Virus record (IMG/VR): IMGVR_UViG_2585427970_000003
DNA: 51,664 nucleotides
Strand: one strand, 5' to 3'
Source of the DNA: a virus
Lineage: Duplodnaviria > Heunggongvirae > Uroviricota > Caudoviricetes
A program made the position numbers and the translations under genes. The notes below the pieces were generated by a model. It worked only from the letters and a program-made list of their open reading frames with translations. It was not told the origin of the DNA and ran no database searches. Of this stretch, positions 1 through 51,664 are shown in pieces; within the stretch, counting starts at the first letter, position 1, and each line of letters starts with the position of its first letter.

Positions 1-19
1 CTATTTGATAAATATTAAA

Positions 20-1315
20 TTAATTTTTCATTGCTTCGTTATGGGGCATGGTTGGGGCAAACTCGCTTAACTGTGTATTTAACAAAGCTACCTGTGCATT
101 ATTGTTTTCAGACATCCATTTTCCGTATACCTGAAATACCATTTGCGCATCTGCATGGCCCATCTGGTTTGCTATAAATGCCGGGTTAGCACCAGCTGTC
201 AGCGACCAGCAGGCATAAGTATGTCTCGACTGATATGATTTTCGATGGCGGAGTCCGGCACGTTTTATCGCTGCGTCCCACATCTGCCTTATTGAGTCAA
301 CGGTAAAATGGTCACCATAATTTTTTACTCTCGCTGACACTTCAGGTTGAAAAACAAAGGTGCATTTTTGTTTTTCTGTTCTGCCATACTCTCTGAGGTG
401 AACATCAATGATATGCTCTTTGCTCAGTCTCGTTAATGTCATCTGACTCCGGAGAGCGTCGATTGCTGGCTTAATAAGATGAATGACCCGATTGGTTCCC
501 GCCTGTGTTTTTGGTACCGTGAAACGGTCTTTTGCTAAATTTCTCCTGATCATCATTGTTCCATTTTTCAGATCTATGTCCTCCCATCCAAGTGCACACA
601 GCTCACCAGGGCGAACTCCAGTATAAACAGAAACACACCATAAATTTTTTGCTTGCTGATTTCTGCACGCATCGATAAGACGGATAAATTCTTCCCGCGA
701 AAGAGGATCCGGAATGGTTCTTGATTCCTTTAATGGCGAGATCCCCTTAAACGGATTATCTGCCAGGTAACCGTTATCAACACCAAACTGGAACACGGCG
801 TTAAGATTTGTCATGTAATTATTTACAGTTACAGCCGATCTCCCTGGTTGTGTAACAATATAGTTACTTTTGGGGATCTGGTATCCAGTCAGTAACTCTT
901 TACGAACCTCCAGTAATTTTTCTTTATTAATCGATGAGGCAAGATTTTTTTCACCGATTATGCTCAGGATATTTTTGATGACGGCACGGTATGTGTTGAG
1001 TGATGTTTTGGCGACTTCAGTTTCTTTCAGTGCCAGAAATTTTTCAGCCAGTTCTTTTATGGTTAAATCTTGTCGGGCCTCACCAAATTTTTCCAGATTG
1101 CGTGAGGAGGGAAACTGTTTTGCATAGTCGAAAACACCAGTTTTTATTGCGTAACAAACAGAGGAGCGTAGTTCACCTGCAACGCGCCTGTTTTTTGCTG
1201 TGTCAGGAACCCCCAGATTTTCCCTGACTCTTACGTCTTTATAAACAAACCAGATACGTAATTTCCCTCCATGGTTTTCCACGCCTGTCGGATATTTCAT
1301 TTCAACTTCTCTCAT
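20..1315 (-). CDS. Phage tyrosine integrase
   Basis: 431-aa ORF at the prophage edge, C-terminal region with conserved His/Arg/Tyr-containing segment (SRHTYACWSL ... VFQVYGKW). Alternative start at Met6 (1300). Confidence 0.85.
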   Translation of the reverse strand: MREVEMKYPTGVENHGGKLRIWFVYKDVRVRENLGVPDTAKNRRVAGELRSSVCYAIKTGVFDYAKQFPSSRNLEKFGEARQDLTIKELAEKFLALKETEVAKTSLNTYRAVIKNILSIIGEKNLASSINKEKLLEVRKELLTGYQIPKSNYIVTQPGRSAVTVNNYMTNLNAVFQFGVDNGYLADNPFKGISPLKESRTIPDPLSREEFIRLIDACRNQQAKNLWCVSVYTGVRPGELCALGWEDIDLKNGTMMIRRNLAKDRFTVPKTQAGTNRVIHLIKPAIDALRSQMTLTRLSKEHIIDVHLREYGRTEKQKCTFVFQPEVSARVKNYGDHFTVDSIRQMWDAAIKRAGLRHRKSYQSRHTYACWSLTAGANPAFIANQMGHADAQMVFQVYGKWMSENNNAQVALLNTQLSEFAPTMPHNEAMKN

Positions 1316-1334
1316 TAGTTAGTGTGGCTTTTAG

Positions 1335-1586
1335 TCAAGTAAGATGACGTCTTGGTCTCGCTGATGCCTGGCGCTCAATCCAGCGATCAATTTCTTCCAG
1401 GTTGTAAAAGCATGGACTGTTATCCCATGGCATACCGTCATGAGCGACATGCTTATATTCCCTTCCTTCCATAAACGATTTTTCCCGGGCCTTTTTTAAC
1501 GTACCTTTTTTTATTCCTTTCAGCGCAATTAACTGCTCTTCGGATACCCATTTGCCGGGAGAGACAATCATGATTACTTCGCTCAT
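1335..1586 (-). CDS. Excisionase / AlpA-like DNA-binding protein
   Basis: 83-aa ORF immediately upstream of int on the same strand; small basic protein in the usual xis position. Confidence 0.55.
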   Translation of the reverse strand: MSEVIMIVSPGKWVSEEQLIALKGIKKGTLKKAREKSFMEGREYKHVAHDGMPWDNSPCFYNLEEIDRWIERQASARPRRHLT

Positions 1587-1658
1587 CGATTTCTTTATCT
1601 CTTACATCAGACGAGCGCCGGTTGCAGAATACCAGTCACAACCGGCGACAGTTGAACA

Positions 1659-4130
1659 TTAAGAATCAGCCTGACTCGGGATCAGTTTTTGCCAGATAAC
1701 TGAAACGTATTTTGCCTGGTAACGGGCGTCATCAAGTGCATTATGGCGCTCACCTTCGAATGGAATAGCCGTTCTGGCATCGAAGTCTATGGCTTTCCCC
1801 AGCTCAACGATTGTGCGTACATCGCGATCGTTGTAGTAACGCCACGGGCAGGGGATCCCCTGCCGTTCGTATGAACGGCGCAAAATCGTGTTGTCGAAGT
1901 TGGCTCCATTTCCCCAAACCTGAACAAAAAATTCACCGGAGTTTTCGTCGATAAATTCTCGCAATTGTAACAGTGCATCATCTAACGGGATTTCATCGGT
2001 CATAATGGCAGATTGCGCTTCGCGTGATTGCTTAAGCCACCATTTAATGGTGTCCCGATCAATGACTCCGCCAGCAGTTTCCAGATCGATAGTCTTACTA
2101 AATTCCGGTCCCATATCTCCGGTTTGCGGATCGAAAAATATTGCACCTATTGAGATGATCGGGGCATCAGGATTTTTTCCCATGGTTTCAAGGTCGATCA
2201 TTAGATGGTCACACGTCCTGCTGGTGGATGTGATTTCGTGATGACCGTTCACCTTAATTGGGTGATCTGCCGTCTCGCCAGTTTCATTATCGCTATTGTG
2301 ATGCTGATTGCCGCCAGTGTTCTCCTTGTGTGGATGTTCAGCGCCTTCCATTTCCTCCGGATCATCTTCCTGAACTTCAACCTGATACTCTTCATCGAAT
2401 GTTTCTTGGTATGTTGCGTCGCCCATCACCGCGCCACAATCAGGGCAGTTGCCGCCGCCGGTCTGACCGCAGGCGGTGCAGACTTTTTCCACTTCCTGTT
2501 GCGCTACTGGTTCAGGCTGTTTCGTTTCTGGCTCGTTTTGTAACGCATTTGGACTGTTTTGTTCCGCTTTTTGGTAGTTCCGTTCCGATTCATGCTGGTT
2601 CTGGTTCACAGAATCGCGGGTCTGGAGCCCCTTAACCCATTTCGGATCATTCGGGTCACTAATCCCTTCAACAAATTCACCACGTGATGCAGCAAGCAAC
2701 TTATCGGCGTCAGGCTGGCTGATATTGGCTGCCTGCATAATTTTGTTTACTTCGTCAGCGGTAACTTTTATCGGCTCTGGTTGTTCTGAATCTTCAGCGG
2801 TATCTACATTTTGCGGTAAGCCCGTGTATGTGCCATTTTTTCGGGCAAAATATTCTTCTTTTGTGATTTCAGTGGCGCCAGCAGCCAGTGCCTTATCCAG
2901 ACCAGAGAGTTTGTTTGCGCGACCGTATTTTTCTCCGTCCTTATCTGCGAAGAGGAAATAGAACGGCCCCTCACGCTCTACAGATGGTTCAGCTTCCGGC
3001 GCGGTTTCATTTTTTGGGATATCAGATACCTCAGTTTCCACTGCATCAGTTTGTGTTTCTGATGACTGGAGAACATCAACAGTGCCCAGGTCTGTTTCTT
3101 CATTCTCAAACACGCCCTTTGTCGTCAGGTATTCGCAGATATATTTGTTCAGTGCTACGGGATCTTTGTGAATGTCGATCGGACGCTCACGGACAAGGCC
3201 AAAAATAGTTTGGCGGTCGTAGCGAAGGGCATCAGGCTGTTTGCGCATTGATGCCGAGATACGCTTCCAGTCTTCGCGGTCGTTGTCGATAACTTCTTTT
3301 TTTGCCCAGCGATGGATGCTGCCGTCAATGTTTCCGGCATCCACATCACTAGGCCAGAGAGCGTAGGCCAGTTCGTCATCCAGTGTTTTCCATGTCTGCT
3401 TGTATTCGCGATGAATGGCAGCAATGACCGGGCTGATTTTTCCTGTTGAATTTTCAGTGTACTGTTGATTGGCTCTGGCGCGGGCGAGATCAACAACAGA
3501 CGTGTATTTTCCGGTTTCCTTGCGTTCACCTTCGCGACGTTTTTTCCAGATGCGCATCTCTGCCTGAATTTCGGGCCATTTAGCACCAGGAATACATTTA
3601 TGCTTAACCCACCCAATGGCGTGCAACTTAAGCTCCGGATACATGGCGTTAACTTCTGGCATTTTCATCAACGCTTCAACGATATGTCCGTCGAATGTTG
3701 CCATGTCTTCCTGCAACAATTCCTGTGCGCTAATAACCATATCAACGGTGATGTTTTCACATGTGTCGAACTTAACCATGACAGCGTTCTGTACTTCAGG
3801 GGCCAGCTTGTCAAAAGTGACGTTCATCGGATCGGATTCAGTCTCAACCGGGACAAAAGAAGCAGACTCCTCATCCCAGCGGTTTTCCTGCATATATTCA
3901 GCATCCCATGAATCGAGGGCAGGGCGGGGTATGCCAGGTTTATCCTCGCAGACAATAAATTTATAAGCGCAGTCCTGAGCAGCCGGATAATGTTCCAGGA
4001 ATTGCCAGTGAAATTTTGCTCGAGCACGGCGTTCGTCGCCAGCTTCAATGGCTGTGGCTACAGCCACAGCGCCTTCTTCCCTTGTTGCCAGTTCGTCAGG
4101 AATAGCGGCGCAAATAAAGACTTTACTCAT
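1659..4130 (-). CDS. RecE-like N-terminal region fused to a DnaQ-type (DEDDh) 3'-5' exonuclease domain
   Basis: C-terminal motifs DLETMG (Exo I), WGNGANFD (Exo II), HNALDDARY (Exo III); CxxC...CxxC cluster (CTACGQTGGGNCPDCG). Start chosen at MSKVF (4130) behind GAGG; ORF extends in frame to 4166. Probably the intact form of the gene truncated in K-12 Qin (ydfE), from memory. Confidence 0.7.
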   Translation of the reverse strand: MSKVFICAAIPDELATREEGAVAVATAIEAGDERRARAKFHWQFLEHYPAAQDCAYKFIVCEDKPGIPRPALDSWDAEYMQENRWDEESASFVPVETESDPMNVTFDKLAPEVQNAVMVKFDTCENITVDMVISAQELLQEDMATFDGHIVEALMKMPEVNAMYPELKLHAIGWVKHKCIPGAKWPEIQAEMRIWKKRREGERKETGKYTSVVDLARARANQQYTENSTGKISPVIAAIHREYKQTWKTLDDELAYALWPSDVDAGNIDGSIHRWAKKEVIDNDREDWKRISASMRKQPDALRYDRQTIFGLVRERPIDIHKDPVALNKYICEYLTTKGVFENEETDLGTVDVLQSSETQTDAVETEVSDIPKNETAPEAEPSVEREGPFYFLFADKDGEKYGRANKLSGLDKALAAGATEITKEEYFARKNGTYTGLPQNVDTAEDSEQPEPIKVTADEVNKIMQAANISQPDADKLLAASRGEFVEGISDPNDPKWVKGLQTRDSVNQNQHESERNYQKAEQNSPNALQNEPETKQPEPVAQQEVEKVCTACGQTGGGNCPDCGAVMGDATYQETFDEEYQVEVQEDDPEEMEGAEHPHKENTGGNQHHNSDNETGETADHPIKVNGHHEITSTSRTCDHLMIDLETMGKNPDAPIISIGAIFFDPQTGDMGPEFSKTIDLETAGGVIDRDTIKWWLKQSREAQSAIMTDEIPLDDALLQLREFIDENSGEFFVQVWGNGANFDNTILRRSYERQGIPCPWRYYNDRDVRTIVELGKAIDFDARTAIPFEGERHNALDDARYQAKYVSVIWQKLIPSQADS

Positions 4131-4222
4131 TTGTTTTAACCTCATGACAGATTTAAGGATGAACAAATCCCTGCCATTGCTGGCATATAAGAATGAAACC
4201 GGATATTTATTACGGAACTGTT

Positions 4223-4414
4223 TTAAAGACCTGCCGGGATTTCGATATTATCCTGGTGAATAACTTTATCGACCGGGTAACAGTTACCGGGAATTTTCTG
4301 TTCGGTTGCTGCAGTCATACACTCCTGCATTGTCCTGTGAACACTGACTGCAATATCAACTGGCTCTCCGGAAACAAGAAAAACTGTCAGAACAAGCACA
4401 AATGCTGAATTCAT
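4223..4414 (-). CDS. ydfD: YdfD small membrane lysis protein (63 aa)
   Basis: MNSAFVLVLTVFLVSGEP... N-terminal TM segment; length and position downstream of dicB match Qin ydfD; start overlaps dicB stop (ATGA). Confidence 0.7.
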   Translation of the reverse strand: MNSAFVLVLTVFLVSGEPVDIAVSVHRTMQECMTAATEQKIPGNCYPVDKVIHQDNIEIPAGL

Positions 4415-4599
4415 TGTGCACATCCTTTTGGCATCAGACGTAAACGAGCCAGCATTGAAACAATGCATATTTTATTTAATAGCTCCCGTTCTTGTTTTCT
4501 CTTGTTAATGGCATCTTCAGTAAATACTGGGTTACTGATAGTGACACCAATTTCAAAACAACCTTCAGACGTATTAACGTTTGGTAATAACGTTTTCAT
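4411..4599 (-). CDS. dicB: Cell division inhibitor DicB (62 aa)
   Basis: MKTLLPNVNTSEGCFEIGVTISNPVFTEDAINKRKQERELLNKICIVSMLARLRLMPKGCAQ matches DicB as I recall it; ORF track extends upstream to 4704, start taken at Met36. Confidence 0.85.
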   Translation of the reverse strand: MKTLLPNVNTSEGCFEIGVTISNPVFTEDAINKRKQERELLNKICIVSMLARLRLMPKGCAQ

Positions 4600-4773
4600 T
4601 ATCGCGTCCTCAACAATGAATTTTGTGATGCAGTGCCTGGTGCCTCCAGGTGACGTTAACCAGTTAACAATTAACGCCGGATACAGAGAATCCACCCATA
4701 ACACTGTTTTTGGTTTTAACTGTTCCGCGTGCGCTCAGCCGCATTCACCACATCACAAAATTCACTTTAAAAA

Positions 4774-4826
4774 GGGCGGCAGAGCAGTCACGGAGTAAAA
4801 CTGATACCGCCAAACGTCACCAGAAA
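4774..4826 (-). ncRNA. dicF: DicF small RNA
   Basis: Minus-strand sequence TTTCTGGTGACGTTTGGCGGTATCAGTTTTACTCCGTGACTGCTCTGCCGCCC followed by a T-run; matches the 53-nt DicF as recalled; lies between ydfC and dicB as in the dicB operon. Confidence 0.8.
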
Positions 4827-5166
4827 ATTGATAACAGAGGGCGTTGCAGCGGGGTTGTCACTTAAGCGTATGGTCAACCTGACAACCCGGTGTCCTCAAC
4901 GGGGAAGGAATAACCCCGCCATACTTACCGCCGCGCCATTTCGCGGGTTGCCACAACCGGAAGCGCACGGTCGACGAAAATTTAACGACAGGCTATCTAT
5001 GAACCAGCTACCTCGCCGTGCGCTTTCGCGTTATGGTCTGACTTTTCAGGGAAATATCCTTTCAGTAAACTGTCAGTTCCGGATGCGCACCCGTGTCCGG
5101 CGCACGCACTCCACCTCACCCGTGGAGAACTCCTTAATTACTAACCTTAGCTTTGTTGATTAGCTA

Positions 5167-5385
5167 CTAACGCGGGTATGTAATCATTCTGGCAATGCTT
5201 AATGCCGCTGCTTTTTCCAGATTGGTGATATCCTGCTCCAGAGCGGACAGATTTTCAGCCTGCTTAGCCCTGGCTTCATTAGCCCATTTCAGATCCTGCG
5301 CTGCATTAATTTTCTGGCGCATCCACTCATAAAGTTCATCATCGGTATAGTCTGGCGCGATGATGACGGGTTCTCGTTTCTGCAT
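5167..5385 (-). CDS. ydfC: YdfC (72 aa)
   Basis: 72-aa ORF in the expected position and order of the dicB operon. Confidence 0.65.
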   Translation of the reverse strand: MQKREPVIIAPDYTDDELYEWMRQKINAAQDLKWANEARAKQAENLSALEQDITNLEKAAALSIARMITYPR

Positions 5386-5414
5386 ACTGATTCCTCGCGG
5401 TGCTGTTTCGCTTA

Positions 5415-5543
5415 TCAGCCGTTAGATTTTGCCGAACTGGAAAGCGCCTGTTTAAACTCACTGAAGCTGAGAGCTTCTTCGCCTTCGGCAAGGCCTTCGA
5501 AGTATTCTTCGTAAGCCTTTTCCATGATTGTGTCGAAATCCAT
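5415..5543 (-). CDS. ydfB: YdfB (42 aa)
   Basis: Manual translation MDFDTIMEKAYEEYFEGLAEGEEALSFSEFKQALSSSAKSNG; below the ORF-track size cutoff. Confidence 0.6.
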   Translation of the reverse strand: MDFDTIMEKAYEEYFEGLAEGEEALSFSEFKQALSSSAKSNG

Positions 5544-5544
5544 A

Positions 5545-5700
5545 TCACTCACCTGAGTTTCTTTCCAGCCAGCGACGGGCACCATTTTCGGTTTTAAACG
5601 TTTTGCTTTTGGTATACGTCATTGCGGTGAACGTGCCGTCCTGGTTTGGAAACACGCCGTACACCAGAGATTCGTTGTTGCCAAGATCGATAGTATCCAT
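5545..5700 (-). CDS. ydfA: YdfA (51 aa)
   Basis: MDTIDLGNNESLVYGVFPNQDGTFTAMTYTKSKTFKTENGARRWLERNSGE; first gene leftward of dicA. Confidence 0.7.
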   Translation of the reverse strand: MDTIDLGNNESLVYGVFPNQDGTFTAMTYTKSKTFKTENGARRWLERNSGE

Positions 5701-5866
5701 GCTGACCTCATTTCCCCTTAACGCTGGGGTAGCGGAACTGTTTGCTGAGAACACCGTGCGGTGTGTTGATGCAAACAAGATTAGCCATGACTAACATATC
5801 GGTCAAGTGATTTTGTATGCTATAGCTAACATAATTGATGTGGTAAAAGATAACTCATTGATGATG

Positions 5867-6274
5867 TTATCTTTTATTTGTCCGCTGACGGGCTTTTAGT
5901 AATTCTTCAAAGAGTTTATTGAAGTTTTTTACTCGAGCTCGCATTTCGGCGAGCTGGGTATCCTGTTCTGATTCTGGCAGTGCATTAAACAGCTCAAGGA
6001 GCTCTAGTTCTTTGGGGGATAAGGCAACTGGCTTCTCAACAGGTGGTGTTGGTTGCTTGTCTTCATCGCCAAATAGAATCCATGTTGGTGAGCATTGCAA
6101 TACTTTGCTGAGGGCAAAAAGGTTCTTCCCTGTAGGTTCACTATCACCCCGTTCCCATTGTGATACAGACACATGGGAGATTTTCAGGGCTTTAGCAAGA
6201 GACCTTTGGGTGTGTTTGAGGTTTTTCCGACGATACCTGATGCGTTCGCCGATAGTTAAATTTTTTGTTTCCAT
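5867..6274 (-). CDS. dicA: DicA, CI-like HTH repressor
   Basis: 135-aa protein METKNLTIGERIRYRRKNLKHTQRSLAKALKISHVSVSQWERGD... (HTH_XRE), divergent from dicC. Confidence 0.9.
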   Translation of the reverse strand: METKNLTIGERIRYRRKNLKHTQRSLAKALKISHVSVSQWERGDSEPTGKNLFALSKVLQCSPTWILFGDEDKQPTPPVEKPVALSPKELELLELFNALPESEQDTQLAEMRARVKNFNKLFEELLKARQRTNKR

Positions 6275-6276
6275 AG

Positions 6277-6342
6277 TTAGCTAATGCTAAATCGTATTGA
6301 CTATGTTTTTGTTAACATCTATCTTGTTAGTTATGACTAACA
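6277..6342. promoter_or_regulatory. dicA/dicC divergent promoter-operator region
   Basis: Perfect palindromes TTAGC-TAAT-GCTAA (6277..6290) and TGTTAGT-TATG-ACTAACA (6325..6342); TTGACT -35-like hexamer at 6297..6302; the 10-mer ATGACTAACA recurs at 5787..5796 on the ydfA side of dicA. Confidence 0.55.
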
Positions 6343-6357
6343 ATAAAGGTGTTTTAA

Positions 6358-6588
6358 ATGCTTAAAACTGACGCTCTTTTGTATTTCGGTTCAAAAACAA
6401 AACTTGCACAAGCAGCAGGTATTCGTTTGGCTTCGCTTTATAGCTGGAAAGGGGATTTAGTTCCCGAAGGTCGCGCGATGCGTCTACAGGAGGCATCTGG
6501 CGGGGAGCTTCAGTATGATCCCAAAGTTTATGATGAATATCGTAAGACGAAGCGGGCGGGGCGGTTGAACAATGAAAATCACTCCTGA
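6358..6588 (+). CDS. dicC: DicC, Cro-like regulator
   Basis: 76-aa MLKTDALLYFGSKTKLAQAAGIRLASLYSWKGDLVPEG..., divergent from dicA. Confidence 0.85.
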   Translation: MLKTDALLYFGSKTKLAQAAGIRLASLYSWKGDLVPEGRAMRLQEASGGELQYDPKVYDEYRKTKRAGRLNNENHS

Positions 6589-7093
6589 ACAGGCTCGTGA
6601 GGCTCTGGATGCCTGGATATGTCGACCAGGAATGACACAGGAGCAGGCGACGATATTAATCACTGAAGCATTCTGGGCTTTGAAAGAGCGCCCGAACATC
6701 GATGTTCAGCGTGTCACATATGAAGGTGGCGCGATTGATCAGCGAGCGCTTGGCGTTAATCGAGTGAAGATATTTGAACGCTGGAAGGCTATCGACACCA
6801 GGGATAAGCGTGAAAAGTTCACGGCGCTAGTGCCTGCAATTATGGAGGCTATCCGGATTAATGATTTCAGGTTGTATCGTGAAATTACTGACGGAAAAAG
6901 CATCACGTGCATGATCGCCGGGTTAAACAAAGAATATGGCGATGTGGTGGAGTCCGGACTGCTTTTTGCTGATCCTGCCGTAGTGGATCGTGAAACTGAC
7001 GAACTTATAGAAAAAGCAATTGCTTTCAAACTTGCGTATCGACAGCAATACCAACAAAAAGCTGGATGGAATTATGAGCCTTCTTTTTGCTGA
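6572..7093 (+). CDS. YdaT-like protein (CII-position gene)
   Basis: 173 aa; shares the MKI..E......AW...KIF.RW...DT......ALVPAI pattern recalled from Rac YdaT; directly follows the cro-like gene. Confidence 0.5.
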   Translation: MKITPEQAREALDAWICRPGMTQEQATILITEAFWALKERPNIDVQRVTYEGGAIDQRALGVNRVKIFERWKAIDTRDKREKFTALVPAIMEAIRINDFRLYREITDGKSITCMIAGLNKEYGDVVESGLLFADPAVVDRETDELIEKAIAFKLAYRQQYQQKAGWNYEPSFC

Positions 7094-8039
7094 ACGCCCA
7101 CTGGTTATAAACACGCAGCTGGCAATGAAAATTGGCTTAAACGAAGCCATTGTTTTGCAACAACTGCACTACTGGTTGAGAGATACCAACTCCGGCATGG
7201 AATGTGATGGTGTTCGCTGGATTTATAACACAACGGAACAATGGCTGGAACAGTTCCCATTCTGGTCAGAGTCAACGTTAAAGCGCGCGTTTGCAAGTCT
7301 GAAAACGCTGGGGCTTTTGCGTTGTGAAAAGCTCAATAAATCAAAGCGCGATATGACCAATTTCTACACGATCAACTATGGGAGCGAGCTTTTAGATGGT
7401 GGCAAATTGAGCGAATCCATCGGTTCAAAATGCGCCGCTCCATCAGGTCAAAATGACACGATGGAAGAGGTCAAAATGAAACGCTCCATTGGTTCAAAAC
7501 GACCCAATGTCATCGGGTCAAAATGGCCTGATGATCTTACAGAGAATACAACAGAGATTACTACAGAGAATAAAAACACTTTTCGTCCGGAAGCTTCGCA
7601 ACCGGACCCGCAGACGACTGAACAGGATTTTTTAACCCGGAACTCCGACGCGGTTGTGTTTAGTGCGAAAAAACGCCAGTGGGGTAGCAGGGAGGATTTG
7701 GCGTGTGCGCAGTGGATCTGGGGGCGGATCGTGGGTCTCTACGAACAGGCAGCCAGTGATGATGGCGAGATCATGCGACCAAAAGAGCCTAACTGGACTG
7801 CCTGGGCCAATGACGTGCGCACAATGCGGATGCTGGATGGCAGAAGCCACAGACAAATTTGCGAAATGTTTGGTCGGGTTCAGCGAGATCCATTCTGGGT
7901 AAAAAACATCATGAGCCCGTCAAAGCTCCGCGAAAAATGGGACGAACTGGTCATCCGCCTGGGACGTTCACCTGTACAGCGTTGTGTTAATCATATTTCT
8001 GAACCGGATACAGAAATTCCGCCTGGTTTCAGAGGATAA
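7074..8039 (+). CDS. Replication initiator (O-like), iterons within coding sequence
   Basis: Central region encodes repeated IGSK peptides from five DNA iterons; ORF track starts at 7020 but ATG 7074 gives minimal overlap with upstream gene. Confidence 0.6.
   Translation: MSLLFAERPLVINTQLAMKIGLNEAIVLQQLHYWLRDTNSGMECDGVRWIYNTTEQWLEQFPFWSESTLKRAFASLKTLGLLRCEKLNKSKRDMTNFYTINYGSELLDGGKLSESIGSKCAAPSGQNDTMEEVKMKRSIGSKRPNVIGSKWPDDLTENTTEITTENKNTFRPEASQPDPQTTEQDFLTRNSDAVVFSAKKRQWGSREDLACAQWIWGRIVGLYEQAASDDGEIMRPKEPNWTAWANDVRTMRMLDGRSHRQICEMFGRVQRDPFWVKNIMSPSKLREKWDELVIRLGRSPVQRCVNHISEPDTEIPPGFRG
7416..7574. repeat. Putative replication origin: five ~23-bp-spaced iterons plus 3x ACAGAGA(A/T)TA repeats
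   Basis: Iterons with core GGT(T)CAAAA at 7422, 7446, 7469, 7491, 7515; followed by ACAGAGAATA (7541), ACAGAGATTA (7553), ACAGAGAATA (7565). Confidence 0.6.
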
Positions 8040-8079
8040 GTGTTGATTTCAGGTCATGAGGTAATTTTAAGGGGGACTT

Positions 8080-8502
8080 GTGGCAAAAGTTTTTACACAA
8101 GAAGAGCGGGAAAAAATTAAATGGCAGGTGGTGGAACTCGTGCGCCAGAGCGGCCGTGAGACGTTACGGCAACTGGAAGCTAAAACAGGTGCGACTAGAT
8201 ATCTGATGAGCGTTCTTGCCAGAGAGCTGGTAGCCAGTGGCGATGTATACAACTCCGGCTACGGGTTATTCCCCTCTGAACAGGCGCGTAAGGACTGGCA
8301 AAACGCCCGCAAAAAACTCTCGAGGGCAAAGGTGAAGAAACCTGCTGTGGTTGATCCGGACCTTATCTGGTCATCACCTGACGGAGAAATACGTCGCTAC
8401 GACAGTCGCCTAAACATAATCTGTCGCGAGTGCCGGAAGAGCGAAGTTATGCAGCGCATACTGGCTTTCTATCAGGGTAATTTTCAGGACGTGGCGCAGT
8501 GA
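8080..8502 (+). CDS. Hypothetical protein (140 aa)
   Basis: Intact ORF with no motif I can assign; stop overlaps the start of the methyltransferase remnant. Confidence 0.4.
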   Translation: MAKVFTQEEREKIKWQVVELVRQSGRETLRQLEAKTGATRYLMSVLARELVASGDVYNSGYGLFPSEQARKDWQNARKKLSRAKVKKPAVVDPDLIWSSPDGEIRRYDSRLNIICRECRKSEVMQRILAFYQGNFQDVAQ

Positions 8503-8945
8503 GTGCACCGGCAACCATTCTTGATATGTGCTGTGGCAGCCGCATGTTCTGGTTCGATAAGTCTGACGAACGGGCGATATTCAGCGATATCAGAAAAGAA
8601 GGATACACATTACGCAATGGGAGACGCTTGATTATCAGCCCTGACATTATCGCAGATTTTCGTGCATTATCATTTGCAGACGCATCTTTTTCGATGGTTG
8701 TATTAGACCCTCCGCATCTTGAGAGTGTTGGTGATAACGCCTGGATGGGAAAGAAATATGGACGGCTGAATAAAGATGCCTGGCGTGATGATTCGCGACA
8801 GAGATTTAAAGAAGCCTTTCGGGTGTTGAGGCCGCACGGCGTTCTGATTTTTTAATGGAATGAAACGCAAATACCGGTAAGCCAGATTCTGGCACTGACA
8901 GACAGAAAACCTGTTATCTGTCAACGAACAGGGAAAAAACGATAA
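8499..8945 (+). pseudogene. SAM-dependent amino-methyltransferase with premature in-frame TAA
   Basis: Motif I-like LDMCCGSRM and motif IV DPPH; TAA at 8853..8855 followed by 29 sense codons in the same frame (WNETQIPVSQILALTDRKPVICQRTGKKR) to TAA at 8943. Confidence 0.55.
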
Positions 8946-9117
8946 AACCCACTGGATTATTTTTATGAAAGAGGCATCCAGTGAGTAGATTCGTAAGGCT
9001 ACAGATACGTATATCTGAATAATTAAATTCAGTTCTGTAAATAAAATTTAATCCTTAACCGGATGGATTTCTGCACCCTCAGAACATCAGGAGGCCGCCC
9101 GAAAGGGCGGTAGTGAA

Positions 9118-9753
9118 ATGCGAAAGTTCAAAATTATTATTGAAACGGGAATAGCTGGTGGAGATTTTGAGGATGTATTCGAAGTGGACGATGACGCAAC
9201 ACCTGAGGAAATTCATGACGGAGCATAAGAAATTTTCTTTAACTACTGCAATTACTCATACCACGAAATAAAAGACGATGAGGAAGAACAAAGTGGCTGA
9301 TTTTTGTTCAGCTAAATATAACATCAGTTTTGAAGAGCGGGATGAACTATTAATGGACTATGGTGAGTTACGCGGTGGAAGTGCTGCTGATGTCGAATCC
9401 TAGCGTGATGACTATGAAGCGGGAAAAACTCCGGTCGAAGCATATTGTGATGAGTGGGGCGATGAATGAGCGAGATTAATTATCAGGAAGGGCATGAAAC
9501 GGCGGGGCAAGCAAAACCAGTGGCATGGCGATATCGCTACGTGAAAAAAGGCGTTACGGACTTTCAGGGGAAGTAGTGGTCTGGTGACTGGAAATATGTA
9601 CCGAAAAAAGAGGATTGTAACGACAGGCCGAACTATCAAATTCAGGCCTTATTCACTGCCTCACCAGTCCCAGTTACATCAGAAGAACTGGTTAAAGCTG
9701 TGCACTTTTATGAACAACTAAAACGCGAAAATCCACCAACATCCGGCAACTAG
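9118..9753 (+). pseudogene. Decayed acidic-protein gene(s): in-frame TAA/TAG stops and a frame change
   Basis: ORF from ATG 9118 has TAA at 9226 then continues to TGA 9298; ORF from GTG 9293 has in-frame TAG at 9401, ends 9469; ORF from ATG 9466 has in-frame TAG at 9574, ends 9753. Confidence 0.5.
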
Positions 9754-10007
9754 ATTAATGGATTAACTATGTCGGTTAAACGACCAGCCAACTGAAAAAG
9801 CGGAAACCTGATTACAGGTTGCCAGATAAGGCAATGAGCTACCTGGCGCGGAACGGACTGATAAGTATGGGGAATGTTTTACGATGAACCTTTAGACTAA
9901 AGAGTTTGTAACGCTATGTAAGTGATTTTTTCTGGTTTAGATATTTATATGTCCGGCCAAATTGAGGTGTGTTTAAATGTAATTGCACATTGATTGTAGG
10001 AGGAATA

Positions 10008-10187
10008 ATGAAAAACGCATTGCAGTTTTTGTTTGTTGCGTTCTGGTTGTTCGCATCATGTATGCCCATCATCTTCACAGCAAGGTATATGGAAAAAGTT
10101 GATGTTTTGATATTAATATTTGGATATATAAATGCCCTTTTTTTAGGGGTGTTCATGGCGGTCATGTGCATTGAATACTGGCGGTAA
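10008..10187 (+). CDS. Small hydrophobic membrane protein (59 aa, two predicted TM helices)
   Basis: MKNALQFLFVAFWLFASCMPIIFTARYMEKVDVLILIFGYINALFLGVFMAVMCIEYWR; AGGAGG at 9998..10003, 4 nt before ATG; AT-rich surroundings. Confidence 0.5.
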   Translation: MKNALQFLFVAFWLFASCMPIIFTARYMEKVDVLILIFGYINALFLGVFMAVMCIEYWR

Positions 10188-10521
10188 ATACAGCGAACTC
10201 CATTGGTTTAGTTGGATATTTACTGTGCTGGACAAAAACGGTTTGCGGGGAAATCTTAGTTAAGTAGAATGACTGCGGGTGCTTGAGGCTATCTGCCTCG
10301 GGCATGGACACCAACGGCAGATAGAGAAAAGCCCCAGTTAACATTACGCGTCCTGCAAGACGCTTAACATTAATCTGAGGCCAATTTCATGCTAGACACA
10401 TGTAGGTTAGCCTCTTACGTGCCGAAAGGCACGGAGAAGCAGGCTATTGTTAACACCAAGCTGTAATGTCCCCTTTGAACCATTCTAAAATGTCCCCAGA
10501 CAATTCTCTGGGGGATTTTTC

Positions 10522-11835
10522 ATGATCAAAGAGACTGTTACGATGAGTCATAAGGAACTCCACCGACTTCAGATTATTCAGGAACAAGCTGCGGCACGCA
10601 TTGGCATTTCTATTCGGCAGGTTAAACGTCTGGTGCAACGGTATAGAAATGAAGGGCCTTCTGGTCTGGTTTCCCACCGACGTGGAAAGCGTCCTAATAA
10701 TTCCTTTTCTACTGAATTCAGAGCAACAGTAATTTCACTCCTCAAAGGCCGTTACGCTGATTTTGGACCTACGTTTGCGTGCGAAAAATTGCGCGAGATA
10801 CACGGTTTATCTTTATCCGTTGAAACTCTCAGAAAGTGGATGATAGAAGAGGGGTTATGGCGTGAACGCCGTCGTAAAATTGCCCGTATATATCAACGCC
10901 GCATGCGACGACCATCTTACGGTGAACTGATCCAGATTGATGGCTCACCTCATGACTGGTTTGAAAATCGAGGCCCCAGATGTACACTGATCGTTTTCAT
11001 TGATGATGCCACCAGTGCGTTGATGGCGTTGCGTTTTGTGCCTGCTGAAACAACCCGGGCTTACATGGAAACCCTCCGGGGTTACCTTAATGATCATGGC
11101 GTACCGCTCGCTCTCTACTCTGATAGACACAGTATATTCAGGGTAAATAACCCAGAGCGGGAAGGTGAGCTGACCCAGTTCACTCGTGCGATAAAGACAC
11201 TGGGCATCGAGCCAATCCATGCCAACAGCCCGCAGGCAAAAGGGCGGGTAGAGCGCGCCAATCAGACACTACAGGACAGGCTGGTCAAAGAAATGCGGCT
11301 TCAGAATATCAGTGATATTGAAACAGCAAATGCATGGTTGCCGACCTTTATTGAAGCCTATAACAACCGGTTCGCTACGTCGCCTCGTACTACTGATAAT
11401 GCTCATCTTGATGTGCACCATTCTGAAGAGGAACTGGGTTATATCTTCAGCCTACAGGCGAAGCGCGTTCTGTCTAAAAATCTCACTTTCCAGTACAAAA
11501 GCAGTGCGTTTCAGGTACGCAGTGAGGGCCGGGGATATCGACTTAGGCATTCGGTTGTTACTGTATGCGAGAACTTTGACGGTGAAATTAACGTTCTGTA
11601 TGACGGGAAAGCGCTGGGCTGGGAAAAGTATGTTGATGGCCCGGAGCCTATACCACTGGATGATGAAAAGAGTGTCCATGAACGAGTGGATAATGCCCGT
11701 ATTGATTTACGCTCAAAATACTATGTTAAACCTAAAGCTGACCATCCCTGGCTTACGCGCCGAACGCAAAGTCATCAGCAAGTTAAGCCCCCGAAGTTAC
11801 CTAAAAAGAAGCCTGATCCCGATAAAAAAGATTGA
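10522..11835 (+). CDS. DDE-type transposase / integrase-core-domain protein (IS481/ISNCY-like)
   Basis: 437 aa; N-terminal HTH, then catalytic-type motifs IQIDGS ... LYSDRHSIF ... KGRVERANQ, basic C-terminal tail. Element ends not resolved. Confidence 0.65.
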   Translation: MIKETVTMSHKELHRLQIIQEQAAARIGISIRQVKRLVQRYRNEGPSGLVSHRRGKRPNNSFSTEFRATVISLLKGRYADFGPTFACEKLREIHGLSLSVETLRKWMIEEGLWRERRRKIARIYQRRMRRPSYGELIQIDGSPHDWFENRGPRCTLIVFIDDATSALMALRFVPAETTRAYMETLRGYLNDHGVPLALYSDRHSIFRVNNPEREGELTQFTRAIKTLGIEPIHANSPQAKGRVERANQTLQDRLVKEMRLQNISDIETANAWLPTFIEAYNNRFATSPRTTDNAHLDVHHSEEELGYIFSLQAKRVLSKNLTFQYKSSAFQVRSEGRGYRLRHSVVTVCENFDGEINVLYDGKALGWEKYVDGPEPIPLDDEKSVHERVDNARIDLRSKYYVKPKADHPWLTRRTQSHQQVKPPKLPKKKPDPDKKD

Positions 11836-12271
11836 AACCAAGATCGATTCGGTTGAGTGCATATCCATTCATAGGGTAGATTCTTAAGTCGCGTTTCTGG
11901 TGTTCATTTTCGGGTGGTTTGTTACTTGTTTTACCGGGGATATGCCAGAAACGCGCTGAGTCAGTCTGGGCGGTGCGCGTAATGAGGCGTTATGGTAAAT
12001 AGCCTATGCTAATGTCCGCTAAGAGCAAGAAGCGGAAGTTGGCAGTTTTGTGGACTGTCCCCACAAAAGTGACTACAGAAATAGTTGCAATTCATAATTG
12101 ATCATGGGTTGTCAGTTAAACTCGTGGCGATTTAAATAGACTAATTGGGAGTGCGTCCATTACTTATATCTTGTAATGTTAACTATCAGAAATGATACAA
12201 AGATAATATGTCTTTAAAGAAAAGGCTGATGGCGAAAAGTGGCCCGATGAGGGCCACAATACGGCTGTCAC

Positions 12272-12604
12272 TTAGACGTAAATATCAATGGTGCCAGCGG
12301 TATTTGTATCGTCTTTTTTCTCTTCTTTTTTATCAGGCTGAACTGTCGCGTCTTCATTCTTTTTCTCTGCCTGCTGCCTTAACAACTGCTCCAGTTGAGC
12401 CCAGAGGCTTTCAATTTGCTTCTGTACCAATGCAGCCATTTCTTTTTTCTGCTGTGTCGTCATCCCCTCTTCCGATGAGATTTTCCCAAGCTTTTCAGTC
12501 AGCACCTGAATTTGTCTTGTGATTTTGGCTATTTCTGATGTTCCTTCCGGGGCGGAGTTGTTTGAAATAACGGTTGAGGTATTTCCCTGAATTGTGACAG
12601 ACAT
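12272..12604 (-). CDS. flxA: FlxA
   Basis: 110-aa MSVTIQGNTSTVISNNSAPEGTSEIAKITRQIQVLTEKLGK...; preceded by a sigma-28 consensus promoter. Confidence 0.8.
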   Translation of the reverse strand: MSVTIQGNTSTVISNNSAPEGTSEIAKITRQIQVLTEKLGKISSEEGMTTQQKKEMAALVQKQIESLWAQLEQLLRQQAEKKNEDATVQPDKKEEKKDDTNTAGTIDIYV

Positions 12605-12627
12605 AGATTTCTCCTTTTAAAAAAGCA

Positions 12628-12654
12628 CTATCGGCATGCACAAAAAAATCTTTA
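12628..12654 (-). promoter_or_regulatory. Sigma-28 (FliA) promoter for flxA
   Basis: Minus-strand TAAAGATT-N11-GCCGATAG versus consensus TAAAGTTT-N11-GCCGATAA, about 25 nt upstream of the flxA start. Confidence 0.7.
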
Positions 12655-12806
12655 ATCGTATTTCTTGTGTCATTAATTGTTTGATGTTCAGATTGTTTTC
12701 CTCGCGGGCTGGCGCGCCTCAGAAAGTAAAGCTTGTTGACAGGGGTAAACGTTCGGCAATAATTTTCTGCCGCATGCGGGTGTTGCATAAAACGTGTTAC
12801 GTTCCT

Positions 12807-13112
12807 TTATCGACAGGTCAGGTCACCGCTCACCCGCCGACGAGAAAGCAACACTGACATGCTAAAGCAAAAAATAGATGAATAAGTTGAGTTGTGCATA
12901 TGTAGCCTGACCGTCACAAAGTATATGGTGTCTGTACCAGTAAGATGATGGCCGGACTCTTTAAAAACGAGCTGACCTGCACAATACAGGATGGACTTAG
13001 CAATGGCTGCTCCTGGCACAAAGCGGACAGTGATCACCGTTCTTACGACTACTTTCTGACTTCCTTCGTGACTTGCCCTAAGCATGTTGTAGTGCGATAC
13101 TTGTAATGACAT
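12807..13112 (-). CDS. YdfV-like ORF (101 aa)
   Basis: Length and position between flxA and relB match the K-12 ydfV annotation; no recognisable motifs, may be non-coding. Confidence 0.25.
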   Translation of the reverse strand: MSLQVSHYNMLRASHEGSQKVVVRTVITVRFVPGAAIAKSILYCAGQLVFKESGHHLTGTDTIYFVTVRLHMHNSTYSSIFCFSMSVLLSRRRVSGDLTCR

Positions 13113-13124
13113 TTGTAATTACAA
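13101..13124. promoter_or_regulatory. relBE operator (relO-like palindrome)
   Basis: TTGTAATGACAT followed by perfect palindrome TTGTAATTACAA (13113..13124), just upstream of the relB start. Confidence 0.6.
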
Positions 13125-13136
13125 GAGGTGTAAGAC

Positions 13137-13376
13137 ATGGGTAGCATTAACCTGCGTATTGACGATGAACTTAAAGCGCGTTCTTACGCCGCGCTTGAAA
13201 AAATGGGTGTAACTCCTTCTGAAGCGCTTCGTCTCATGCTCGAGTATATCGCTGACAATGAACGCTTGCCGTTCAAACAGACACTCCTGAGTGATGAAGA
13301 TGCTGAACTTGTGGAGATAGTGAAAGAACGGCTTCGTAATCCTAAGCCAGTACGTGTGACGCTGGATGAACTCTGA
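13137..13376 (+). CDS. relB: RelB antitoxin
   Basis: 79 aa MGSINLRIDDELKARSYAALEKMGVTPSEALRLMLEYIADNERLPFK... Confidence 0.9.
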   Translation: MGSINLRIDDELKARSYAALEKMGVTPSEALRLMLEYIADNERLPFKQTLLSDEDAELVEIVKERLRNPKPVRVTLDEL

Positions 13377-13663
13377 TGGCGTATTTTCTGGATTTTGACG
13401 AGCGGGCACTAAAGGAATGGCGAAAGCTGGGCTCGACGGTACGTGAACAGTTGAAAAAGAAGCTGGTTGAAGTACTTGAGTCACCCCGGATTGAAGCAAA
13501 CAAGCTCCGTGGTATGCCTGATTGTTACAAGATTAAGCTCCGGTCTTCAGGCTATCGCCTTGTATACCAGGTTATAGACGAGAAAGTTGTCGTTTTCGTG
13601 ATTTCTGTTGGGAAAAGAGAACGCTCGGAAGTATATAGCGAGGCGGTCAAACGCATTCTCTGA
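13376..13663 (+). CDS. relE: RelE mRNA interferase toxin
   Basis: 95 aa MAYFLDFDERALKEWRKLGSTVREQLKKKLVEVLESPRIEANKLRGM...; start overlaps relB stop (TGATG). Confidence 0.9.
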   Translation: MAYFLDFDERALKEWRKLGSTVREQLKKKLVEVLESPRIEANKLRGMPDCYKIKLRSSGYRLVYQVIDEKVVVFVISVGKRERSEVYSEAVKRIL

Positions 13664-13734
13664 ACCAAAGCATGACATCTCTGTTTCGCACCGAAGGTGA
13701 CACTTCTGCTTTGCGTTGACAGGAGAAGCAGGCT

Positions 13735-13890
13735 ATGAAGCAGCAAAAGGCGATGTTAATCGCCCTGATCGTCATCTGTTTAACCGTCATAGTGACGGCA
13801 CTGGTAACGAGGAAAGACCTCTGCGAGGTACGAATCCGAACCGGCCAGACGGAGGTCGCTGTCTTCACAGCTTACGAACCTGAGGAGTAA
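13735..13890 (+). CDS. hokD: HokD (RelF) Hok-family membrane toxin
   Basis: Manual translation MKQQKAMLIALIVICLTVIVTALVTRKDLCEVRIRTGQTEVAVFTAYEPEE (51 aa, below ORF-track cutoff). Confidence 0.85.
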   Translation: MKQQKAMLIALIVICLTVIVTALVTRKDLCEVRIRTGQTEVAVFTAYEPEE

Positions 13891-13958
13891 GAGACCCGGC
13901 GGGGGAGAAATCCCTCGCCACCTCTGATGTGGCAGGCATCCTCAACGCACCCGCACTT

Positions 13959-13990
13959 AACCCGCTTCGGCGGGTTTTTGTTTTTATTTT
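13959..13990 (+). terminator. Intrinsic terminator after hokD
   Basis: AACCCGC-TTCG-GCGGGTT hairpin followed by T-run. Confidence 0.6.
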
Positions 13991-14106
13991 CAACGCGTTT
14001 GAAGTTCTGGACGGTGCCGGAATAGAATCAAAAATACTTAAGTAGCGCGCAGGGATAAGAGGGATGGTCCCTTAAAGGGGAGAGCTAATTATCCGGAAGG
14101 ATTCTG

Positions 14107-14358
14107 ATGATGAACATCGAAGAACTGCGTAAAATTTTTTGTGAAGATGGCCTCTATGCTGTGTGCGTTGAAAATGGAAATCTTGTTAGTCATTACCGCA
14201 TTATGTGTTTGCGAAAGAATGGGGCTGCGTTAATTAATTTTGTGGATGCTCGGGTCACGGACGGATTTATCTTGCGCGAAGGTGAGTTTGTCACTTCATT
14301 ACAGGCATTGAAAGAGATCGGAATAAAAGCTGGCTTTTCTGCTTTTTCAGGAGAATAA
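14107..14358 (+). CDS. rem: Rem
   Basis: 83 aa MMNIEELRKIFCEDGLYAVCVENGNLVSHYRIMCLRKNGAALINF... Confidence 0.7.
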   Translation: MMNIEELRKIFCEDGLYAVCVENGNLVSHYRIMCLRKNGAALINFVDARVTDGFILREGEFVTSLQALKEIGIKAGFSAFSGE

Positions 14359-14424
14359 ACTCATCTACAATCTTGCGCGGGGCTGAACTCCCGCTGAGTA
14401 ACACCGTGCCACCGGAGAAAACCG

Positions 14425-14703
14425 ATGGCACGCAACGCAAAATATTACAATTCTGATAATTCGCCCGTTCTTGCCTGCACGCACGGGCGGTATTCTCACG
14501 CATTCAAGTCTGAATGGTTCCAGCACCCTCCATGCACTGCAGAACAGGCCGAATGGCTGATTCATTCTTACCGCAGGCGCGGGTTCGAGGTTAAGAAAGC
14601 TCTCAGTCTCGACTATCGGCACTGGATAATCTCTGTCAGGCTGCCTTATTCCGAACGCCCACCACGTGCGTCCCGCACTTTCCAGCAACGGATCTGGAGG
14701 TAA
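14425..14703 (+). CDS. Hypothetical protein (92 aa)
   Basis: ORF with ATG start; overlaps the start of the ydfU-like ORF in a different frame. Confidence 0.35.
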   Translation: MARNAKYYNSDNSPVLACTHGRYSHAFKSEWFQHPPCTAEQAEWLIHSYRRRGFEVKKALSLDYRHWIISVRLPYSERPPRASRTFQQRIWR

Positions 14704-15754
14704 CGTGCGGGTATTACTTAGACCTGTTCTGGTGCCTGAGCTTGGGCTGGTGGTCCTTAAGCCGGGCCGTGAATCCATACAGATATTTCATAATCCTCGA
14801 GTGCTGGTGGAACCGGAACCAAAAAGCATGCGTAATCTGCCATCCGGAGTCGTTCCTGCCGTTCGCCAGCCGCTGGCGGAAGACAAAACATTGCTGCCGT
14901 TTTTTAGTAACGAACGGGTGATTCGTGCTGCTGGCGGCGTTGGCGCATTGTCCGACTGGCTATTACGTCATGTTACATCCTGCCAGTGGCCTAATGGCGA
15001 TTACCATCACACTGAAACAGTCATTCACCGTTATGGTACCGGCGCAATGGTGTTGTGCTGGCACTGCGACAACCAACTGCGTGACCAGACATCGGAATCA
15101 CTGGAGCTGCTTGCTCAACAAAATCTGACAGCATGGGTGATTGACGTCATCCGTCACGCAATAAGCGGTACGCAGGAGCGGGAATTATCTTTGGCTGAAT
15201 TATCCTGGTGGGCGGTCTGCAATCAGGTGGTGGATGCACTACCTGAGGCTGTATCGCGTCGTTCGCTGGGATTACCAGCGGAAAAAATCTGCTCGGTGTA
15301 CCGCGAAAGCGACATCGTACCGGGAGAGCAGACCGCCACCAGCATATTGAAACAACGCACAAAAAATCTTGCACCGTTGCCTTACGCCCACCAGCAACAA
15401 AAATCACCACAGGAAAAGACGGTGGTAAGCATCACCGTTGATCCAGAGTCTCCGGAATCTTTCATGAAGCTGCCTAAACGTCGCCGCTGGGTTAAGGAGA
15501 AATACACACGTTGGGTTAAGACACAGCCGTGTGCTTGCTGCGGTATGCCAGCCGACGATCCGCATCATCTGATTGGTCACGGGCAGGGCGGAATGGGAAC
15601 AAAAGCACATGATCTCTTTGTGTTGCCTTTGTGCAGAAAGCATCACAACGAGCTGCATACGGATACAGTGGCATTTGAAGATAAGTATGGCTCCCAACTG
15701 GAGCTGATATTTCGTTTTATCGATCGCGCGCTGGCAATTGGCGTACTGGCGTAA
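14666..15754 (+). CDS. ydfU: YdfU-like protein (DUF968-type, Cys/His-rich C-terminus)
   Basis: 362-aa ORF beginning at GTG; C-terminal CACCGMPADDPHHLIGHG...CRKHHNELH cluster; immediately upstream of Q. Confidence 0.6.
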   Translation: MRPALSSNGSGGNVRVLLRPVLVPELGLVVLKPGRESIQIFHNPRVLVEPEPKSMRNLPSGVVPAVRQPLAEDKTLLPFFSNERVIRAAGGVGALSDWLLRHVTSCQWPNGDYHHTETVIHRYGTGAMVLCWHCDNQLRDQTSESLELLAQQNLTAWVIDVIRHAISGTQERELSLAELSWWAVCNQVVDALPEAVSRRSLGLPAEKICSVYRESDIVPGEQTATSILKQRTKNLAPLPYAHQQQKSPQEKTVVSITVDPESPESFMKLPKRRRWVKEKYTRWVKTQPCACCGMPADDPHHLIGHGQGGMGTKAHDLFVLPLCRKHHNELHTDTVAFEDKYGSQLELIFRFIDRALAIGVLA

Positions 15755-15767
15755 GTGGAGAACGAGC

Positions 15768-16520
15768 ATGAACCTTGAAGCCTTACCAAAATATTACTCC
15801 CCAAAATCTCCAAAATTGAGCGATGACGCTCCAGCGACAGGCACCGGTTGTTTAACAATTACGGATGTAATGGCAGCGCAGGGGATGGTGCAGTCGAAAG
15901 CACCACTTGGGTTGGCCTTATTTCTGGCAAAAGTTGGTGTTCAGGACCCTCAGTTTGCGATTGAAGGCCTGCTAAATTACGCGATGGCACTGGATAACCC
16001 GACATTGAACAAATTGAGTGAAGAAATCCGGTTACAGATTATTCCTTACCTCGTGAGTTTTGCCTTTGCTGATTACTCCAGGTCTGCGGCAAGTAAGGCT
16101 CGCTGTGAGCATTGTTCAGGTACGGGATTTTATAATGTATTGCGCGAAGTGGTGAAACACTACAGACGCGGGGAATCTGTAATCAAGGAAGAATGGGTGA
16201 AGGAACTATGTCAGCATTGCCATGGTAAGGGCGAAGCCAGCACAGCGTGCAGAGGGTGTAAGGGTAAAGGGATTGTTCTGGATGAAAAAAGAACCCGGTT
16301 TCATGGCGTACCGGTATATAAGATTTGTGGGCGTTGTAATGGAAACCGGTTTAGTCGTTTACCGACCACGCTGGCACGACGTCATGTCCAGAAGCTGGTA
16401 CCAGACCTGACCGATTATCAGTGGTATAAGGGGTATGCGGACGTCATTGGTAAACTGGTAACAAAGTGCTGGCAGGAAGAAGCATACGCGGAAGCGCAAT
16501 TGAGGAAGGTGACGAGATAA
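15768..16520 (+). CDS. quuQ: Late-gene antiterminator Q
   Basis: MNLEALPKYYSPKSPKLSDD...; CxxC...CxxC zinc-finger clusters (CEHCSGTG, CQHCHGKG, CRGCKGKG, CGRCNG); GGAG SD 8 nt upstream of ATG 15768. Confidence 0.75.
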   Translation: MNLEALPKYYSPKSPKLSDDAPATGTGCLTITDVMAAQGMVQSKAPLGLALFLAKVGVQDPQFAIEGLLNYAMALDNPTLNKLSEEIRLQIIPYLVSFAFADYSRSAASKARCEHCSGTGFYNVLREVVKHYRRGESVIKEEWVKELCQHCHGKGEASTACRGCKGKGIVLDEKRTRFHGVPVYKICGRCNGNRFSRLPTTLARRHVQKLVPDLTDYQWYKGYADVIGKLVTKCWQEEAYAEAQLRKVTR

Positions 16521-16551
16521 ATGATTTTTGCTGAAGATGGCGACATGATGT

Positions 16552-16580
16552 TTGCATTTTTCAAAAAATATGGATAAAAT
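16552..16580 (+). promoter_or_regulatory. Late promoter (PR'-like)
   Basis: TTGCAT (16552..16557), 17-nt spacer, TAAAAT (16575..16580), directly downstream of Q. Confidence 0.5.
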
Positions 16581-16625
16581 TTTTTCAACGATGGGTTTTG
16601 TATACCCGACGTTAAGAAAAAGTAG

Positions 16626-16656
16626 AAAACCCGCTGATGAGCGGGTTTTGTGCTTT
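16626..16656 (+). terminator. Intrinsic terminator (tR'-like)
   Basis: CCCGCT-GATG-AGCGGG hairpin followed by TTTTGTGCTTT, about 45 nt after the late promoter. Confidence 0.6.
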
Positions 16657-16941
16657 AAATGGGGCAATGGTAATGTTGAATCTCATCCCGGGACTCATGT
16701 CTGTTAACTTATTATTTAGCTGGTGACTTGGTTATTTGCCTGATGTTTAAAATGTTTTCTTCCAGTACAATGTCCCTAAACACAATGAGTCTGCTTATTA
16801 TATTATTAGCAGAGCTATTACGGCCAAAGTACAGCATAAGCTTTTAAAGCCAATCAACCAGTCATCAAGACAGACGGGGTTATTCATAAAAACTCTCCAT
16901 GTGTGATCCGATGGGGCCTGAAATTAAAGCTTTAATATAGC

Positions 16942-17154
16942 TCATGAAAGGTAAACATTGGCAGCTGAAGGGCCACGCAGACCATTTATCCGGCAAAATT
17001 CCACGCGTAATCCGGTGGTAATTTCTTCTGCATCGCGGAGATTGAGCGCTGAAACATGAAGCTGGACATCGATACGACCATCGGATGGGGTGATAAGACC
17101 CTTGCCGCTTTTGCCGTCAAAGGTTTTGACAATTCCTGTCATTTTACGGGACAA
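16942..17154 (-). CDS. cspF: CspA-family protein (CspF/CspH type)
   Basis: 70 aa [70 protein letters not shown]. Confidence 0.7.
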
Positions 17155-17454
17155 AAAAATTCCTTAATACTGATAACTTGGCGCACTATACACACGTTCC
17201 TGAAGAAAGCTATAGTTTTTTGATGGGGTTGAAGATGGCTGGATGTCTAAAATAAACATTGCTTCATATGTTCAACTATGCGTTAATGATTGCGTCGGTT
17301 TGAAGAACAGACGATATACGAAGTAGTTTACTAAAGCAGTTCTCATTTCAGGTGTTATTCACTTATTCCTTCTTTGAGTCTCTCCAATTAAGTACGAAGT
17401 CGTTTCTGTTATGCAAACCATTTATGCCGAAAGGCTCAAGTTAAGGAATGTAGA

Positions 17455-17670
17455 ATGTCAAATAAAATGACTGGTTTAGTAAAATGGTTTAACGCTGATA
17501 AAGGTTTCGGCTTTATTTCTCCTGTTGATGGTAGTAAAGATGTGTTTGTGCATTTTTCTGCGATTCAGAATGATAATTATCGAACCTTATTTGAAGGTCA
17601 AAAGGTTACCTTCTCTATAGAGAGTGGTGCTAAAGGTCCTGCAGCAGCAAATGTCATCATTACTGATTAA
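17455..17670 (+). CDS. cspB: Cold shock protein CspB
   Basis: 71 aa [71 protein letters not shown]. Confidence 0.9.
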
Positions 17671-17951
17671 AATTCATCGCTCGTCTGTATACGATAACGA
17701 AGAAGGCTGATGCCTGAGTAGAGATACGGACAGAGTAGTGAATATTGGATCTCTTTAATAAAAAGTAAGGAGGTCCAATACATGAAACAATGGCTAGCAT
17801 ATTTGGCAAAATCTTAATCAGGAAAAGTATGCTAACCATTGTGGTGAAGTGCAGGTTTGCTGCATGAATAGTTTTACAGCAGAAGCTAACTGCTGGCATG
17901 GCAAAACAAAGTGCGTAAGTGGATGACTCCCACAAAAAGCACCACAATCTC

Positions 17952-17976
17952 AAACCCGCTCAGGCGGGTTTTTTAT
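17952..17976 (+). terminator. Intrinsic terminator
   Basis: AAACCCGC-TCAG-GCGGGTTT hairpin plus T-run. Confidence 0.55.
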
Positions 17977-18033
17977 TATCTGCTTTAAATATATTATTAA
18001 AATATAAAAAATACTTGTTACTAATAAAATCAA

Positions 18034-18204
18034 TCAGGCTACAGCTTTAAGATTTGTCTGGAATACTTTGTTGCAATGAGGGCAGATCAAAAGGGCACCT
18101 TTTTGTACTCTTGAAAAACTGTGTTCTGACTCTTGGGTGCAGTTTGGGCAGGAACATTTAACGAGATAATTACGGCGTGATTTTGAGTTTTTACGTTCTG
18201 ACAT
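18034..18204 (-). CDS. Small 4-Cys zinc-ribbon protein (56 aa)
   Basis: MSERKNSKSRRNYLVKCSCPNCTQESEHSFSRVQKGALLICPHCNKVFQTNLKAVA; AGGA about 9 nt upstream of the ATG. Confidence 0.5.
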   Translation of the reverse strand: MSERKNSKSRRNYLVKCSCPNCTQESEHSFSRVQKGALLICPHCNKVFQTNLKAVA

Positions 18205-18423
18205 AGGCTTTTCCTGTATAAATGGCCGTATACAGTACACTAAATATGAAAACATTTCTCGTATTATTATTTTATATATGACTTTCTTTCAAAATAATTA
18301 CCCACATTTTTAATGTGTATGTTTTTTTAGCGCCGTTGAGAACAACGTGTGCTGTCAAAACTACCCCGTAGACTCCGATCTTTTCAAACATATTGCACCA
18401 TCCGTGTACATCGGGGTGAGGAT

Positions 18424-18639
18424 ATGAAATCAATGGATAAGTTAACAACAGGTGTTGCCTATGGCACATCGGCGGGTAATGCTGGTTTCTGGGCATTGCA
18501 GTTACTCGATAAAGTAACTCCGTCACAGTGGGCTGCAATCGGTGTGCTGGGTAGCCTGGTTTTTGGCCTGCTGACGTATCTGACAAATCTTTATTTCAAG
18601 ATTAAAGAAGACAGGCGTAAGGCTGCGAGAGGAGAGTAA
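18424..18639 (+). CDS. essQ: Class II holin (phage-21 S-type pinholin, dual start Met1/Met4)
   Basis: [71 protein letters not shown]; ATG at 18424 and 18433. Confidence 0.8.
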
Positions 18640-18643
18640 TCCA

Positions 18644-18951
18644 ATGACTCAAGACTATGAACTGGTTGTGAAAGGAGTCCGTAATTTTGAGAATAAAGTT
18701 ACGGTAACTGTAGCCTTACAGGACAAAGAACGCTTTGACGGTGAAATTTTTGACCTGGATGTCGCCATGGACCGTGTTGAAGGAGCTGCGCTGGAGTTTT
18801 ATGAGGCAGCAGCCAGAAGGAGCGTCCGGCAAGTCTTCCTGGAAGTAGCAGAAAAATTGTCAGAAAAAGTTGAGTCTTATCTGCAGCATCAGTACTCCTT
18901 TAAGATTGAAAATCCTGCCAATAAGCACGAGCGTCCTCATCATAAATATCT

Positions 18952-18955
<4 letters not shown>
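18644..18955 (+). CDS. ydfR: YdfR (103 aa)
   Basis: Length and position between holin and endolysin match Qin ydfR. Confidence 0.6.
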
Positions 18956-19979
<1,024 letters not shown>

Positions 19980-20341
19980 GGTAATATTAAATCGGAACAT
20001 TTACATCGCGGAATGTAAAATTTAAATAAAAAGGACTCTTCCATGAGCCAAAATTCCTGAAATCTTAAGGGTAAGATAAAAGGTCTTAATCAGAATGACA
20101 CGTTTTATTAATAAATAAAGCTATTCTTTCATTGCTGTGTTTTTCTTTACAAAAGTAATCCTTGCTATGGGTGGTTAATCATGCGTTAATGGTGTTCTGG
20201 TTTGTTACAAATTTATCTGAAGCAGTCATTGTTATAATTTTATTATTTGTACCTCTTGAGATTTCCTTGTTGGTTTTTCTCTCTGATATTTTTTTTCGGA
20301 CCATTCTGCCCAAGGGCTAATTTCTTCAAAAGGTAATAATT

Positions 20342-20554
20342 ATGTCTAACAAAATGACTGGTTTAGTGAAATGGTTTAACCCTGAAAAAGGTTTTGGTTT
20401 CATCACGCCGAAAGATGGCAGCAAAGATGTGTTTGTCCATTTCTCAGCAATTCAGAGCAACGATTTCAAAACATTAACTGAGAATCAGGAAGTTGAATTT
20501 GGTATTGAGAACGGACCTAAAGGTCCTGCCGCTGTTCATGTAGTGGCGCTTTGA
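20342..20554 (+). CDS. cspI: Cold shock protein CspI
   Basis: 70 aa [70 protein letters not shown]. Confidence 0.9.
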
Positions 20555-20760
20555 GGTAGACAATATTACAAACCATATTCACTTTAGATGCCCGTGTTGT
20601 CATGGTTCCCAGTATAGAACATCATCTTTTGATGTTTCTGACATGAATCCTTTCGGGGCAAAATGTATCTTTTGTAAATCAATGATGATTACATTTGATA
20701 ATATTTCACAATACTTAAATGCCAGCCGTCTGTCGTTGGATTTAAAAAAGTGAAAATGAA

Positions 20761-20782
20761 GGCTCCTTCGGGAGCTTTTTTG
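20761..20782 (+). terminator. Intrinsic terminator
   Basis: GGCTCC-TTCG-GGAGC hairpin followed by TTTTTTG. Confidence 0.55.
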
Positions 20783-20825
20783 CTTGGTGTCTATTCGATG
20801 GATACTCACATACTACGGTAACATC

Positions 20826-21056
20826 ATGAAAAAAATCATAGTTTTTTTTAACTCTGAACCAGCAGTGGTAGTGCCAGCGATGACTGGAGTTAACACCATC
20901 ATGCGTGAATATCCAAATGGCGAAAAAACACACCTTACTGTAATGGCCGCAGGGTTTCCATCTCTGACCGGAGATCATAAAGTCATTTATGTAGCCGCGG
21001 ATCGACATGTTACTTCAGAAGAAATTCTGGAAGCAGCAATAAGGCTCTTGAGTTGA
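20826..21056 (+). CDS. Hypothetical small protein (76 aa)
   Basis: ATG at 20826 (MKKIIVFFNSEP...); ORF track extends upstream to 20784. Confidence 0.4.
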   Translation: MKKIIVFFNSEPAVVVPAMTGVNTIMREYPNGEKTHLTVMAAGFPSLTGDHKVIYVAADRHVTSEEILEAAIRLLS

Positions 21057-21225
21057 TTTGATGCTATTGCATTGATAATTCAGGAAAATTCTCTTTGTCT
21101 GTTTGTGTAAAATTTAGACTATCGTATGTTGATTATTGCGATGTTTCATCTTATCTTTTACACGTTTGCACCATATAATCGACTTACTGTGTAACTGGAA
21201 AGTCATAACAGACTAAAAGAGGAAA

Positions 21226-21402
21226 TGATGAATATTGAAAACTTAAAAACAAAAGCAGAAGCAGATATTTCTGAATATATAACAAAAAAAATTATTGAAC
21301 TTAAGAAAAAGACCGGGAAAGAAGTTACCAGTATTCAGTTTACCGCACGGGAAAAAATGACGGGTCTTGAAAGCTATGATGTCAAGATTAATTTAATCTG
21401 AT
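21226..21402 (+). CDS. gnsB: GnsA/GnsB-family protein (58 aa)
   Basis: Manual translation MMNIENLKTKAEADISEYITKKIIELKKKTGKEVTSIQFTAREKMTGLESYDVKINLI; AAGAGGAA SD upstream. Confidence 0.7.
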
Positions 21403-21552
21403 GTATTCAATAATAAAATTTATCCATAAACCTCGTTTTTACGGGGTTTTGTTATATTTGAATGGTTCCGAATATCTAAATCACAATTGTTGATGGTTTT
21501 TATTAAACCAATGCAGTCCGGCTCAGGAGTGAGAGAAGCCGGACGTTATGGT

Positions 21553-21963
21553 TTAGCGTGGTAAGATCTGTGTAGTTTTCTGGATGCTTTCAGTAAATAG
21601 TAATGAATTATCAAAGGTATAGTAATATCTTTTTTGTTCGTGGATATTTGTAACCCACCGAAAAACTCCTGCTTTAGCAAGGTTTCTTCTGTATTCCTGA
21701 AATGTGATCTCTCTGGATTTCAGCTTATTAGAGGTCGTTTCTATAAGATGCCTATCCTTTGAAAATTTGACAGACACAATGTTTTTTAGGCCCTTTAATA
21801 ACACTGTATTATCATTTTTTAATACAATATGAACATTCTCTGTGGCTAAATAGTAAATGTAATGTGAGACATTGTGACGTTTTAGCTCAGAATAAAACCA
21901 TTGATAGTTTAAATCGTTTCGAACTTTATCAAATATTTGTTTAAAAATGACTACCTGATCCAT
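21553..21963 (-). CDS. ydfO: YdfO (DUF1398-type)
   Basis: 136 aa from [35 protein letters not shown]...; ORF extends to 21978. Confidence 0.65.
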
Positions 21964-22020
21964 AGATAAACCTTCCATGTGATATGAGGGGGCGTAGTCT
22001 GCACGATTATCTAAATTGCT

Positions 22021-22254
22021 TCAATCTGGTCTGACCTGTTTTCTGAGCAATTCAGTAATGTCACTCTTTTCTTTGTTTGCTTCAGAAGAAACTCTTTTTT
22101 CTGAGCACAGTCTCCGGCGGCAGGCTTCAATGACCCAGGCTGAGAAATTCCCGGACCCTTTTTGCTCAAGAGCGATGTTAATTTGTTCAATCATTTGGTT
22201 AGGAAAGCGGATGTTGCGGGTTGTTGTTCTGCGGGTTCTGTTCTTCGTTGACAT
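22021..22254 (-). CDS. ynfO: YnfO-like small protein (77 aa)
   Basis: MSTKNRTRRTTTRNIRFPNQMIEQINIALEQKGSGNFSAWVIEACRRRL...; sits just upstream of cos. Confidence 0.55.
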   Translation of the reverse strand: MSTKNRTRRTTTRNIRFPNQMIEQINIALEQKGSGNFSAWVIEACRRRLCSEKRVSSEANKEKSDITELLRKQVRPD

Positions 22255-22453
22255 GAGGTTGCCCCGTATTCAGTGTCGCTGATTTGTATTGTCTGAAGTT
22301 GTTTTTACGTTAAGTTGATGCAGATCAATTAATACGATACCTGCGTCATAATTGATTATTTGACGTGGTTTGATGGCCTCCACGCACGTTGTGATATGTA
22401 GATGATAATCATTATCACTTTACGGGTCCTTTCCGGTGATCCGACAGGTTACG

Positions 22454-22465
22454 GGGCGGCGACCT
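22454..22465 (+). other. cosN cohesive-end sequence within a lambda-type cos site
   Basis: GGGCGGCGACCT followed by CGCGGGTTTTCGCTATTTATGAAAATTTTCCGGTTTAAGG..., matching the lambda left end as recalled; Nu1 starts 178 nt downstream. Confidence 0.85.
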
Positions 22466-22642
22466 CGCGGGTTTTCGCTATTTATGAAAATTTTCCGGTT
22501 TAAGGCATTTCCGTTCTTCTTCGTCGTAACTTAATGTTTTTATTTAAAATACCCCCTGAAAAGAAAGGAAACGACAGGTGCTGAAAACGAGCTTTTGGGC
22601 CTCTGTCGTTTCCTTTCTCTGTTTTTGGCCGTGGAATGAACA

Positions 22643-23162
22643 ATGGAAGTCAACAAAAAGCAGCTGGCTGACATTTTCGGTGCGAGTATCCGTACCATTC
22701 AGAACTGGCAGGAACAGGGAATGCCCGTTCTGCGAGGCGGTGGCAAGGGTAATGAGGTGCTTTATGACTCTGCCGCCGTTATAAGATGGTATGCCGAAAG
22801 GGATGCTGAAATTGAGAACGAAAAGCTGCGCCGGGAAGTTGAAGAACTGCGGCAGGCCAGCGAGACAGATCTCCAGCCAGGGACTATTGAGTACGAACGC
22901 CATCGACTTACGCGTGCGCAGGCCGACGCACAGGAGCTGAAAAATGCCAGAGACTCCGCTGAAGTGGTGGAAACCGCATTCTGTACTTTCGTGCTGTCGC
23001 GGATCGCAGGTGAAATTGCCAGTATTCTCGACGGGATCCCCCTGTCGGTGCAGCGGCGTTTTCCGGAACTGGAAAACCGACATGTTGATTTCCTGAAACG
23101 GGATATCATCAAAGCCATGAACAAAGCAGCCGCGCTGGATGAACTGATACCGGGGTTGCTGA

Positions 23163-23188
<26 letters not shown>
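22643..23188 (+). CDS. nu1: Terminase small subunit Nu1
   Basis: MEVNKKQLADIFGASIRTIQNWQEQGMPVLRGGGKGNEVLYDSAAVIRWYAERDAE..., near-identical to lambda Nu1 as recalled. Confidence 0.9.
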
Positions 23189-26869
<3,681 letters not shown>

Positions 26870-26889
<20 letters not shown>

Positions 26890-28189
26890 TCTCCCGCATA
26901 TTGCCAGCATGGCCTTTAATGAGCCGCTGATGCTTGAACCCGCCTATGCGCGGGTTTTCTTTTGTGCGCTTGCAGGCCAGCTTGGGATCAGCCGCCTGAC
27001 GGATGCGGTGTCCGGTGACAGCCTGACTGCCGGAGAGGCACCCGCGACGCTGGCGTTATCCGGTGATGATGACGGACCACGACAGGCCCGCAGTTATCAG
27101 GTCATGAACGGCATCGCCGTGCTGCCGGTGTCCGGCACGCTGGTCAGCCGGACGCGGGCGCTGCAGCCGTATTCGGGAATGACCGGTTACAACGGCATTA
27201 TCGCCCGTCTGCAACAGGCTGCCAGGGACCCGATGGTGGACGGCATTCTGCTCGATATGGACACGCCCGGCGGAATGGTGGCAGGGGCATTTGACTGCGC
27301 TGACATCATCGCCCGTGTGCGTGACATAAAGCCGGTATGGGCTCTGGCCAATGACATGAACTGCAGTGCAGGGCAGTTGCTTGCCAGCGCCGCCTCCCGG
27401 CGTCTGGTCACGCAGACCGCCCGGACAGGCTCCATCGGCGTCATGATGGCTCACAGTAATTACGGTGCTGCGCTGGAGAAACAGGGCGTGGAAATCACGC
27501 TGATTTACAGCGGCAGCCATAAGGTGGATGGCAACCCCTACAGCCATCTTCCGGATGACGTCCGGGAGACACTGCAGTCCCGGATGGATGCAACCCGCCA
27601 GATGTTTGCGCAGAAGGTGTCGGCATATACCGGCCTGTCCGTGCAGGCTGTGCTGGATACCGAGGCTGCAGTGTACAGCGGTCAGGAGGCCATTGATGCC
27701 GGACTGGCTGATGAACTTGTCAACAGCACCGATGCGATCACCGTTATGCGTGATGCACTGGATGCACGTAAATCCCGTCTCTCAGGAGGGCGAATGACCA
27801 AAGAGACTCAATCAACAACTGTTTCAGCCACTGCTTCGCAGGCTGACGTTACTGACGTGGTGCCAGCGACGGAGGGCGAAAACGCCAGCGCGGCGCAGCC
27901 GGACGTGAACGCGCAGATCACCGCTGCGGTTGCGGCAGAAAACAGCCGCATTATGGGGATCCTCAACTGTGAGGAGGCTCACGGACGCGAAGAACAGGCC
28001 CGCGTGCTGGCAGAAACCCCCGGTATGACCGTGGAAACGGCCCGCCGCATTCTGGCAGCTGCACCACAGAGTGCACAGGCGCGCAGTGACACTGCGCTGG
28101 ATCGTCTGATGCAGGGGGCACCGGCACCGCTGGCTGCAGGTAACCCGGCATCTGATGCCGTTAACGATTTGCTGAACACACCAGTGTAA
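26870..28189 (+). CDS. C: Head protease / minor capsid protein C
   Basis: GTG start at 26870 (MTAELRNLPHIASMAFNEP...), overlapping the end of B; 439 aa. Confidence 0.8.
27584..28189 (+). CDS. nu3: Scaffold protein Nu3 (in-frame internal start within C)
   Basis: Internal ATG at 27584 (MDATRQMFAQKVS...) in the C frame, as in lambda. Confidence 0.6.
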   Translation: MDATRQMFAQKVSAYTGLSVQAVLDTEAAVYSGQEAIDAGLADELVNSTDAITVMRDALDARKSRLSGGRMTKETQSTTVSATASQADVTDVVPATEGENASAAQPDVNAQITAAVAAENSRIMGILNCEEAHGREEQARVLAETPGMTVETARRILAAAPQSAQARSDTALDRLMQGAPAPLAAGNPASDAVNDLLNTPV

Positions 28190-28198
28190 GGGATGTTT

Positions 28199-28531
28199 AT
28201 GACGAGCAAAGAAACCTTTACCCATTACCAGCCGCTGGGCAACAGTGACCCGGCACATACGGCAACCGCGCCCGGCGGATTGAGTGCGAAAGCGCCTGCA
28301 ATGACCCCGCTGATGCTGGATACCTCCACCCGTAAGCTGGTTGCGTGGGATGGCACCACCGACGGTGCTGCCGTTGGCATTCTGGCGGTTGATGCTGACC
28401 AGACCAGCACCACGCTGACGTTCTACAAGTCCGGCACGTTCCGTTATGAGGATGTGCTCTGGCCGGAGGCTGCCAGCGACGAGACGAAAAAACGGACCGC
28501 GTTTGCCGGAACGGCAATCAGCATCGTTTAA
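28199..28531 (+). CDS. D: Head decoration protein D
   Basis: [52 protein letters not shown]... Confidence 0.9.
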
Positions 28532-28586
28532 CTTTACCCTTCATCACTAAAGGCCGCCTGTGCGGCTTTTTTTACGGGATTTTTTT

Positions 28587-29612
28587 ATGTCGATGTACAC
28601 AACCGCCCAGCTGCTGGCGGCAAATGAGCAGAAATTTAAGTTTGATCCGCTGTTTCTGCGTCTCTTTTTCCGTGAGAGCTATCCCTTCACTACGGAGAAA
28701 GTCTATCTCTCACAAATTCCGGGACTGGTAAACATGGCGCTGTACGTTTCGCCGATTGTTTCCGGTGAGGTTATCCGTTCCCGTGGCGGCTCCACCTCTG
28801 AATTTACGCCGGGATATGTCAAACCCAAGCATGAAGTGAATCCGCAGATAACCCTGCGTCGCCTGCCGGATGAAGATCCGCAGAATCTGGCGGACCCGGC
28901 TTACCGCCGCCGTCGCATCATCCTGCAGAACATGCGTGACGAAGAGCTGGCCATTGCTCAGGTCGAAGAGATGCAGGCAGTTTCTGCCGTGCTCAAGGGC
29001 AAATACACCATGACCGGTGAAGCCTTCGATCCGGTTGAGGTGGATATGGGCCGCAGTGTGGCGAACAACATCACGCAGTCCGGCGGCACGGAGTGGAGCA
29101 AGCGTGACAAGTCCACGTATGACCCGACCGACGATATCGAAGCCTACGCGCTGAACGCCAGCGGCGTGGTGAATATCATCGTGTTTGATCCGAAAGGCTG
29201 GGCGCTGTTCCGTTCCTTCAAAGCCGTCAAGGAGAAGCTGGATACCCGTCGCGGCTCTCATTCCGAGCTGGAGACAGCGGTGAAAGACCTGGGTAAAGCG
29301 GTGTCCTATAAGGGGATGTATGGCGATGTGGCCATCGTCGTGTATTCCGGACAGTACGTGGAAAACGGCGTCAAAAAGAACTTCCTGCCGGACAACACGA
29401 TGGTGCTGGGTAACACTCATGCACGCGGTCTGCGCACCTATGGCTGTATTCAGGATGCGGATGCATTGAGTGAGGGTATTAATGCGTCTCCCCGTTATCC
29501 GAAAAACTGGAAGACATCCGGCGATCCGGCGCGAGAGTTCACCATGATTCAGTCAGCACCGCTGATGCTGCTGGCTGATCCTGATGAGTTCGTGTCCGTT
29601 CAACTGGCGTAA
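28587..29612 (+). CDS. E: Major capsid protein E
   Basis: MSMYTTAQLLAANEQKFKFDPLFLRLFFRESYPFTTEKVYLSQIPGLVNMALYVSPIVSGEV... Confidence 0.9.
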   Translation: MSMYTTAQLLAANEQKFKFDPLFLRLFFRESYPFTTEKVYLSQIPGLVNMALYVSPIVSGEVIRSRGGSTSEFTPGYVKPKHEVNPQITLRRLPDEDPQNLADPAYRRRRIILQNMRDEELAIAQVEEMQAVSAVLKGKYTMTGEAFDPVEVDMGRSVANNITQSGGTEWSKRDKSTYDPTDDIEAYALNASGVVNIIVFDPKGWALFRSFKAVKEKLDTRRGSHSELETAVKDLGKAVSYKGMYGDVAIVVYSGQYVENGVKKNFLPDNTMVLGNTHARGLRTYGCIQDADALSEGINASPRYPKNWKTSGDPAREFTMIQSAPLMLLADPDEFVSVQLA

Positions 29613-29653
29613 TCATGGCCCTTCGGGGCCATTTTCTCTCTGTGGAGGAGTCC

Positions 29654-30049
29654 ATGACGAAAGATGAACTGATTGCCCGTCTTCAGGTGCTGGGTGAGCA
29701 ACTGAACCGTGATGTCAGCCTGACGGGGACGAAAGAAGAACTGGCACTCCGTGTGGCAGAGCTGGAAGAGGAGCTTGATGACACGGATGACGCTGCCGGT
29801 CAGGACACATCTGTCAGCCCGGAAAATGCGCTGACCGGACATGAAAATGAGGTGGTATCAGCGCAGCCGGATACCGTGACTGATACGGCTGATCTGGTCA
29901 CGGTTGTGGCACTGGTGACGCTGCATACTGATGCACTTCACGCCACGCGGGATGAGGCTGTGGCATTTGTGCTGCCGGGAACGACGTTCCGTGTCTCTGC
30001 CGGTGTGGCAGCTGAAATGACAGAGCGCGGCCTGGCCAGAATGCAATAA
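29654..30049 (+). CDS. FI: DNA packaging protein FI
   Basis: MTKDELIARLQVLGEQLNRDVSLTGTKEELALRVAELEEELDD... Confidence 0.85.
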   Translation: MTKDELIARLQVLGEQLNRDVSLTGTKEELALRVAELEEELDDTDDAAGQDTSVSPENALTGHENEVVSAQPDTVTDTADLVTVVALVTLHTDALHATRDEAVAFVLPGTTFRVSAGVAAEMTERGLARMQ

Positions 30050-30060
30050 CGGGAGGCGCT

Positions 30061-30414
30061 GTGGCTGATTTCGATAACCTGTTCGATGCTGCCATTGCCC
30101 GCGCCGATGAAACGATACGCGGGTACATGGGAACGTCAGCCACCATGACATCCGGTGAGCAGTCCGGCGCAGTAATACGTGGTGTTTTTGATGATCCTGA
30201 AAATATCAGCTATGCCGGACAGGGCGTACGCGTTGAAGGCTCCAGCCCGTCCCTGTTTGTCCGGACTGATGATGTGCGGCAGCTGCGGCGCGGCGACACG
30301 CTGACCATCGGTGAGGAAAACTTCTGGATAGACCGGATTTCGCCGGATGATGGCGGAAGCTGTCATCTCTGGCTTGGGCGGGGCGTACCGCCTGCCGTTA
30401 ACCGTCGCCGCTGA
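30061..30414 (+). CDS. FII: Head-tail connector FII
   Basis: 117 aa MADFDNLFDAAIARADETIRGYMGTSATMTSGEQSGAVIRGVFDDPENISYAGQG... Confidence 0.85.
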   Translation: MADFDNLFDAAIARADETIRGYMGTSATMTSGEQSGAVIRGVFDDPENISYAGQGVRVEGSSPSLFVRTDDVRQLRRGDTLTIGEENFWIDRISPDDGGSCHLWLGRGVPPAVNRRR

Positions 30415-30425
30415 AAGGGGGATGT

Positions 30426-31004
30426 ATGGCCATAAAAGGTCTTGAGCAGGCCGTTGAAAACCTCAGCCGTATCAGCAGAACGGCGGTGCCCGGTGCCGCC
30501 GCAATGGCCATTAACCGCGTTGCTTCATCCGCGATATCGCAGTCGGCGTCACAGGTTGCCCGTGAGACAAAGGTACGCCGGAAACTGGTAAAGGAAAGGG
30601 CCTGGCTGAAAAGGGCCACGGTCAAAAATCCGCAGGCCAGAATCAGGGTTAACCGGGGGGATTTGCCCGTAATAAAGCTGGGTAACGCGCGGATTGTCCT
30701 GTCCCGACGCAGGCGTCGTAAAAAGGGGCAGCGTTCAGCCCTGAAAGGTGGCGGCAGCGTGCTTGTGGTGGGAAACCGTCGTATTCCCGGCGCGTTTATT
30801 CAGCAACTGAAAAATGGCCGCTGGCATGTCATGCAGCGTGTGGCCGGGAAAAACCGTTACCCCATTGATGTGGTGAAAATCCCGATGGCGGTGCCGCTGA
30901 CCACGGCGTTTAAACAGAATATTGAGCGGATACGGCGTGAGCGTCTTCCGAAAGAGCTGGGCTATGCGCTGCAGCATCAACTGAGAATGGTAATAAAGCG
31001 ATGA
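30426..31004 (+). CDS. Z: Tail terminator / completion protein Z
   Basis: 192 aa, lambda gpZ-like. Confidence 0.85.
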   Translation: MAIKGLEQAVENLSRISRTAVPGAAAMAINRVASSAISQSASQVARETKVRRKLVKERAWLKRATVKNPQARIRVNRGDLPVIKLGNARIVLSRRRRRKKGQRSALKGGGSVLVVGNRRIPGAFIQQLKNGRWHVMQRVAGKNRYPIDVVKIPMAVPLTTAFKQNIERIRRERLPKELGYALQHQLRMVIKR

Positions 31005-31396
31005 AACATACTGAACTCCGTGCAGCCGTACTGGATGCACTGGAGAAGCATGACACCGGGGCGACGCTTTTTGATGGTCGCCCCGCTGTTTTTGATGAGG
31101 CGGATTTTCCGGCAATTGCCGTTTATCTCACCGGCGCTGAATACACGGGCGAAGAGCTGGACAGTGATACCTGGCAGGCGGAGCTGCATATCGAAGTTTT
31201 CCTGCCTGCTCAGGTGCCGGATTCAGAGCTGGATTCGTGGATGGAGTCCCGGATTTATCCGGTGATGAGCGATATCCCGGCACTGTCAGATTTGATCACC
31301 AGTATGGTGGCCAGTGGCTATGACTACCGGCGCGACGATGATGCGGGCCTGTGGAGTTCTGCCGATCTGACGTATGTCATTACCTATGAAATGTGA
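31001..31396 (+). CDS. U: Tail terminator U
   Basis: 131 aa [52 protein letters not shown]... Confidence 0.85.
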
Positions 31397-31403
31397 GGAC
31401 GAT

Positions 31404-32144
31404 ATGCCTGTACCAAATCCAGCAATACCGGTGAAAGGTGCCGGAACCACCCTGTGGGTTTATAACGGGAGCGGCGACCCTTATGCGAACCCGCTTTCAG
31501 ACGTTGACTGGTCGCGTCTGGCAAAAGTTAAAGACCTGACGCCCGGCGAACTGACCGCTGAGTCCTATGACGACAGTTATCTCGATGATGAAGATGCGGA
31601 CTGGACCGCGACCGGGCAGGGGCAGAAATCCGCCGGAGATACCAGCTTCACGCTGGCGTGGATGCCCGGAGAGCAGGGGCAGCAGGCGCTGCTGGCGTGG
31701 TTTAATGAAGGTGATACCCGTGCCTATAAAATCCGCTTCCCGAACGGCACGGTCGATGTGTTCCGTGGCTGGGTCAGCAGTATCGGTAAGGCGGTGACGG
31801 CGAAGGAAGTGATCACCCGTACGGTGAAGGTCACCAATGTGGGCCGTCCGTCAATGGCAGAAGATCGCAGTACGGTGACGGCGGCAACCGGTATGACCGT
31901 GACGCCTGCCAGCTCCTCGGTGGTGAAAGGGCAGAGCACCACGCTGACCGTGGCATTCCAGCCGGAGGGCGCAACTGACAAGAGCTTCCGTGCGGTGTCA
32001 GCGGATAAAACAAAAGCCACCGTGTCGGTCAGTGGTATGACCATCACCGTGAAAGGCGTTGCTGCAGGTAAGGTCAACATTCCGGTTGTATCCGGTAATG
32101 GTGAACTTGCTGCGGTTGCAGAAATCACTGTCACCGACAGTTAA
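31404..32144 (+). CDS. V: Major tail protein V
   Basis: [57 protein letters not shown]...; C-terminal Ig-like domain. Confidence 0.9.
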
Positions 32145-32159
32145 TCCGGAGAGTCAGCG

Positions 32160-32582
32160 ATGTTCCTGAAAACCGAATCATTTGAACATAACGGCGTGAC
32201 CGTCACGCTTTCTGAACTGTCAGCCCTGCAGCGTATTGAGCATCTCGCCCTGATGAAACGGCAGGCAGAACAGGCGGAGTCAGACAGCAACCGGAAGTTT
32301 ACTGTGGAAGACGCCATCAGAACCGGTGCTTTTGTGGTAGCGATGTCCCTGTGGCATAACCATCCGCAGAAGACAAAGCAGCCTTCCATGAATGAAGCCG
32401 TTAAACAGATTGAGCAGGAAGTGCTTACCACCTGGCCTACAGAGGCAATTTCTCATGCTGAAAACGTGGTGTACCGGCTGTCCGGTATGTCTGAGTTTGT
32501 GGTGAATGATGCCCCTGAACAGGCAGAGGACGCCGGGCCAGCAGAGCCTGTTTCTGCGGGAAAGTGTTCGACGGTGAGCTGA
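32160..32582 (+). CDS. G: Tail assembly chaperone G
   Basis: 140 aa, lambda gpG-like; slippery heptamer G GGA AAG at 32558..32564 near its 3' end. Confidence 0.85.
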   Translation: MFLKTESFEHNGVTVTLSELSALQRIEHLALMKRQAEQAESDSNRKFTVEDAIRTGAFVVAMSLWHNHPQKTKQPSMNEAVKQIEQEVLTTWPTEAISHAENVVYRLSGMSEFVVNDAPEQAEDAGPAEPVSAGKCSTVS

Positions 32583-33022
32583 GTTTTGCCCTGAAACTGG
32601 CGCGCGAGATGGGGCGACCCGACTGGCGTGCCATGCTTGCCGGGATGTCATCCACGGAGTATGCCGACTGGCACCGCTTTTACAGTACCCATTATTTTCA
32701 TGATGTTCTGCTGGATATGCACTTTTCCGGGCTGACGTACACCGTGCTCAGCCTGTTTTTCAGCGATCCGGATATGCATCCGCTGGATTTCAGTCTGCTG
32801 AACCGGCGCGAGGCTGACGAAGAGCCTGAAGATGATGTGCTGATGCAGAAAGCGGCAGGACTTGCCGGAGGCGTTCGTTTTGGCCCGGACGGGAATGAAG
32901 TTATCCCCGCTTCCCCGGATGTGGCGGACATGACGGAGGATGACGTAATGCTGATGACAGTATCAGAAGGGATCGCAGGAGGAGTCCGGTATGGCTTAAC
33001 CGGTAGGCGATCTGGTCGTTGA
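32564..33022 (+). CDS. T: T segment of the G-T -1 frameshift fusion, C-terminally extended by 8 codons
   Basis: -1 frame continues from the slippery site (GKVFDGELSFALKLAREMGRPDW...); the lambda TGA stop position reads TTA (32996..32998), so the frame runs on to 33022. Confidence 0.75.
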   Translation: MFDGELSFALKLAREMGRPDWRAMLAGMSSTEYADWHRFYSTHYFHDVLLDMHFSGLTYTVLSLFFSDPDMHPLDFSLLNRREADEEPEDDVLMQKAAGLAGGVRFGPDGNEVIPASPDVADMTEDDVMLMTVSEGIAGGVRYGLTGRRSGR

Positions 33023-33056
33023 TTTAAGTCTGGATGCGGCCAGATTTGACGAGCAG

Positions 33057-35570
33057 ATGGCCAGAGTCAGGCGTCATTTTTCCGGTACGGAAACTGATGC
33101 GAAAAAAACAGCGGCAGTCGTTGAACAGTCGCTGAGCCGACAGGCGCTGGCTGCACAGAAAGCGGGGATTTCCGTCGGGCAGTATAAAGCCGCCATGCGT
33201 ATGCTGCCTGCACAGTTCACCGACGTGGCCACGCAGCTTGCAGGCGGGCAAAGTCCGTGGCTGATCCTGCTGCAACAGGGTGGTCAGGTTAAGGACTCCT
33301 TCGGCGGGATGATCCCCATGTTCAGGGGGCTTGCCGGTGCGATCACCCTGCCGATGGTGGGGGCCACCTCGCTGGCGGTGGCGACCGGTGCGCTGGCGTA
33401 TGCCTGGTATCAGGGCAACTCAACCCTGTCCGATTTCAACAAAACGCTGGTCCTTTCCGGCAATCAGGCGGGACTGACGGCAGATCGTATTCTGGTCCTG
33501 TCCAGAGCCGGGCAGGCGGCAGGGCTGACGTTTAACCAGACCAGCGAGTCACTGACGGCGCTGGTGAATGCCGGTGTGCGTGGTGGTGAGCAGTTTGAGG
33601 CGATCAGCCAGAGTGTGGCGCGTTTCTCCTCTGCATCCGGCGTGGAGGTGGACAAGGTCGCTGAAGCCTTCGGGAAGCTGACCACAGACCCGACGTCGGG
33701 ACTGACAGCGATGGCACGTCAGTTCCATAACGTGACGGCGGAGCAGATTGCGTATGTTGCTCAGTTGCAGCGTTCCGGAGATGAAGCCGGGGCATTGCAG
33801 GCGGCGAACGAGGCCGCAACGAAAGGGTTTGATGACCAGACCCGCCGCCTGAAAGAGAACATGGGCACGCTGGAGACCTGGGCAGACAGGACAGCACGGG
33901 CATTCAAATCCATGTGGGATTCGGTGCTGGATATTGGTCGCCCGGACACTGCCCAGGGAATGCTGGAGAAAGCAGAAAAGGCTTTTGATGAGGCGGACAA
34001 AAAATGGCAGTGGTATCAGAGCCGAAGCCACCGGCGCGGTAAAACCTCAGCATTTCTTGCCAATCTCCGGGGAGCATGGGAGGACAGAGCGAATGCGCAA
34101 CTTGGGCTTTCAGCCGCCACGTTGCAGGCTGATCTTGAAAAGGCCAGAGAGATGGCAGCAAAGGACTGGGCCGAGTCTGAGGCATCACGGCTGAAATATA
34201 CCGAAGAGGCGCAGAAGGCTTACGAACGCCTGCAGACGCCGCTGGAGAAATATACCGCCCGTCAGGAAGAACTGAACAAGGCACTGAAAGACGGGAAAAT
34301 CCTGCAGGCAGATTACAACACGCTGATGGCGGCGGCGAAAAAGGATTATGAAGCGACGCTGAAAAAGCCGAAACAGTCCGGCGTGAAAGTGTCTGCGGGC
34401 GATCGTCAGGAAGACAGTGCTCATGCTGCCCTGCTGACGCTTCAGGCTGAACTCCGGACGCTGGAGAAGCATGCCGGAGCAAATGAGAAAATCAGCCAGC
34501 AGCGCCGGGATTTGTGGAAGGCGGAGAGTCAGTTCGCGGTACTGGAGGAGGCGGCGCAACGTCGCCAGCTGTCCGCACAGGAGAAATCCCTGCTGGCGCA
34601 TAAAGATGAGACGCTGGAGTACAAACGCCAGCTGGCTGCACTTGGCGACAAGGTTACGTATCAGGAGCGCCTGAACGCGCTGGCGCAGCAGGCGGATAAG
34701 TTCGCACAGCAACAACGGGCAAAACGGGCAGCCATTGAGGCGAAAAACCGGGGGCTTACTGACCGGCAGGCAGCGCGGGAAGCCACAGAACAGCGCCTGA
34801 AGGAACAGTATGGCGATAATTCGCTGGCGCTGAATAACGTCATGTCAGAGCAGAAAAAGACCTGGGCGGCTGAAGACCAGCTTCGCGGGAGCTGGATGGC
34901 AGGCCTCAGGTCCGGCTGGAGTGAGTGGGAAGAGAGCGCCACGGACAGTATGTCGCAGGTTAAAAGTGCAGCCACGCAGACCTTTGATGGTATTGCGCAG
35001 AATATGGCGGCGATGCTGACCGGCAGTGAGCAGAACTGGCGCAGCTTCACCCGTTCCGTGCTGTCCATGATGACAGAAATTCTGCTTAAGCAGGCAATGG
35101 TGGGGATTGTCGGGAGTATCGGTAGCGCCATTGGCGGGGCTGTTGGTGGCGGCGCATCCGCATCAGGCGGTACAGCCATTCAGGCAGCTGCGGCGAAATT
35201 CCATTTTGCAACCGGAGGATTTACGGGAACCGGCGGCAAATATGAGCCAGCGGGGATTGTTCACCGTGGTGAATTTGTCTTCACGAAGGAGGCAACCAGC
35301 CGAATTGGTGTCGGCAACCTGTACCGCCTGATGCGGGGCTATGCGGAAGGTGGTTATGTGGGCGGTGCCGGAAGTCCGGCGCAGATGCGGCGGGCTGAAG
35401 GCATTAATTTTAATCAGAACAATCACGTGGTGATTCAGAACGACGGTACGAATGGTCTGCCAGGTCCACAGATGATGAAGGCAGTGTATGACATGGCCCG
35501 CAAGGGTGCCCGTGATGAAATTCAGGCACAGATGCGCGATGGTGGTCTGTTCTCCGGAGGTGGACGATGA
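33057..35570 (+). CDS. H: Tape measure protein H, N-terminally compromised
   Basis: Native start ATG 32991 is followed by GCT then TAA (32997..32999); longest intact ORF restarts at Met23 (33057), 837 aa, otherwise lambda gpH-like. Confidence 0.8.
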   Translation: MARVRRHFSGTETDAKKTAAVVEQSLSRQALAAQKAGISVGQYKAAMRMLPAQFTDVATQLAGGQSPWLILLQQGGQVKDSFGGMIPMFRGLAGAITLPMVGATSLAVATGALAYAWYQGNSTLSDFNKTLVLSGNQAGLTADRILVLSRAGQAAGLTFNQTSESLTALVNAGVRGGEQFEAISQSVARFSSASGVEVDKVAEAFGKLTTDPTSGLTAMARQFHNVTAEQIAYVAQLQRSGDEAGALQAANEAATKGFDDQTRRLKENMGTLETWADRTARAFKSMWDSVLDIGRPDTAQGMLEKAEKAFDEADKKWQWYQSRSHRRGKTSAFLANLRGAWEDRANAQLGLSAATLQADLEKAREMAAKDWAESEASRLKYTEEAQKAYERLQTPLEKYTARQEELNKALKDGKILQADYNTLMAAAKKDYEATLKKPKQSGVKVSAGDRQEDSAHAALLTLQAELRTLEKHAGANEKISQQRRDLWKAESQFAVLEEAAQRRQLSAQEKSLLAHKDETLEYKRQLAALGDKVTYQERLNALAQQADKFAQQQRAKRAAIEAKNRGLTDRQAAREATEQRLKEQYGDNSLALNNVMSEQKKTWAAEDQLRGSWMAGLRSGWSEWEESATDSMSQVKSAATQTFDGIAQNMAAMLTGSEQNWRSFTRSVLSMMTEILLKQAMVGIVGSIGSAIGGAVGGGASASGGTAIQAAAAKFHFATGGFTGTGGKYEPAGIVHRGEFVFTKEATSRIGVGNLYRLMRGYAEGGYVGGAGSPAQMRRAEGINFNQNNHVVIQNDGTNGLPGPQMMKAVYDMARKGARDEIQAQMRDGGLFSGGGR

Positions 35571-35896
35571 AGACCTTCCGCTGGAAAGTGAAACCCGGTA
35601 TGGATGTGGCTTCGGCCCCTTCCGTCAGGAAAGTGCGCTTTGGTGATGGCTATTCCCAGCGAGCGCCTGCCGGGCTGAATGCCAACCTGAAAACGTACAG
35701 CGTGACGCTTTCTGTTCCCCGTTGGGAGGCCACGGCGCTGGAGTCGTTTCTGGCTGAGCACGGGGGCTGGAAAGCCTTTCTGTGGACGCCGCCTTATGAG
35801 TGGCGGCAGATAAAGGTGACCTGCGCAAAATGGTCGTCGCGGGTCAGTATGCTGCGTGTTGAGTTCAGCGCAGAGTTTGAACAGGTGGTGAACTGA
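35567..35896 (+). CDS. M: Tail tip assembly protein M
   Basis: 109 aa MKTFRWKVKPGMDVASAPSVRKVRFGDGYSQRAPAGLNANLKTYSV... Confidence 0.85.
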   Translation: MKTFRWKVKPGMDVASAPSVRKVRFGDGYSQRAPAGLNANLKTYSVTLSVPRWEATALESFLAEHGGWKAFLWTPPYEWRQIKVTCAKWSSRVSMLRVEFSAEFEQVVN

Positions 35897-36594
35897 TGCA
35901 GGATATCCGGCAGGAAACACTGAATGAATGCACCCGTGCGGAGCAGTCGGCCAGCGTGGTGCTCTGGGAAATCGACCTGACAGAGGTCGGTGGAGAACGT
36001 TATTTTTTCTGTAATGAGCAGAACGAAAAAGGTGAGCCGGTCACCTGGCAGGGGCGACAGTATCAGCCGTATCCCATTCAGGGGAGTGGTTTTGAACTGA
36101 ATGGCAAAGGCACCAGTACGCGCCCCACACTGACGGTTTCTAACCTGTACGGTATGGTCACCGGGATGGCGGAAGATCTGCAGAGTCTGGTCGGTGGAAC
36201 GGTGGTCCGGCGTAAGGTTTACGCCCGTTTTCTGGATGCGGTGAACTTCGTCAACGGAAACAGTGGCGCCGATCCGGAGCAGGAGGTGATCAGCCGCTGG
36301 CGCATTGAGCAGTGCAGCGAACTGAGCGCGGTGAGTGCCTCTTTTGTACTGTCCACGCCGACGGAAACGGACGGTGCTGTTTTTCCGGGACGTATCATGC
36401 TGGCCAACACCTGCACCTGGACCTATCGCGGTGATGAGTGCGGTTATCACGGTCCGGCAGTCGCGGATGAATATGACCAGCCAACGTCCGATATCACGAA
36501 GGATAAATGCAGCAAATGCCTGAGCGGTTGTAAGTTCCGCAATAACGTCGGCAACTTTGGCGGCTTCCTTTCCATTAACAAACTTTCGCAGTAA
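35896..36594 (+). CDS. L: Tail tip protein L
   Basis: 232 aa, lambda gpL-like. Confidence 0.85.
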   Translation: MQDIRQETLNECTRAEQSASVVLWEIDLTEVGGERYFFCNEQNEKGEPVTWQGRQYQPYPIQGSGFELNGKGTSTRPTLTVSNLYGMVTGMAEDLQSLVGGTVVRRKVYARFLDAVNFVNGNSGADPEQEVISRWRIEQCSELSAVSASFVLSTPTETDGAVFPGRIMLANTCTWTYRGDECGYHGPAVADEYDQPTSDITKDKCSKCLSGCKFRNNVGNFGGFLSINKLSQ

Positions 36595-36599
36595 ATCCC

Positions 36600-37343
36600 A
36601 TGACACAGACAGAATCAGCGATTCTGGCGCACGCCCGGCGATGTGCGCCAGCGGAGTCGTGCGGCTTCGTGGTGAGAGCGCCGGAGGGGGAAAGATATTT
36701 TCCCGGCGTGAATATTTCCGGTGAGCCGGAGGATTATTTCCGGATGGCTCCGGAGGACTGGCTGCAGGCAGAAATGCAGGGTGAGATTGTGGCGCTGGTC
36801 CACAGCCACCCCGGTGGTCTGCCCTGGCTGAGTGAGGCTGACCGGCGGCTGCAGGTGCAGAGTGATTTGCCGTGGTGGCTGGTCTGCCGGGGGGCGATTC
36901 ATAAGTTCCGCTGTGTGCCGCATCTCACCGGGCGGCGCTTTGAGCACGGGGTGACGGACTGTTACACGCTGTTCCGGGATGCTTATCATCTGGCGGGGAT
37001 TGAGATGCCGGATTTTCATCGCGAGGATGACTGGTGGCGTCACGGTCAGAATCTCTATCTGGATAATCTGGAGGCCACAGGGCTGTATCAGGTGCCGTTG
37101 TCAGCGGCGCAGCCGGGCGATGTGCTGCTGTGCTGTTTTGGTTCATCGGTGCCGAATCATGCCGCCATTTACTGTGGTGACGGTGAGCTGCTGCACCATA
37201 TTCCTGAACAACTGAGTAAACGAGAGAGGTACACCGACAAATGGCAGCGACGCACACACTCCCTCTGGCGTCACCGGGAATGGCACGCATCTGCCTTTAC
37301 GGGGATTTGCAACGATTTGGCCGCCGCATCGACCTTCGTGTGA
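36600..37343 (+). CDS. K: Tail tip assembly protein K (JAMM/MPN plus NlpC/P60-type)
   Basis: MTQTESAILAHARRCAPAESCGFVV...; HSHPGG...SEAD metalloprotease-like motif. Confidence 0.8.
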   Translation: MTQTESAILAHARRCAPAESCGFVVRAPEGERYFPGVNISGEPEDYFRMAPEDWLQAEMQGEIVALVHSHPGGLPWLSEADRRLQVQSDLPWWLVCRGAIHKFRCVPHLTGRRFEHGVTDCYTLFRDAYHLAGIEMPDFHREDDWWRHGQNLYLDNLEATGLYQVPLSAAQPGDVLLCCFGSSVPNHAAIYCGDGELLHHIPEQLSKRERYTDKWQRRTHSLWRHREWHASAFTGICNDLAAASTFV

Positions 37344-37912
37344 AAACGGGGGCTGAAGCCATCCGCGCACTGGCCACACAGCTCCCGGCGTTTCGTCAGA
37401 AACTGAGCGACGGCTGGTATCAGGTACGGATTGCCGGGCAGGATGTCAGCACGTCCGGATTAACGGCGCAGTTACATGAGACTCTGCCTGATGGCGCTGT
37501 GATTCATATTGTTCCCAGAGTCGCCGGGGCCAAGTCTGGTGGTGTATTCCAGATTGTCCTGGGAGCAGCCGCCATTGCCGGATCATTCTTTACCGCCGGA
37601 GCCACCCTTGCAGCATGGGGGGCAGCCATTGGGGCCGGTGGTATGACCGGCATCCTGTTTTCTCTCGGTGCCAGTATGGTGCTCGGTGGTGTGGCGCAGA
37701 TGCTGGCACCGAAAGCCAGAACTCCCCGTACACAGACAACGGATAACGGCAAACAGAACACCTATTTCTCCTCACTGGATAACATGGTTGCCCAGGGCAA
37801 TGTTCTGCCTGTTCTGTACGGTGAAATGCGCGTGGGGTCACGCGTGGTTTCTCAGGAGATCAGCACGGCAGACGAAGGGGATGGTGGTCAGGTTGTGGTG
37901 ATTGGTCGCTGA
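37241..37912 (+). CDS. I: Tail tip assembly protein I
   Basis: 223 aa, lambda gpI-like; overlaps the 3' end of K. Confidence 0.8.
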   Translation: MAATHTLPLASPGMARICLYGDLQRFGRRIDLRVKTGAEAIRALATQLPAFRQKLSDGWYQVRIAGQDVSTSGLTAQLHETLPDGAVIHIVPRVAGAKSGGVFQIVLGAAAIAGSFFTAGATLAAWGAAIGAGGMTGILFSLGASMVLGGVAQMLAPKARTPRTQTTDNGKQNTYFSSLDNMVAQGNVLPVLYGEMRVGSRVVSQEISTADEGDGGQVVVIGR

Positions 37913-37972
37913 TGCAAAATGTTTTATGTGAAACCGCCTGCGGGCGGTTTTGTCGTTTATGGAGCGTGAGGA

Positions 37973-40900
37973 ATGGGTAAAGGCAGCAGTAAGGGGCATA
38001 CCCCGCGCGAAGCGAAGGACAACCTGAAGTCCACGCAGCTGCTGAGTGTGATCGATGCCATCAGCGAAGGGCCGGTTGAAGGTCCGGTGGACGGATTAAA
38101 AAGCGTGCTGCTGAACAGTACGCCGGTGCTGGACAGTGAGGGGAATACCAATATATCCGGCGTCACGGTGGTGTTCCGGACCGGTGAGCAGGAGCAGTCA
38201 CCGCCGGAGGGATTTGAATCCTCCGGCTCCGAGACGGTGCTGGGTACGGAAGTGAAATATGACACGCCGATCACCCGGACCATCACGTCGGCAAACATCG
38301 ACCGTCTGCGCTTTACCTTCGGTGTACAGGCACTGGTGGAAACCACCTCAAAGGGGGACCGGAATCCGTCGGAAGTCCGCCTGCTGGTTCAGATACAGCG
38401 TAATGGTGGCTGGGTGACGGAAAAAGACATCACCATTAAGGGCAAAACCACCTCGCAGTATCTGGCCTCGGTGGTGGTGGATAACCTGCCGCCGCGCCCG
38501 TTCAATATCCGGATGCGCAGGATGACGCCGGACAGCACCACAGACCAGCTGCAGAACAAAACGCTCTGGTCGTCATACACCGAAATCATCGATGTGAAAC
38601 AGGGCTACCCGAACACGGCACTGGTCGGCGTGCAGGTGGATTCGGAGCAGTTCGGCAGCCAGCAGGTGAGCCGTAATTATCATCTGCGCGGGCGTATTCT
38701 GCAGGTGCCGTCGAATTATAACCCGCAGACGCGGCAATACAGCGGTATCTGGGACGGAACGTTTAAACCGGCATACAGCAACAACATGGCCTGGTGTCTG
38801 TGGGATATGCTGACCCACCCGCGCTACGGCATGGGGAAACGTCTTGGTGCGGCAGATGTGGATAAATGGGCGCTGTATGTCATCGGCCAGAATTGCGACC
38901 AGTCGGTGCCGGACGGCTTTGGCGGCACGGAGCCGCGCATTACCTGTAATGCGTACCTGACCACACAGCGCAAGGCGTGGGATGTGCTCAGTGATTTCTG
39001 CTCGGCGATGCGCTGTATGCCGGTATGGAACGGGCAGACGCTGACGTTCGTGCAGGACCGACCGTCGGATAAGGTGTGGACCTATAACCGCAGTAATGTG
39101 GTGATGCCGGATGATGGCGCGCCGTTCCGCTACAGCTTCAGCGCCCTGAAGGACCGTCATAATGCCGTTGAGGTGAACTGGATTGACCCGAATAACGGCT
39201 GGGAGACGGCGACAGAGCTTGTGGAGGATACGCAGGCCATTGTCCGTTACGGTCGTAACGTCACGAAGATGGATGCCTTTGGCTGTACCAGCCGGGGGCA
39301 GGCGCACCGCGCCGGGCTGTGGCTGATTAAAACGGAACTGCTGGAAACGCAGACCGTGGACTTCAGCGTGGGTGCGGAAGGGCTTCGCCATGTACCGGGG
39401 GATGTCATTGAAATCTGCGATGATGACTATGCGGGTATCAGCATCGGCGGGCGCGTGCTGGCGGTGAACAGCCAGACCCGGACGCTGACGCTCGACCGTG
39501 AAATCACGCTGCCATCCTCCGGTACCACGCTGATAAGCCTGGTTGACGGAAGTGGCAATCCGGTCAGCGTGGAGGTCCAGTCCGTCACCGACGGCGTGAA
39601 GGTAAAAGTGAGCCGTGTTCCTGACGGCGTTGCCGGATACAGCGTGTGGGGGCTGAAGCTGCCGACGCTGCGCCAGCGCCTGTTCCGCTGCGTGAGTATC
39701 CGTGAGAACGATGACGGCACGTATGCCATCACCGCCGTGCAGCATGTACCGGAAAAAGAGGCCATCGTGGATAACGGGGCGCACTTTGACGGCGACCAGA
39801 GCGGCACGGTGAATGGTGTCACGCCGCCAGCGGTGCAGCACCTGACTGCCGAAGTCACCGCAGACAGCGGGGAATATCAGGTACTGGCCCGCTGGGACAC
39901 GCCGAAGGTGGTGAAGGGGGTGAGCTTTATGCTTCGCCTGACCGTGGCAGCGGATGACGGCAGTGAGCGGCTGGTCAGCACAGCCCGGACGGCGGAAACC
40001 ACATACCGCTTCACACAACTGGCGCTGGGGAACTACAGGCTGACAGTCCGGGCAGTAAATGCGTGGGGGCAGCAGGGCGATCCGGCATCGGTATCGTTCC
40101 GGATTGCCGCACCGGCAGCGCCGTCGCAGATTGAGCTGACACCGGGGTATTTTCAGATAACCGCCACGCCGCATCTTGCGGTTTATGATCCGACGGTACA
40201 GTTTGAGTTCTGGTTCTCGGAAAAGCGGATTGCGGATATCAGGCAGGTTGAAACCAGCGCGCGCTATCTTGGCACGGGGATGTACTGGATAGCCGCCAGT
40301 ATCAATATCAAACCGGGCCATGATTATTACTTTTATATCCGCAGTGTGAACACCGTTGGCAAATCGGCATTCGTGGAGGCTGTCGGTCAGGCGAGCGATG
40401 ATGCGGAAGGTTACCTGGATTTTTTCAAAGGCCAGATAACCGAATCCCATCTCGGCAAGGAGCTGCTGGAAAAAGTCGAGCTGACGGAGGATAACGCCAG
40501 CAAACTGGAGGAGTTTTCGAAAGAGTGGCAGGACGCTAACGATAAGTGGAATGCCATGTGGGGCGTCAAAATTGAGCAGACCAAAGACGGCAAACATTAT
40601 GTCGCGGGTATTGGCCTCAGCATGGAGGACACGGAAGAAGGTAAGCTGAGCCAGTTTCTGGTTGCCGCTAACCGTATCGCGTTTATTGAACCGGCAAACG
40701 GGAATGAAACGCCGATGTTTGTGGCGCAGGGCAATCAGATATTTATGAACGACGTGTTCCTGAAGCGCCTGACGGCCCCGACCATTACCAGCGGTGGAAA
40801 TCCACCGGCATTTTCCCTGACATCAGACGGAAAGCTGACCGCTAAAAATGCGGATATCAGTGGCAGTGTGAATGCGAACGCCGGGACGCTCAACAATGTC

Positions 40901-41446
40901 ACGGTAAATGAAAACTGTACGATTAAGGGCATGCTGGAGGCGACTCAGGTCAGAGGTGACTTCGTTAAAGCTGTATCCAAATCATTCCCGAAACAGGCTG
41001 GTACGTGGGGTAATACGGAAACACCAAACGGGACGGTTACAGTCACCATCAGCGATGATCATAACTTTGACCGTCAAATCATTATTCCGCCCATTATCTT
41101 TAACGGAATAGCGTATAGCGATCCGGGAAGTGGTAATAACCCGGGAGGTACAAGATACACGGGTTATGGTTTTGAAGTTCGCAAAAACGGTGTATTAATC
41201 GCATCCAGAGAAACTAAAGGGGCCATTCCCGGTAGCTACAGTGCGGTTATTGATATGCCGAGTGGCAGGGGAAGCGTCACTCTGGAGTTTAAGGTTTTCC
41301 ATAAAGGCAATCAGCGGGCAGGTAATATCACCGACTGTACGGTGATTGTGACCAAAAAAGCGGCTTCTGCGTATTTTCATGAAAGGAGATCACTCAATAA
41401 CTTCCATCGAGATCGGGTAATAACATTTGAACAGATCGCTGAATAA
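37973..41446 (+). CDS. J: Tail tip / host-specificity protein J, 3' end replaced by IS-derived sequence
   Basis: [43 protein letters not shown]...; the last 25 codons (from 41369) lie inside the left inverted repeat of an IS21-family element. Confidence 0.85.
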
Positions 41447-41560
41447 CATCGATGGAGATCACTTTTGACTCATTTTGTTATTCAGTGATCTCCATCAATG
41501 TTATTGGAACTTCACAGGTGTGTTGATCTGTATCTTTTGCCATTCCGGTAAAGGATACCT

Positions 41561-43102
41561 ATGCCAACAGTTCCAATTTCTATGAGAAAACTTAAAGAAA
41601 TTCTTAGGCTTAAATACGGTGTTGGACTCAGCCATCGACAAATTGGTCGTAGTCTTGCAATCTCCCCTTCCGTTGTATCCAGATATGCTAATCGGGCGGC
41701 TCAACTTGGCATAAAGCAGTGGCCCTTACCTACAGGATGGGATGATACAAAACTAAAACATGCGTTCCTTCAGACCCAGGTTAAGATGAAGAAGCACTCT
41801 CTGCCTGACTGGGCTACAGTACACCGGGAACTGCGTAATAAATGCGTGACGCTGCAGCTACTCTGGGAAGAATACTGTGAGCGTAATCCAGGCGGTTTTT
41901 ACAGCTATAACCATTACTGCCGGATGTACCGTGAATGGCTCAAAACCACTTCACCATCAATGCGTCAGGTACATAAAGCTGGCGAAAAACTTTTCGTTGA
42001 TTACTGTGGACCTACCGTTGGCGTTACCGACCCTGAGACCGGAGAAATAAGAACTGCTCAGGTCATCGTAGCTGTTCTCGGGGCATCAAGTTACACATGG
42101 GCAGAGGCCACCTGGTCTCAGCAGCTTGAAGACTGGGTGATGAGTCATGTTCGCTGCTTCCAGTGGTTGGGTGGCGTTCCTGAACTTGTTGTTCCGGACA
42201 ATCTGAAAAGCGCCACATCCAGGGCATGTAAGTATGATCCTGACGTTAACCCTACCTACCAGCAGATGCTTGAGCATTATAATGTCGCAGTTTTGCCTGC
42301 GCGGCCACGTAAACCGAAAGATAAAGCCAAAGCTGAAGTTGGCGTTCAGGTTGTTGAACGCTGGATCATGGCCCGAATCAGGCATGAGATCTTCTACAGC
42401 CTTGCATCGCTTAATCAGCGCATTCGGGAGTTGCTGGAAAGACTGAATAACAAAATAATGCAGAAGTTGGGTTATTCACGTGCAGAACTCTTCATCCAGC
42501 TTGATAAACCCGCACTGAAGCCTCTTCCTGAAGCCAGTTACAGTTACACCCTGGTGAAGAAAGTCAGAGTTCATGCCGATTACCACGTGGAAATCGACAA
42601 ACATTACTACTCGGTTCCATGTTCGCTGTTAGGCCAGCAACTGGAAGCATGGATCTCCGGAGAACTGGTAAGACTCTTCAATCAGGGGCAGGAGGTTGCT
42701 GTGCACCCGCGCAAGCGTACTTATGGCTACAGTACCCGCAACGAGCACATGCCTGAAGCTCATCGACAGCATGCCACCTGGACGCCAGAGCGTCTTCTGG
42801 AATGGGCGGGGCACATAGGCAGTGAAACTCATAGTTATGTGCTTCATATACTGAACTCTCGTCCACATCCGGAACAAAGCTATCGCTTCTGCCTTGGACT
42901 CCTGAACCTTCATAAAAAATACAGTAAAGCCAGACTTAATGCAGCATGTGCAAGAGCTCTGAAAACAAAGGTATGGCGTCTGTCAGGTATTAAATCGATC
43001 CTGGAAAAAGGTCTGGATAAACAACCTGTTCAGGATCCAAAACCAGATCTGTTATCCACGATGGAACACGAAAACGTACGCGGCAGTGAGTATTACCACT
43101 GA
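41561..43102 (+). CDS. istA: IS21-family transposase IstA
   Basis: 513 aa; N-terminal HTH then integrase-core-like catalytic region. Confidence 0.8.
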   Translation: MPTVPISMRKLKEILRLKYGVGLSHRQIGRSLAISPSVVSRYANRAAQLGIKQWPLPTGWDDTKLKHAFLQTQVKMKKHSLPDWATVHRELRNKCVTLQLLWEEYCERNPGGFYSYNHYCRMYREWLKTTSPSMRQVHKAGEKLFVDYCGPTVGVTDPETGEIRTAQVIVAVLGASSYTWAEATWSQQLEDWVMSHVRCFQWLGGVPELVVPDNLKSATSRACKYDPDVNPTYQQMLEHYNVAVLPARPRKPKDKAKAEVGVQVVERWIMARIRHEIFYSLASLNQRIRELLERLNNKIMQKLGYSRAELFIQLDKPALKPLPEASYSYTLVKKVRVHADYHVEIDKHYYSVPCSLLGQQLEAWISGELVRLFNQGQEVAVHPRKRTYGYSTRNEHMPEAHRQHATWTPERLLEWAGHIGSETHSYVLHILNSRPHPEQSYRFCLGLLNLHKKYSKARLNAACARALKTKVWRLSGIKSILEKGLDKQPVQDPKPDLLSTMEHENVRGSEYYH

Positions 43103-43113
43103 TACGGGATCCA

Positions 43114-43863
43114 ATGATGAATCATCTTTACGAACAACTGACCGCACTTAAACTCACCGGCTTCCGTGATGCGCTTAAAAAGCAACTTGCTCAGCCGGGC
43201 ACATACCAGGAGCTGGGCTTCGAAGAACGCCTGTCATTACTGACAGCAGAAGAACTAACCTGCCGTGAAAACAGGAAGGCAGAGCGTCTGATCAAACATG
43301 CACGGTTCAGACTTAATGCTGAGTTATCAAAGCTGGATTATCGTAACAATAGAGGGCTGGACAGGGCCCTCATCCGTTCACTCAGTCAGGGAAACTGGTT
43401 AACCCTGAAACAAAATATTTTACTGACCGGGGCCACCGGCAGCGGTAAAACGTTCCTGGCATGTGCACTTGGTCATAATGCCTGCCGACAGGGATACAAG
43501 GTCTACTATTATCGCCTTAAAGCGCTGATGGAACAGTGCTATCAGGGGCATGCTGATGGAAGATACAGCAAACTTTTGACCAGGCTGAATAATAGCGATC
43601 TGCTGCTTCTGGATGACTGGGGGCTGGAACCTCTCTCATCAGAACAGCGTAGCGACCTGCTGGAAATAGTGGATCTGATGTACCAACGAGGCTCAATCAT
43701 CGTAGTGAGCCAGTTGCCGGTGGAAAACTGGTACAAAATGATCGGAGACTCCACACATGCGGATGCCATCCTAGATCGACTGGTTCATGGCAGTATCAAG
43801 ATCGAACTTAAAGGAGAATCAATGCGGAAAATACAATCTCCGTTGACCGAAGGAGATCAGTGA
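43114..43863 (+). CDS. istB: IS21-family ATP-binding helper IstB
   Basis: 249 aa; Walker A GATGSGKT, Walker B LLLLDDWG. Confidence 0.85.
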   Translation: MMNHLYEQLTALKLTGFRDALKKQLAQPGTYQELGFEERLSLLTAEELTCRENRKAERLIKHARFRLNAELSKLDYRNNRGLDRALIRSLSQGNWLTLKQNILLTGATGSGKTFLACALGHNACRQGYKVYYYRLKALMEQCYQGHADGRYSKLLTRLNNSDLLLLDDWGLEPLSSEQRSDLLEIVDLMYQRGSIIVVSQLPVENWYKMIGDSTHADAILDRLVHGSIKIELKGESMRKIQSPLTEGDQ

Positions 43864-44042
43864 AGGTAATTTAAAAACGGTTCTGTGAAAGTGACACGAA
43901 CCGATCTCCATCGATGTTACTCACCGATCTCCTTCACGGTAATACGCAGCTTCAGGCATCAGTATTCGTTGAAATATTTATAACCCCAATAAATGGCGTC
44001 AGGAATGACGCCTTTTTTATTGCAGAAAAGCGAGAGGTAATT

Positions 44043-44642
44043 ATGCGTAAAGTTTGTGCAGCCATTTTGTCCGCAGCCATTTGTCTGGCCGTATCCGGTG
44101 CGCCTGCATGGGCGTCTGAACATCAGTCCACGCTGAGCGCGGGGTATCTTCATGCCCGGACCAACGTTCCCGGCAGTGATGATCTGAACGGGATTAACGT
44201 GAAATACCGTTATGAGTTTACGGATACGCTGGGGCTGGTGACGTCATTCAGCTATGCAGGAGACAAGAATCGCCAGCTGACCCATTACAGCGATACCCGC
44301 TGGCATGAAGATTCCGTTCGTAACCGCTGGTTCAGCGTAATGGCGGGGCCGTCTGTGCGCGTGAATGAATGGTTCAGCGCGTATGCGATGGCGGGTGTGG
44401 CTTACAGCCGTGTGTCGACTTTCTCCGGGGATTATCTCCGCGTAACTGACAACAAGGGGAAAACGCACGACGTGCTGACCGGAAGTGATGACGGTCGCCA
44501 CAGCAACACGTCTCTGGCGTGGGGAGCTGGCGTGCAGTTTAACCCGACCGAATCCGTGGCCATTGATATTGCTTATGAAGGCTCCGGCAGTGGCGACTGG
44601 CGCACTGACGGTTTCATCGTGGGTGTCGGTTATAAGTTCTGA
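44043..44642 (+). CDS. lom: Lom outer-membrane protein (Ail/Lom family)
   Basis: MRKVCAAILSAAICLAVSGAPAWA signal peptide; C-terminus ...DIAYEGSGSGDWRTDGFIVGVGYKF as in lambda Lom. Confidence 0.85.
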   Translation: MRKVCAAILSAAICLAVSGAPAWASEHQSTLSAGYLHARTNVPGSDDLNGINVKYRYEFTDTLGLVTSFSYAGDKNRQLTHYSDTRWHEDSVRNRWFSVMAGPSVRVNEWFSAYAMAGVAYSRVSTFSGDYLRVTDNKGKTHDVLTGSDDGRHSNTSLAWGAGVQFNPTESVAIDIAYEGSGSGDWRTDGFIVGVGYKF

Positions 44643-44670
44643 TTAGCCAGGTAACACAGTGTTATGACAG

Positions 44671-44697
44671 CCCGCCGGTTCAGGCGGGCTTTTTTGT
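44671..44697 (+). terminator. Intrinsic terminator after lom
   Basis: GCCCGCC-GGTTCA-GGCGGGC hairpin followed by TTTTTTG. Confidence 0.65.
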
Positions 44698-44706
44698 GGG
44701 GTGAAT

Positions 44707-47700
44707 ATGGCAGTAAAGATTTCAGGTGTACTGAAAGACGGCACAGGAAAACCGGTACAGAACTGCACAATCCAGCTGAAAGCAAAACGTAACAGCACCA
44801 CGGTGGTGGTGAACACGCTGGCCTCAGAAAATCCGGATGAAGCCGGGCGTTACAGCATGGACGTTGAGTACGGTCAGTACAGCGTTATTCTGTTGGTGGA
44901 AGGATTCCCGCCGTCACATGCCGGGACCATCACCGTGTATGAAGATTCCCGACCCGGTACGCTGAATGATTTTCTCGGTGCCATGACGGAGGATGATGCC
45001 CGTCCGGAGGCTCTGCGCCGTTTTGAACTGATGGTGGAAGAGGTGGCGCGTAACGCGTCCGCGGTGGCACAGAACACGGCAGCCGCGAAGAAGTCAGCCA
45101 GTGATGCCGGCACATCTGCCAGTGAGGCGGCAACCCATGCGACTGATGCTGCAGGCTCAGCGCGTGCAGCCAGCACGTCAGCCGGACAGGCCGCGACGTC
45201 GGCTCAGGAGGCGTCTTCCAGCGCAGGAACGGCATCAACAAAGGCCACTGAAGCATCAAAAAGTGCTGCCGCTGCAGAGTCCTCAAAAAGCGCGGCGGCC
45301 ACCAGTGCCGGTGCCGCGAAAACGTCAGAAACGAATGCTGCAGCGTCACAAAAATCAGCAGCCACTTCTGCATCCACTGCGACGACGAAAGCGTCAGAAG
45401 CCGCCACTTCAGCCCGGGATGCGGCGGCCTCCAAAGAGGCGGCAAAATCATCAGAAACGAACGCCTCCACAAGCGCCAGCAGTGCAGCCTCCTCGGCAAC
45501 GGCGGCAGGAAATTCCGTGAAGGCGGCAAAAACGTCCGAGACGAATGCTAAGTCTTCTGAAACGGCAGCGGAACAGAGCGCCTCAGCTGCGGCAGACTCT
45601 GAGACAACAGCTGCATCATCGGCCCGTGAGGCGTCCATTAAGGCAGAGGAGGCAGCAGTCAGTGCCACCGCCGCCGGAAAATCGGCAGAAAGCGCCGCAT
45701 CATCCGCTTCAACAGCCACAACGAAGGCTGGCGAAGCCACTGAACAGGCCAGCGCAGCAGCGAGGTCTGCTTCCGCAGCGAAGACATCCGAAACGAACGC
45801 GAAAGCGTCGGAAACCAGCGCAGAATCCTCAAAAACGGCTGCCGCATCGTCCGCCAGTTCGGCGGCGTCATCGGCATCATCGGCGTCTGCTTCAAAAGAT
45901 GAGGCGACCAGACAGGCGTCAGCAGCGAGGGGCAGCGCCACGACGGCATCCACGAAGGCGACAGAGGCTGCTGGCAGTGCGGCAGCGGCAGCACAGAGCA
46001 AAAGTACGGCAGAATCCGCAGCAACGCGCGCCGAGACAGCAGCAAAACGGGCAGAGGATATTGCATCCGCCGTGGCGCTTGAGGATGCGAGCACGACGAA
46101 AAAGGGGATAGTACAGCTCAGTAGTGCGACTAACAGCACTTCCGAGTCACTGGCGGCAACACCAAAAGCCGTTAAGGCCGCGTATGACCTGGCTAACGGG
46201 AAATACACCGCACAGGATGCAACGACAGCACAGAAAGGGATAATCCAGCTAAGCAGCGCGACCAACAGCACGTCTGAAACGCTTGCCGCGACACCAAAGG
46301 CAGTAAAAGCAGCCAATGACAATGCTGAGAAACGTCTGCAGAAAGATCAGAACGGTGCGGATATCCCTGGCAAAGATACCTTTACGAAAAATATTGGTGC
46401 CTGCCGTGCCTTCGGTGGGTCAGTAAGCACAACAACAGGAAACTGGACGACTGCACAGTTTATCGAGTGGCTGGATTCTCAGGGAGCATTTAACCATCCA
46501 TACTGGATGTGCAAGGGTTCCTGGTCTTATGGCAATAATAAAATCATTACTGATACTGACTGCGGTAATATTCATCTCGCCGGAGCTGTCATTGAAGTAA
46601 TGGGGATAAAGTCAGCGATGACGATCCGCATTACCACACCGACCACCTCCACTGGTGGTGGAACAACTAACGCCCAGTTTACCTATATTAATCACGGAAC
46701 AGATTATTCACCTGGCTGGCGAAGGGACTATAACTCCAGAAATAAGCCAACGGCATCAGAGATCGGGGCGTTACCGTCAGGTGGAACAGCAGTATCATCA
46801 GTTAATCTGGCTTCAAAAGGTCGGGTAACCGCGCTGACAGACAATACGCAGGGGGCAGCAGGTCTTGAGTTATACGAGGTGTATAACAACGGATATCCAA
46901 CAGCGTATGGAAATATCATTCACCTGAAAGGGATGACAGCCGTTGGCGAAGGTGAGTTACTCATCGGCTGGAGTGGTACAAGCGGTGCTCATGCTCCGGC
47001 ATTTATTCGTTCACGACGGGATACGACCGACGCAAACTGGTCGCCGTGGGCGCAGCTTTACACCTCGGCTCATCCTCCTGCAGAGTTTTATCCAGTCGGT
47101 GCACCAATCCCGTGGCCATCAGATACCGTTCCGTCTGGCTATGCCCTGATGCAGGGGCAGACTTTTGACAAATCTGCATACCCGAAACTTGCAGTTGCTT
47201 ATCCGTCAGGCGTGATCCCTGATATGCGTGGCTGGACGATTAAGGGCAAGCCCGCCAGTGGTCGGGCCGTATTATCTCAGGAACAGGACGGCATTAAATC
47301 GCACACCCACAGCGCCAGCGCATCCAGTACGGATTTGGGGACGAAAACCACATCGTCGTTTGATTACGGAACCAAATCCACGAATAACACCGGGGCGCAT
47401 ACCCATAGTATTAGCGGGACCGCAAATAGTGCCGGTGCGCACCAACACAAGAGTTCCGGTGCATTTGGTGGCACGAACACGAGCATTTTCCCTAATGGTT
47501 ATACCGCGATTTCAAATCTAAGCGCGGGGATTATGAGCACAACAAGCGGTAGTGGCCAGACTCGTAATGCAGGGAAGACATCATCAGATGGTGCTCATAC
47601 CCACTCGCTGTCCGGCACTGCTGCAAGCGCAGGCGCACATGCACATACTGTCGGTATTGGTGCTCATACGCACTCCGTTGCGATTGGTTCACATGGACAC

Positions 47701-47781
47701 ACCATCACCGTTAACGCTGCTGGTAACGCGGAAAACACCGTCAAAAACATCGCATTTAACTATATTGTGAGGCTTGCATAA
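44707..47781 (+). CDS. stf: Side tail fibre Stf (full length)
   Basis: [60 protein letters not shown]...; long Ala/Ser/Thr-rich central repeat; His-rich C-terminal region. Confidence 0.85.
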
Positions 47782-48356
47782 TGGCATTCAGAATGAGTGA
47801 ACAACCACGGACCATAAAAATTTATAATCTGCTGGCCGGAACTAATGAATTTATTGGTGAAGGTGATGCATATATTCCGCCTCATACAGGTCTGCCAGCA
47901 AACAGTACCGATATTGCACCGCCAGATATTCCGGCTGGCTTCGTGGCTGTTTTCAACAGTGATGAGTCATCGTGGCATCTCGTTGAAGATCATCGGGGTA
48001 AAACGGTTTATGACGTGGCTTCCGGCGACGCGTTATTTATTTCTGAACTCGGTCCGTTACCGGAAAATGTTACCTGGTTATCGCCGGAAGGGGAGTTTCA
48101 GAAGTGGAACGGCACAGCCTGGGTGAAGGATACGGAAGCAGAAAAACTGTTCCGGATCCGGGAGGCGGAAGAAACAAAAAACAACTTGATGCAGGTAGCC
48201 AGTGAGCATATTGCGCCGCTTCAGGATGCTGCAGATCTGGAAATTGCAACGGAGGAAGAAATCTCGTTGCTGGAAGCATGGAAAAAGTATCGGGTATTGC
48301 TGAACCGTGTTGATACGTCAACTGCACAGGATATTGAATGGCCAGCACTGCCGTAG
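47781..48356 (+). CDS. tfa: Tail fibre assembly protein Tfa
   Basis: 191 aa; start overlaps stf stop by 1 nt. Confidence 0.8.
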
Positions 48357-48453
48357 GGTAAAACATATAAATTCTATAATTAGATGTATCTTTCCATTTA
48401 CGGCAAGGAAGGGGGCTTGGAAGACGTAAAGCATCTCACACCGAGATTATTTT

Positions 48454-49044
48454 TTATATGTCAGGTGTCTGAAGTTTTGCTTTGGCTCTTAAAATGGTTT
48501 GCCGCGAGGTTTTGAATTCCCGGGCAATGGCACTTATACTTACACCTGACTTAATTCGTTCGAATACCGCCTGTTTCTGTTCTTCATTTAACACAGGTGG
48601 TCGACCAAAACGTTTCCCTGCGCCGCGGGCTCTTACTATCCCGGAATGAGTGCGTTCAAGTAAAAGGTCTCGTTCAAATTCAGCGACTGCTGAAATTACT
48701 TGCATCATCATTTTTCCTGTTGGACTGGTCAGGTCAATGCCCCCCAATGCTAAGCAATGCACTCTGATACCTGTTTCGGTCAGTTGTTCCACTGTTTTCC
48801 TGATATCCATTGCATTACAGCCAAGGCGATCCAGTTTTGTCACAATCAATTGATCACCACATTTCAGGCGAGCAAGCAACCGGTTAAAACCAGGACGCTC
48901 ACTGGTTGCTGCTGAGCCGCTAATGTGTTCTTCGATTATTTGCTGAGGTTTGATTTTAAAACCTGCACTTTCGATTTCCCGGCGTTGATTTTCGGTGGTC
49001 TGATCCAGCGTTGATATCCGACAGTAAGCAAAAATTTGAGACAT
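48454..49044 (-). CDS. pin: Serine recombinase, Pin-type DNA invertase
   Basis: 196 aa [29 protein letters not shown]...; resolvase catalytic Ser motif and C-terminal HTH. Confidence 0.85.
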
Positions 49045-49360
49045 AGTGAGACTCTATACGAAATTGGTGTTCATATCATAATGCATCTCAGAAAATAATT
49101 ATGATTATTTTTGTGCATATTTGTATGTACACGTTCGAAAATAAACGAATGCGTATGCAACCCCGTAATTTTGGTGAGACCCAAAATCGATTTTGTGAAA
49201 AATGGCTTTAACTCGGTTTGTTTTTCGAGTTCCGGGCGGACTCAAGGAAGAAGAATAGTGTTGCGTGTTATTTTAACCAGATTTCAAGTTGTTTGGTCGT
49301 GGAAAAGTGGAGCAAAATGTTGTTAAAGTGGAAAAATGATAAAAAAGTAAGTTTATTATA

Positions 49361-49594
49361 TTACATTTTACCATTTAAATTTTGGTTGTCTTTAAGAACT
49401 GATATCGCTGTTTGTAATAATTCTTTGTTATCCAGCCATGATTTTTTCTTTATGTTTCCTTCAATGTAATCAAGCAATGTTCTGGTATTGATAGGTCTTC
49501 CCTGTTTTGCTACTTCCACTACAGCATCCCCTAGGATAATTCTTACTTCAGGAAGCTGCGCAGGGAACCACTTTAGGGTGTCTTTTGATTTCAT
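49361..49594 (-). CDS. ydfK: YdfK/YnaE-family small protein
   Basis: 77 aa from MKSKDTLKWFPAQLPEVRIILGDAVVEVAKQGRPINTRTLLDYIEGNIKKKSWLDNKELLQ...; ORF extends to 49627. Confidence 0.7.
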   Translation of the reverse strand: MKSKDTLKWFPAQLPEVRIILGDAVVEVAKQGRPINTRTLLDYIEGNIKKKSWLDNKELLQTAISVLKDNQNLNGKM

Positions 49595-50380
49595 GAAGAT
49601 ATTCCTTAAAATATTATTGATTTTCATTGCGATATTGTATGTCTGATTCAGGATATGTTGACTTATACATCGGTTTTGTCTGGGTTATTGGATATGCCAA
49701 TCCCTAATTTTATTAGGGCATGACTAAAAATGCTGAATATGATAAGGAGAGATGTGATTATCAGTATGCTGTTCATATAGCCTCGAATTAGTAATGTGTT
49801 ATATATGATATAGTTGACAATTTTTATCTTGGGTGTTCTTAAAGTTCGTAGATAAACATTGTCGTTTCAGGTATACAGGAATGCTAACAGGTGGCAGCAA
49901 AAATCAGGCGGTTTATGGCGCAAGCTGAAGCGGCAACTGCAAACTATCTTATGCAGAGACTCTACACGGATTGGGTTTAAAAGTATACATAGATAACAGT
50001 TTTTATCTGAAAAAGAAAAATATCAAGGTGATATAGCCTATAGGCCTTTGATGCGGAGGAATGAATGTGATGGGAGTGATGTATCTGAATAGTTGAAAAA
50101 CCGCAGACACGCCTTATGCAAAAACGTGCTGCGATTGGCTGGTAAATTTTTCGATAGTGTGAGTATTGAATGATTTCCAGCCGTTCTTGATTTTACGCAT
50201 AAATCCATGAAAAAACTACTTATCTGTTGGGGAGTTTTTTTGGGGCATATATGGGACAGAAATAGGCCCCAGATAGACACTGAGATCGAACTTAGGATGC
50301 TTTTTAAAAAAATGCAACTATCTGAAAAAACCTAGAAAACGCCAAGGAAACCACAGGATGGGAAAAAACACCTGTGAATT

Positions 50381-51664
50381 ATGGATTTCCAGTTATATTC
50401 GCTCGGCGCAGCGTTAGTGTTTCATGAAATATTTTTTCCTGAATCATCAACGGCAATGGCGTTAATTCTGGCAATGGGAACCTACGGTGCAGGTTATGTG
50501 GCGCGTATTGTCGGAGCATTTATTTTCGGCAAAATGGGCGACAGAATAGGGCGTAAAAAAGTGCTCTTTATTACCATCACCATGATGGGGATCTGTACCA
50601 CCTTAATTGGTGTGTTACCGACCTATGCACAGATTGGTGTTTTTGCACCCATCTTGCTGGTGACGTTGCGTATTATTCAGGGGTTGGGTGCAGGTGCGGA
50701 AATTTCCGGTGCCGGTACGATGCTGGCGGAATATGCGCCAAAAGGTAAGCGCGGAATTATCTCCTCATTTGTGGCTATGGGAACTAACTGCGGAACCTTG
50801 AGCGCAACGGCAATCTGGGCCTTTATGTTCTTCATTCTCAGTAAAGAGGAACTGCTGGCGTGGGGATGGCGTATACCGTTCCTGGCGAGCGTTGTCGTGA
50901 TGGTCTTTGCTATCTGGTTGCGTATGAATCTGAAAGAAAGCCCGGTCTTTGAGAAGGTTAACGACAGTAACCAACCGACAGCAAAACCTGCACCTGCTGG
51001 TAGCATGTTCCAGAGCAAATCCTTCTGGCTGGCAACAGGGCTGCGTTTTGGTCAGGCGGGTAACTCCGGGTTAATTCAGACTTTCCTTGCAGGCTATTTA
51101 GTGCAGACGTTATTGTTTAACAAAGCAATTCCAACAGATGCATTGATGATCAGTTCGATTCTCGGCTTTATGACCATTCCGTTCCTTGGTTGGTTATCCG
51201 ATAAAATTGGTCGCCGGATCCCGTATATTATTATGAATACCTCCGCGATTGTGCTGGCATGGCCAATGCTTTCTATCATTGTAGATAAAAGCTATGCCCC
51301 GAGCACCATTATGGTTGCACTGATTGTGATTCATAACTGTGCGGTGCTGGGATTATTTGCTCTGGAAAACATTACCATGGCAGAAATGTTCGGCTGTAAA
51401 AACCGCTTTACCCGGATGGCTATTTCTAAAGAAATTGGTGGTCTTATCGCTTCCGGTTTTGGTCCTATCCTGGCGGGTATTTTCTGCACCATGACGGAAT
51501 CCTGGTATCCGATCGCCATTATGATCATGGCATATTCAGTGATTGGTTTAATCTCTGCGCTGAAAATGCCAGAGGTGAAAGACCGTGATTTAAGTGCGCT
51601 GGAAGACGCTGCGGAAGATCAACCGCGTGTTGTAAGAGCTGCGCAACCTTCCAGAAGTCTGTAA
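50381..51664 (+). CDS. ydfJ: MFS transporter YdfJ, 5'-truncated remnant at the prophage junction
   Basis: 427-aa ORF with MFS motif GKMGDRIGRKK unusually close to the N-terminus and multiple TM segments; in-frame stop at 50375..50377 just upstream. Confidence 0.75.
   Translation: MDFQLYSLGAALVFHEIFFPESSTAMALILAMGTYGAGYVARIVGAFIFGKMGDRIGRKKVLFITITMMGICTTLIGVLPTYAQIGVFAPILLVTLRIIQGLGAGAEISGAGTMLAEYAPKGKRGIISSFVAMGTNCGTLSATAIWAFMFFILSKEELLAWGWRIPFLASVVVMVFAIWLRMNLKESPVFEKVNDSNQPTAKPAPAGSMFQSKSFWLATGLRFGQAGNSGLIQTFLAGYLVQTLLFNKAIPTDALMISSILGFMTIPFLGWLSDKIGRRIPYIIMNTSAIVLAWPMLSIIVDKSYAPSTIMVALIVIHNCAVLGLFALENITMAEMFGCKNRFTRMAISKEIGGLIASGFGPILAGIFCTMTESWYPIAIMIMAYSVIGLISALKMPEVKDRDLSALEDAAEDQPRVVRAAQPSRSL

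Follow-up and report, generated by a model that had tools for sequence, protein, structure and literature searches.

Gene content of the prophage

The window, a stretch of 51,664 nucleotides (IMG/VR record IMGVR_UViG_2585427970_000003), is a complete lambdoid prophage at the Qin site of Escherichia coli (GCA_000714975.1), in the rspB/ydfJ interval. On the ydfJ side the flank matches the corresponding region of complete genomes at 100% identity, and the attR core was placed by comparing the window with attL of a near-identical locus (L003) and with attP of the phages PhiR42_1 and HannyBb. The left attachment site, attL, lies ~19-29 bp to the left of window base 1 and is therefore outside the window, which by itself gives no basis for judging excision. 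The excised genome, insertion sequence included, would be ~50.4 kb, or roughly 104% of lambda, which is near the lambda packaging ceiling. In overall architecture, Qin early, immunity, accessory and lysis regions are combined with lambda's own morphogenesis module:

20..1300, minus strand: integrase, 426 aa as annotated in relatives (longest ORF 20-1315), with Pfam Arm DNA-binding and Phage_integrase matches
1335..1586, minus strand: excisionase, full-length match, Pfam DUF1233 (putative excisionase)
1659..4130, minus strand: early-left exonuclease, 823 aa, open; PHROG exonuclease match over residues 1-822 of 823
4774..4825, minus strand: DicF small RNA, Rfam RF00039, scoring 76.7 bits where the gathering score is 48
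5867..6588: immunity region, assigned by K-12 protein identity, with the repressor gene dicA (5867-6274, minus strand) and the cro-like gene dicC (6358-6588, plus strand), each encoding a protein 100% identical to its K-12 counterpart
7074..8039, plus strand: O-like replication initiator, 321 aa; PHROG replication initiation O-like, E=1e-91
13137..13890, plus strand: toxin-antitoxin genes relB, relE and hokD, all three proteins 100% identical to K-12
15768..16520, plus strand: late antiterminator Q (ydfT), Pfam Antiterm, 100% identical to K-12 YdfT
18424..19979, plus strand: lysis cassette, full length, with holin essQ, ydfR, endolysin rrrQ and spanin rzpQ with embedded rzoQ
22454..22465, plus strand: cosN, the 12-base cohesive end, flanked by cosQ and cosB, directly upstream of nu1
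22643..30414, plus strand: head and packaging genes nu1, A, W, B, C/nu3, D, E, FI and FII, full length by tblastn, 87-99% identical to lambda
30426..32582, plus strand: tail genes Z, U, V and G, full-length lambda matches
35567..37912, plus strand: tail-tip genes M, L, K and I, full length, 95-99% identical to lambda
44043..48356, plus strand: lom, full-length side tail fibre gene stf (about 1,024 aa) and tfa, from lambda protein matches, Pfam and ORF inspection
50379..50389: attR core, TTATGGATTTC, which overlaps the start codon of ydfJ (50381)

The exact exonuclease protein is found in thousands of assemblies; its gene is open in the window but has a frameshift in L003 and a truncation in K-12. 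The integrase is annotated as intact in L003. DicA (135 aa) gave Pfam matches to helix-turn-helix DNA-binding families only, and the O-like initiator matches the protein of PhiR42_1 at 100% identity and its counterpart in the free phage HannyBb at 99.4%. Among the lysis genes, those for holin, endolysin and spanins are identical or nearly so to their K-12 counterparts; the RrrQ endolysin has the E35/D44/T50 catalytic motif and a single rare substitution, I51F, adjoining the catalytic T50. The hok/sok locus is split, and the interval from the methyltransferase gene to ydfW contains pseudogenes and a transposase remnant.

The late region, cos included, is ~97% identical to phage lambda at the DNA level, and its proteins are 87-100% identical. 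When the module was searched by tblastn with 25 lambda proteins and the starts and stops were checked, all lambda late genes were found to be present and colinear (nu1-A-W-B-C/nu3-D-E-FI-FII-Z-U-V-G/T-H-M-L-K-I-J-lom-stf-tfa). The cosN sequence and the 120 bp upstream of it (cosQ) are identical to lambda, cosB has 6 differences over ~190 bp, and the GGGAAAG slippery site for the programmed -1 G-T frameshift is present at 32558. Apart from H and J, every late gene from nu1 to tfa (22/22) has the lambda start codon, a stop where expected and no internal stop.

Lesions in the tail genes H and J

The two remaining late genes are interrupted as follows:

32564..33022, plus strand: extended T reading frame, 152 aa against the normal 144, stop lost
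32997..32999, plus strand: lesion 1, ochre TAA at codon 3 of the tape-measure gene H, G-to-T at 32997
33057..35570, plus strand: residual H frame from Met23, open, 837 aa (RefSeq WP_077764032.1)
37973..41367, plus strand: native part of J, 1,132 of 1,137 codons; the fused ORF continues to 41446
41363..41367: left copy of the 5-bp target-site duplication GCTTC, from comparison with the uninterrupted J (empty site) of another locus (L001)
41368..43948, plus strand: lesion 2, an intact ISEc12 (IS21 family) of 2,581 bp, 5 codons before the J stop
41561-43102, plus strand: istA, full length, DDE transposase; Pfam rve with Mu-transpos_C / Mu-transpos_C_2
43114-43863, plus strand: istB, full length, ATPase; Pfam IstB_IS21, E=2e-67
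43949..43972, plus strand: right GCTTC copy (43949-43953) and the orphaned J 3' end with its stop, from the empty-site comparison

The H reading frame begins with ATG at 32991 and reads M-A-stop, after which the frame stays open for another 856 codons. Codon 3 is TAA in place of GAA, a G-to-T change relative to lambda and every relative examined. H and T overlap by 4 bases (ATGGCTGA), and because the change falls in this overlap the same base converts the T stop from TGA to TTA (32996-32998). The T and G-T fusion frames consequently gain 8 residues (LTGRRSGR) and end at the TGA at 33020-33022. The initial annotation had overlooked that a single base change accounts for both the stop in H and the lost stop of T. 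The next in-frame H start is Met23 (33057), an ATG 57 nt downstream of the stop, which has no Shine-Dalgarno sequence: predicted anti-Shine-Dalgarno pairing there is -2.2 kcal/mol compared with -10.3 at the native start. Out-of-frame decoy starts lie between the H stop and Met23 at 33019, 33034 and 33046.

The ISEc12 copy has TGCGTA...TACGCA ends (TG...CA) with multiple imperfect terminal inverted repeats, and over its 2,581 bp is 99.88% identical to the annotated ISEc12 of strain G6/7 (L002). It was inserted 16 nucleotides before the J stop, so J loses its last 5 residues (GISIR) and gains 25 IS-encoded residues. The receptor-binding domain model of J is shortened by 5-6 positions, with the Pfam Ig_GpJ_C match ending at profile position 129 of 135, compared with 134 in an intact relative. 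In lambda J this receptor-binding model reaches the last residue, and a terminal motif, KK.A.GIS, is common to lambda J and the J type of the window, though their receptor-binding domains are only ~37-40% identical. AlphaFold models of the domain are poor (pLDDT 47-57), and the structural role of the last 5 residues cannot be read from them.

Frame reading and mapping of the duplication agree exactly with the interval 32991-43953 that had been given for the two lesions, 43953 being the final base of the right-hand duplication. The H stop and the J insertion had been described as the only obvious lesions in an otherwise complete lambda-type morphogenesis module, with head, packaging, lysis and toxin-antitoxin genes full length; this description holds, and it extends to cos, Q, int and xis. 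ORF inspection revealed no additional inactivating mutation in the head or lysis genes; such mutations, if present, were what the initial annotation had named as capable of refuting its proposal. Its word 'disabling' fares differently for the two genes. An ochre codon at position 3, combined with a restart that has no ribosome-binding site, is likely to disable H as judged from the sequence, whereas a disabling effect in J, where only 5 of 1,137 residues are lost, is unproven.

Relatives and distribution of the lesions

The Qin prophage of K-12 MG1655 occupies the same rspB-ydfJ site and is 99.9% identical to the window over all shared DNA, and all of its proteins are recovered in the window at 99-100% identity. 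Common to both are dicA/dicC/dicB/DicF, relBE/hokD, cspB/F/I, Q, essQ, rrrQ, rzpQ and pinQ. K-12 Qin lacks three blocks of the window (1180-3363, 6852-11650 and 23172-46825); these include the whole morphogenesis module, starting at codon 176 of nu1 and reaching to the final 318 codons of stf, all of which the window keeps. A prophage of the same type, PhiR42_1 (PV340562, host ECOR13), is separated from the window by 9 substitutions and 0 indels in the initial 22.3 kb, which span integration/excision, immunity, replication, Q and lysis. Its late region is also of lambda type, but with H and J uninterrupted and neither lesion present. The record carries a joined attP, and near-identity to it makes the early half of the window plausibly functional; no paper on how PhiR42_1 was obtained was found. 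HannyBb (PP925841) has int, xis, exonuclease, O-like, DUF977, ydfU and Q in common with the window, as well as attP, but has another head module and another immunity region. The same early architecture is seen in this free phage.

Lambda itself has the gene order of the window and a near-identical cos, whereas the early, immunity and lysis regions of the window are Qin-type and the receptor-binding domain of its J is of another type. The stf gene is full length in the window and frameshifted in laboratory lambda. A functional lambda module requires intact H and J genes; those of the window carry TAA at codon 3 and ISEc12, lesions that arose naturally, unlike the amber mutations made in the laboratory.

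Comparison with orthologous prophages, which had been proposed as a check, detected neither lesion in 5,426 complete E. coli genomes. At the H-stop site, 0 of 3,506 matching records in the complete E. coli genomes were identical over 61 bp, and in viral contigs the mutant pattern gave 0 matches, whereas the wild-type pattern gave at least 120. Worldwide, the lesion-bearing proteins occur on only 2-3 contigs, and the 152-aa T form on only 2. A single-base difference seen in no other complete genome could be a sequencing or assembly error, which would leave the IS insertion as the sole real lesion. This is extremely unlikely, since the change is a substitution and not a homopolymer indel, and the 837-aa H and 152-aa T are found in a Logan read assembly as well as under two separate NCBI accession series. 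On the sequence record, then, both lesions are real and private to one strain.

Predicted consequences and alternative readings

Our preferred explanation, which we regard as probable, is that a full-length Qin prophage with a lambda morphogenesis module has recently acquired two independent lesions in one strain lineage, the H stop and J::ISEc12, and that, being otherwise visibly undamaged, it would be tail-defective if induced. A G-to-T change in the 4-base T/H overlap would have created the ochre codon in H and removed the stop of T and G-T, and an intact ISEc12 would have transposed to its site near the end of J. The genes for excision, replication, late transcription, packaging, head assembly and lysis have no visible damage. 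In lambda, H and J amber mutants produce filled heads and no functional tails, and under Q-modified transcription nonsense mutations and insertions have only limited polar effects. By analogy with these classical H-minus and J-minus mutants, induction of the window prophage would be expected to yield DNA-filled heads and cell lysis, with few or no tails formed and any tail tip altered in receptor binding, and infectious virions would be absent or very rare. The proposal in the initial annotation of a tail-defective but otherwise competent prophage is plausible. Points that weigh against it are the small loss from J, possible bypass of the H stop, the position of attL beyond the window, the restriction of DicA to helix-turn-helix matches, the near-ceiling length of the excised genome and the rare I51F change in the endolysin. 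The state resembles an early step of decay, along a path that in K-12 appears to have ended in loss of the nu1-to-stf region. It is ordinary early prophage decay, of a kind already known.

The prophage might instead already be inert for other reasons, being non-inducible under DicA-type immunity or carrying missense or regulatory defects invisible to ORF inspection. The tail lesions would then be neutral changes in a domesticated element, and induction would give neither heads nor lysis. The restriction of DicA to helix-turn-helix matches fits this reading, as does the 99.9% conservation of the left half in hundreds of complete genomes, which together with the widespread exonuclease is as expected of a long-resident, vertically inherited element. 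The pseudogenes and transposase remnant between the methyltransferase gene and ydfW, the split hok/sok and the status of K-12 Qin as a known cryptic prophage point the same way. However, the immunity and replication region is the same, bar 9 substitutions, in PhiR42_1, which is deposited as a phage genome with attP, i.e. in the excised form, and the int-xis-exo and O-like modules are common to the free phages HannyBb and mEp460. Furthermore, all late genes are less than 3% diverged from lambda and contain no further lesions, which speaks against long neutral decay, and we consider prior inertness possible but unlikely.

Less probable again, indeed quite doubtful, is that both lesions are leaky, with H made from Met23 by reinitiation, a J fusion that still binds its receptor, and some infectious virions as a result. 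Both lesions do lie at extreme gene ends (codon 3 of 859 in H and 5 codons before the stop in J), an in-frame ATG is available downstream of the H stop, and in PGAP annotation the shortened H (837 aa) and the fused J (1,157 aa) appear as ordinary proteins; the intact Stf and Tfa side tail fibres could help adsorption. Low-level bypass of the H stop by reinitiation at Met23 could occur, and would cost only 22 N-terminal residues, at the tape-measure end remote from the tail tip; a tail needs only a few H copies. Against this, the restart has weak pairing and is preceded by three out-of-frame starts, and T and G-T carry the 8-residue extension as well. In J, the receptor-binding model runs to the last residue of the lambda protein, divergent J types have retained the terminal motif, and 25 foreign residues are appended to a trimeric receptor-binding tip.

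The location of both lesions in tail genes, to which the initial annotation had drawn attention, is not above chance. The probability of both falling in any tail gene is 0.10 if the whole prophage is taken as the target and 0.44 if only the late operon is (0.016 and 0.067, respectively, for H or J specifically), and with two lesions only no tail-gene preference is demonstrable. In lambdoid prophages of other E. coli strains, the same ISEc12 (99.9% identity) is found in the same orientation interrupting J (SE15 and Z1323CEC0004) or lom (G6/7 and relatives), with insertion points at J nucleotide about 354, J about 2937 and lom about 306, and none of these strains shares the J/ISEc12 junction of the window. 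It is very unlikely that the tail lesions are something other than random decay, brought about by selection or by a target preference of the IS through which lambdoid prophages become disarmed at J/H while packaging-competent heads, lysis and accessory genes are kept. If this were the case, tailless DNA-filled heads might be released, or the prophage might be host-favoured and 'safe'. Hints in this direction are the repeated same-orientation ISEc12 insertions in J-lom of unrelated prophages and the single base that affects both the T stop and H.

The Qin locus and the lambda-type late region

An ORF listing, together with BLAST searches of complete E. coli genomes, places a lambdoid prophage at the Qin locus between rspB and ydfJ. 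The window matches part of contig JMJD01000003.1 of assembly GCA_000714975.1 base for base, and in every common segment it is 99.8-99.97% identical to Qin, the cryptic prophage of E. coli K-12 MG1655. Three blocks of the window (1180-3363, 6852-11650 and 23172-46825) are absent from K-12, so the window holds the K-12 element in nearly complete form and gives a picture of that cryptic prophage prior to three large deletions. The K-12 orphan genes ydfW, ydfX, nohA and stfQ are explained as pieces of larger genes: ydfX (6572-6850) corresponds to codons 1-93 of a 173-aa YdaT/cII-like gene that is intact in the window, ydfW to the final 49 codons, read in frame, of an ISNCY-type transposase ORF of 437 aa that is open in the window (10522-11835), nohA (22643-23171) to residues 1-176 of Nu1, whose gene is whole, and stfQ (46826-47781) to the last 318 residues of a side tail fibre of ~1,024 aa, likewise whole. 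The attL site lies outside the window, ~19-29 bp to the left of its first base, and the other end of the window is the ydfJ stop. The att core is:

50379-50389, att core TTATGGATTTC, which includes the ATG of ydfJ

The start of this host transporter gene is therefore provided by the prophage junction.

The lambda stretch from 48141 across cos to 18474 aligns with window 22092-40942 as two blocks, 97.1% and 95.4% identical, and the short gap without alignment to lambda is located in H. The cosQ and cosN sites are identical to those of lambda and cosB carries six differences, while all 25 lambda morphogenesis query proteins are present and colinear at 46-100% identity, with Lom as the outlier. 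Late genes other than T, H and J have the start codon used in lambda, no internal stop and a stop where expected. Two further features belong to this region:

32558, G-T slippery heptamer GGGAAAG, present
44701-47781, stf, full length

In laboratory lambda, by contrast, stf is frameshifted. The Ala/Ser-rich repetitive middle of stf gives rise to long spurious ORFs on both strands, and an Rfam match to IS009 RNA falls within the 3' part of tfa (48124-48322).

The two tail-gene lesions

From its ATG at 32991 the tape-measure gene H reads M-A-stop, and its frame is open thereafter through 35570; the sequence at the lesion is ATGGCTGAA in lambda and all relatives versus ATGGCTTAA in the window. 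Because the end of T overlaps H in a different frame, the G-to-T change at 32997 also turns the T stop TGA into TTA, and T, hence G-T too, is extended by LTGRRSGR to a replacement stop at 33020-33022. The next in-frame H start is the ATG at 33057 (Met23), where anti-Shine-Dalgarno pairing is -2.2 kcal/mol versus -10.3 at the native start, and three out-of-frame start codons (33019, 33034 and 33046) lie between the H stop and Met23. With such weak pairing and three decoy starts, reinitiation, the sole possible source of H, would be inefficient, and we infer from sequence that the allele is null or strongly reduced.

Compared with the uninterrupted J of strain NS-NP030, the tail-tip gene J carries an insertion of 2,581 bp (41368-43948), flanked by the directly repeated 5-bp target GCTTC. 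The inserted DNA shares 99.9% identity with annotated ISEc12; both istA and istB are full length, the ends are TG...CA, and the termini bear the multiple repeats usual in the IS21 family. Residues 1-1132 of J are retained, whereas GISIR is replaced by 25 residues encoded by the IS. For the receptor-binding domain of J, the Pfam model extends to the final residue of lambda J, its profile is covered from 1-129 of 135 in the window versus 1-134 in an intact orthologue, and KK.A.GIS is a terminal motif common to lambda J and the J type of the window, the receptor-binding domains of which are only ~37-40% identical. This argues, albeit indirectly, that the terminal end of J may matter; its conservation was judged from the comparison with lambda, since nearly all matches in a homologue search with the receptor-binding domain were near-identical pieces of this J type. 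AlphaFold2 models of the domain were of low confidence for both the intact protein (mean pLDDT 56.6) and the window fusion (46.7), so they support no conclusion on whether the last five J residues are structural, and neither these residues nor the H N-terminus are discussed in the lambda tail structure papers.

ISEc12 also interrupts J in strains SE15 (L022 9456-15440) and Z1323CEC0004 (L023 7235-13294), and lom in a third group, strain G6/7 (L002 11937-15119), in each case in the same orientation as in the window, and the insertions are independent. Repeated insertion in J-lom could reflect a regional hot spot or selection, with the ascertainment bias that the query yielding these records held both J and the IS.

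The comparison with orthologous prophages that the initial annotation had proposed found neither lesion in a set of 5,426 complete E. coli genomes. There, 3,506 records matched a 61-bp probe with the H stop at its centre, none of them at 100%, and the J/IS junction was absent. Three seemingly full-length junction matches were rejected, each consisting of two separate pieces with ISEc12 in lom. In an exact scan the mutant H pattern was found in neither species-representative genomes nor viral contigs, and the wild-type control pattern gave at least 120 matches in viral contigs. Exact look-up among ~15 billion proteins placed the 837-aa H, the 1,157-aa J fusion and the 152-aa T in two to three contigs only, and the lesion-bearing contigs come from two separate NCBI accession series and a Logan read assembly. 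Taken together, the look-up and probe results indicate that the lesions are genuine, that they occur together and that a single strain lineage carries them, so they are recent.

Early, immunity and lysis genes

The early genes include those for integrase, excisionase and an exonuclease with an open frame of 823 aa. The exact exonuclease protein is too common to single out one contig. DicA, DicC, DicB, YdfD, RelB, RelE, HokD, Q, holin, YdfR and the Rz-like and Rz1-like proteins are identical to those of K-12, and the endolysin RrrQ differs by one residue; Pfam matches of DicA are to helix-turn-helix families only. With lambda-like late genes, and RelB, RelE, HokD and holin as in K-12, the earlier description of the head, lysis and toxin-antitoxin genes as full-length was borne out.

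PhiR42_1 (PV340562, host ECOR13) is a deposited phage of the same type but has neither tail lesion. In its record the attR-side arm is joined via the core TTATGGATTTC to the int-side arm, and PhiR42_1 is therefore the excised form. Window 1-22,300 differs from it by 9 substitutions and no indels, and no other observation speaks as strongly for early, regulatory and lysis functions that would be in working order. A literature search found no publication on the origin of PhiR42_1 and nothing on the induction of ECOR prophages.

In the replication module a DUF977 protein follows the O-like initiator, and there is no loader gene. The absent P/DnaC-type gene was considered as a third lesion and rejected, since the viable free phage HannyBb (PP925841) has the same order with nearly identical proteins. 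Defects in exonuclease, ydfD and dicB, flagged by PGAP in strain WP7-S17-ESBL-04, are not found in the window, where these genes are open and identical to the K-12 or phage versions.

The I51F change in RrrQ (window 19102, codon 51) directly follows T50 of the catalytic motif E35-D44-T50, and the allele occurs in one of 1,806 complete genomes having rrrQ (CREC_5, whose Qin-site prophage differs in its head module). The two parts of the hok/sok locus are separated: 3.3 kb divides the sok antisense RNA (Rfam, 104 bits) from hokD downstream (10277-10448; 13735-13890), and between them, relative to HannyBb, is an insertion carrying a transposase ORF, flxA, ydfV and relBE. This ISNCY-type ORF (window 10909) is open over 437 aa, the PhiR42_1 copy is interrupted by a stop at codon 130, and PGAP calls the WP7-S17-ESBL-04 copy a partial gene. 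Rfam also places cspA-type thermoregulator leaders upstream of cspB and cspI (17294-17686 and 20196-20581).

Tail-gene pattern and expected behaviour

The H stop (M-A-stop at 32991) and the J insertion (ISEc12 at 41368-43948) remain the only obvious lesions, as first proposed. The accompanying reading of a tail-defective, otherwise complete prophage is partly supported, in that the remaining genes look intact. The data do not show a tail-specific process. No late genes are longer than H and J, and the probability that two independent lesions both fall in them is 0.016 over the whole prophage and 0.067 over the late operon, rising to 0.10 and 0.44, respectively, for any tail gene. Furthermore, Qin-site relatives carry lesions outside tail genes, in capsid gene E (WP7-S17-ESBL-04) and in the int-xis gap (WS0115A). 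Prophage decay is expected to begin with point mutations and IS insertions in the longest late genes, and the window holds an ordinary prophage of a familiar kind that was disabled recently. Qin, the lambda tail genes and ISEc12 are each already annotated in public databases, and the finding by itself is of little importance.

Nonsense mutants of lambda H and J make normal DNA-filled heads without functional tails, and Q-modified late transcription limits polarity in lambda, so expression should continue beyond both the H stop and the IS. Judging from lambda genetics, induction would most likely lead to excision, replication, packaging and lysis, with release of non-infectious heads. From the att coordinates, the excised circle including the IS would be ~50.4 kb, or ~104% of lambda, which is near the lambda packaging ceiling. 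The strain would lend itself, as a natural case, to testing whether excision, DNA packaging and host lysis are still possible for a Qin prophage under DicA control.

In WP7-S17-ESBL-04, which has a near-identical Qin prophage, a 12-kb integrative element (L003 29588-42513) splits capsid gene E. This element has integrase, primase, capsid, decoration and small-terminase genes of its own and resembles a capsid-encoding phage satellite. H of the same prophage is separately split by ISCro1, and in WS0115A an IS66 element lies between int and xis.

Follow-up and report, generated by a model that had tools for sequence, protein, structure and literature searches.

Organization of the prophage and of gene J

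The window, i.e., the whole stretch of 51,664 nt of DNA analysed here, contained an integrase gene followed by early, lysis, head and tail genes and then by an MFS transporter gene at the far end, which looks like host DNA. The prophage is a complete lambdoid, lambda-like prophage of E. coli, and no tRNA genes were found in the window. The window sequence is present without differences in the E. coli assembly GCA_000714975.1. The head and tail genes were ~97% identical to those of lambda. When positions 22092–40942 were aligned as DNA with the lambda segment that begins at cos/Nu1 and ends at nt 2970 of J, the identity was 95–98%, in agreement with the initial annotation of this DNA, which had described the rest of the tail module as close to lambda. 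The features that bear on the J locus are collected in Table 1.

J was located at the lambda-type position in the tail operon, downstream of M-L-K-I and upstream of lom and stf. Six Pfam domains were detected in its ORF in the order FNIII-A_GpJ, Phage-tail_3, Ig_J, Ig_J_second, Phage_Tail_Tip and Ig_GpJ_C, which is the full order of gpJ: FNIII-A, hub, two Ig/FNIII domains, tail-tip fibre and C-terminal Ig receptor-binding domain (RBD). The score on the NCBIfam profile lambda_TipJ (NF049904) was 2275 bits, with a curated cutoff of 1950. Residues 1–1132 covered positions 1–1158 of the 1163 positions of this profile, and the last five were unmatched. J belongs to the lambda gpJ family and is the trimeric protein of the tail tip and central fibre. 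The 1157-aa protein is already held by NCBI as WP_244442793.1, under the name "host specificity protein J".

Table 1. Features of the window that bear on the J locus, with positions in the window.
Feature	Position	Strand	Evidence or remark
Integrase	20–1315	minus	First gene of the window
J ORF as found, 3474 nt, 1157 aa	37973–41446	+	J residues 1–1132 plus 25 IS-encoded residues
Lambda-like part of J (hub, FNIII, helical shaft, central straight fibre), residues 1–974	37973–40894	+	
434-type receptor-binding cassette, ~470 bp, J residues 975–1132	40895–41367	+	Identity to 434-type RBDs
Target-site duplication GCTTC, left copy	41363–41367	.	Match to the right copy
ISEc12 (IS21 family), 2581 bp, ends TGCGTATT...AATACGCA	41368–43948	+	Identity to annotated copies
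IS-encoded J tail, 25 residues and stop, J residues 1133–1157	41368–41446	+	Translation
istA transposase, 513 aa	41561–43102	+	Pfam rve, Mu-transpos_C_2
istB helper ATPase, 249 aa	43114–43863	+	Pfam IstB_IS21, 2e-67
Target-site duplication GCTTC, right copy	43949–43953	.	Match to the left copy
Displaced 3′ end of J (rest of a Ser codon, then GISIR and stop)	43954–43972	+	In-silico excision
J terminator-like hairpin and T-tract (hairpin 43995–44012)	43995–44020	+	The IS now lies between it and J
lom, Ail/Lom outer-membrane protein, 199 aa	44043–44642	+	Pfam Ail_Lom, 4e-123

ISEc12 insertion at the 3′ end of J

The reading frame of J was interrupted by ISEc12 at codon 1132/1133, which was 15 nt before the stop codon, and the phage matches to the J gene all ended at nt 3395–3402. 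Terminal inverted repeats of the form TG...CA and repeated sub-terminal sites were present at the ends of the element. IstA scored 310 bits on the NCBIfam profile transpos_IS21 (cutoff of 160), and IstB scored 270 bits on IS21_help_AAA (cutoff of 200). The two ORFs that follow J (513 and 249 aa) were also considered as accessory receptor or defence genes; this reading was ruled out, since they are the IstA and IstB genes of the element. Over 2580 bp (41369–43948), the element was 100%, 99.96% and 99.88% identical to three annotated copies, the first being the copy in NZ_CM147701 and the second that in JJ1887, both of which are ISEc12 in the PGAP annotation. ISEc12 is reported to produce 5-bp duplications (PMC10711316), and the other three copies were flanked by CCGCT, ACTTT and GGAGG. 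The insertion in J is recent, as the element has stayed intact and shows no difference from other copies. The initial annotation had overlooked that ISEc12 cuts the J module short. Its interval ended at 41367, which coincides with the last J-derived base; the continuation of the ORF beyond this base (residues 1133–1157; 41368–41443) is encoded by the left end of the IS.

On the far side of the element, the hairpin with its T-tract lies at the place equivalent to that of an annotated terminator in phage 434. The 5′ three-quarters of lom resembled the gene of 434 and PhiR29_2 and was not lambda-like; homology to lambda picked up again only at 44515. A 242-aa ORF at 43914–44642 was rejected as a new gene and is lom with a spurious upstream extension from the right end of the IS.

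Further, independent insertions of ISEc12 were seen in the middle of the J gene of strain 25-07338 and in lom, where G6/7 and ST131 strains had them at two different sites. The insertion into J is a routine event caused by a known IS and is nothing new in kind. It is very doubtful that ISEc12 prefers the J–lom junction of lambdoid prophages or that the IS-encoded tail gives a J with altered receptor triggering; if a regional preference were real, ISEc12 would be a recurrent route to disabling or retuning the host-recognition genes of prophages.

Effect of the insertion on the J protein

Removal of positions 41368–43953 in silico restored a 1137-aa ORF that ended in KKAASGISIR, the same end as in the J proteins of 434 and PhiR49_1. 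In the interrupted gene, the last five codons of J (GISIR) were displaced by 25 IS-encoded residues, which none of the 120 matches listed (of 256) covered, the query coverage among them being at most 88%. This tail had pLDDT values of 28–44 in the predicted structure of the 1157-aa J, and is probably disordered according to the model. All RBD types in the alignment had the terminus G-I-S/T-I-S/R (GISVV in lambda), including those with 50% identity or less, and G199, I200 and I202 were invariant among them. In the monomer model of the uninterrupted 434-type tip, the terminal pentapeptide was the last β-strand, with moderate pLDDT values of ~55–70. The residue immediately preceding this pentapeptide in lambda is L1127, and the lambda allele J1127-1 (Q1078R plus L1127P) alters the adsorption rate (PMC3176204). 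As the conserved terminal strand was lost, a probably disordered tail was gained and the site of lambda L1127P adjoins, the J::ISEc12 allele is probably impaired.

The β-strands up to residue 1132 were all kept in the interrupted J, and a C-terminal extension might therefore be tolerated. It is nevertheless unlikely that the fusion is fully functional, with a harmless or useful tail and infectious particles still being made. Only five residues were lost, and the β-sandwich core was predicted with good confidence, but the lost pentapeptide is the very segment that RBD types of low mutual identity have kept. The remaining head and tail ORFs were apparently full length, and Q-antiterminated late transcription could, by extension from lambda biology, continue past the element into lom, stf and tfa. 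On the other hand, a second IS is present in the prophage, which is consistent with decay. The frequency of the allele argues against full function as well. The exact 1157-aa protein was found on 2 contigs only, whereas the 90%-identity cluster of the window J had 4993 members, among which the 1137-aa form dominated in those listed (11 of 15, the others being 3 shorter or partial members and the 1157-aa query). Furthermore, none of 5426 complete E. coli genomes had the exact J::ISEc12 junction, and three apparent full-length matches in these genomes were two-piece joins ~450 bp apart. The junction is the sole strain-specific feature.

Divergence from lambda and type of the receptor-binding domain

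J was aligned with the J proteins and genes of lambda (J02459), phage 434 (OL657226) and PhiR49_1. The identity to lambda J per 50-aa bin was 92–100% up to ~residue 950 and then fell to 74, 42, 30 and 20%. At the DNA level, the 100-nt bins showed 87–99% up to 40872, followed by 72, 51, 43, 45 and 47%. Residues 1–974 were 95–98% identical to lambda in three sub-blocks, with a DNA mismatch of 4.5%, and residues 910–974 were still 93–96% lambda-like. The mismatches to lambda started to cluster at 40893, and a maximum chi-square scan placed the best breakpoint at 40923, where the mismatch rate rose from 4.6% before this position to 53.9% after it (chi-square of 987; none of 1000 permutations exceeded 22). 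The breakpoint range was hence 40893–40923, and the jump spanned ~30 nt. Within the divergent block, the identity to lambda was 38.7% for amino acids and ~46% for nucleotides, with indels in the loops.

In the initial annotation, the last ~200 residues of J had been described as divergent from lambda, with a uniform level of identity along the protein named as the outcome that would speak against it. The pairwise alignment contradicted such uniformity and gave a sharp drop instead. The divergence of the distal domain was thus upheld and its extent corrected to ~158 residues (975–1132; ~40895–41367). The peptide quoted there was found in the J translation and starts at residue 975 (nt 40895). 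Judged by sequence, J lacks the identity to lambda residues ~975–1132 that would mark a lambda-type, LamB-binding RBD.

The RBD was 95.1% identical to that of phage 434 over 163 aa, with 8 substitutions and no indels. The bins that diverged from lambda were 87–96% identical to 434 J in DNA and 90–98% in protein, and 98–100% identical to PhiR49_1 J. Moreover, the cassette was 99–100% identical to the RBDs of PhiR49_1, phi458 and Stx2c phages. Its GC content was 45–51% versus 51–61% in the lambda RBD, and the Pfam domain Ig_GpJ_C spanned J residues 1001–1131. The cassette is the classical h434 allele, which is common in E. coli.

Predicted fold and receptor

A β-sandwich was predicted by AlphaFold2 for the RBD segment, with pLDDT values of ~75–95 in the core. 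The best structural matches in the PDB were 9wcb and 9wca (A8 gpJ, 47–48% identity) and 8xcj and 8xck (lambda gpJ, 41%). The OmpC-bound and free forms of A8 gpJ are given by 9wcb and 9wca, respectively, and A8 gpJ was also the best PDB match by sequence; no structure of a 434-type RBD was present in the PDB copy searched. The lambda RBD is an Ig-like domain, of which four bottom loops enter LamB; binding splays the three RBDs, and a twist travels up the fibre and opens the tail (PMC11101478). The predicted structure suggests that the fold and the mechanism triggering tail opening would be common to the window RBD and the solved gpJ RBDs.

The specificity of J is set by its C-terminal part, and the use of 434 J in place of lambda J is reported to switch the receptor from LamB to OmpC (PMC3509688, PMC11101478). 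The genome sequence of lambda h434 is also available (PMC9119081). As the RBD was 95% identical to that of 434, the receptor of the window cassette should, by homology, be OmpC rather than LamB. The OmpC allele is not fixed by homology, because related chimeras discriminate between OmpC alleles and 8 of the 163 RBD positions differ from 434. The OmpC-binding gpJ chimeras A8 and 1A2 differ in the OmpC variants that they accept (PMC11338833), and single substitutions in J shift porin or receptor use in phi21 and lambda (PMC11336670). With the RBD 5% diverged from 434, the cassette might bind one OmpC allele only, or another porin, instead of the K-12-type OmpC. This is quite improbable, since the 95% identity to 434 holds along the entire domain, without indels, and the variants with 91–100% identity make up one tight class that is widespread in E. 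coli, E. albertii and Shigella. A literature search on the receptors of the PhiR (ECOR) phages that share the cassette returned nothing relevant.

Exchange of the cassette between phages

The amino acid identities of the window J to eight phages are given in Table 2 for four blocks of the protein.

Table 2. Amino acid identity (%) of phage J proteins to the window J in four blocks.
Phage	Hub (1–600)	FNIII/shaft (601–900)	Fibre (901–974)	RBD (975–1137)
Lambda	97.7	95.0	94.6	38.7
434	98.5	95.3	94.6	95.1
PhiR49_1	98.0	97.0	97.3	99.4
phi458	97.5	74.7	89.2	100
Stx2c_PV98-693	75.5	96.3	95.9	99.4
2851	75.3	54.0	79.7	93.9
PhiR29_2	97.5	96.0	95.9	44.8
YYZ-2008	75.3	53.7	79.7	44.4

The block identities differed from phage to phage, indicating that the RBD and the J backbone assort independently. 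The J of the Stx2c phage carried a 99.4% identical cassette on a hub that was just 75.5% identical, whereas lambda and PhiR29_2 had the backbone in common with the window J (95–98%) and RBDs that were 39–45% identical. The comparison with PhiR29_2, which has another RBD type, was also made in 60-nt bins after removal of the IS. The identity was 91–98% upstream and 90–100% downstream (J–lom spacer and lom), and it was only 33–58% in the bins from 40940 to 41359. Both flanks were conserved and the cassette between them was divergent, which is the signature expected of a cassette exchange by homologous recombination.

With the 173-aa tip of J as a tblastn query against 50,697 phage records, the RBD identities were bimodal: 74 records were at 90% or more and 182 were below 60% (lambda at 42%), with none between. 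A similar gap was seen among the matches listed in a search of 5.8 billion proteins, except for one truncated 133-aa match with 68% identity, and the 434-type tip occurred among the listed matches in E. coli, E. albertii and Shigella sonnei. In-place divergence of the distal domain by rapid point mutation and diversifying selection, with no module exchange, is scarcely credible: receptor-binding domains evolve fast, single J mutations change the receptor in lambda and phi21 (PMC11336670) and some residues are conserved across all RBD types, but the mismatch rises from 4.6% to 54% within ~30 nt, cassettes with 99–100% identity sit on ~75% identical backbones while near-identical backbones carry RBDs with 39–45% identity, and there are no intermediates at 60–90% identity. 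The initial reading of the block as a swapped receptor-specificity module was hence strengthened, since the same cassette is found on different backbones and behaves as exchangeable. Such a swap is already known and is ordinary lambdoid mosaicism.

Proposed history of the locus

It is very probable that J is a lambda-like J with an exchanged, OmpC-type 434 RBD cassette and a later ISEc12 insertion that most likely impairs it. The ~470-bp cassette would move between lambdoid phages via homologous recombination in the conserved flanks, namely, the coding sequence of the central fibre upstream and the 3′ end of J, the terminator and lom downstream. Through the cassette, the tail tip would attach to the OmpC porin trimer, and this binding would set off tail opening as that of lambda J to LamB does. 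A later transposition of ISEc12 duplicated GCTTC close to the stop codon and swapped the GISIR strand for the 25 IS-encoded residues, and the element now also lies between J and its terminator, with lom-stf-tfa beyond. The resulting J allele of the strain is most likely impaired or inactive. The mosaic structure, the type of the cassette, the make-up of the IS and the restored ORF were observed in the sequence, whereas the OmpC receptor, the route of recombination and the damage to function are inferences.

If particles still form, the prophage is predicted to target OmpC, not LamB. WP_244442793.1, with its 1157 aa, is an IS-fusion artefact of the 1137-aa 434-type J, and ORF ends beside IS elements need to be checked before they are treated as native proteins. 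The locus is a textbook case of a J tip that was exchanged as a cassette, and it has little significance beyond annotation.

Comparison with known systems

The closest system is the J of phage 434 (OL657226, UMO75286.1), which carries the h434 allele. Once the IS is removed, the window J has the same 1137 aa and the same KKAASGISIR terminus, and the order of J, terminator and lom is also the same. The window J differs by the 8 substitutions in the RBD and by the displacement of the last five codons by ISEc12. In comparison with lambda gpJ (LamB-binding; PDB codes 8xcj, 8xck and 8iyk), the domain architecture, the operon position and the predicted RBD fold are the same and the backbone is 95–98% identical, whereas the RBD is only 38.7% identical and the type of lom also differs. 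The A8 gpJ chimera (PDB codes 9wca and 9wcb; Brödel et al. 2024, PMC11338833) likewise has an OmpC-binding RBD on a lambda backbone. Its RBD belongs to another class, which is common in O157-type prophages, and is 47–48% identical to the window RBD; hence, the contact residues of A8 are not transferable to the window RBD. Finally, the insertion of ISEc12 into tssM in ST131 clade C (PMC10711316) involved the same element, a 5-bp duplication and the disruption of a gene. In the window, by contrast, ISEc12 struck the last codons of a prophage tail gene, which was not split but now encodes a protein with a replaced C-terminus.

ISEc12 Insertions and the Replaced Segment Around J and lom

At least four distinct lambdoid prophages carry ISEc12 in or adjoining J and lom, at differing sites; the query for the copies included the J and lom flanks, so this set of sites is ascertainment-biased and does not demonstrate a regional preference. 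In the window, the element was inserted at codon 1132/1133 of J, whereas the site was mid-J in strain 25-07338 and within lom in G6/7 and in the ST131 strain JJ1887. A separate 5-bp duplication accompanied each of these insertions. The coordinates of the copies in the window and in three other sequences (L004, L005 and L006) are summarized in the table.

The 5' three-quarters of lom (44043-44515) was non-lambda and shared 90-100% identity with PhiR29_2, YYZ-2008 and 434, and the homology to lambda was recovered only from 44515. Hence, the block replaced relative to lambda spans the receptor-binding domain of J through most of lom. The types of these two parts do not always go together, since the lom of PhiR29_2 is the same but its receptor-binding domain is different. 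A 242-aa ORF in the ORF list (43914-44642) consisted of lom itself (44043-44642, 199 aa) and a spurious N-terminal extension that begins within the right end of ISEc12.

Features of the window and ISEc12 copies in other sequences
Feature	Location	Strand	Size	Remarks
Tyrosine integrase	left arm, within 20-4166		431 aa	
RecE-type exonuclease	left arm, within 20-4166		835 aa	
DNA methyltransferase fragment	8499-8855		118 aa	
ISNCY-family transposase	10522-11835	+	437 aa	NCBIfam 456 bits (cutoff 250)
H, tape-measure gene	33057-35570		837 aa	
ISEc12, window	41368-43948			
ISEc12, L004	5044-7621			
ISEc12, L005	4471-7051			
ISEc12, L006	4001-6581			
Side tail fibre	within 44701-49044		1026 aa	intact; phage_tail_N, fibre repeats, Collar
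Tail-fibre assembly protein (tfa)	47781-48356			
Pin-like serine invertase (pin)	48454-49044	opposite to fibre genes		

Other Regions of the Prophage

The region 44701-49044 encodes a side tail fibre, its assembly protein and a Pin-like serine invertase. Only about 100 bp separates tfa from pin, and an invertible alternative fibre segment therefore seems to be missing. The product of H is shorter than that of lambda (853 aa); a stretch of approximately 200 nt (33976-34179) had no blastn alignment to lambda, and the remainder of the gene was 95-97% identical to it.

Besides ISEc12, the window carries a second insertion sequence, of the ISNCY family, in the early/nin region. Its transposase gene lies approximately 1.7 kb downstream of the DNA methyltransferase fragment. 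This second element suggests that insertion sequence hits are building up in the prophage.

Furthermore, the left arm (20-4166) was unlike lambda, indicating that the prophage is a hybrid, in which a non-lambda early region is joined to a lambda-type structural module. The integrase and the RecE-type exonuclease of this arm are likewise found in Rac-like prophages.

Follow-up and report, generated by a model that had tools for sequence, protein, structure and literature searches.

In Escherichia coli ST131 clade C, a published insertion of ISEc12 splits the gene tssM near its middle, is flanked by a 5-bp target duplication (ACTGC) and has become fixed in a global clone (PMC10711316). For the tail-tip protein J of lambdoid phages, structures of the receptor-binding domain (RBD) are available for lambda gpJ, a LamB binder (PDB 8XCJ/8XCK), and for A8 gpJ, an OmpC binder (PDB 9WCA/9WCB); in lambda this domain is Ig-like, and loops L1-L4 at its bottom insert into LamB (PMC11101478). 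Here we describe a locus in which the two subjects meet, a complete ISEc12 copy lying in the last codons of a prophage J gene, within a stretch of 51,664 nucleotides (hereafter the window). The tssM and J cases have the same IS and a duplication of the same length (GCTTC in J); in each, the interrupted gene belongs to a contractile or tail-like machine and an empty site validates the insertion. The published tssM allele is divided and globally fixed (PMC10711316); J, in contrast, loses only its last five codons and its allele is essentially private. Compared with ISEc12 elsewhere in E. coli, the copy in the window has the same 2581-bp sequence, the same order of istA and istB, the same TG...CA ends and a target duplication of the same 5-bp length, and the insertion site alone differs. 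Such an event, in which an IS disrupts a prophage gene, leaves a target duplication and allows the empty site to be recovered, is routine and of an already known kind. What is new here is the insertion site alone, which is unreported in the collections searched.

The window contains a full-length Qin-type lambdoid prophage of E. coli, located between rspB and ydfJ. The integrase gene is next to rspB and is followed by dicB/DicF/dicA/dicC, relBE-hokD, Q, the lysis genes, nohA-terminase, the head genes and the tail genes up to J; after J come lom, stf/tfa and pinQ, with ydfK and a truncated ydfJ at the end. All the morphogenesis ORFs from nohA to J are open, and apart from the insertion in J this module shows no obvious lesion. 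The early region looks degraded. It is shared at 100% identity with strains that have a remnant Qin, and it holds a truncated methyltransferase gene, pseudogenes, an ISNCY-type transposase and an O-like initiator that lacks an adjacent P-like loader. Because the early region already looks degraded, the lesion in J probably costs the host nothing; the prophage may already have been non-viable before the insertion, in which case the lesion would be selectively neutral. A Pin-invertible segment around stf/tfa was also considered since pinQ is adjacent; it was discarded, as no flanking inverted repeats were found around stf/tfa.

The element spans 41368..43948 (2581 bp) and is complete, with TG at 41368-41369 and CA at 43947-43948 as its 5' and 3' ends. 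Positions 41363-43953 of the window read GCTTC, then TGCGTATTTTCATGAAAGGAGATC ... CGGTAATACGCA, then GCTTC, with exactly 2581 bp between the two duplication copies. Along its whole length the element matches RefSeq copies annotated 'IS21-like element ISEc12 family' with 100% identity (2581/2581), and all six of the independent full-length copies retrieved from other strains agree with it byte for byte. Matches to it are present in 1909 of 5426 complete E. coli genomes, at a median of three places per genome, on chromosomes as well as plasmids. Judged by this identity, the element is ISEc12 of the IS21 family, a known element and not a new kind; the name follows RefSeq/PGAP naming and the literature (IstA, WP_001298859.1; IstB, WP_001016257.1).

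A preliminary description of the locus had proposed an IS21-family element with istA and istB, bounded by imperfect inverted repeats of about 49 bp with 5'-TG...CA-3' ends and flanked on both sides by GCTTC, and all of this holds. When the left terminal inverted repeat (41368..41416, + strand) is aligned with the reverse complement of the right one (43901..43948, - strand), 38 of 49 columns are identical and one 1-nt gap is needed. An ungapped comparison of the ends gives only 19 matches in 60 positions, but the single 1-nt gap restores the inverted repeat, and the repeats are real. Motifs of the GGAGATC type recur at both ends. Three direct copies (41385 and 41408, both within the terminal repeat, and 41454; + strand) and one inverted copy (41487-41493, - strand) are found at the left end, and two direct copies (43903-43909 and 43926-43932, within the terminal repeat; - strand) and one inverted copy (43852, + strand) at the right. 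A sub-terminal palindrome at 41442..41505 consists of two 22-nt arms (41442-41463 and 41484-41505) that are 95% complementary and separated by a 20-nt spacer, each arm having a GGAGATC motif. Multiple sub-terminal motif sites are typical of IS21-family ends, at which they presumably bind IstA. The repeated motifs at both ends of the present element are presumed to have this role, and the palindrome is presumed to provide putative additional IstA-binding sites.

Both genes of the element are intact. istA (41561..43102, + strand) encodes a DDE transposase of 513 aa with the Pfam domains rve and Mu-transpos_C_2, and scores 310 bits against NCBIfam NF033546 (IS21 family transposase; cutoff 160). 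istB (43114..43863, + strand) encodes an AAA+ helper ATPase of 249 aa, matched by Pfam IstB_IS21 with 227 bits and by NCBIfam NF038214 (IS21-like element helper ATPase IstB) with 270 bits (cutoff 200), with the Walker A motif GATGSGKT and the Walker B motif LLLLDD. The RefSeq start of istB is at 43117, one codon later than 43114. The stop of istA and the start of istB are 11 nt apart, so the two form a consecutive same-strand pair as expected for the family. All the IS21-family features examined here, namely istA/istB, the TG...CA ends, the motifs and the short duplication, are present. Given its intact ORFs and its sequence identity to other copies, the ISEc12 copy of the window is presumably active.

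The two copies of GCTTC (41363..41367 and 43949..43953) directly abut the element and form a perfect 5-bp target duplication, within the 4-8 bp range of the IS21 family. Seven other ISEc12 copies were compared in this respect: four have a 5-bp duplication, one has a 7-bp duplication and two have none. At the byte-identical copies the 5-bp duplications are CCTGC, GCGTT and CCCGC and the 7-bp one is GTCAGGG; the seventh copy, which is frameshifted and resides in lom of strain G6/7, has CCGCT. Taken together with the published duplication in tssM (PMC10711316), these indicate that GCTTC is exactly what ISEc12 makes.

The fusion ORF of J and ISEc12 (37973..41446, + strand) encodes 1157 aa, of which residues 1-1132 are authentic J and the last 25 are read from the left end of the IS up to a TAA at 41444-41446. 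The insertion point follows a Ser codon that overlaps the duplication, and the residues GISIR are lost from J. The displaced 3' remnant of J (43952..43972, + strand) overlaps the right duplication copy and reads TCA GGC ATC AGT ATT CGT TGA, that is, S-G-I-S-I-R-stop, with the GISIR codons now at 43955-43969 and the TGA extending to 43972. Deletion in silico of 41368-43953, the IS together with one GCTTC copy, restores a J of 1137 aa that ends in VTKKAASGISIR (...KKAASGISIR) followed by the stop codon; RefSeq gpJ in a relative has the same length. The restoration of the J frame, the 25 IS-encoded residues at the present end of J and the distance of 2.6 kb between J and lom had all been stated in the preliminary description and are confirmed. 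The similar lambda J ending that it gives, ...KKQALGISVV, agrees with lambda gpJ in the PDB.

The fusion protein has the full series of J domains in Pfam (FNIII-A_GpJ, Phage-tail_3, Ig_J, Ig_J_second, Phage_Tail_Tip and Ig_GpJ_C), the match to the Ig_GpJ_C profile covering positions 33-129 of 135, versus 33-134 of 135 in the restored J. A lambda-type J combines these domains with a C-terminal GIS[IV]; in the fusion all domains are present and GISIR is displaced. On this reading of the ORF, the gene is a J whose extreme 3' end has been disrupted. The homologues retrieved with the fused C-terminus as query fall into two classes, which separate the native ending from the acquired one. The J-type RBD relatives that reach the C-terminus all end with GISIR, or with GISIS in relatives that are about 42-43% identical, and the AYFHERR... 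tail is in none of the J-type relatives matched, so that no IS-free relative among them speaks for it as a J ending. The identical 25-aa tail is found instead at the C-terminus of at least 58 unrelated proteins, including adhesins, Ogr/Delta zinc fingers, antirestriction proteins, Lom and an IS1 transposase, and is their sole similarity to the query. Its presence on so many unrelated truncated proteins marks it as a generic read-in product of the ISEc12 left end rather than a native end of J.

The in-silico empty site has natural counterparts. At least 19 complete E. coli genomes match the empty J-lom junction at 400/400 positions, all with the annotation gpJ followed by Ail/Lom; at lower identity the empty site occurs in thousands more genomes, and coverage of the junction query reaches at least 80% in 1997 genomes. 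Since the element has full-length identity to ISEc12 and the computed empty site is found verbatim in other genomes, the observation is not due to chance. The filled junction, on the other hand, is present in 0 of the 5426 complete E. coli genomes. Three apparent full-coverage matches to the junction, in strains G6/7, G8 and G1/2, turned out to be a separate insertion of ISEc12 inside lom. These have the same IS in the same orientation and the same J-lom-stf neighbourhood, with the duplication CCGCT, but differ in the site, in their frameshifted istA/istB and in that J is intact. The exact 44-nt junction GTGACCAAAAAAGCGGCTTCTGCGTATTTTCATGAAAGGAGATC has no match among the GTDB species-representative genomes. 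Only two contigs on record encode precisely this 1157-aa fusion protein, and the one shown, from GCA_000714975.1 (JMJD01000003.1), is the window's own assembly, as the window contains its 15.5-kb locus in full and unchanged.

With a view to dating the insertion, we sought an IS-free prophage of almost the same sequence. Over 25 kb the best matches reach an identity of only about 98%, since the prophages are mosaic, and there is no clean IS-free sister prophage among these matches. The proposal in the preliminary description that the event is recent is nevertheless supported by other evidence: the six identical IS copies, the perfect duplication, the 400-bp flanks identical to those of empty sites, and the private distribution of the junction together suggest a recent insertion restricted to this strain lineage.

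We propose that the tail-tip gene J of a Qin-type lambdoid prophage received a complete ISEc12 copy in its last codons by transposition, and that staggered cleavage and repair duplicated the 5-bp target GCTTC. The insertion swapped the five C-terminal residues of J (GISIR) for 25 residues from the IS left end and shifted lom by 2.6 kb. We regard this identity of the element and this history of the insertion as very likely indeed.

What, then, became of lom and of transcription at the end of the late operon? lom (44043..44642, + strand; 199 aa), an Ail/Lom outer-membrane beta-barrel gene according to Pfam (Ail_Lom, E 3.9e-123) and to the RefSeq annotation of empty-site relatives, is intact; it is now 2.6 kb from the body of J and keeps its own 70-bp upstream region. 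This region includes a terminator-like hairpin with a T-run (43995..44012, + strand), downstream of J, which now lies between the IS and lom. The mechanical ORF list contains an ORF at 43914-44642, which is an in-frame upstream extension of lom starting inside the IS. A scan of the J 3' end, the IS ends and the J-lom intergenic region gave no sigma-70-like promoter. In particular, an outward promoter at the IS right end that could drive lom was looked for and not found, the sole sigma-70-like match being inside istB and the sites being fewer than in shuffled sequence. ISEc12 is co-oriented with J, and late read-through transcription would therefore enter istA. The IS leader folds strongly (z = -4.85), and in the predicted fold a 12-bp hairpin (41530-41541 with 41547-41558) sequesters the Shine-Dalgarno sequence of istA, wherever the transcript starts.

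As for the J protein itself, AlphaFold2 monomer models of the native and fused RBD have a mean pLDDT of 67-68, with the core mostly at 70-92. The trimer is outside the reach of these monomers. The last core beta-strand, CTVIVTK, precedes the insertion point, and the predicted Ig-like core is the same in native and fused J. pLDDT falls below 50 in both tails, the native GISIR and the IS-derived one. According to the models, the Ig core of the fused J probably still folds, with a predicted disordered IS-derived tail, and the fused J might still fold and assemble, given that the last strand is upstream of the insertion and that the core is the same in both models. The best PDB matches of the native RBD model (Foldseek) are the lambda and A8 gpJ central fibres, with E around 1e-14. 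Both belong to the same Ig_GpJ_C family and have the same KK-x-x-x-GIS[IV] end as the restored J, although, over the Foldseek alignment, the J RBD of the window is only about 48-53% identical to them, A8 gpJ being the closer of the two.

The residues lost from J belong to a conserved motif. V-I-V-x-K-K-x-x-x-G-I-S-I is invariant in 14 aligned RBD relatives, some of them only about 50% identical, and the terminal motif is common to lambda gpJ (...KKQALGISVV, PDB 8IYK/8XCJ) and A8 gpJ (...KKSTAGISI, PDB 9WCA), whose domains are otherwise divergent. GIS[IV] may have a role in trimer packing or in a contact with the beta-prism. In lambda J, L1127 directly precedes GISVV, and an allele that combines L1127P with Q1078R was constructed as a variant in adsorption rate (PMC3176204). 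Because the invariant C-terminal motif is lost, we infer that J is, on balance, probably impaired for tail-tip assembly or adsorption.

Could the fusion of J and the IS nevertheless be a functional variant under selection, in which the new tail changes receptor specificity or late transcription drives istAB or lom? The predicted preservation of the Ig-like RBD core and the shared orientation of the IS and J, by which late read-through would enter istA, speak for such a variant. Set against them are the generic nature of the tail, which is carried by at least 58 unrelated truncated proteins, the lack of an outward sigma-70-like promoter at the IS right end, the 12-bp hairpin that buries the istA Shine-Dalgarno sequence and the confinement of the allele to one lineage, and we consider selection for the fusion very unlikely. 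The same low expectation applies to two more specific versions. In one, suggested by the co-orientation of ISEc12 at the very end of the late operon, Q-antiterminated late transcription would read into istAB and give a burst of transposition at induction; in the other, the J with a floppy 25-aa tail instead of GISIR would still assemble and show altered receptor use.

Two further explanations deny that the insertion took place as proposed. An assembler may misplace a multi-copy IS, in which case J would truly be intact; ISEc12 is indeed multi-copy in many E. coli genomes (a median of three places per genome) and the source record has the prefix of a WGS assembly (JMJD01). It is hard to see how a misplaced repeat would give a perfect 5-bp duplication of the exact length typical of ISEc12, and the contig is 4.74 Mb long with the fusion protein seen on two contigs, which makes an artefact extremely improbable. 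The reverse history, in which the ancestral allele carried the IS and its precise excision produced the IS-free J-lom junctions, is a formal possibility only and the least credible of all these explanations. Precise excision of IS21-family elements is rare, and the empty sites are spread over thousands of genomes with diverse prophage backgrounds (1997 genomes cover at least 80% of the query), whereas just two contigs on record have the filled site. The J relatives, moreover, all end with GISIR or GISIS, and lambda and A8 gpJ share the GIS[IV] end. The reading we retain is the transposition of ISEc12 into an intact J.

The significance of this insertion is slight beyond annotation. It explains the aberrant 1157-aa J and the apparently orphaned lom of this strain, and the junction, absent from the 5426 complete genomes, is a strain-specific marker. 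The 25-aa AYFHERR... tail at the C-terminus of a protein is a reliable signature of an ISEc12 inserted immediately downstream, and the J locus is a further case of the erosion of prophage tail genes by ISEc12.

The receptor-binding domain of the tail-tip protein J (window 40967-41367) is nearer in sequence to that of A8 gpJ (E 1.2e-7) than to that of lambda gpJ (E 2.7e-4). The structure of A8 gpJ has been solved in complex with OmpC (PDB 9WCA/9WCB), whereas lambda gpJ is a LamB binder. On this sequence comparison, the receptor of this Qin-type J may therefore be a protein other than LamB.

Elsewhere in the prophage, the early region (8499-11835) looks degraded. Its DNA methyltransferase is truncated, the 118 remaining residues corresponding to positions 52-165 of a 229-position profile; an ISNCY-type transposase ORF lies at 10522-11835, and early-region pseudogenes are annotated in an identical relative. 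Immediately after the O-like initiator gene (7020-8039) comes a Ren-like gene, and a P-like loader is missing there. Downstream of stf/tfa, a gene for a Pin-family DNA invertase follows immediately (48454-49044, minus strand). A search of 44701-49044 for the inverted repeats that would delimit an invertible tail-fibre segment found none, and the inversion switch is probably vestigial in this prophage. In E. coli FAM21845 (locus L001, 16798-20210), one of the strains whose IS-free J-lom junction is 100% identical, the annotation of gpJ itself shows a frameshift, with ISSen4 and IS1B located near tfaQ/pinQ. Qin-type prophages are undergoing independent decay in different strains.

RNA matches at the Rfam gathering level comprise the DicF sRNA (4774-4825, minus strand) and, on the plus strand, the sok antitoxin RNA adjoining hokD (10277-10448), two cspA-type thermoregulator 5′ UTRs belonging to cspB and cspI homologues (17294-17686 and 20196-20581) and an 'IS009' RNA within tfaQ (48124-48322).

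Within ISEc12, the istA leader contains a 12-bp hairpin at 41530-41558 (arms GTATCTTTTGCC and GGTAAAGGATAC), which buries the istA Shine-Dalgarno sequence, located 3 nt before the ATG start codon. The folding z-score of the full 208-nt leader is -4.85. Such a fold may dampen translation of istA, or may protect it from read-through transcripts.

At the right end of the element, a mechanically called ORF (43914-44642, 242 aa) begins at an ATG within the IS and continues into lom in the same frame. The true lom start is at 44043, with GAGAGG upstream, and the longer ORF is a likely source of mis-annotation. Independent ISEc12 insertions are also found in the neighbouring lom of related prophages (locus L002, 4575-7152, in E. 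coli G6/7, with further cases in G8 and G1/2; also proteins P0059 and P0119). In one of them istA/istB are frameshifted and the target duplication is CCGCT, and another Lom::IS-tail fusion differs in insertion site; the J-lom region has thus been hit repeatedly.

Public databases contain at least 58 unrelated proteins (P0059 and P0064-P0120) that end in the 25-residue peptide encoded by 41369-41446 in the J frame. They originate from E. coli, Klebsiella and Salmonella and include adhesins, Ogr, antirestriction proteins, Lom and an IS1 transposase, among others. This C-terminal tail is an annotation signature for an ISEc12 insertion just downstream.
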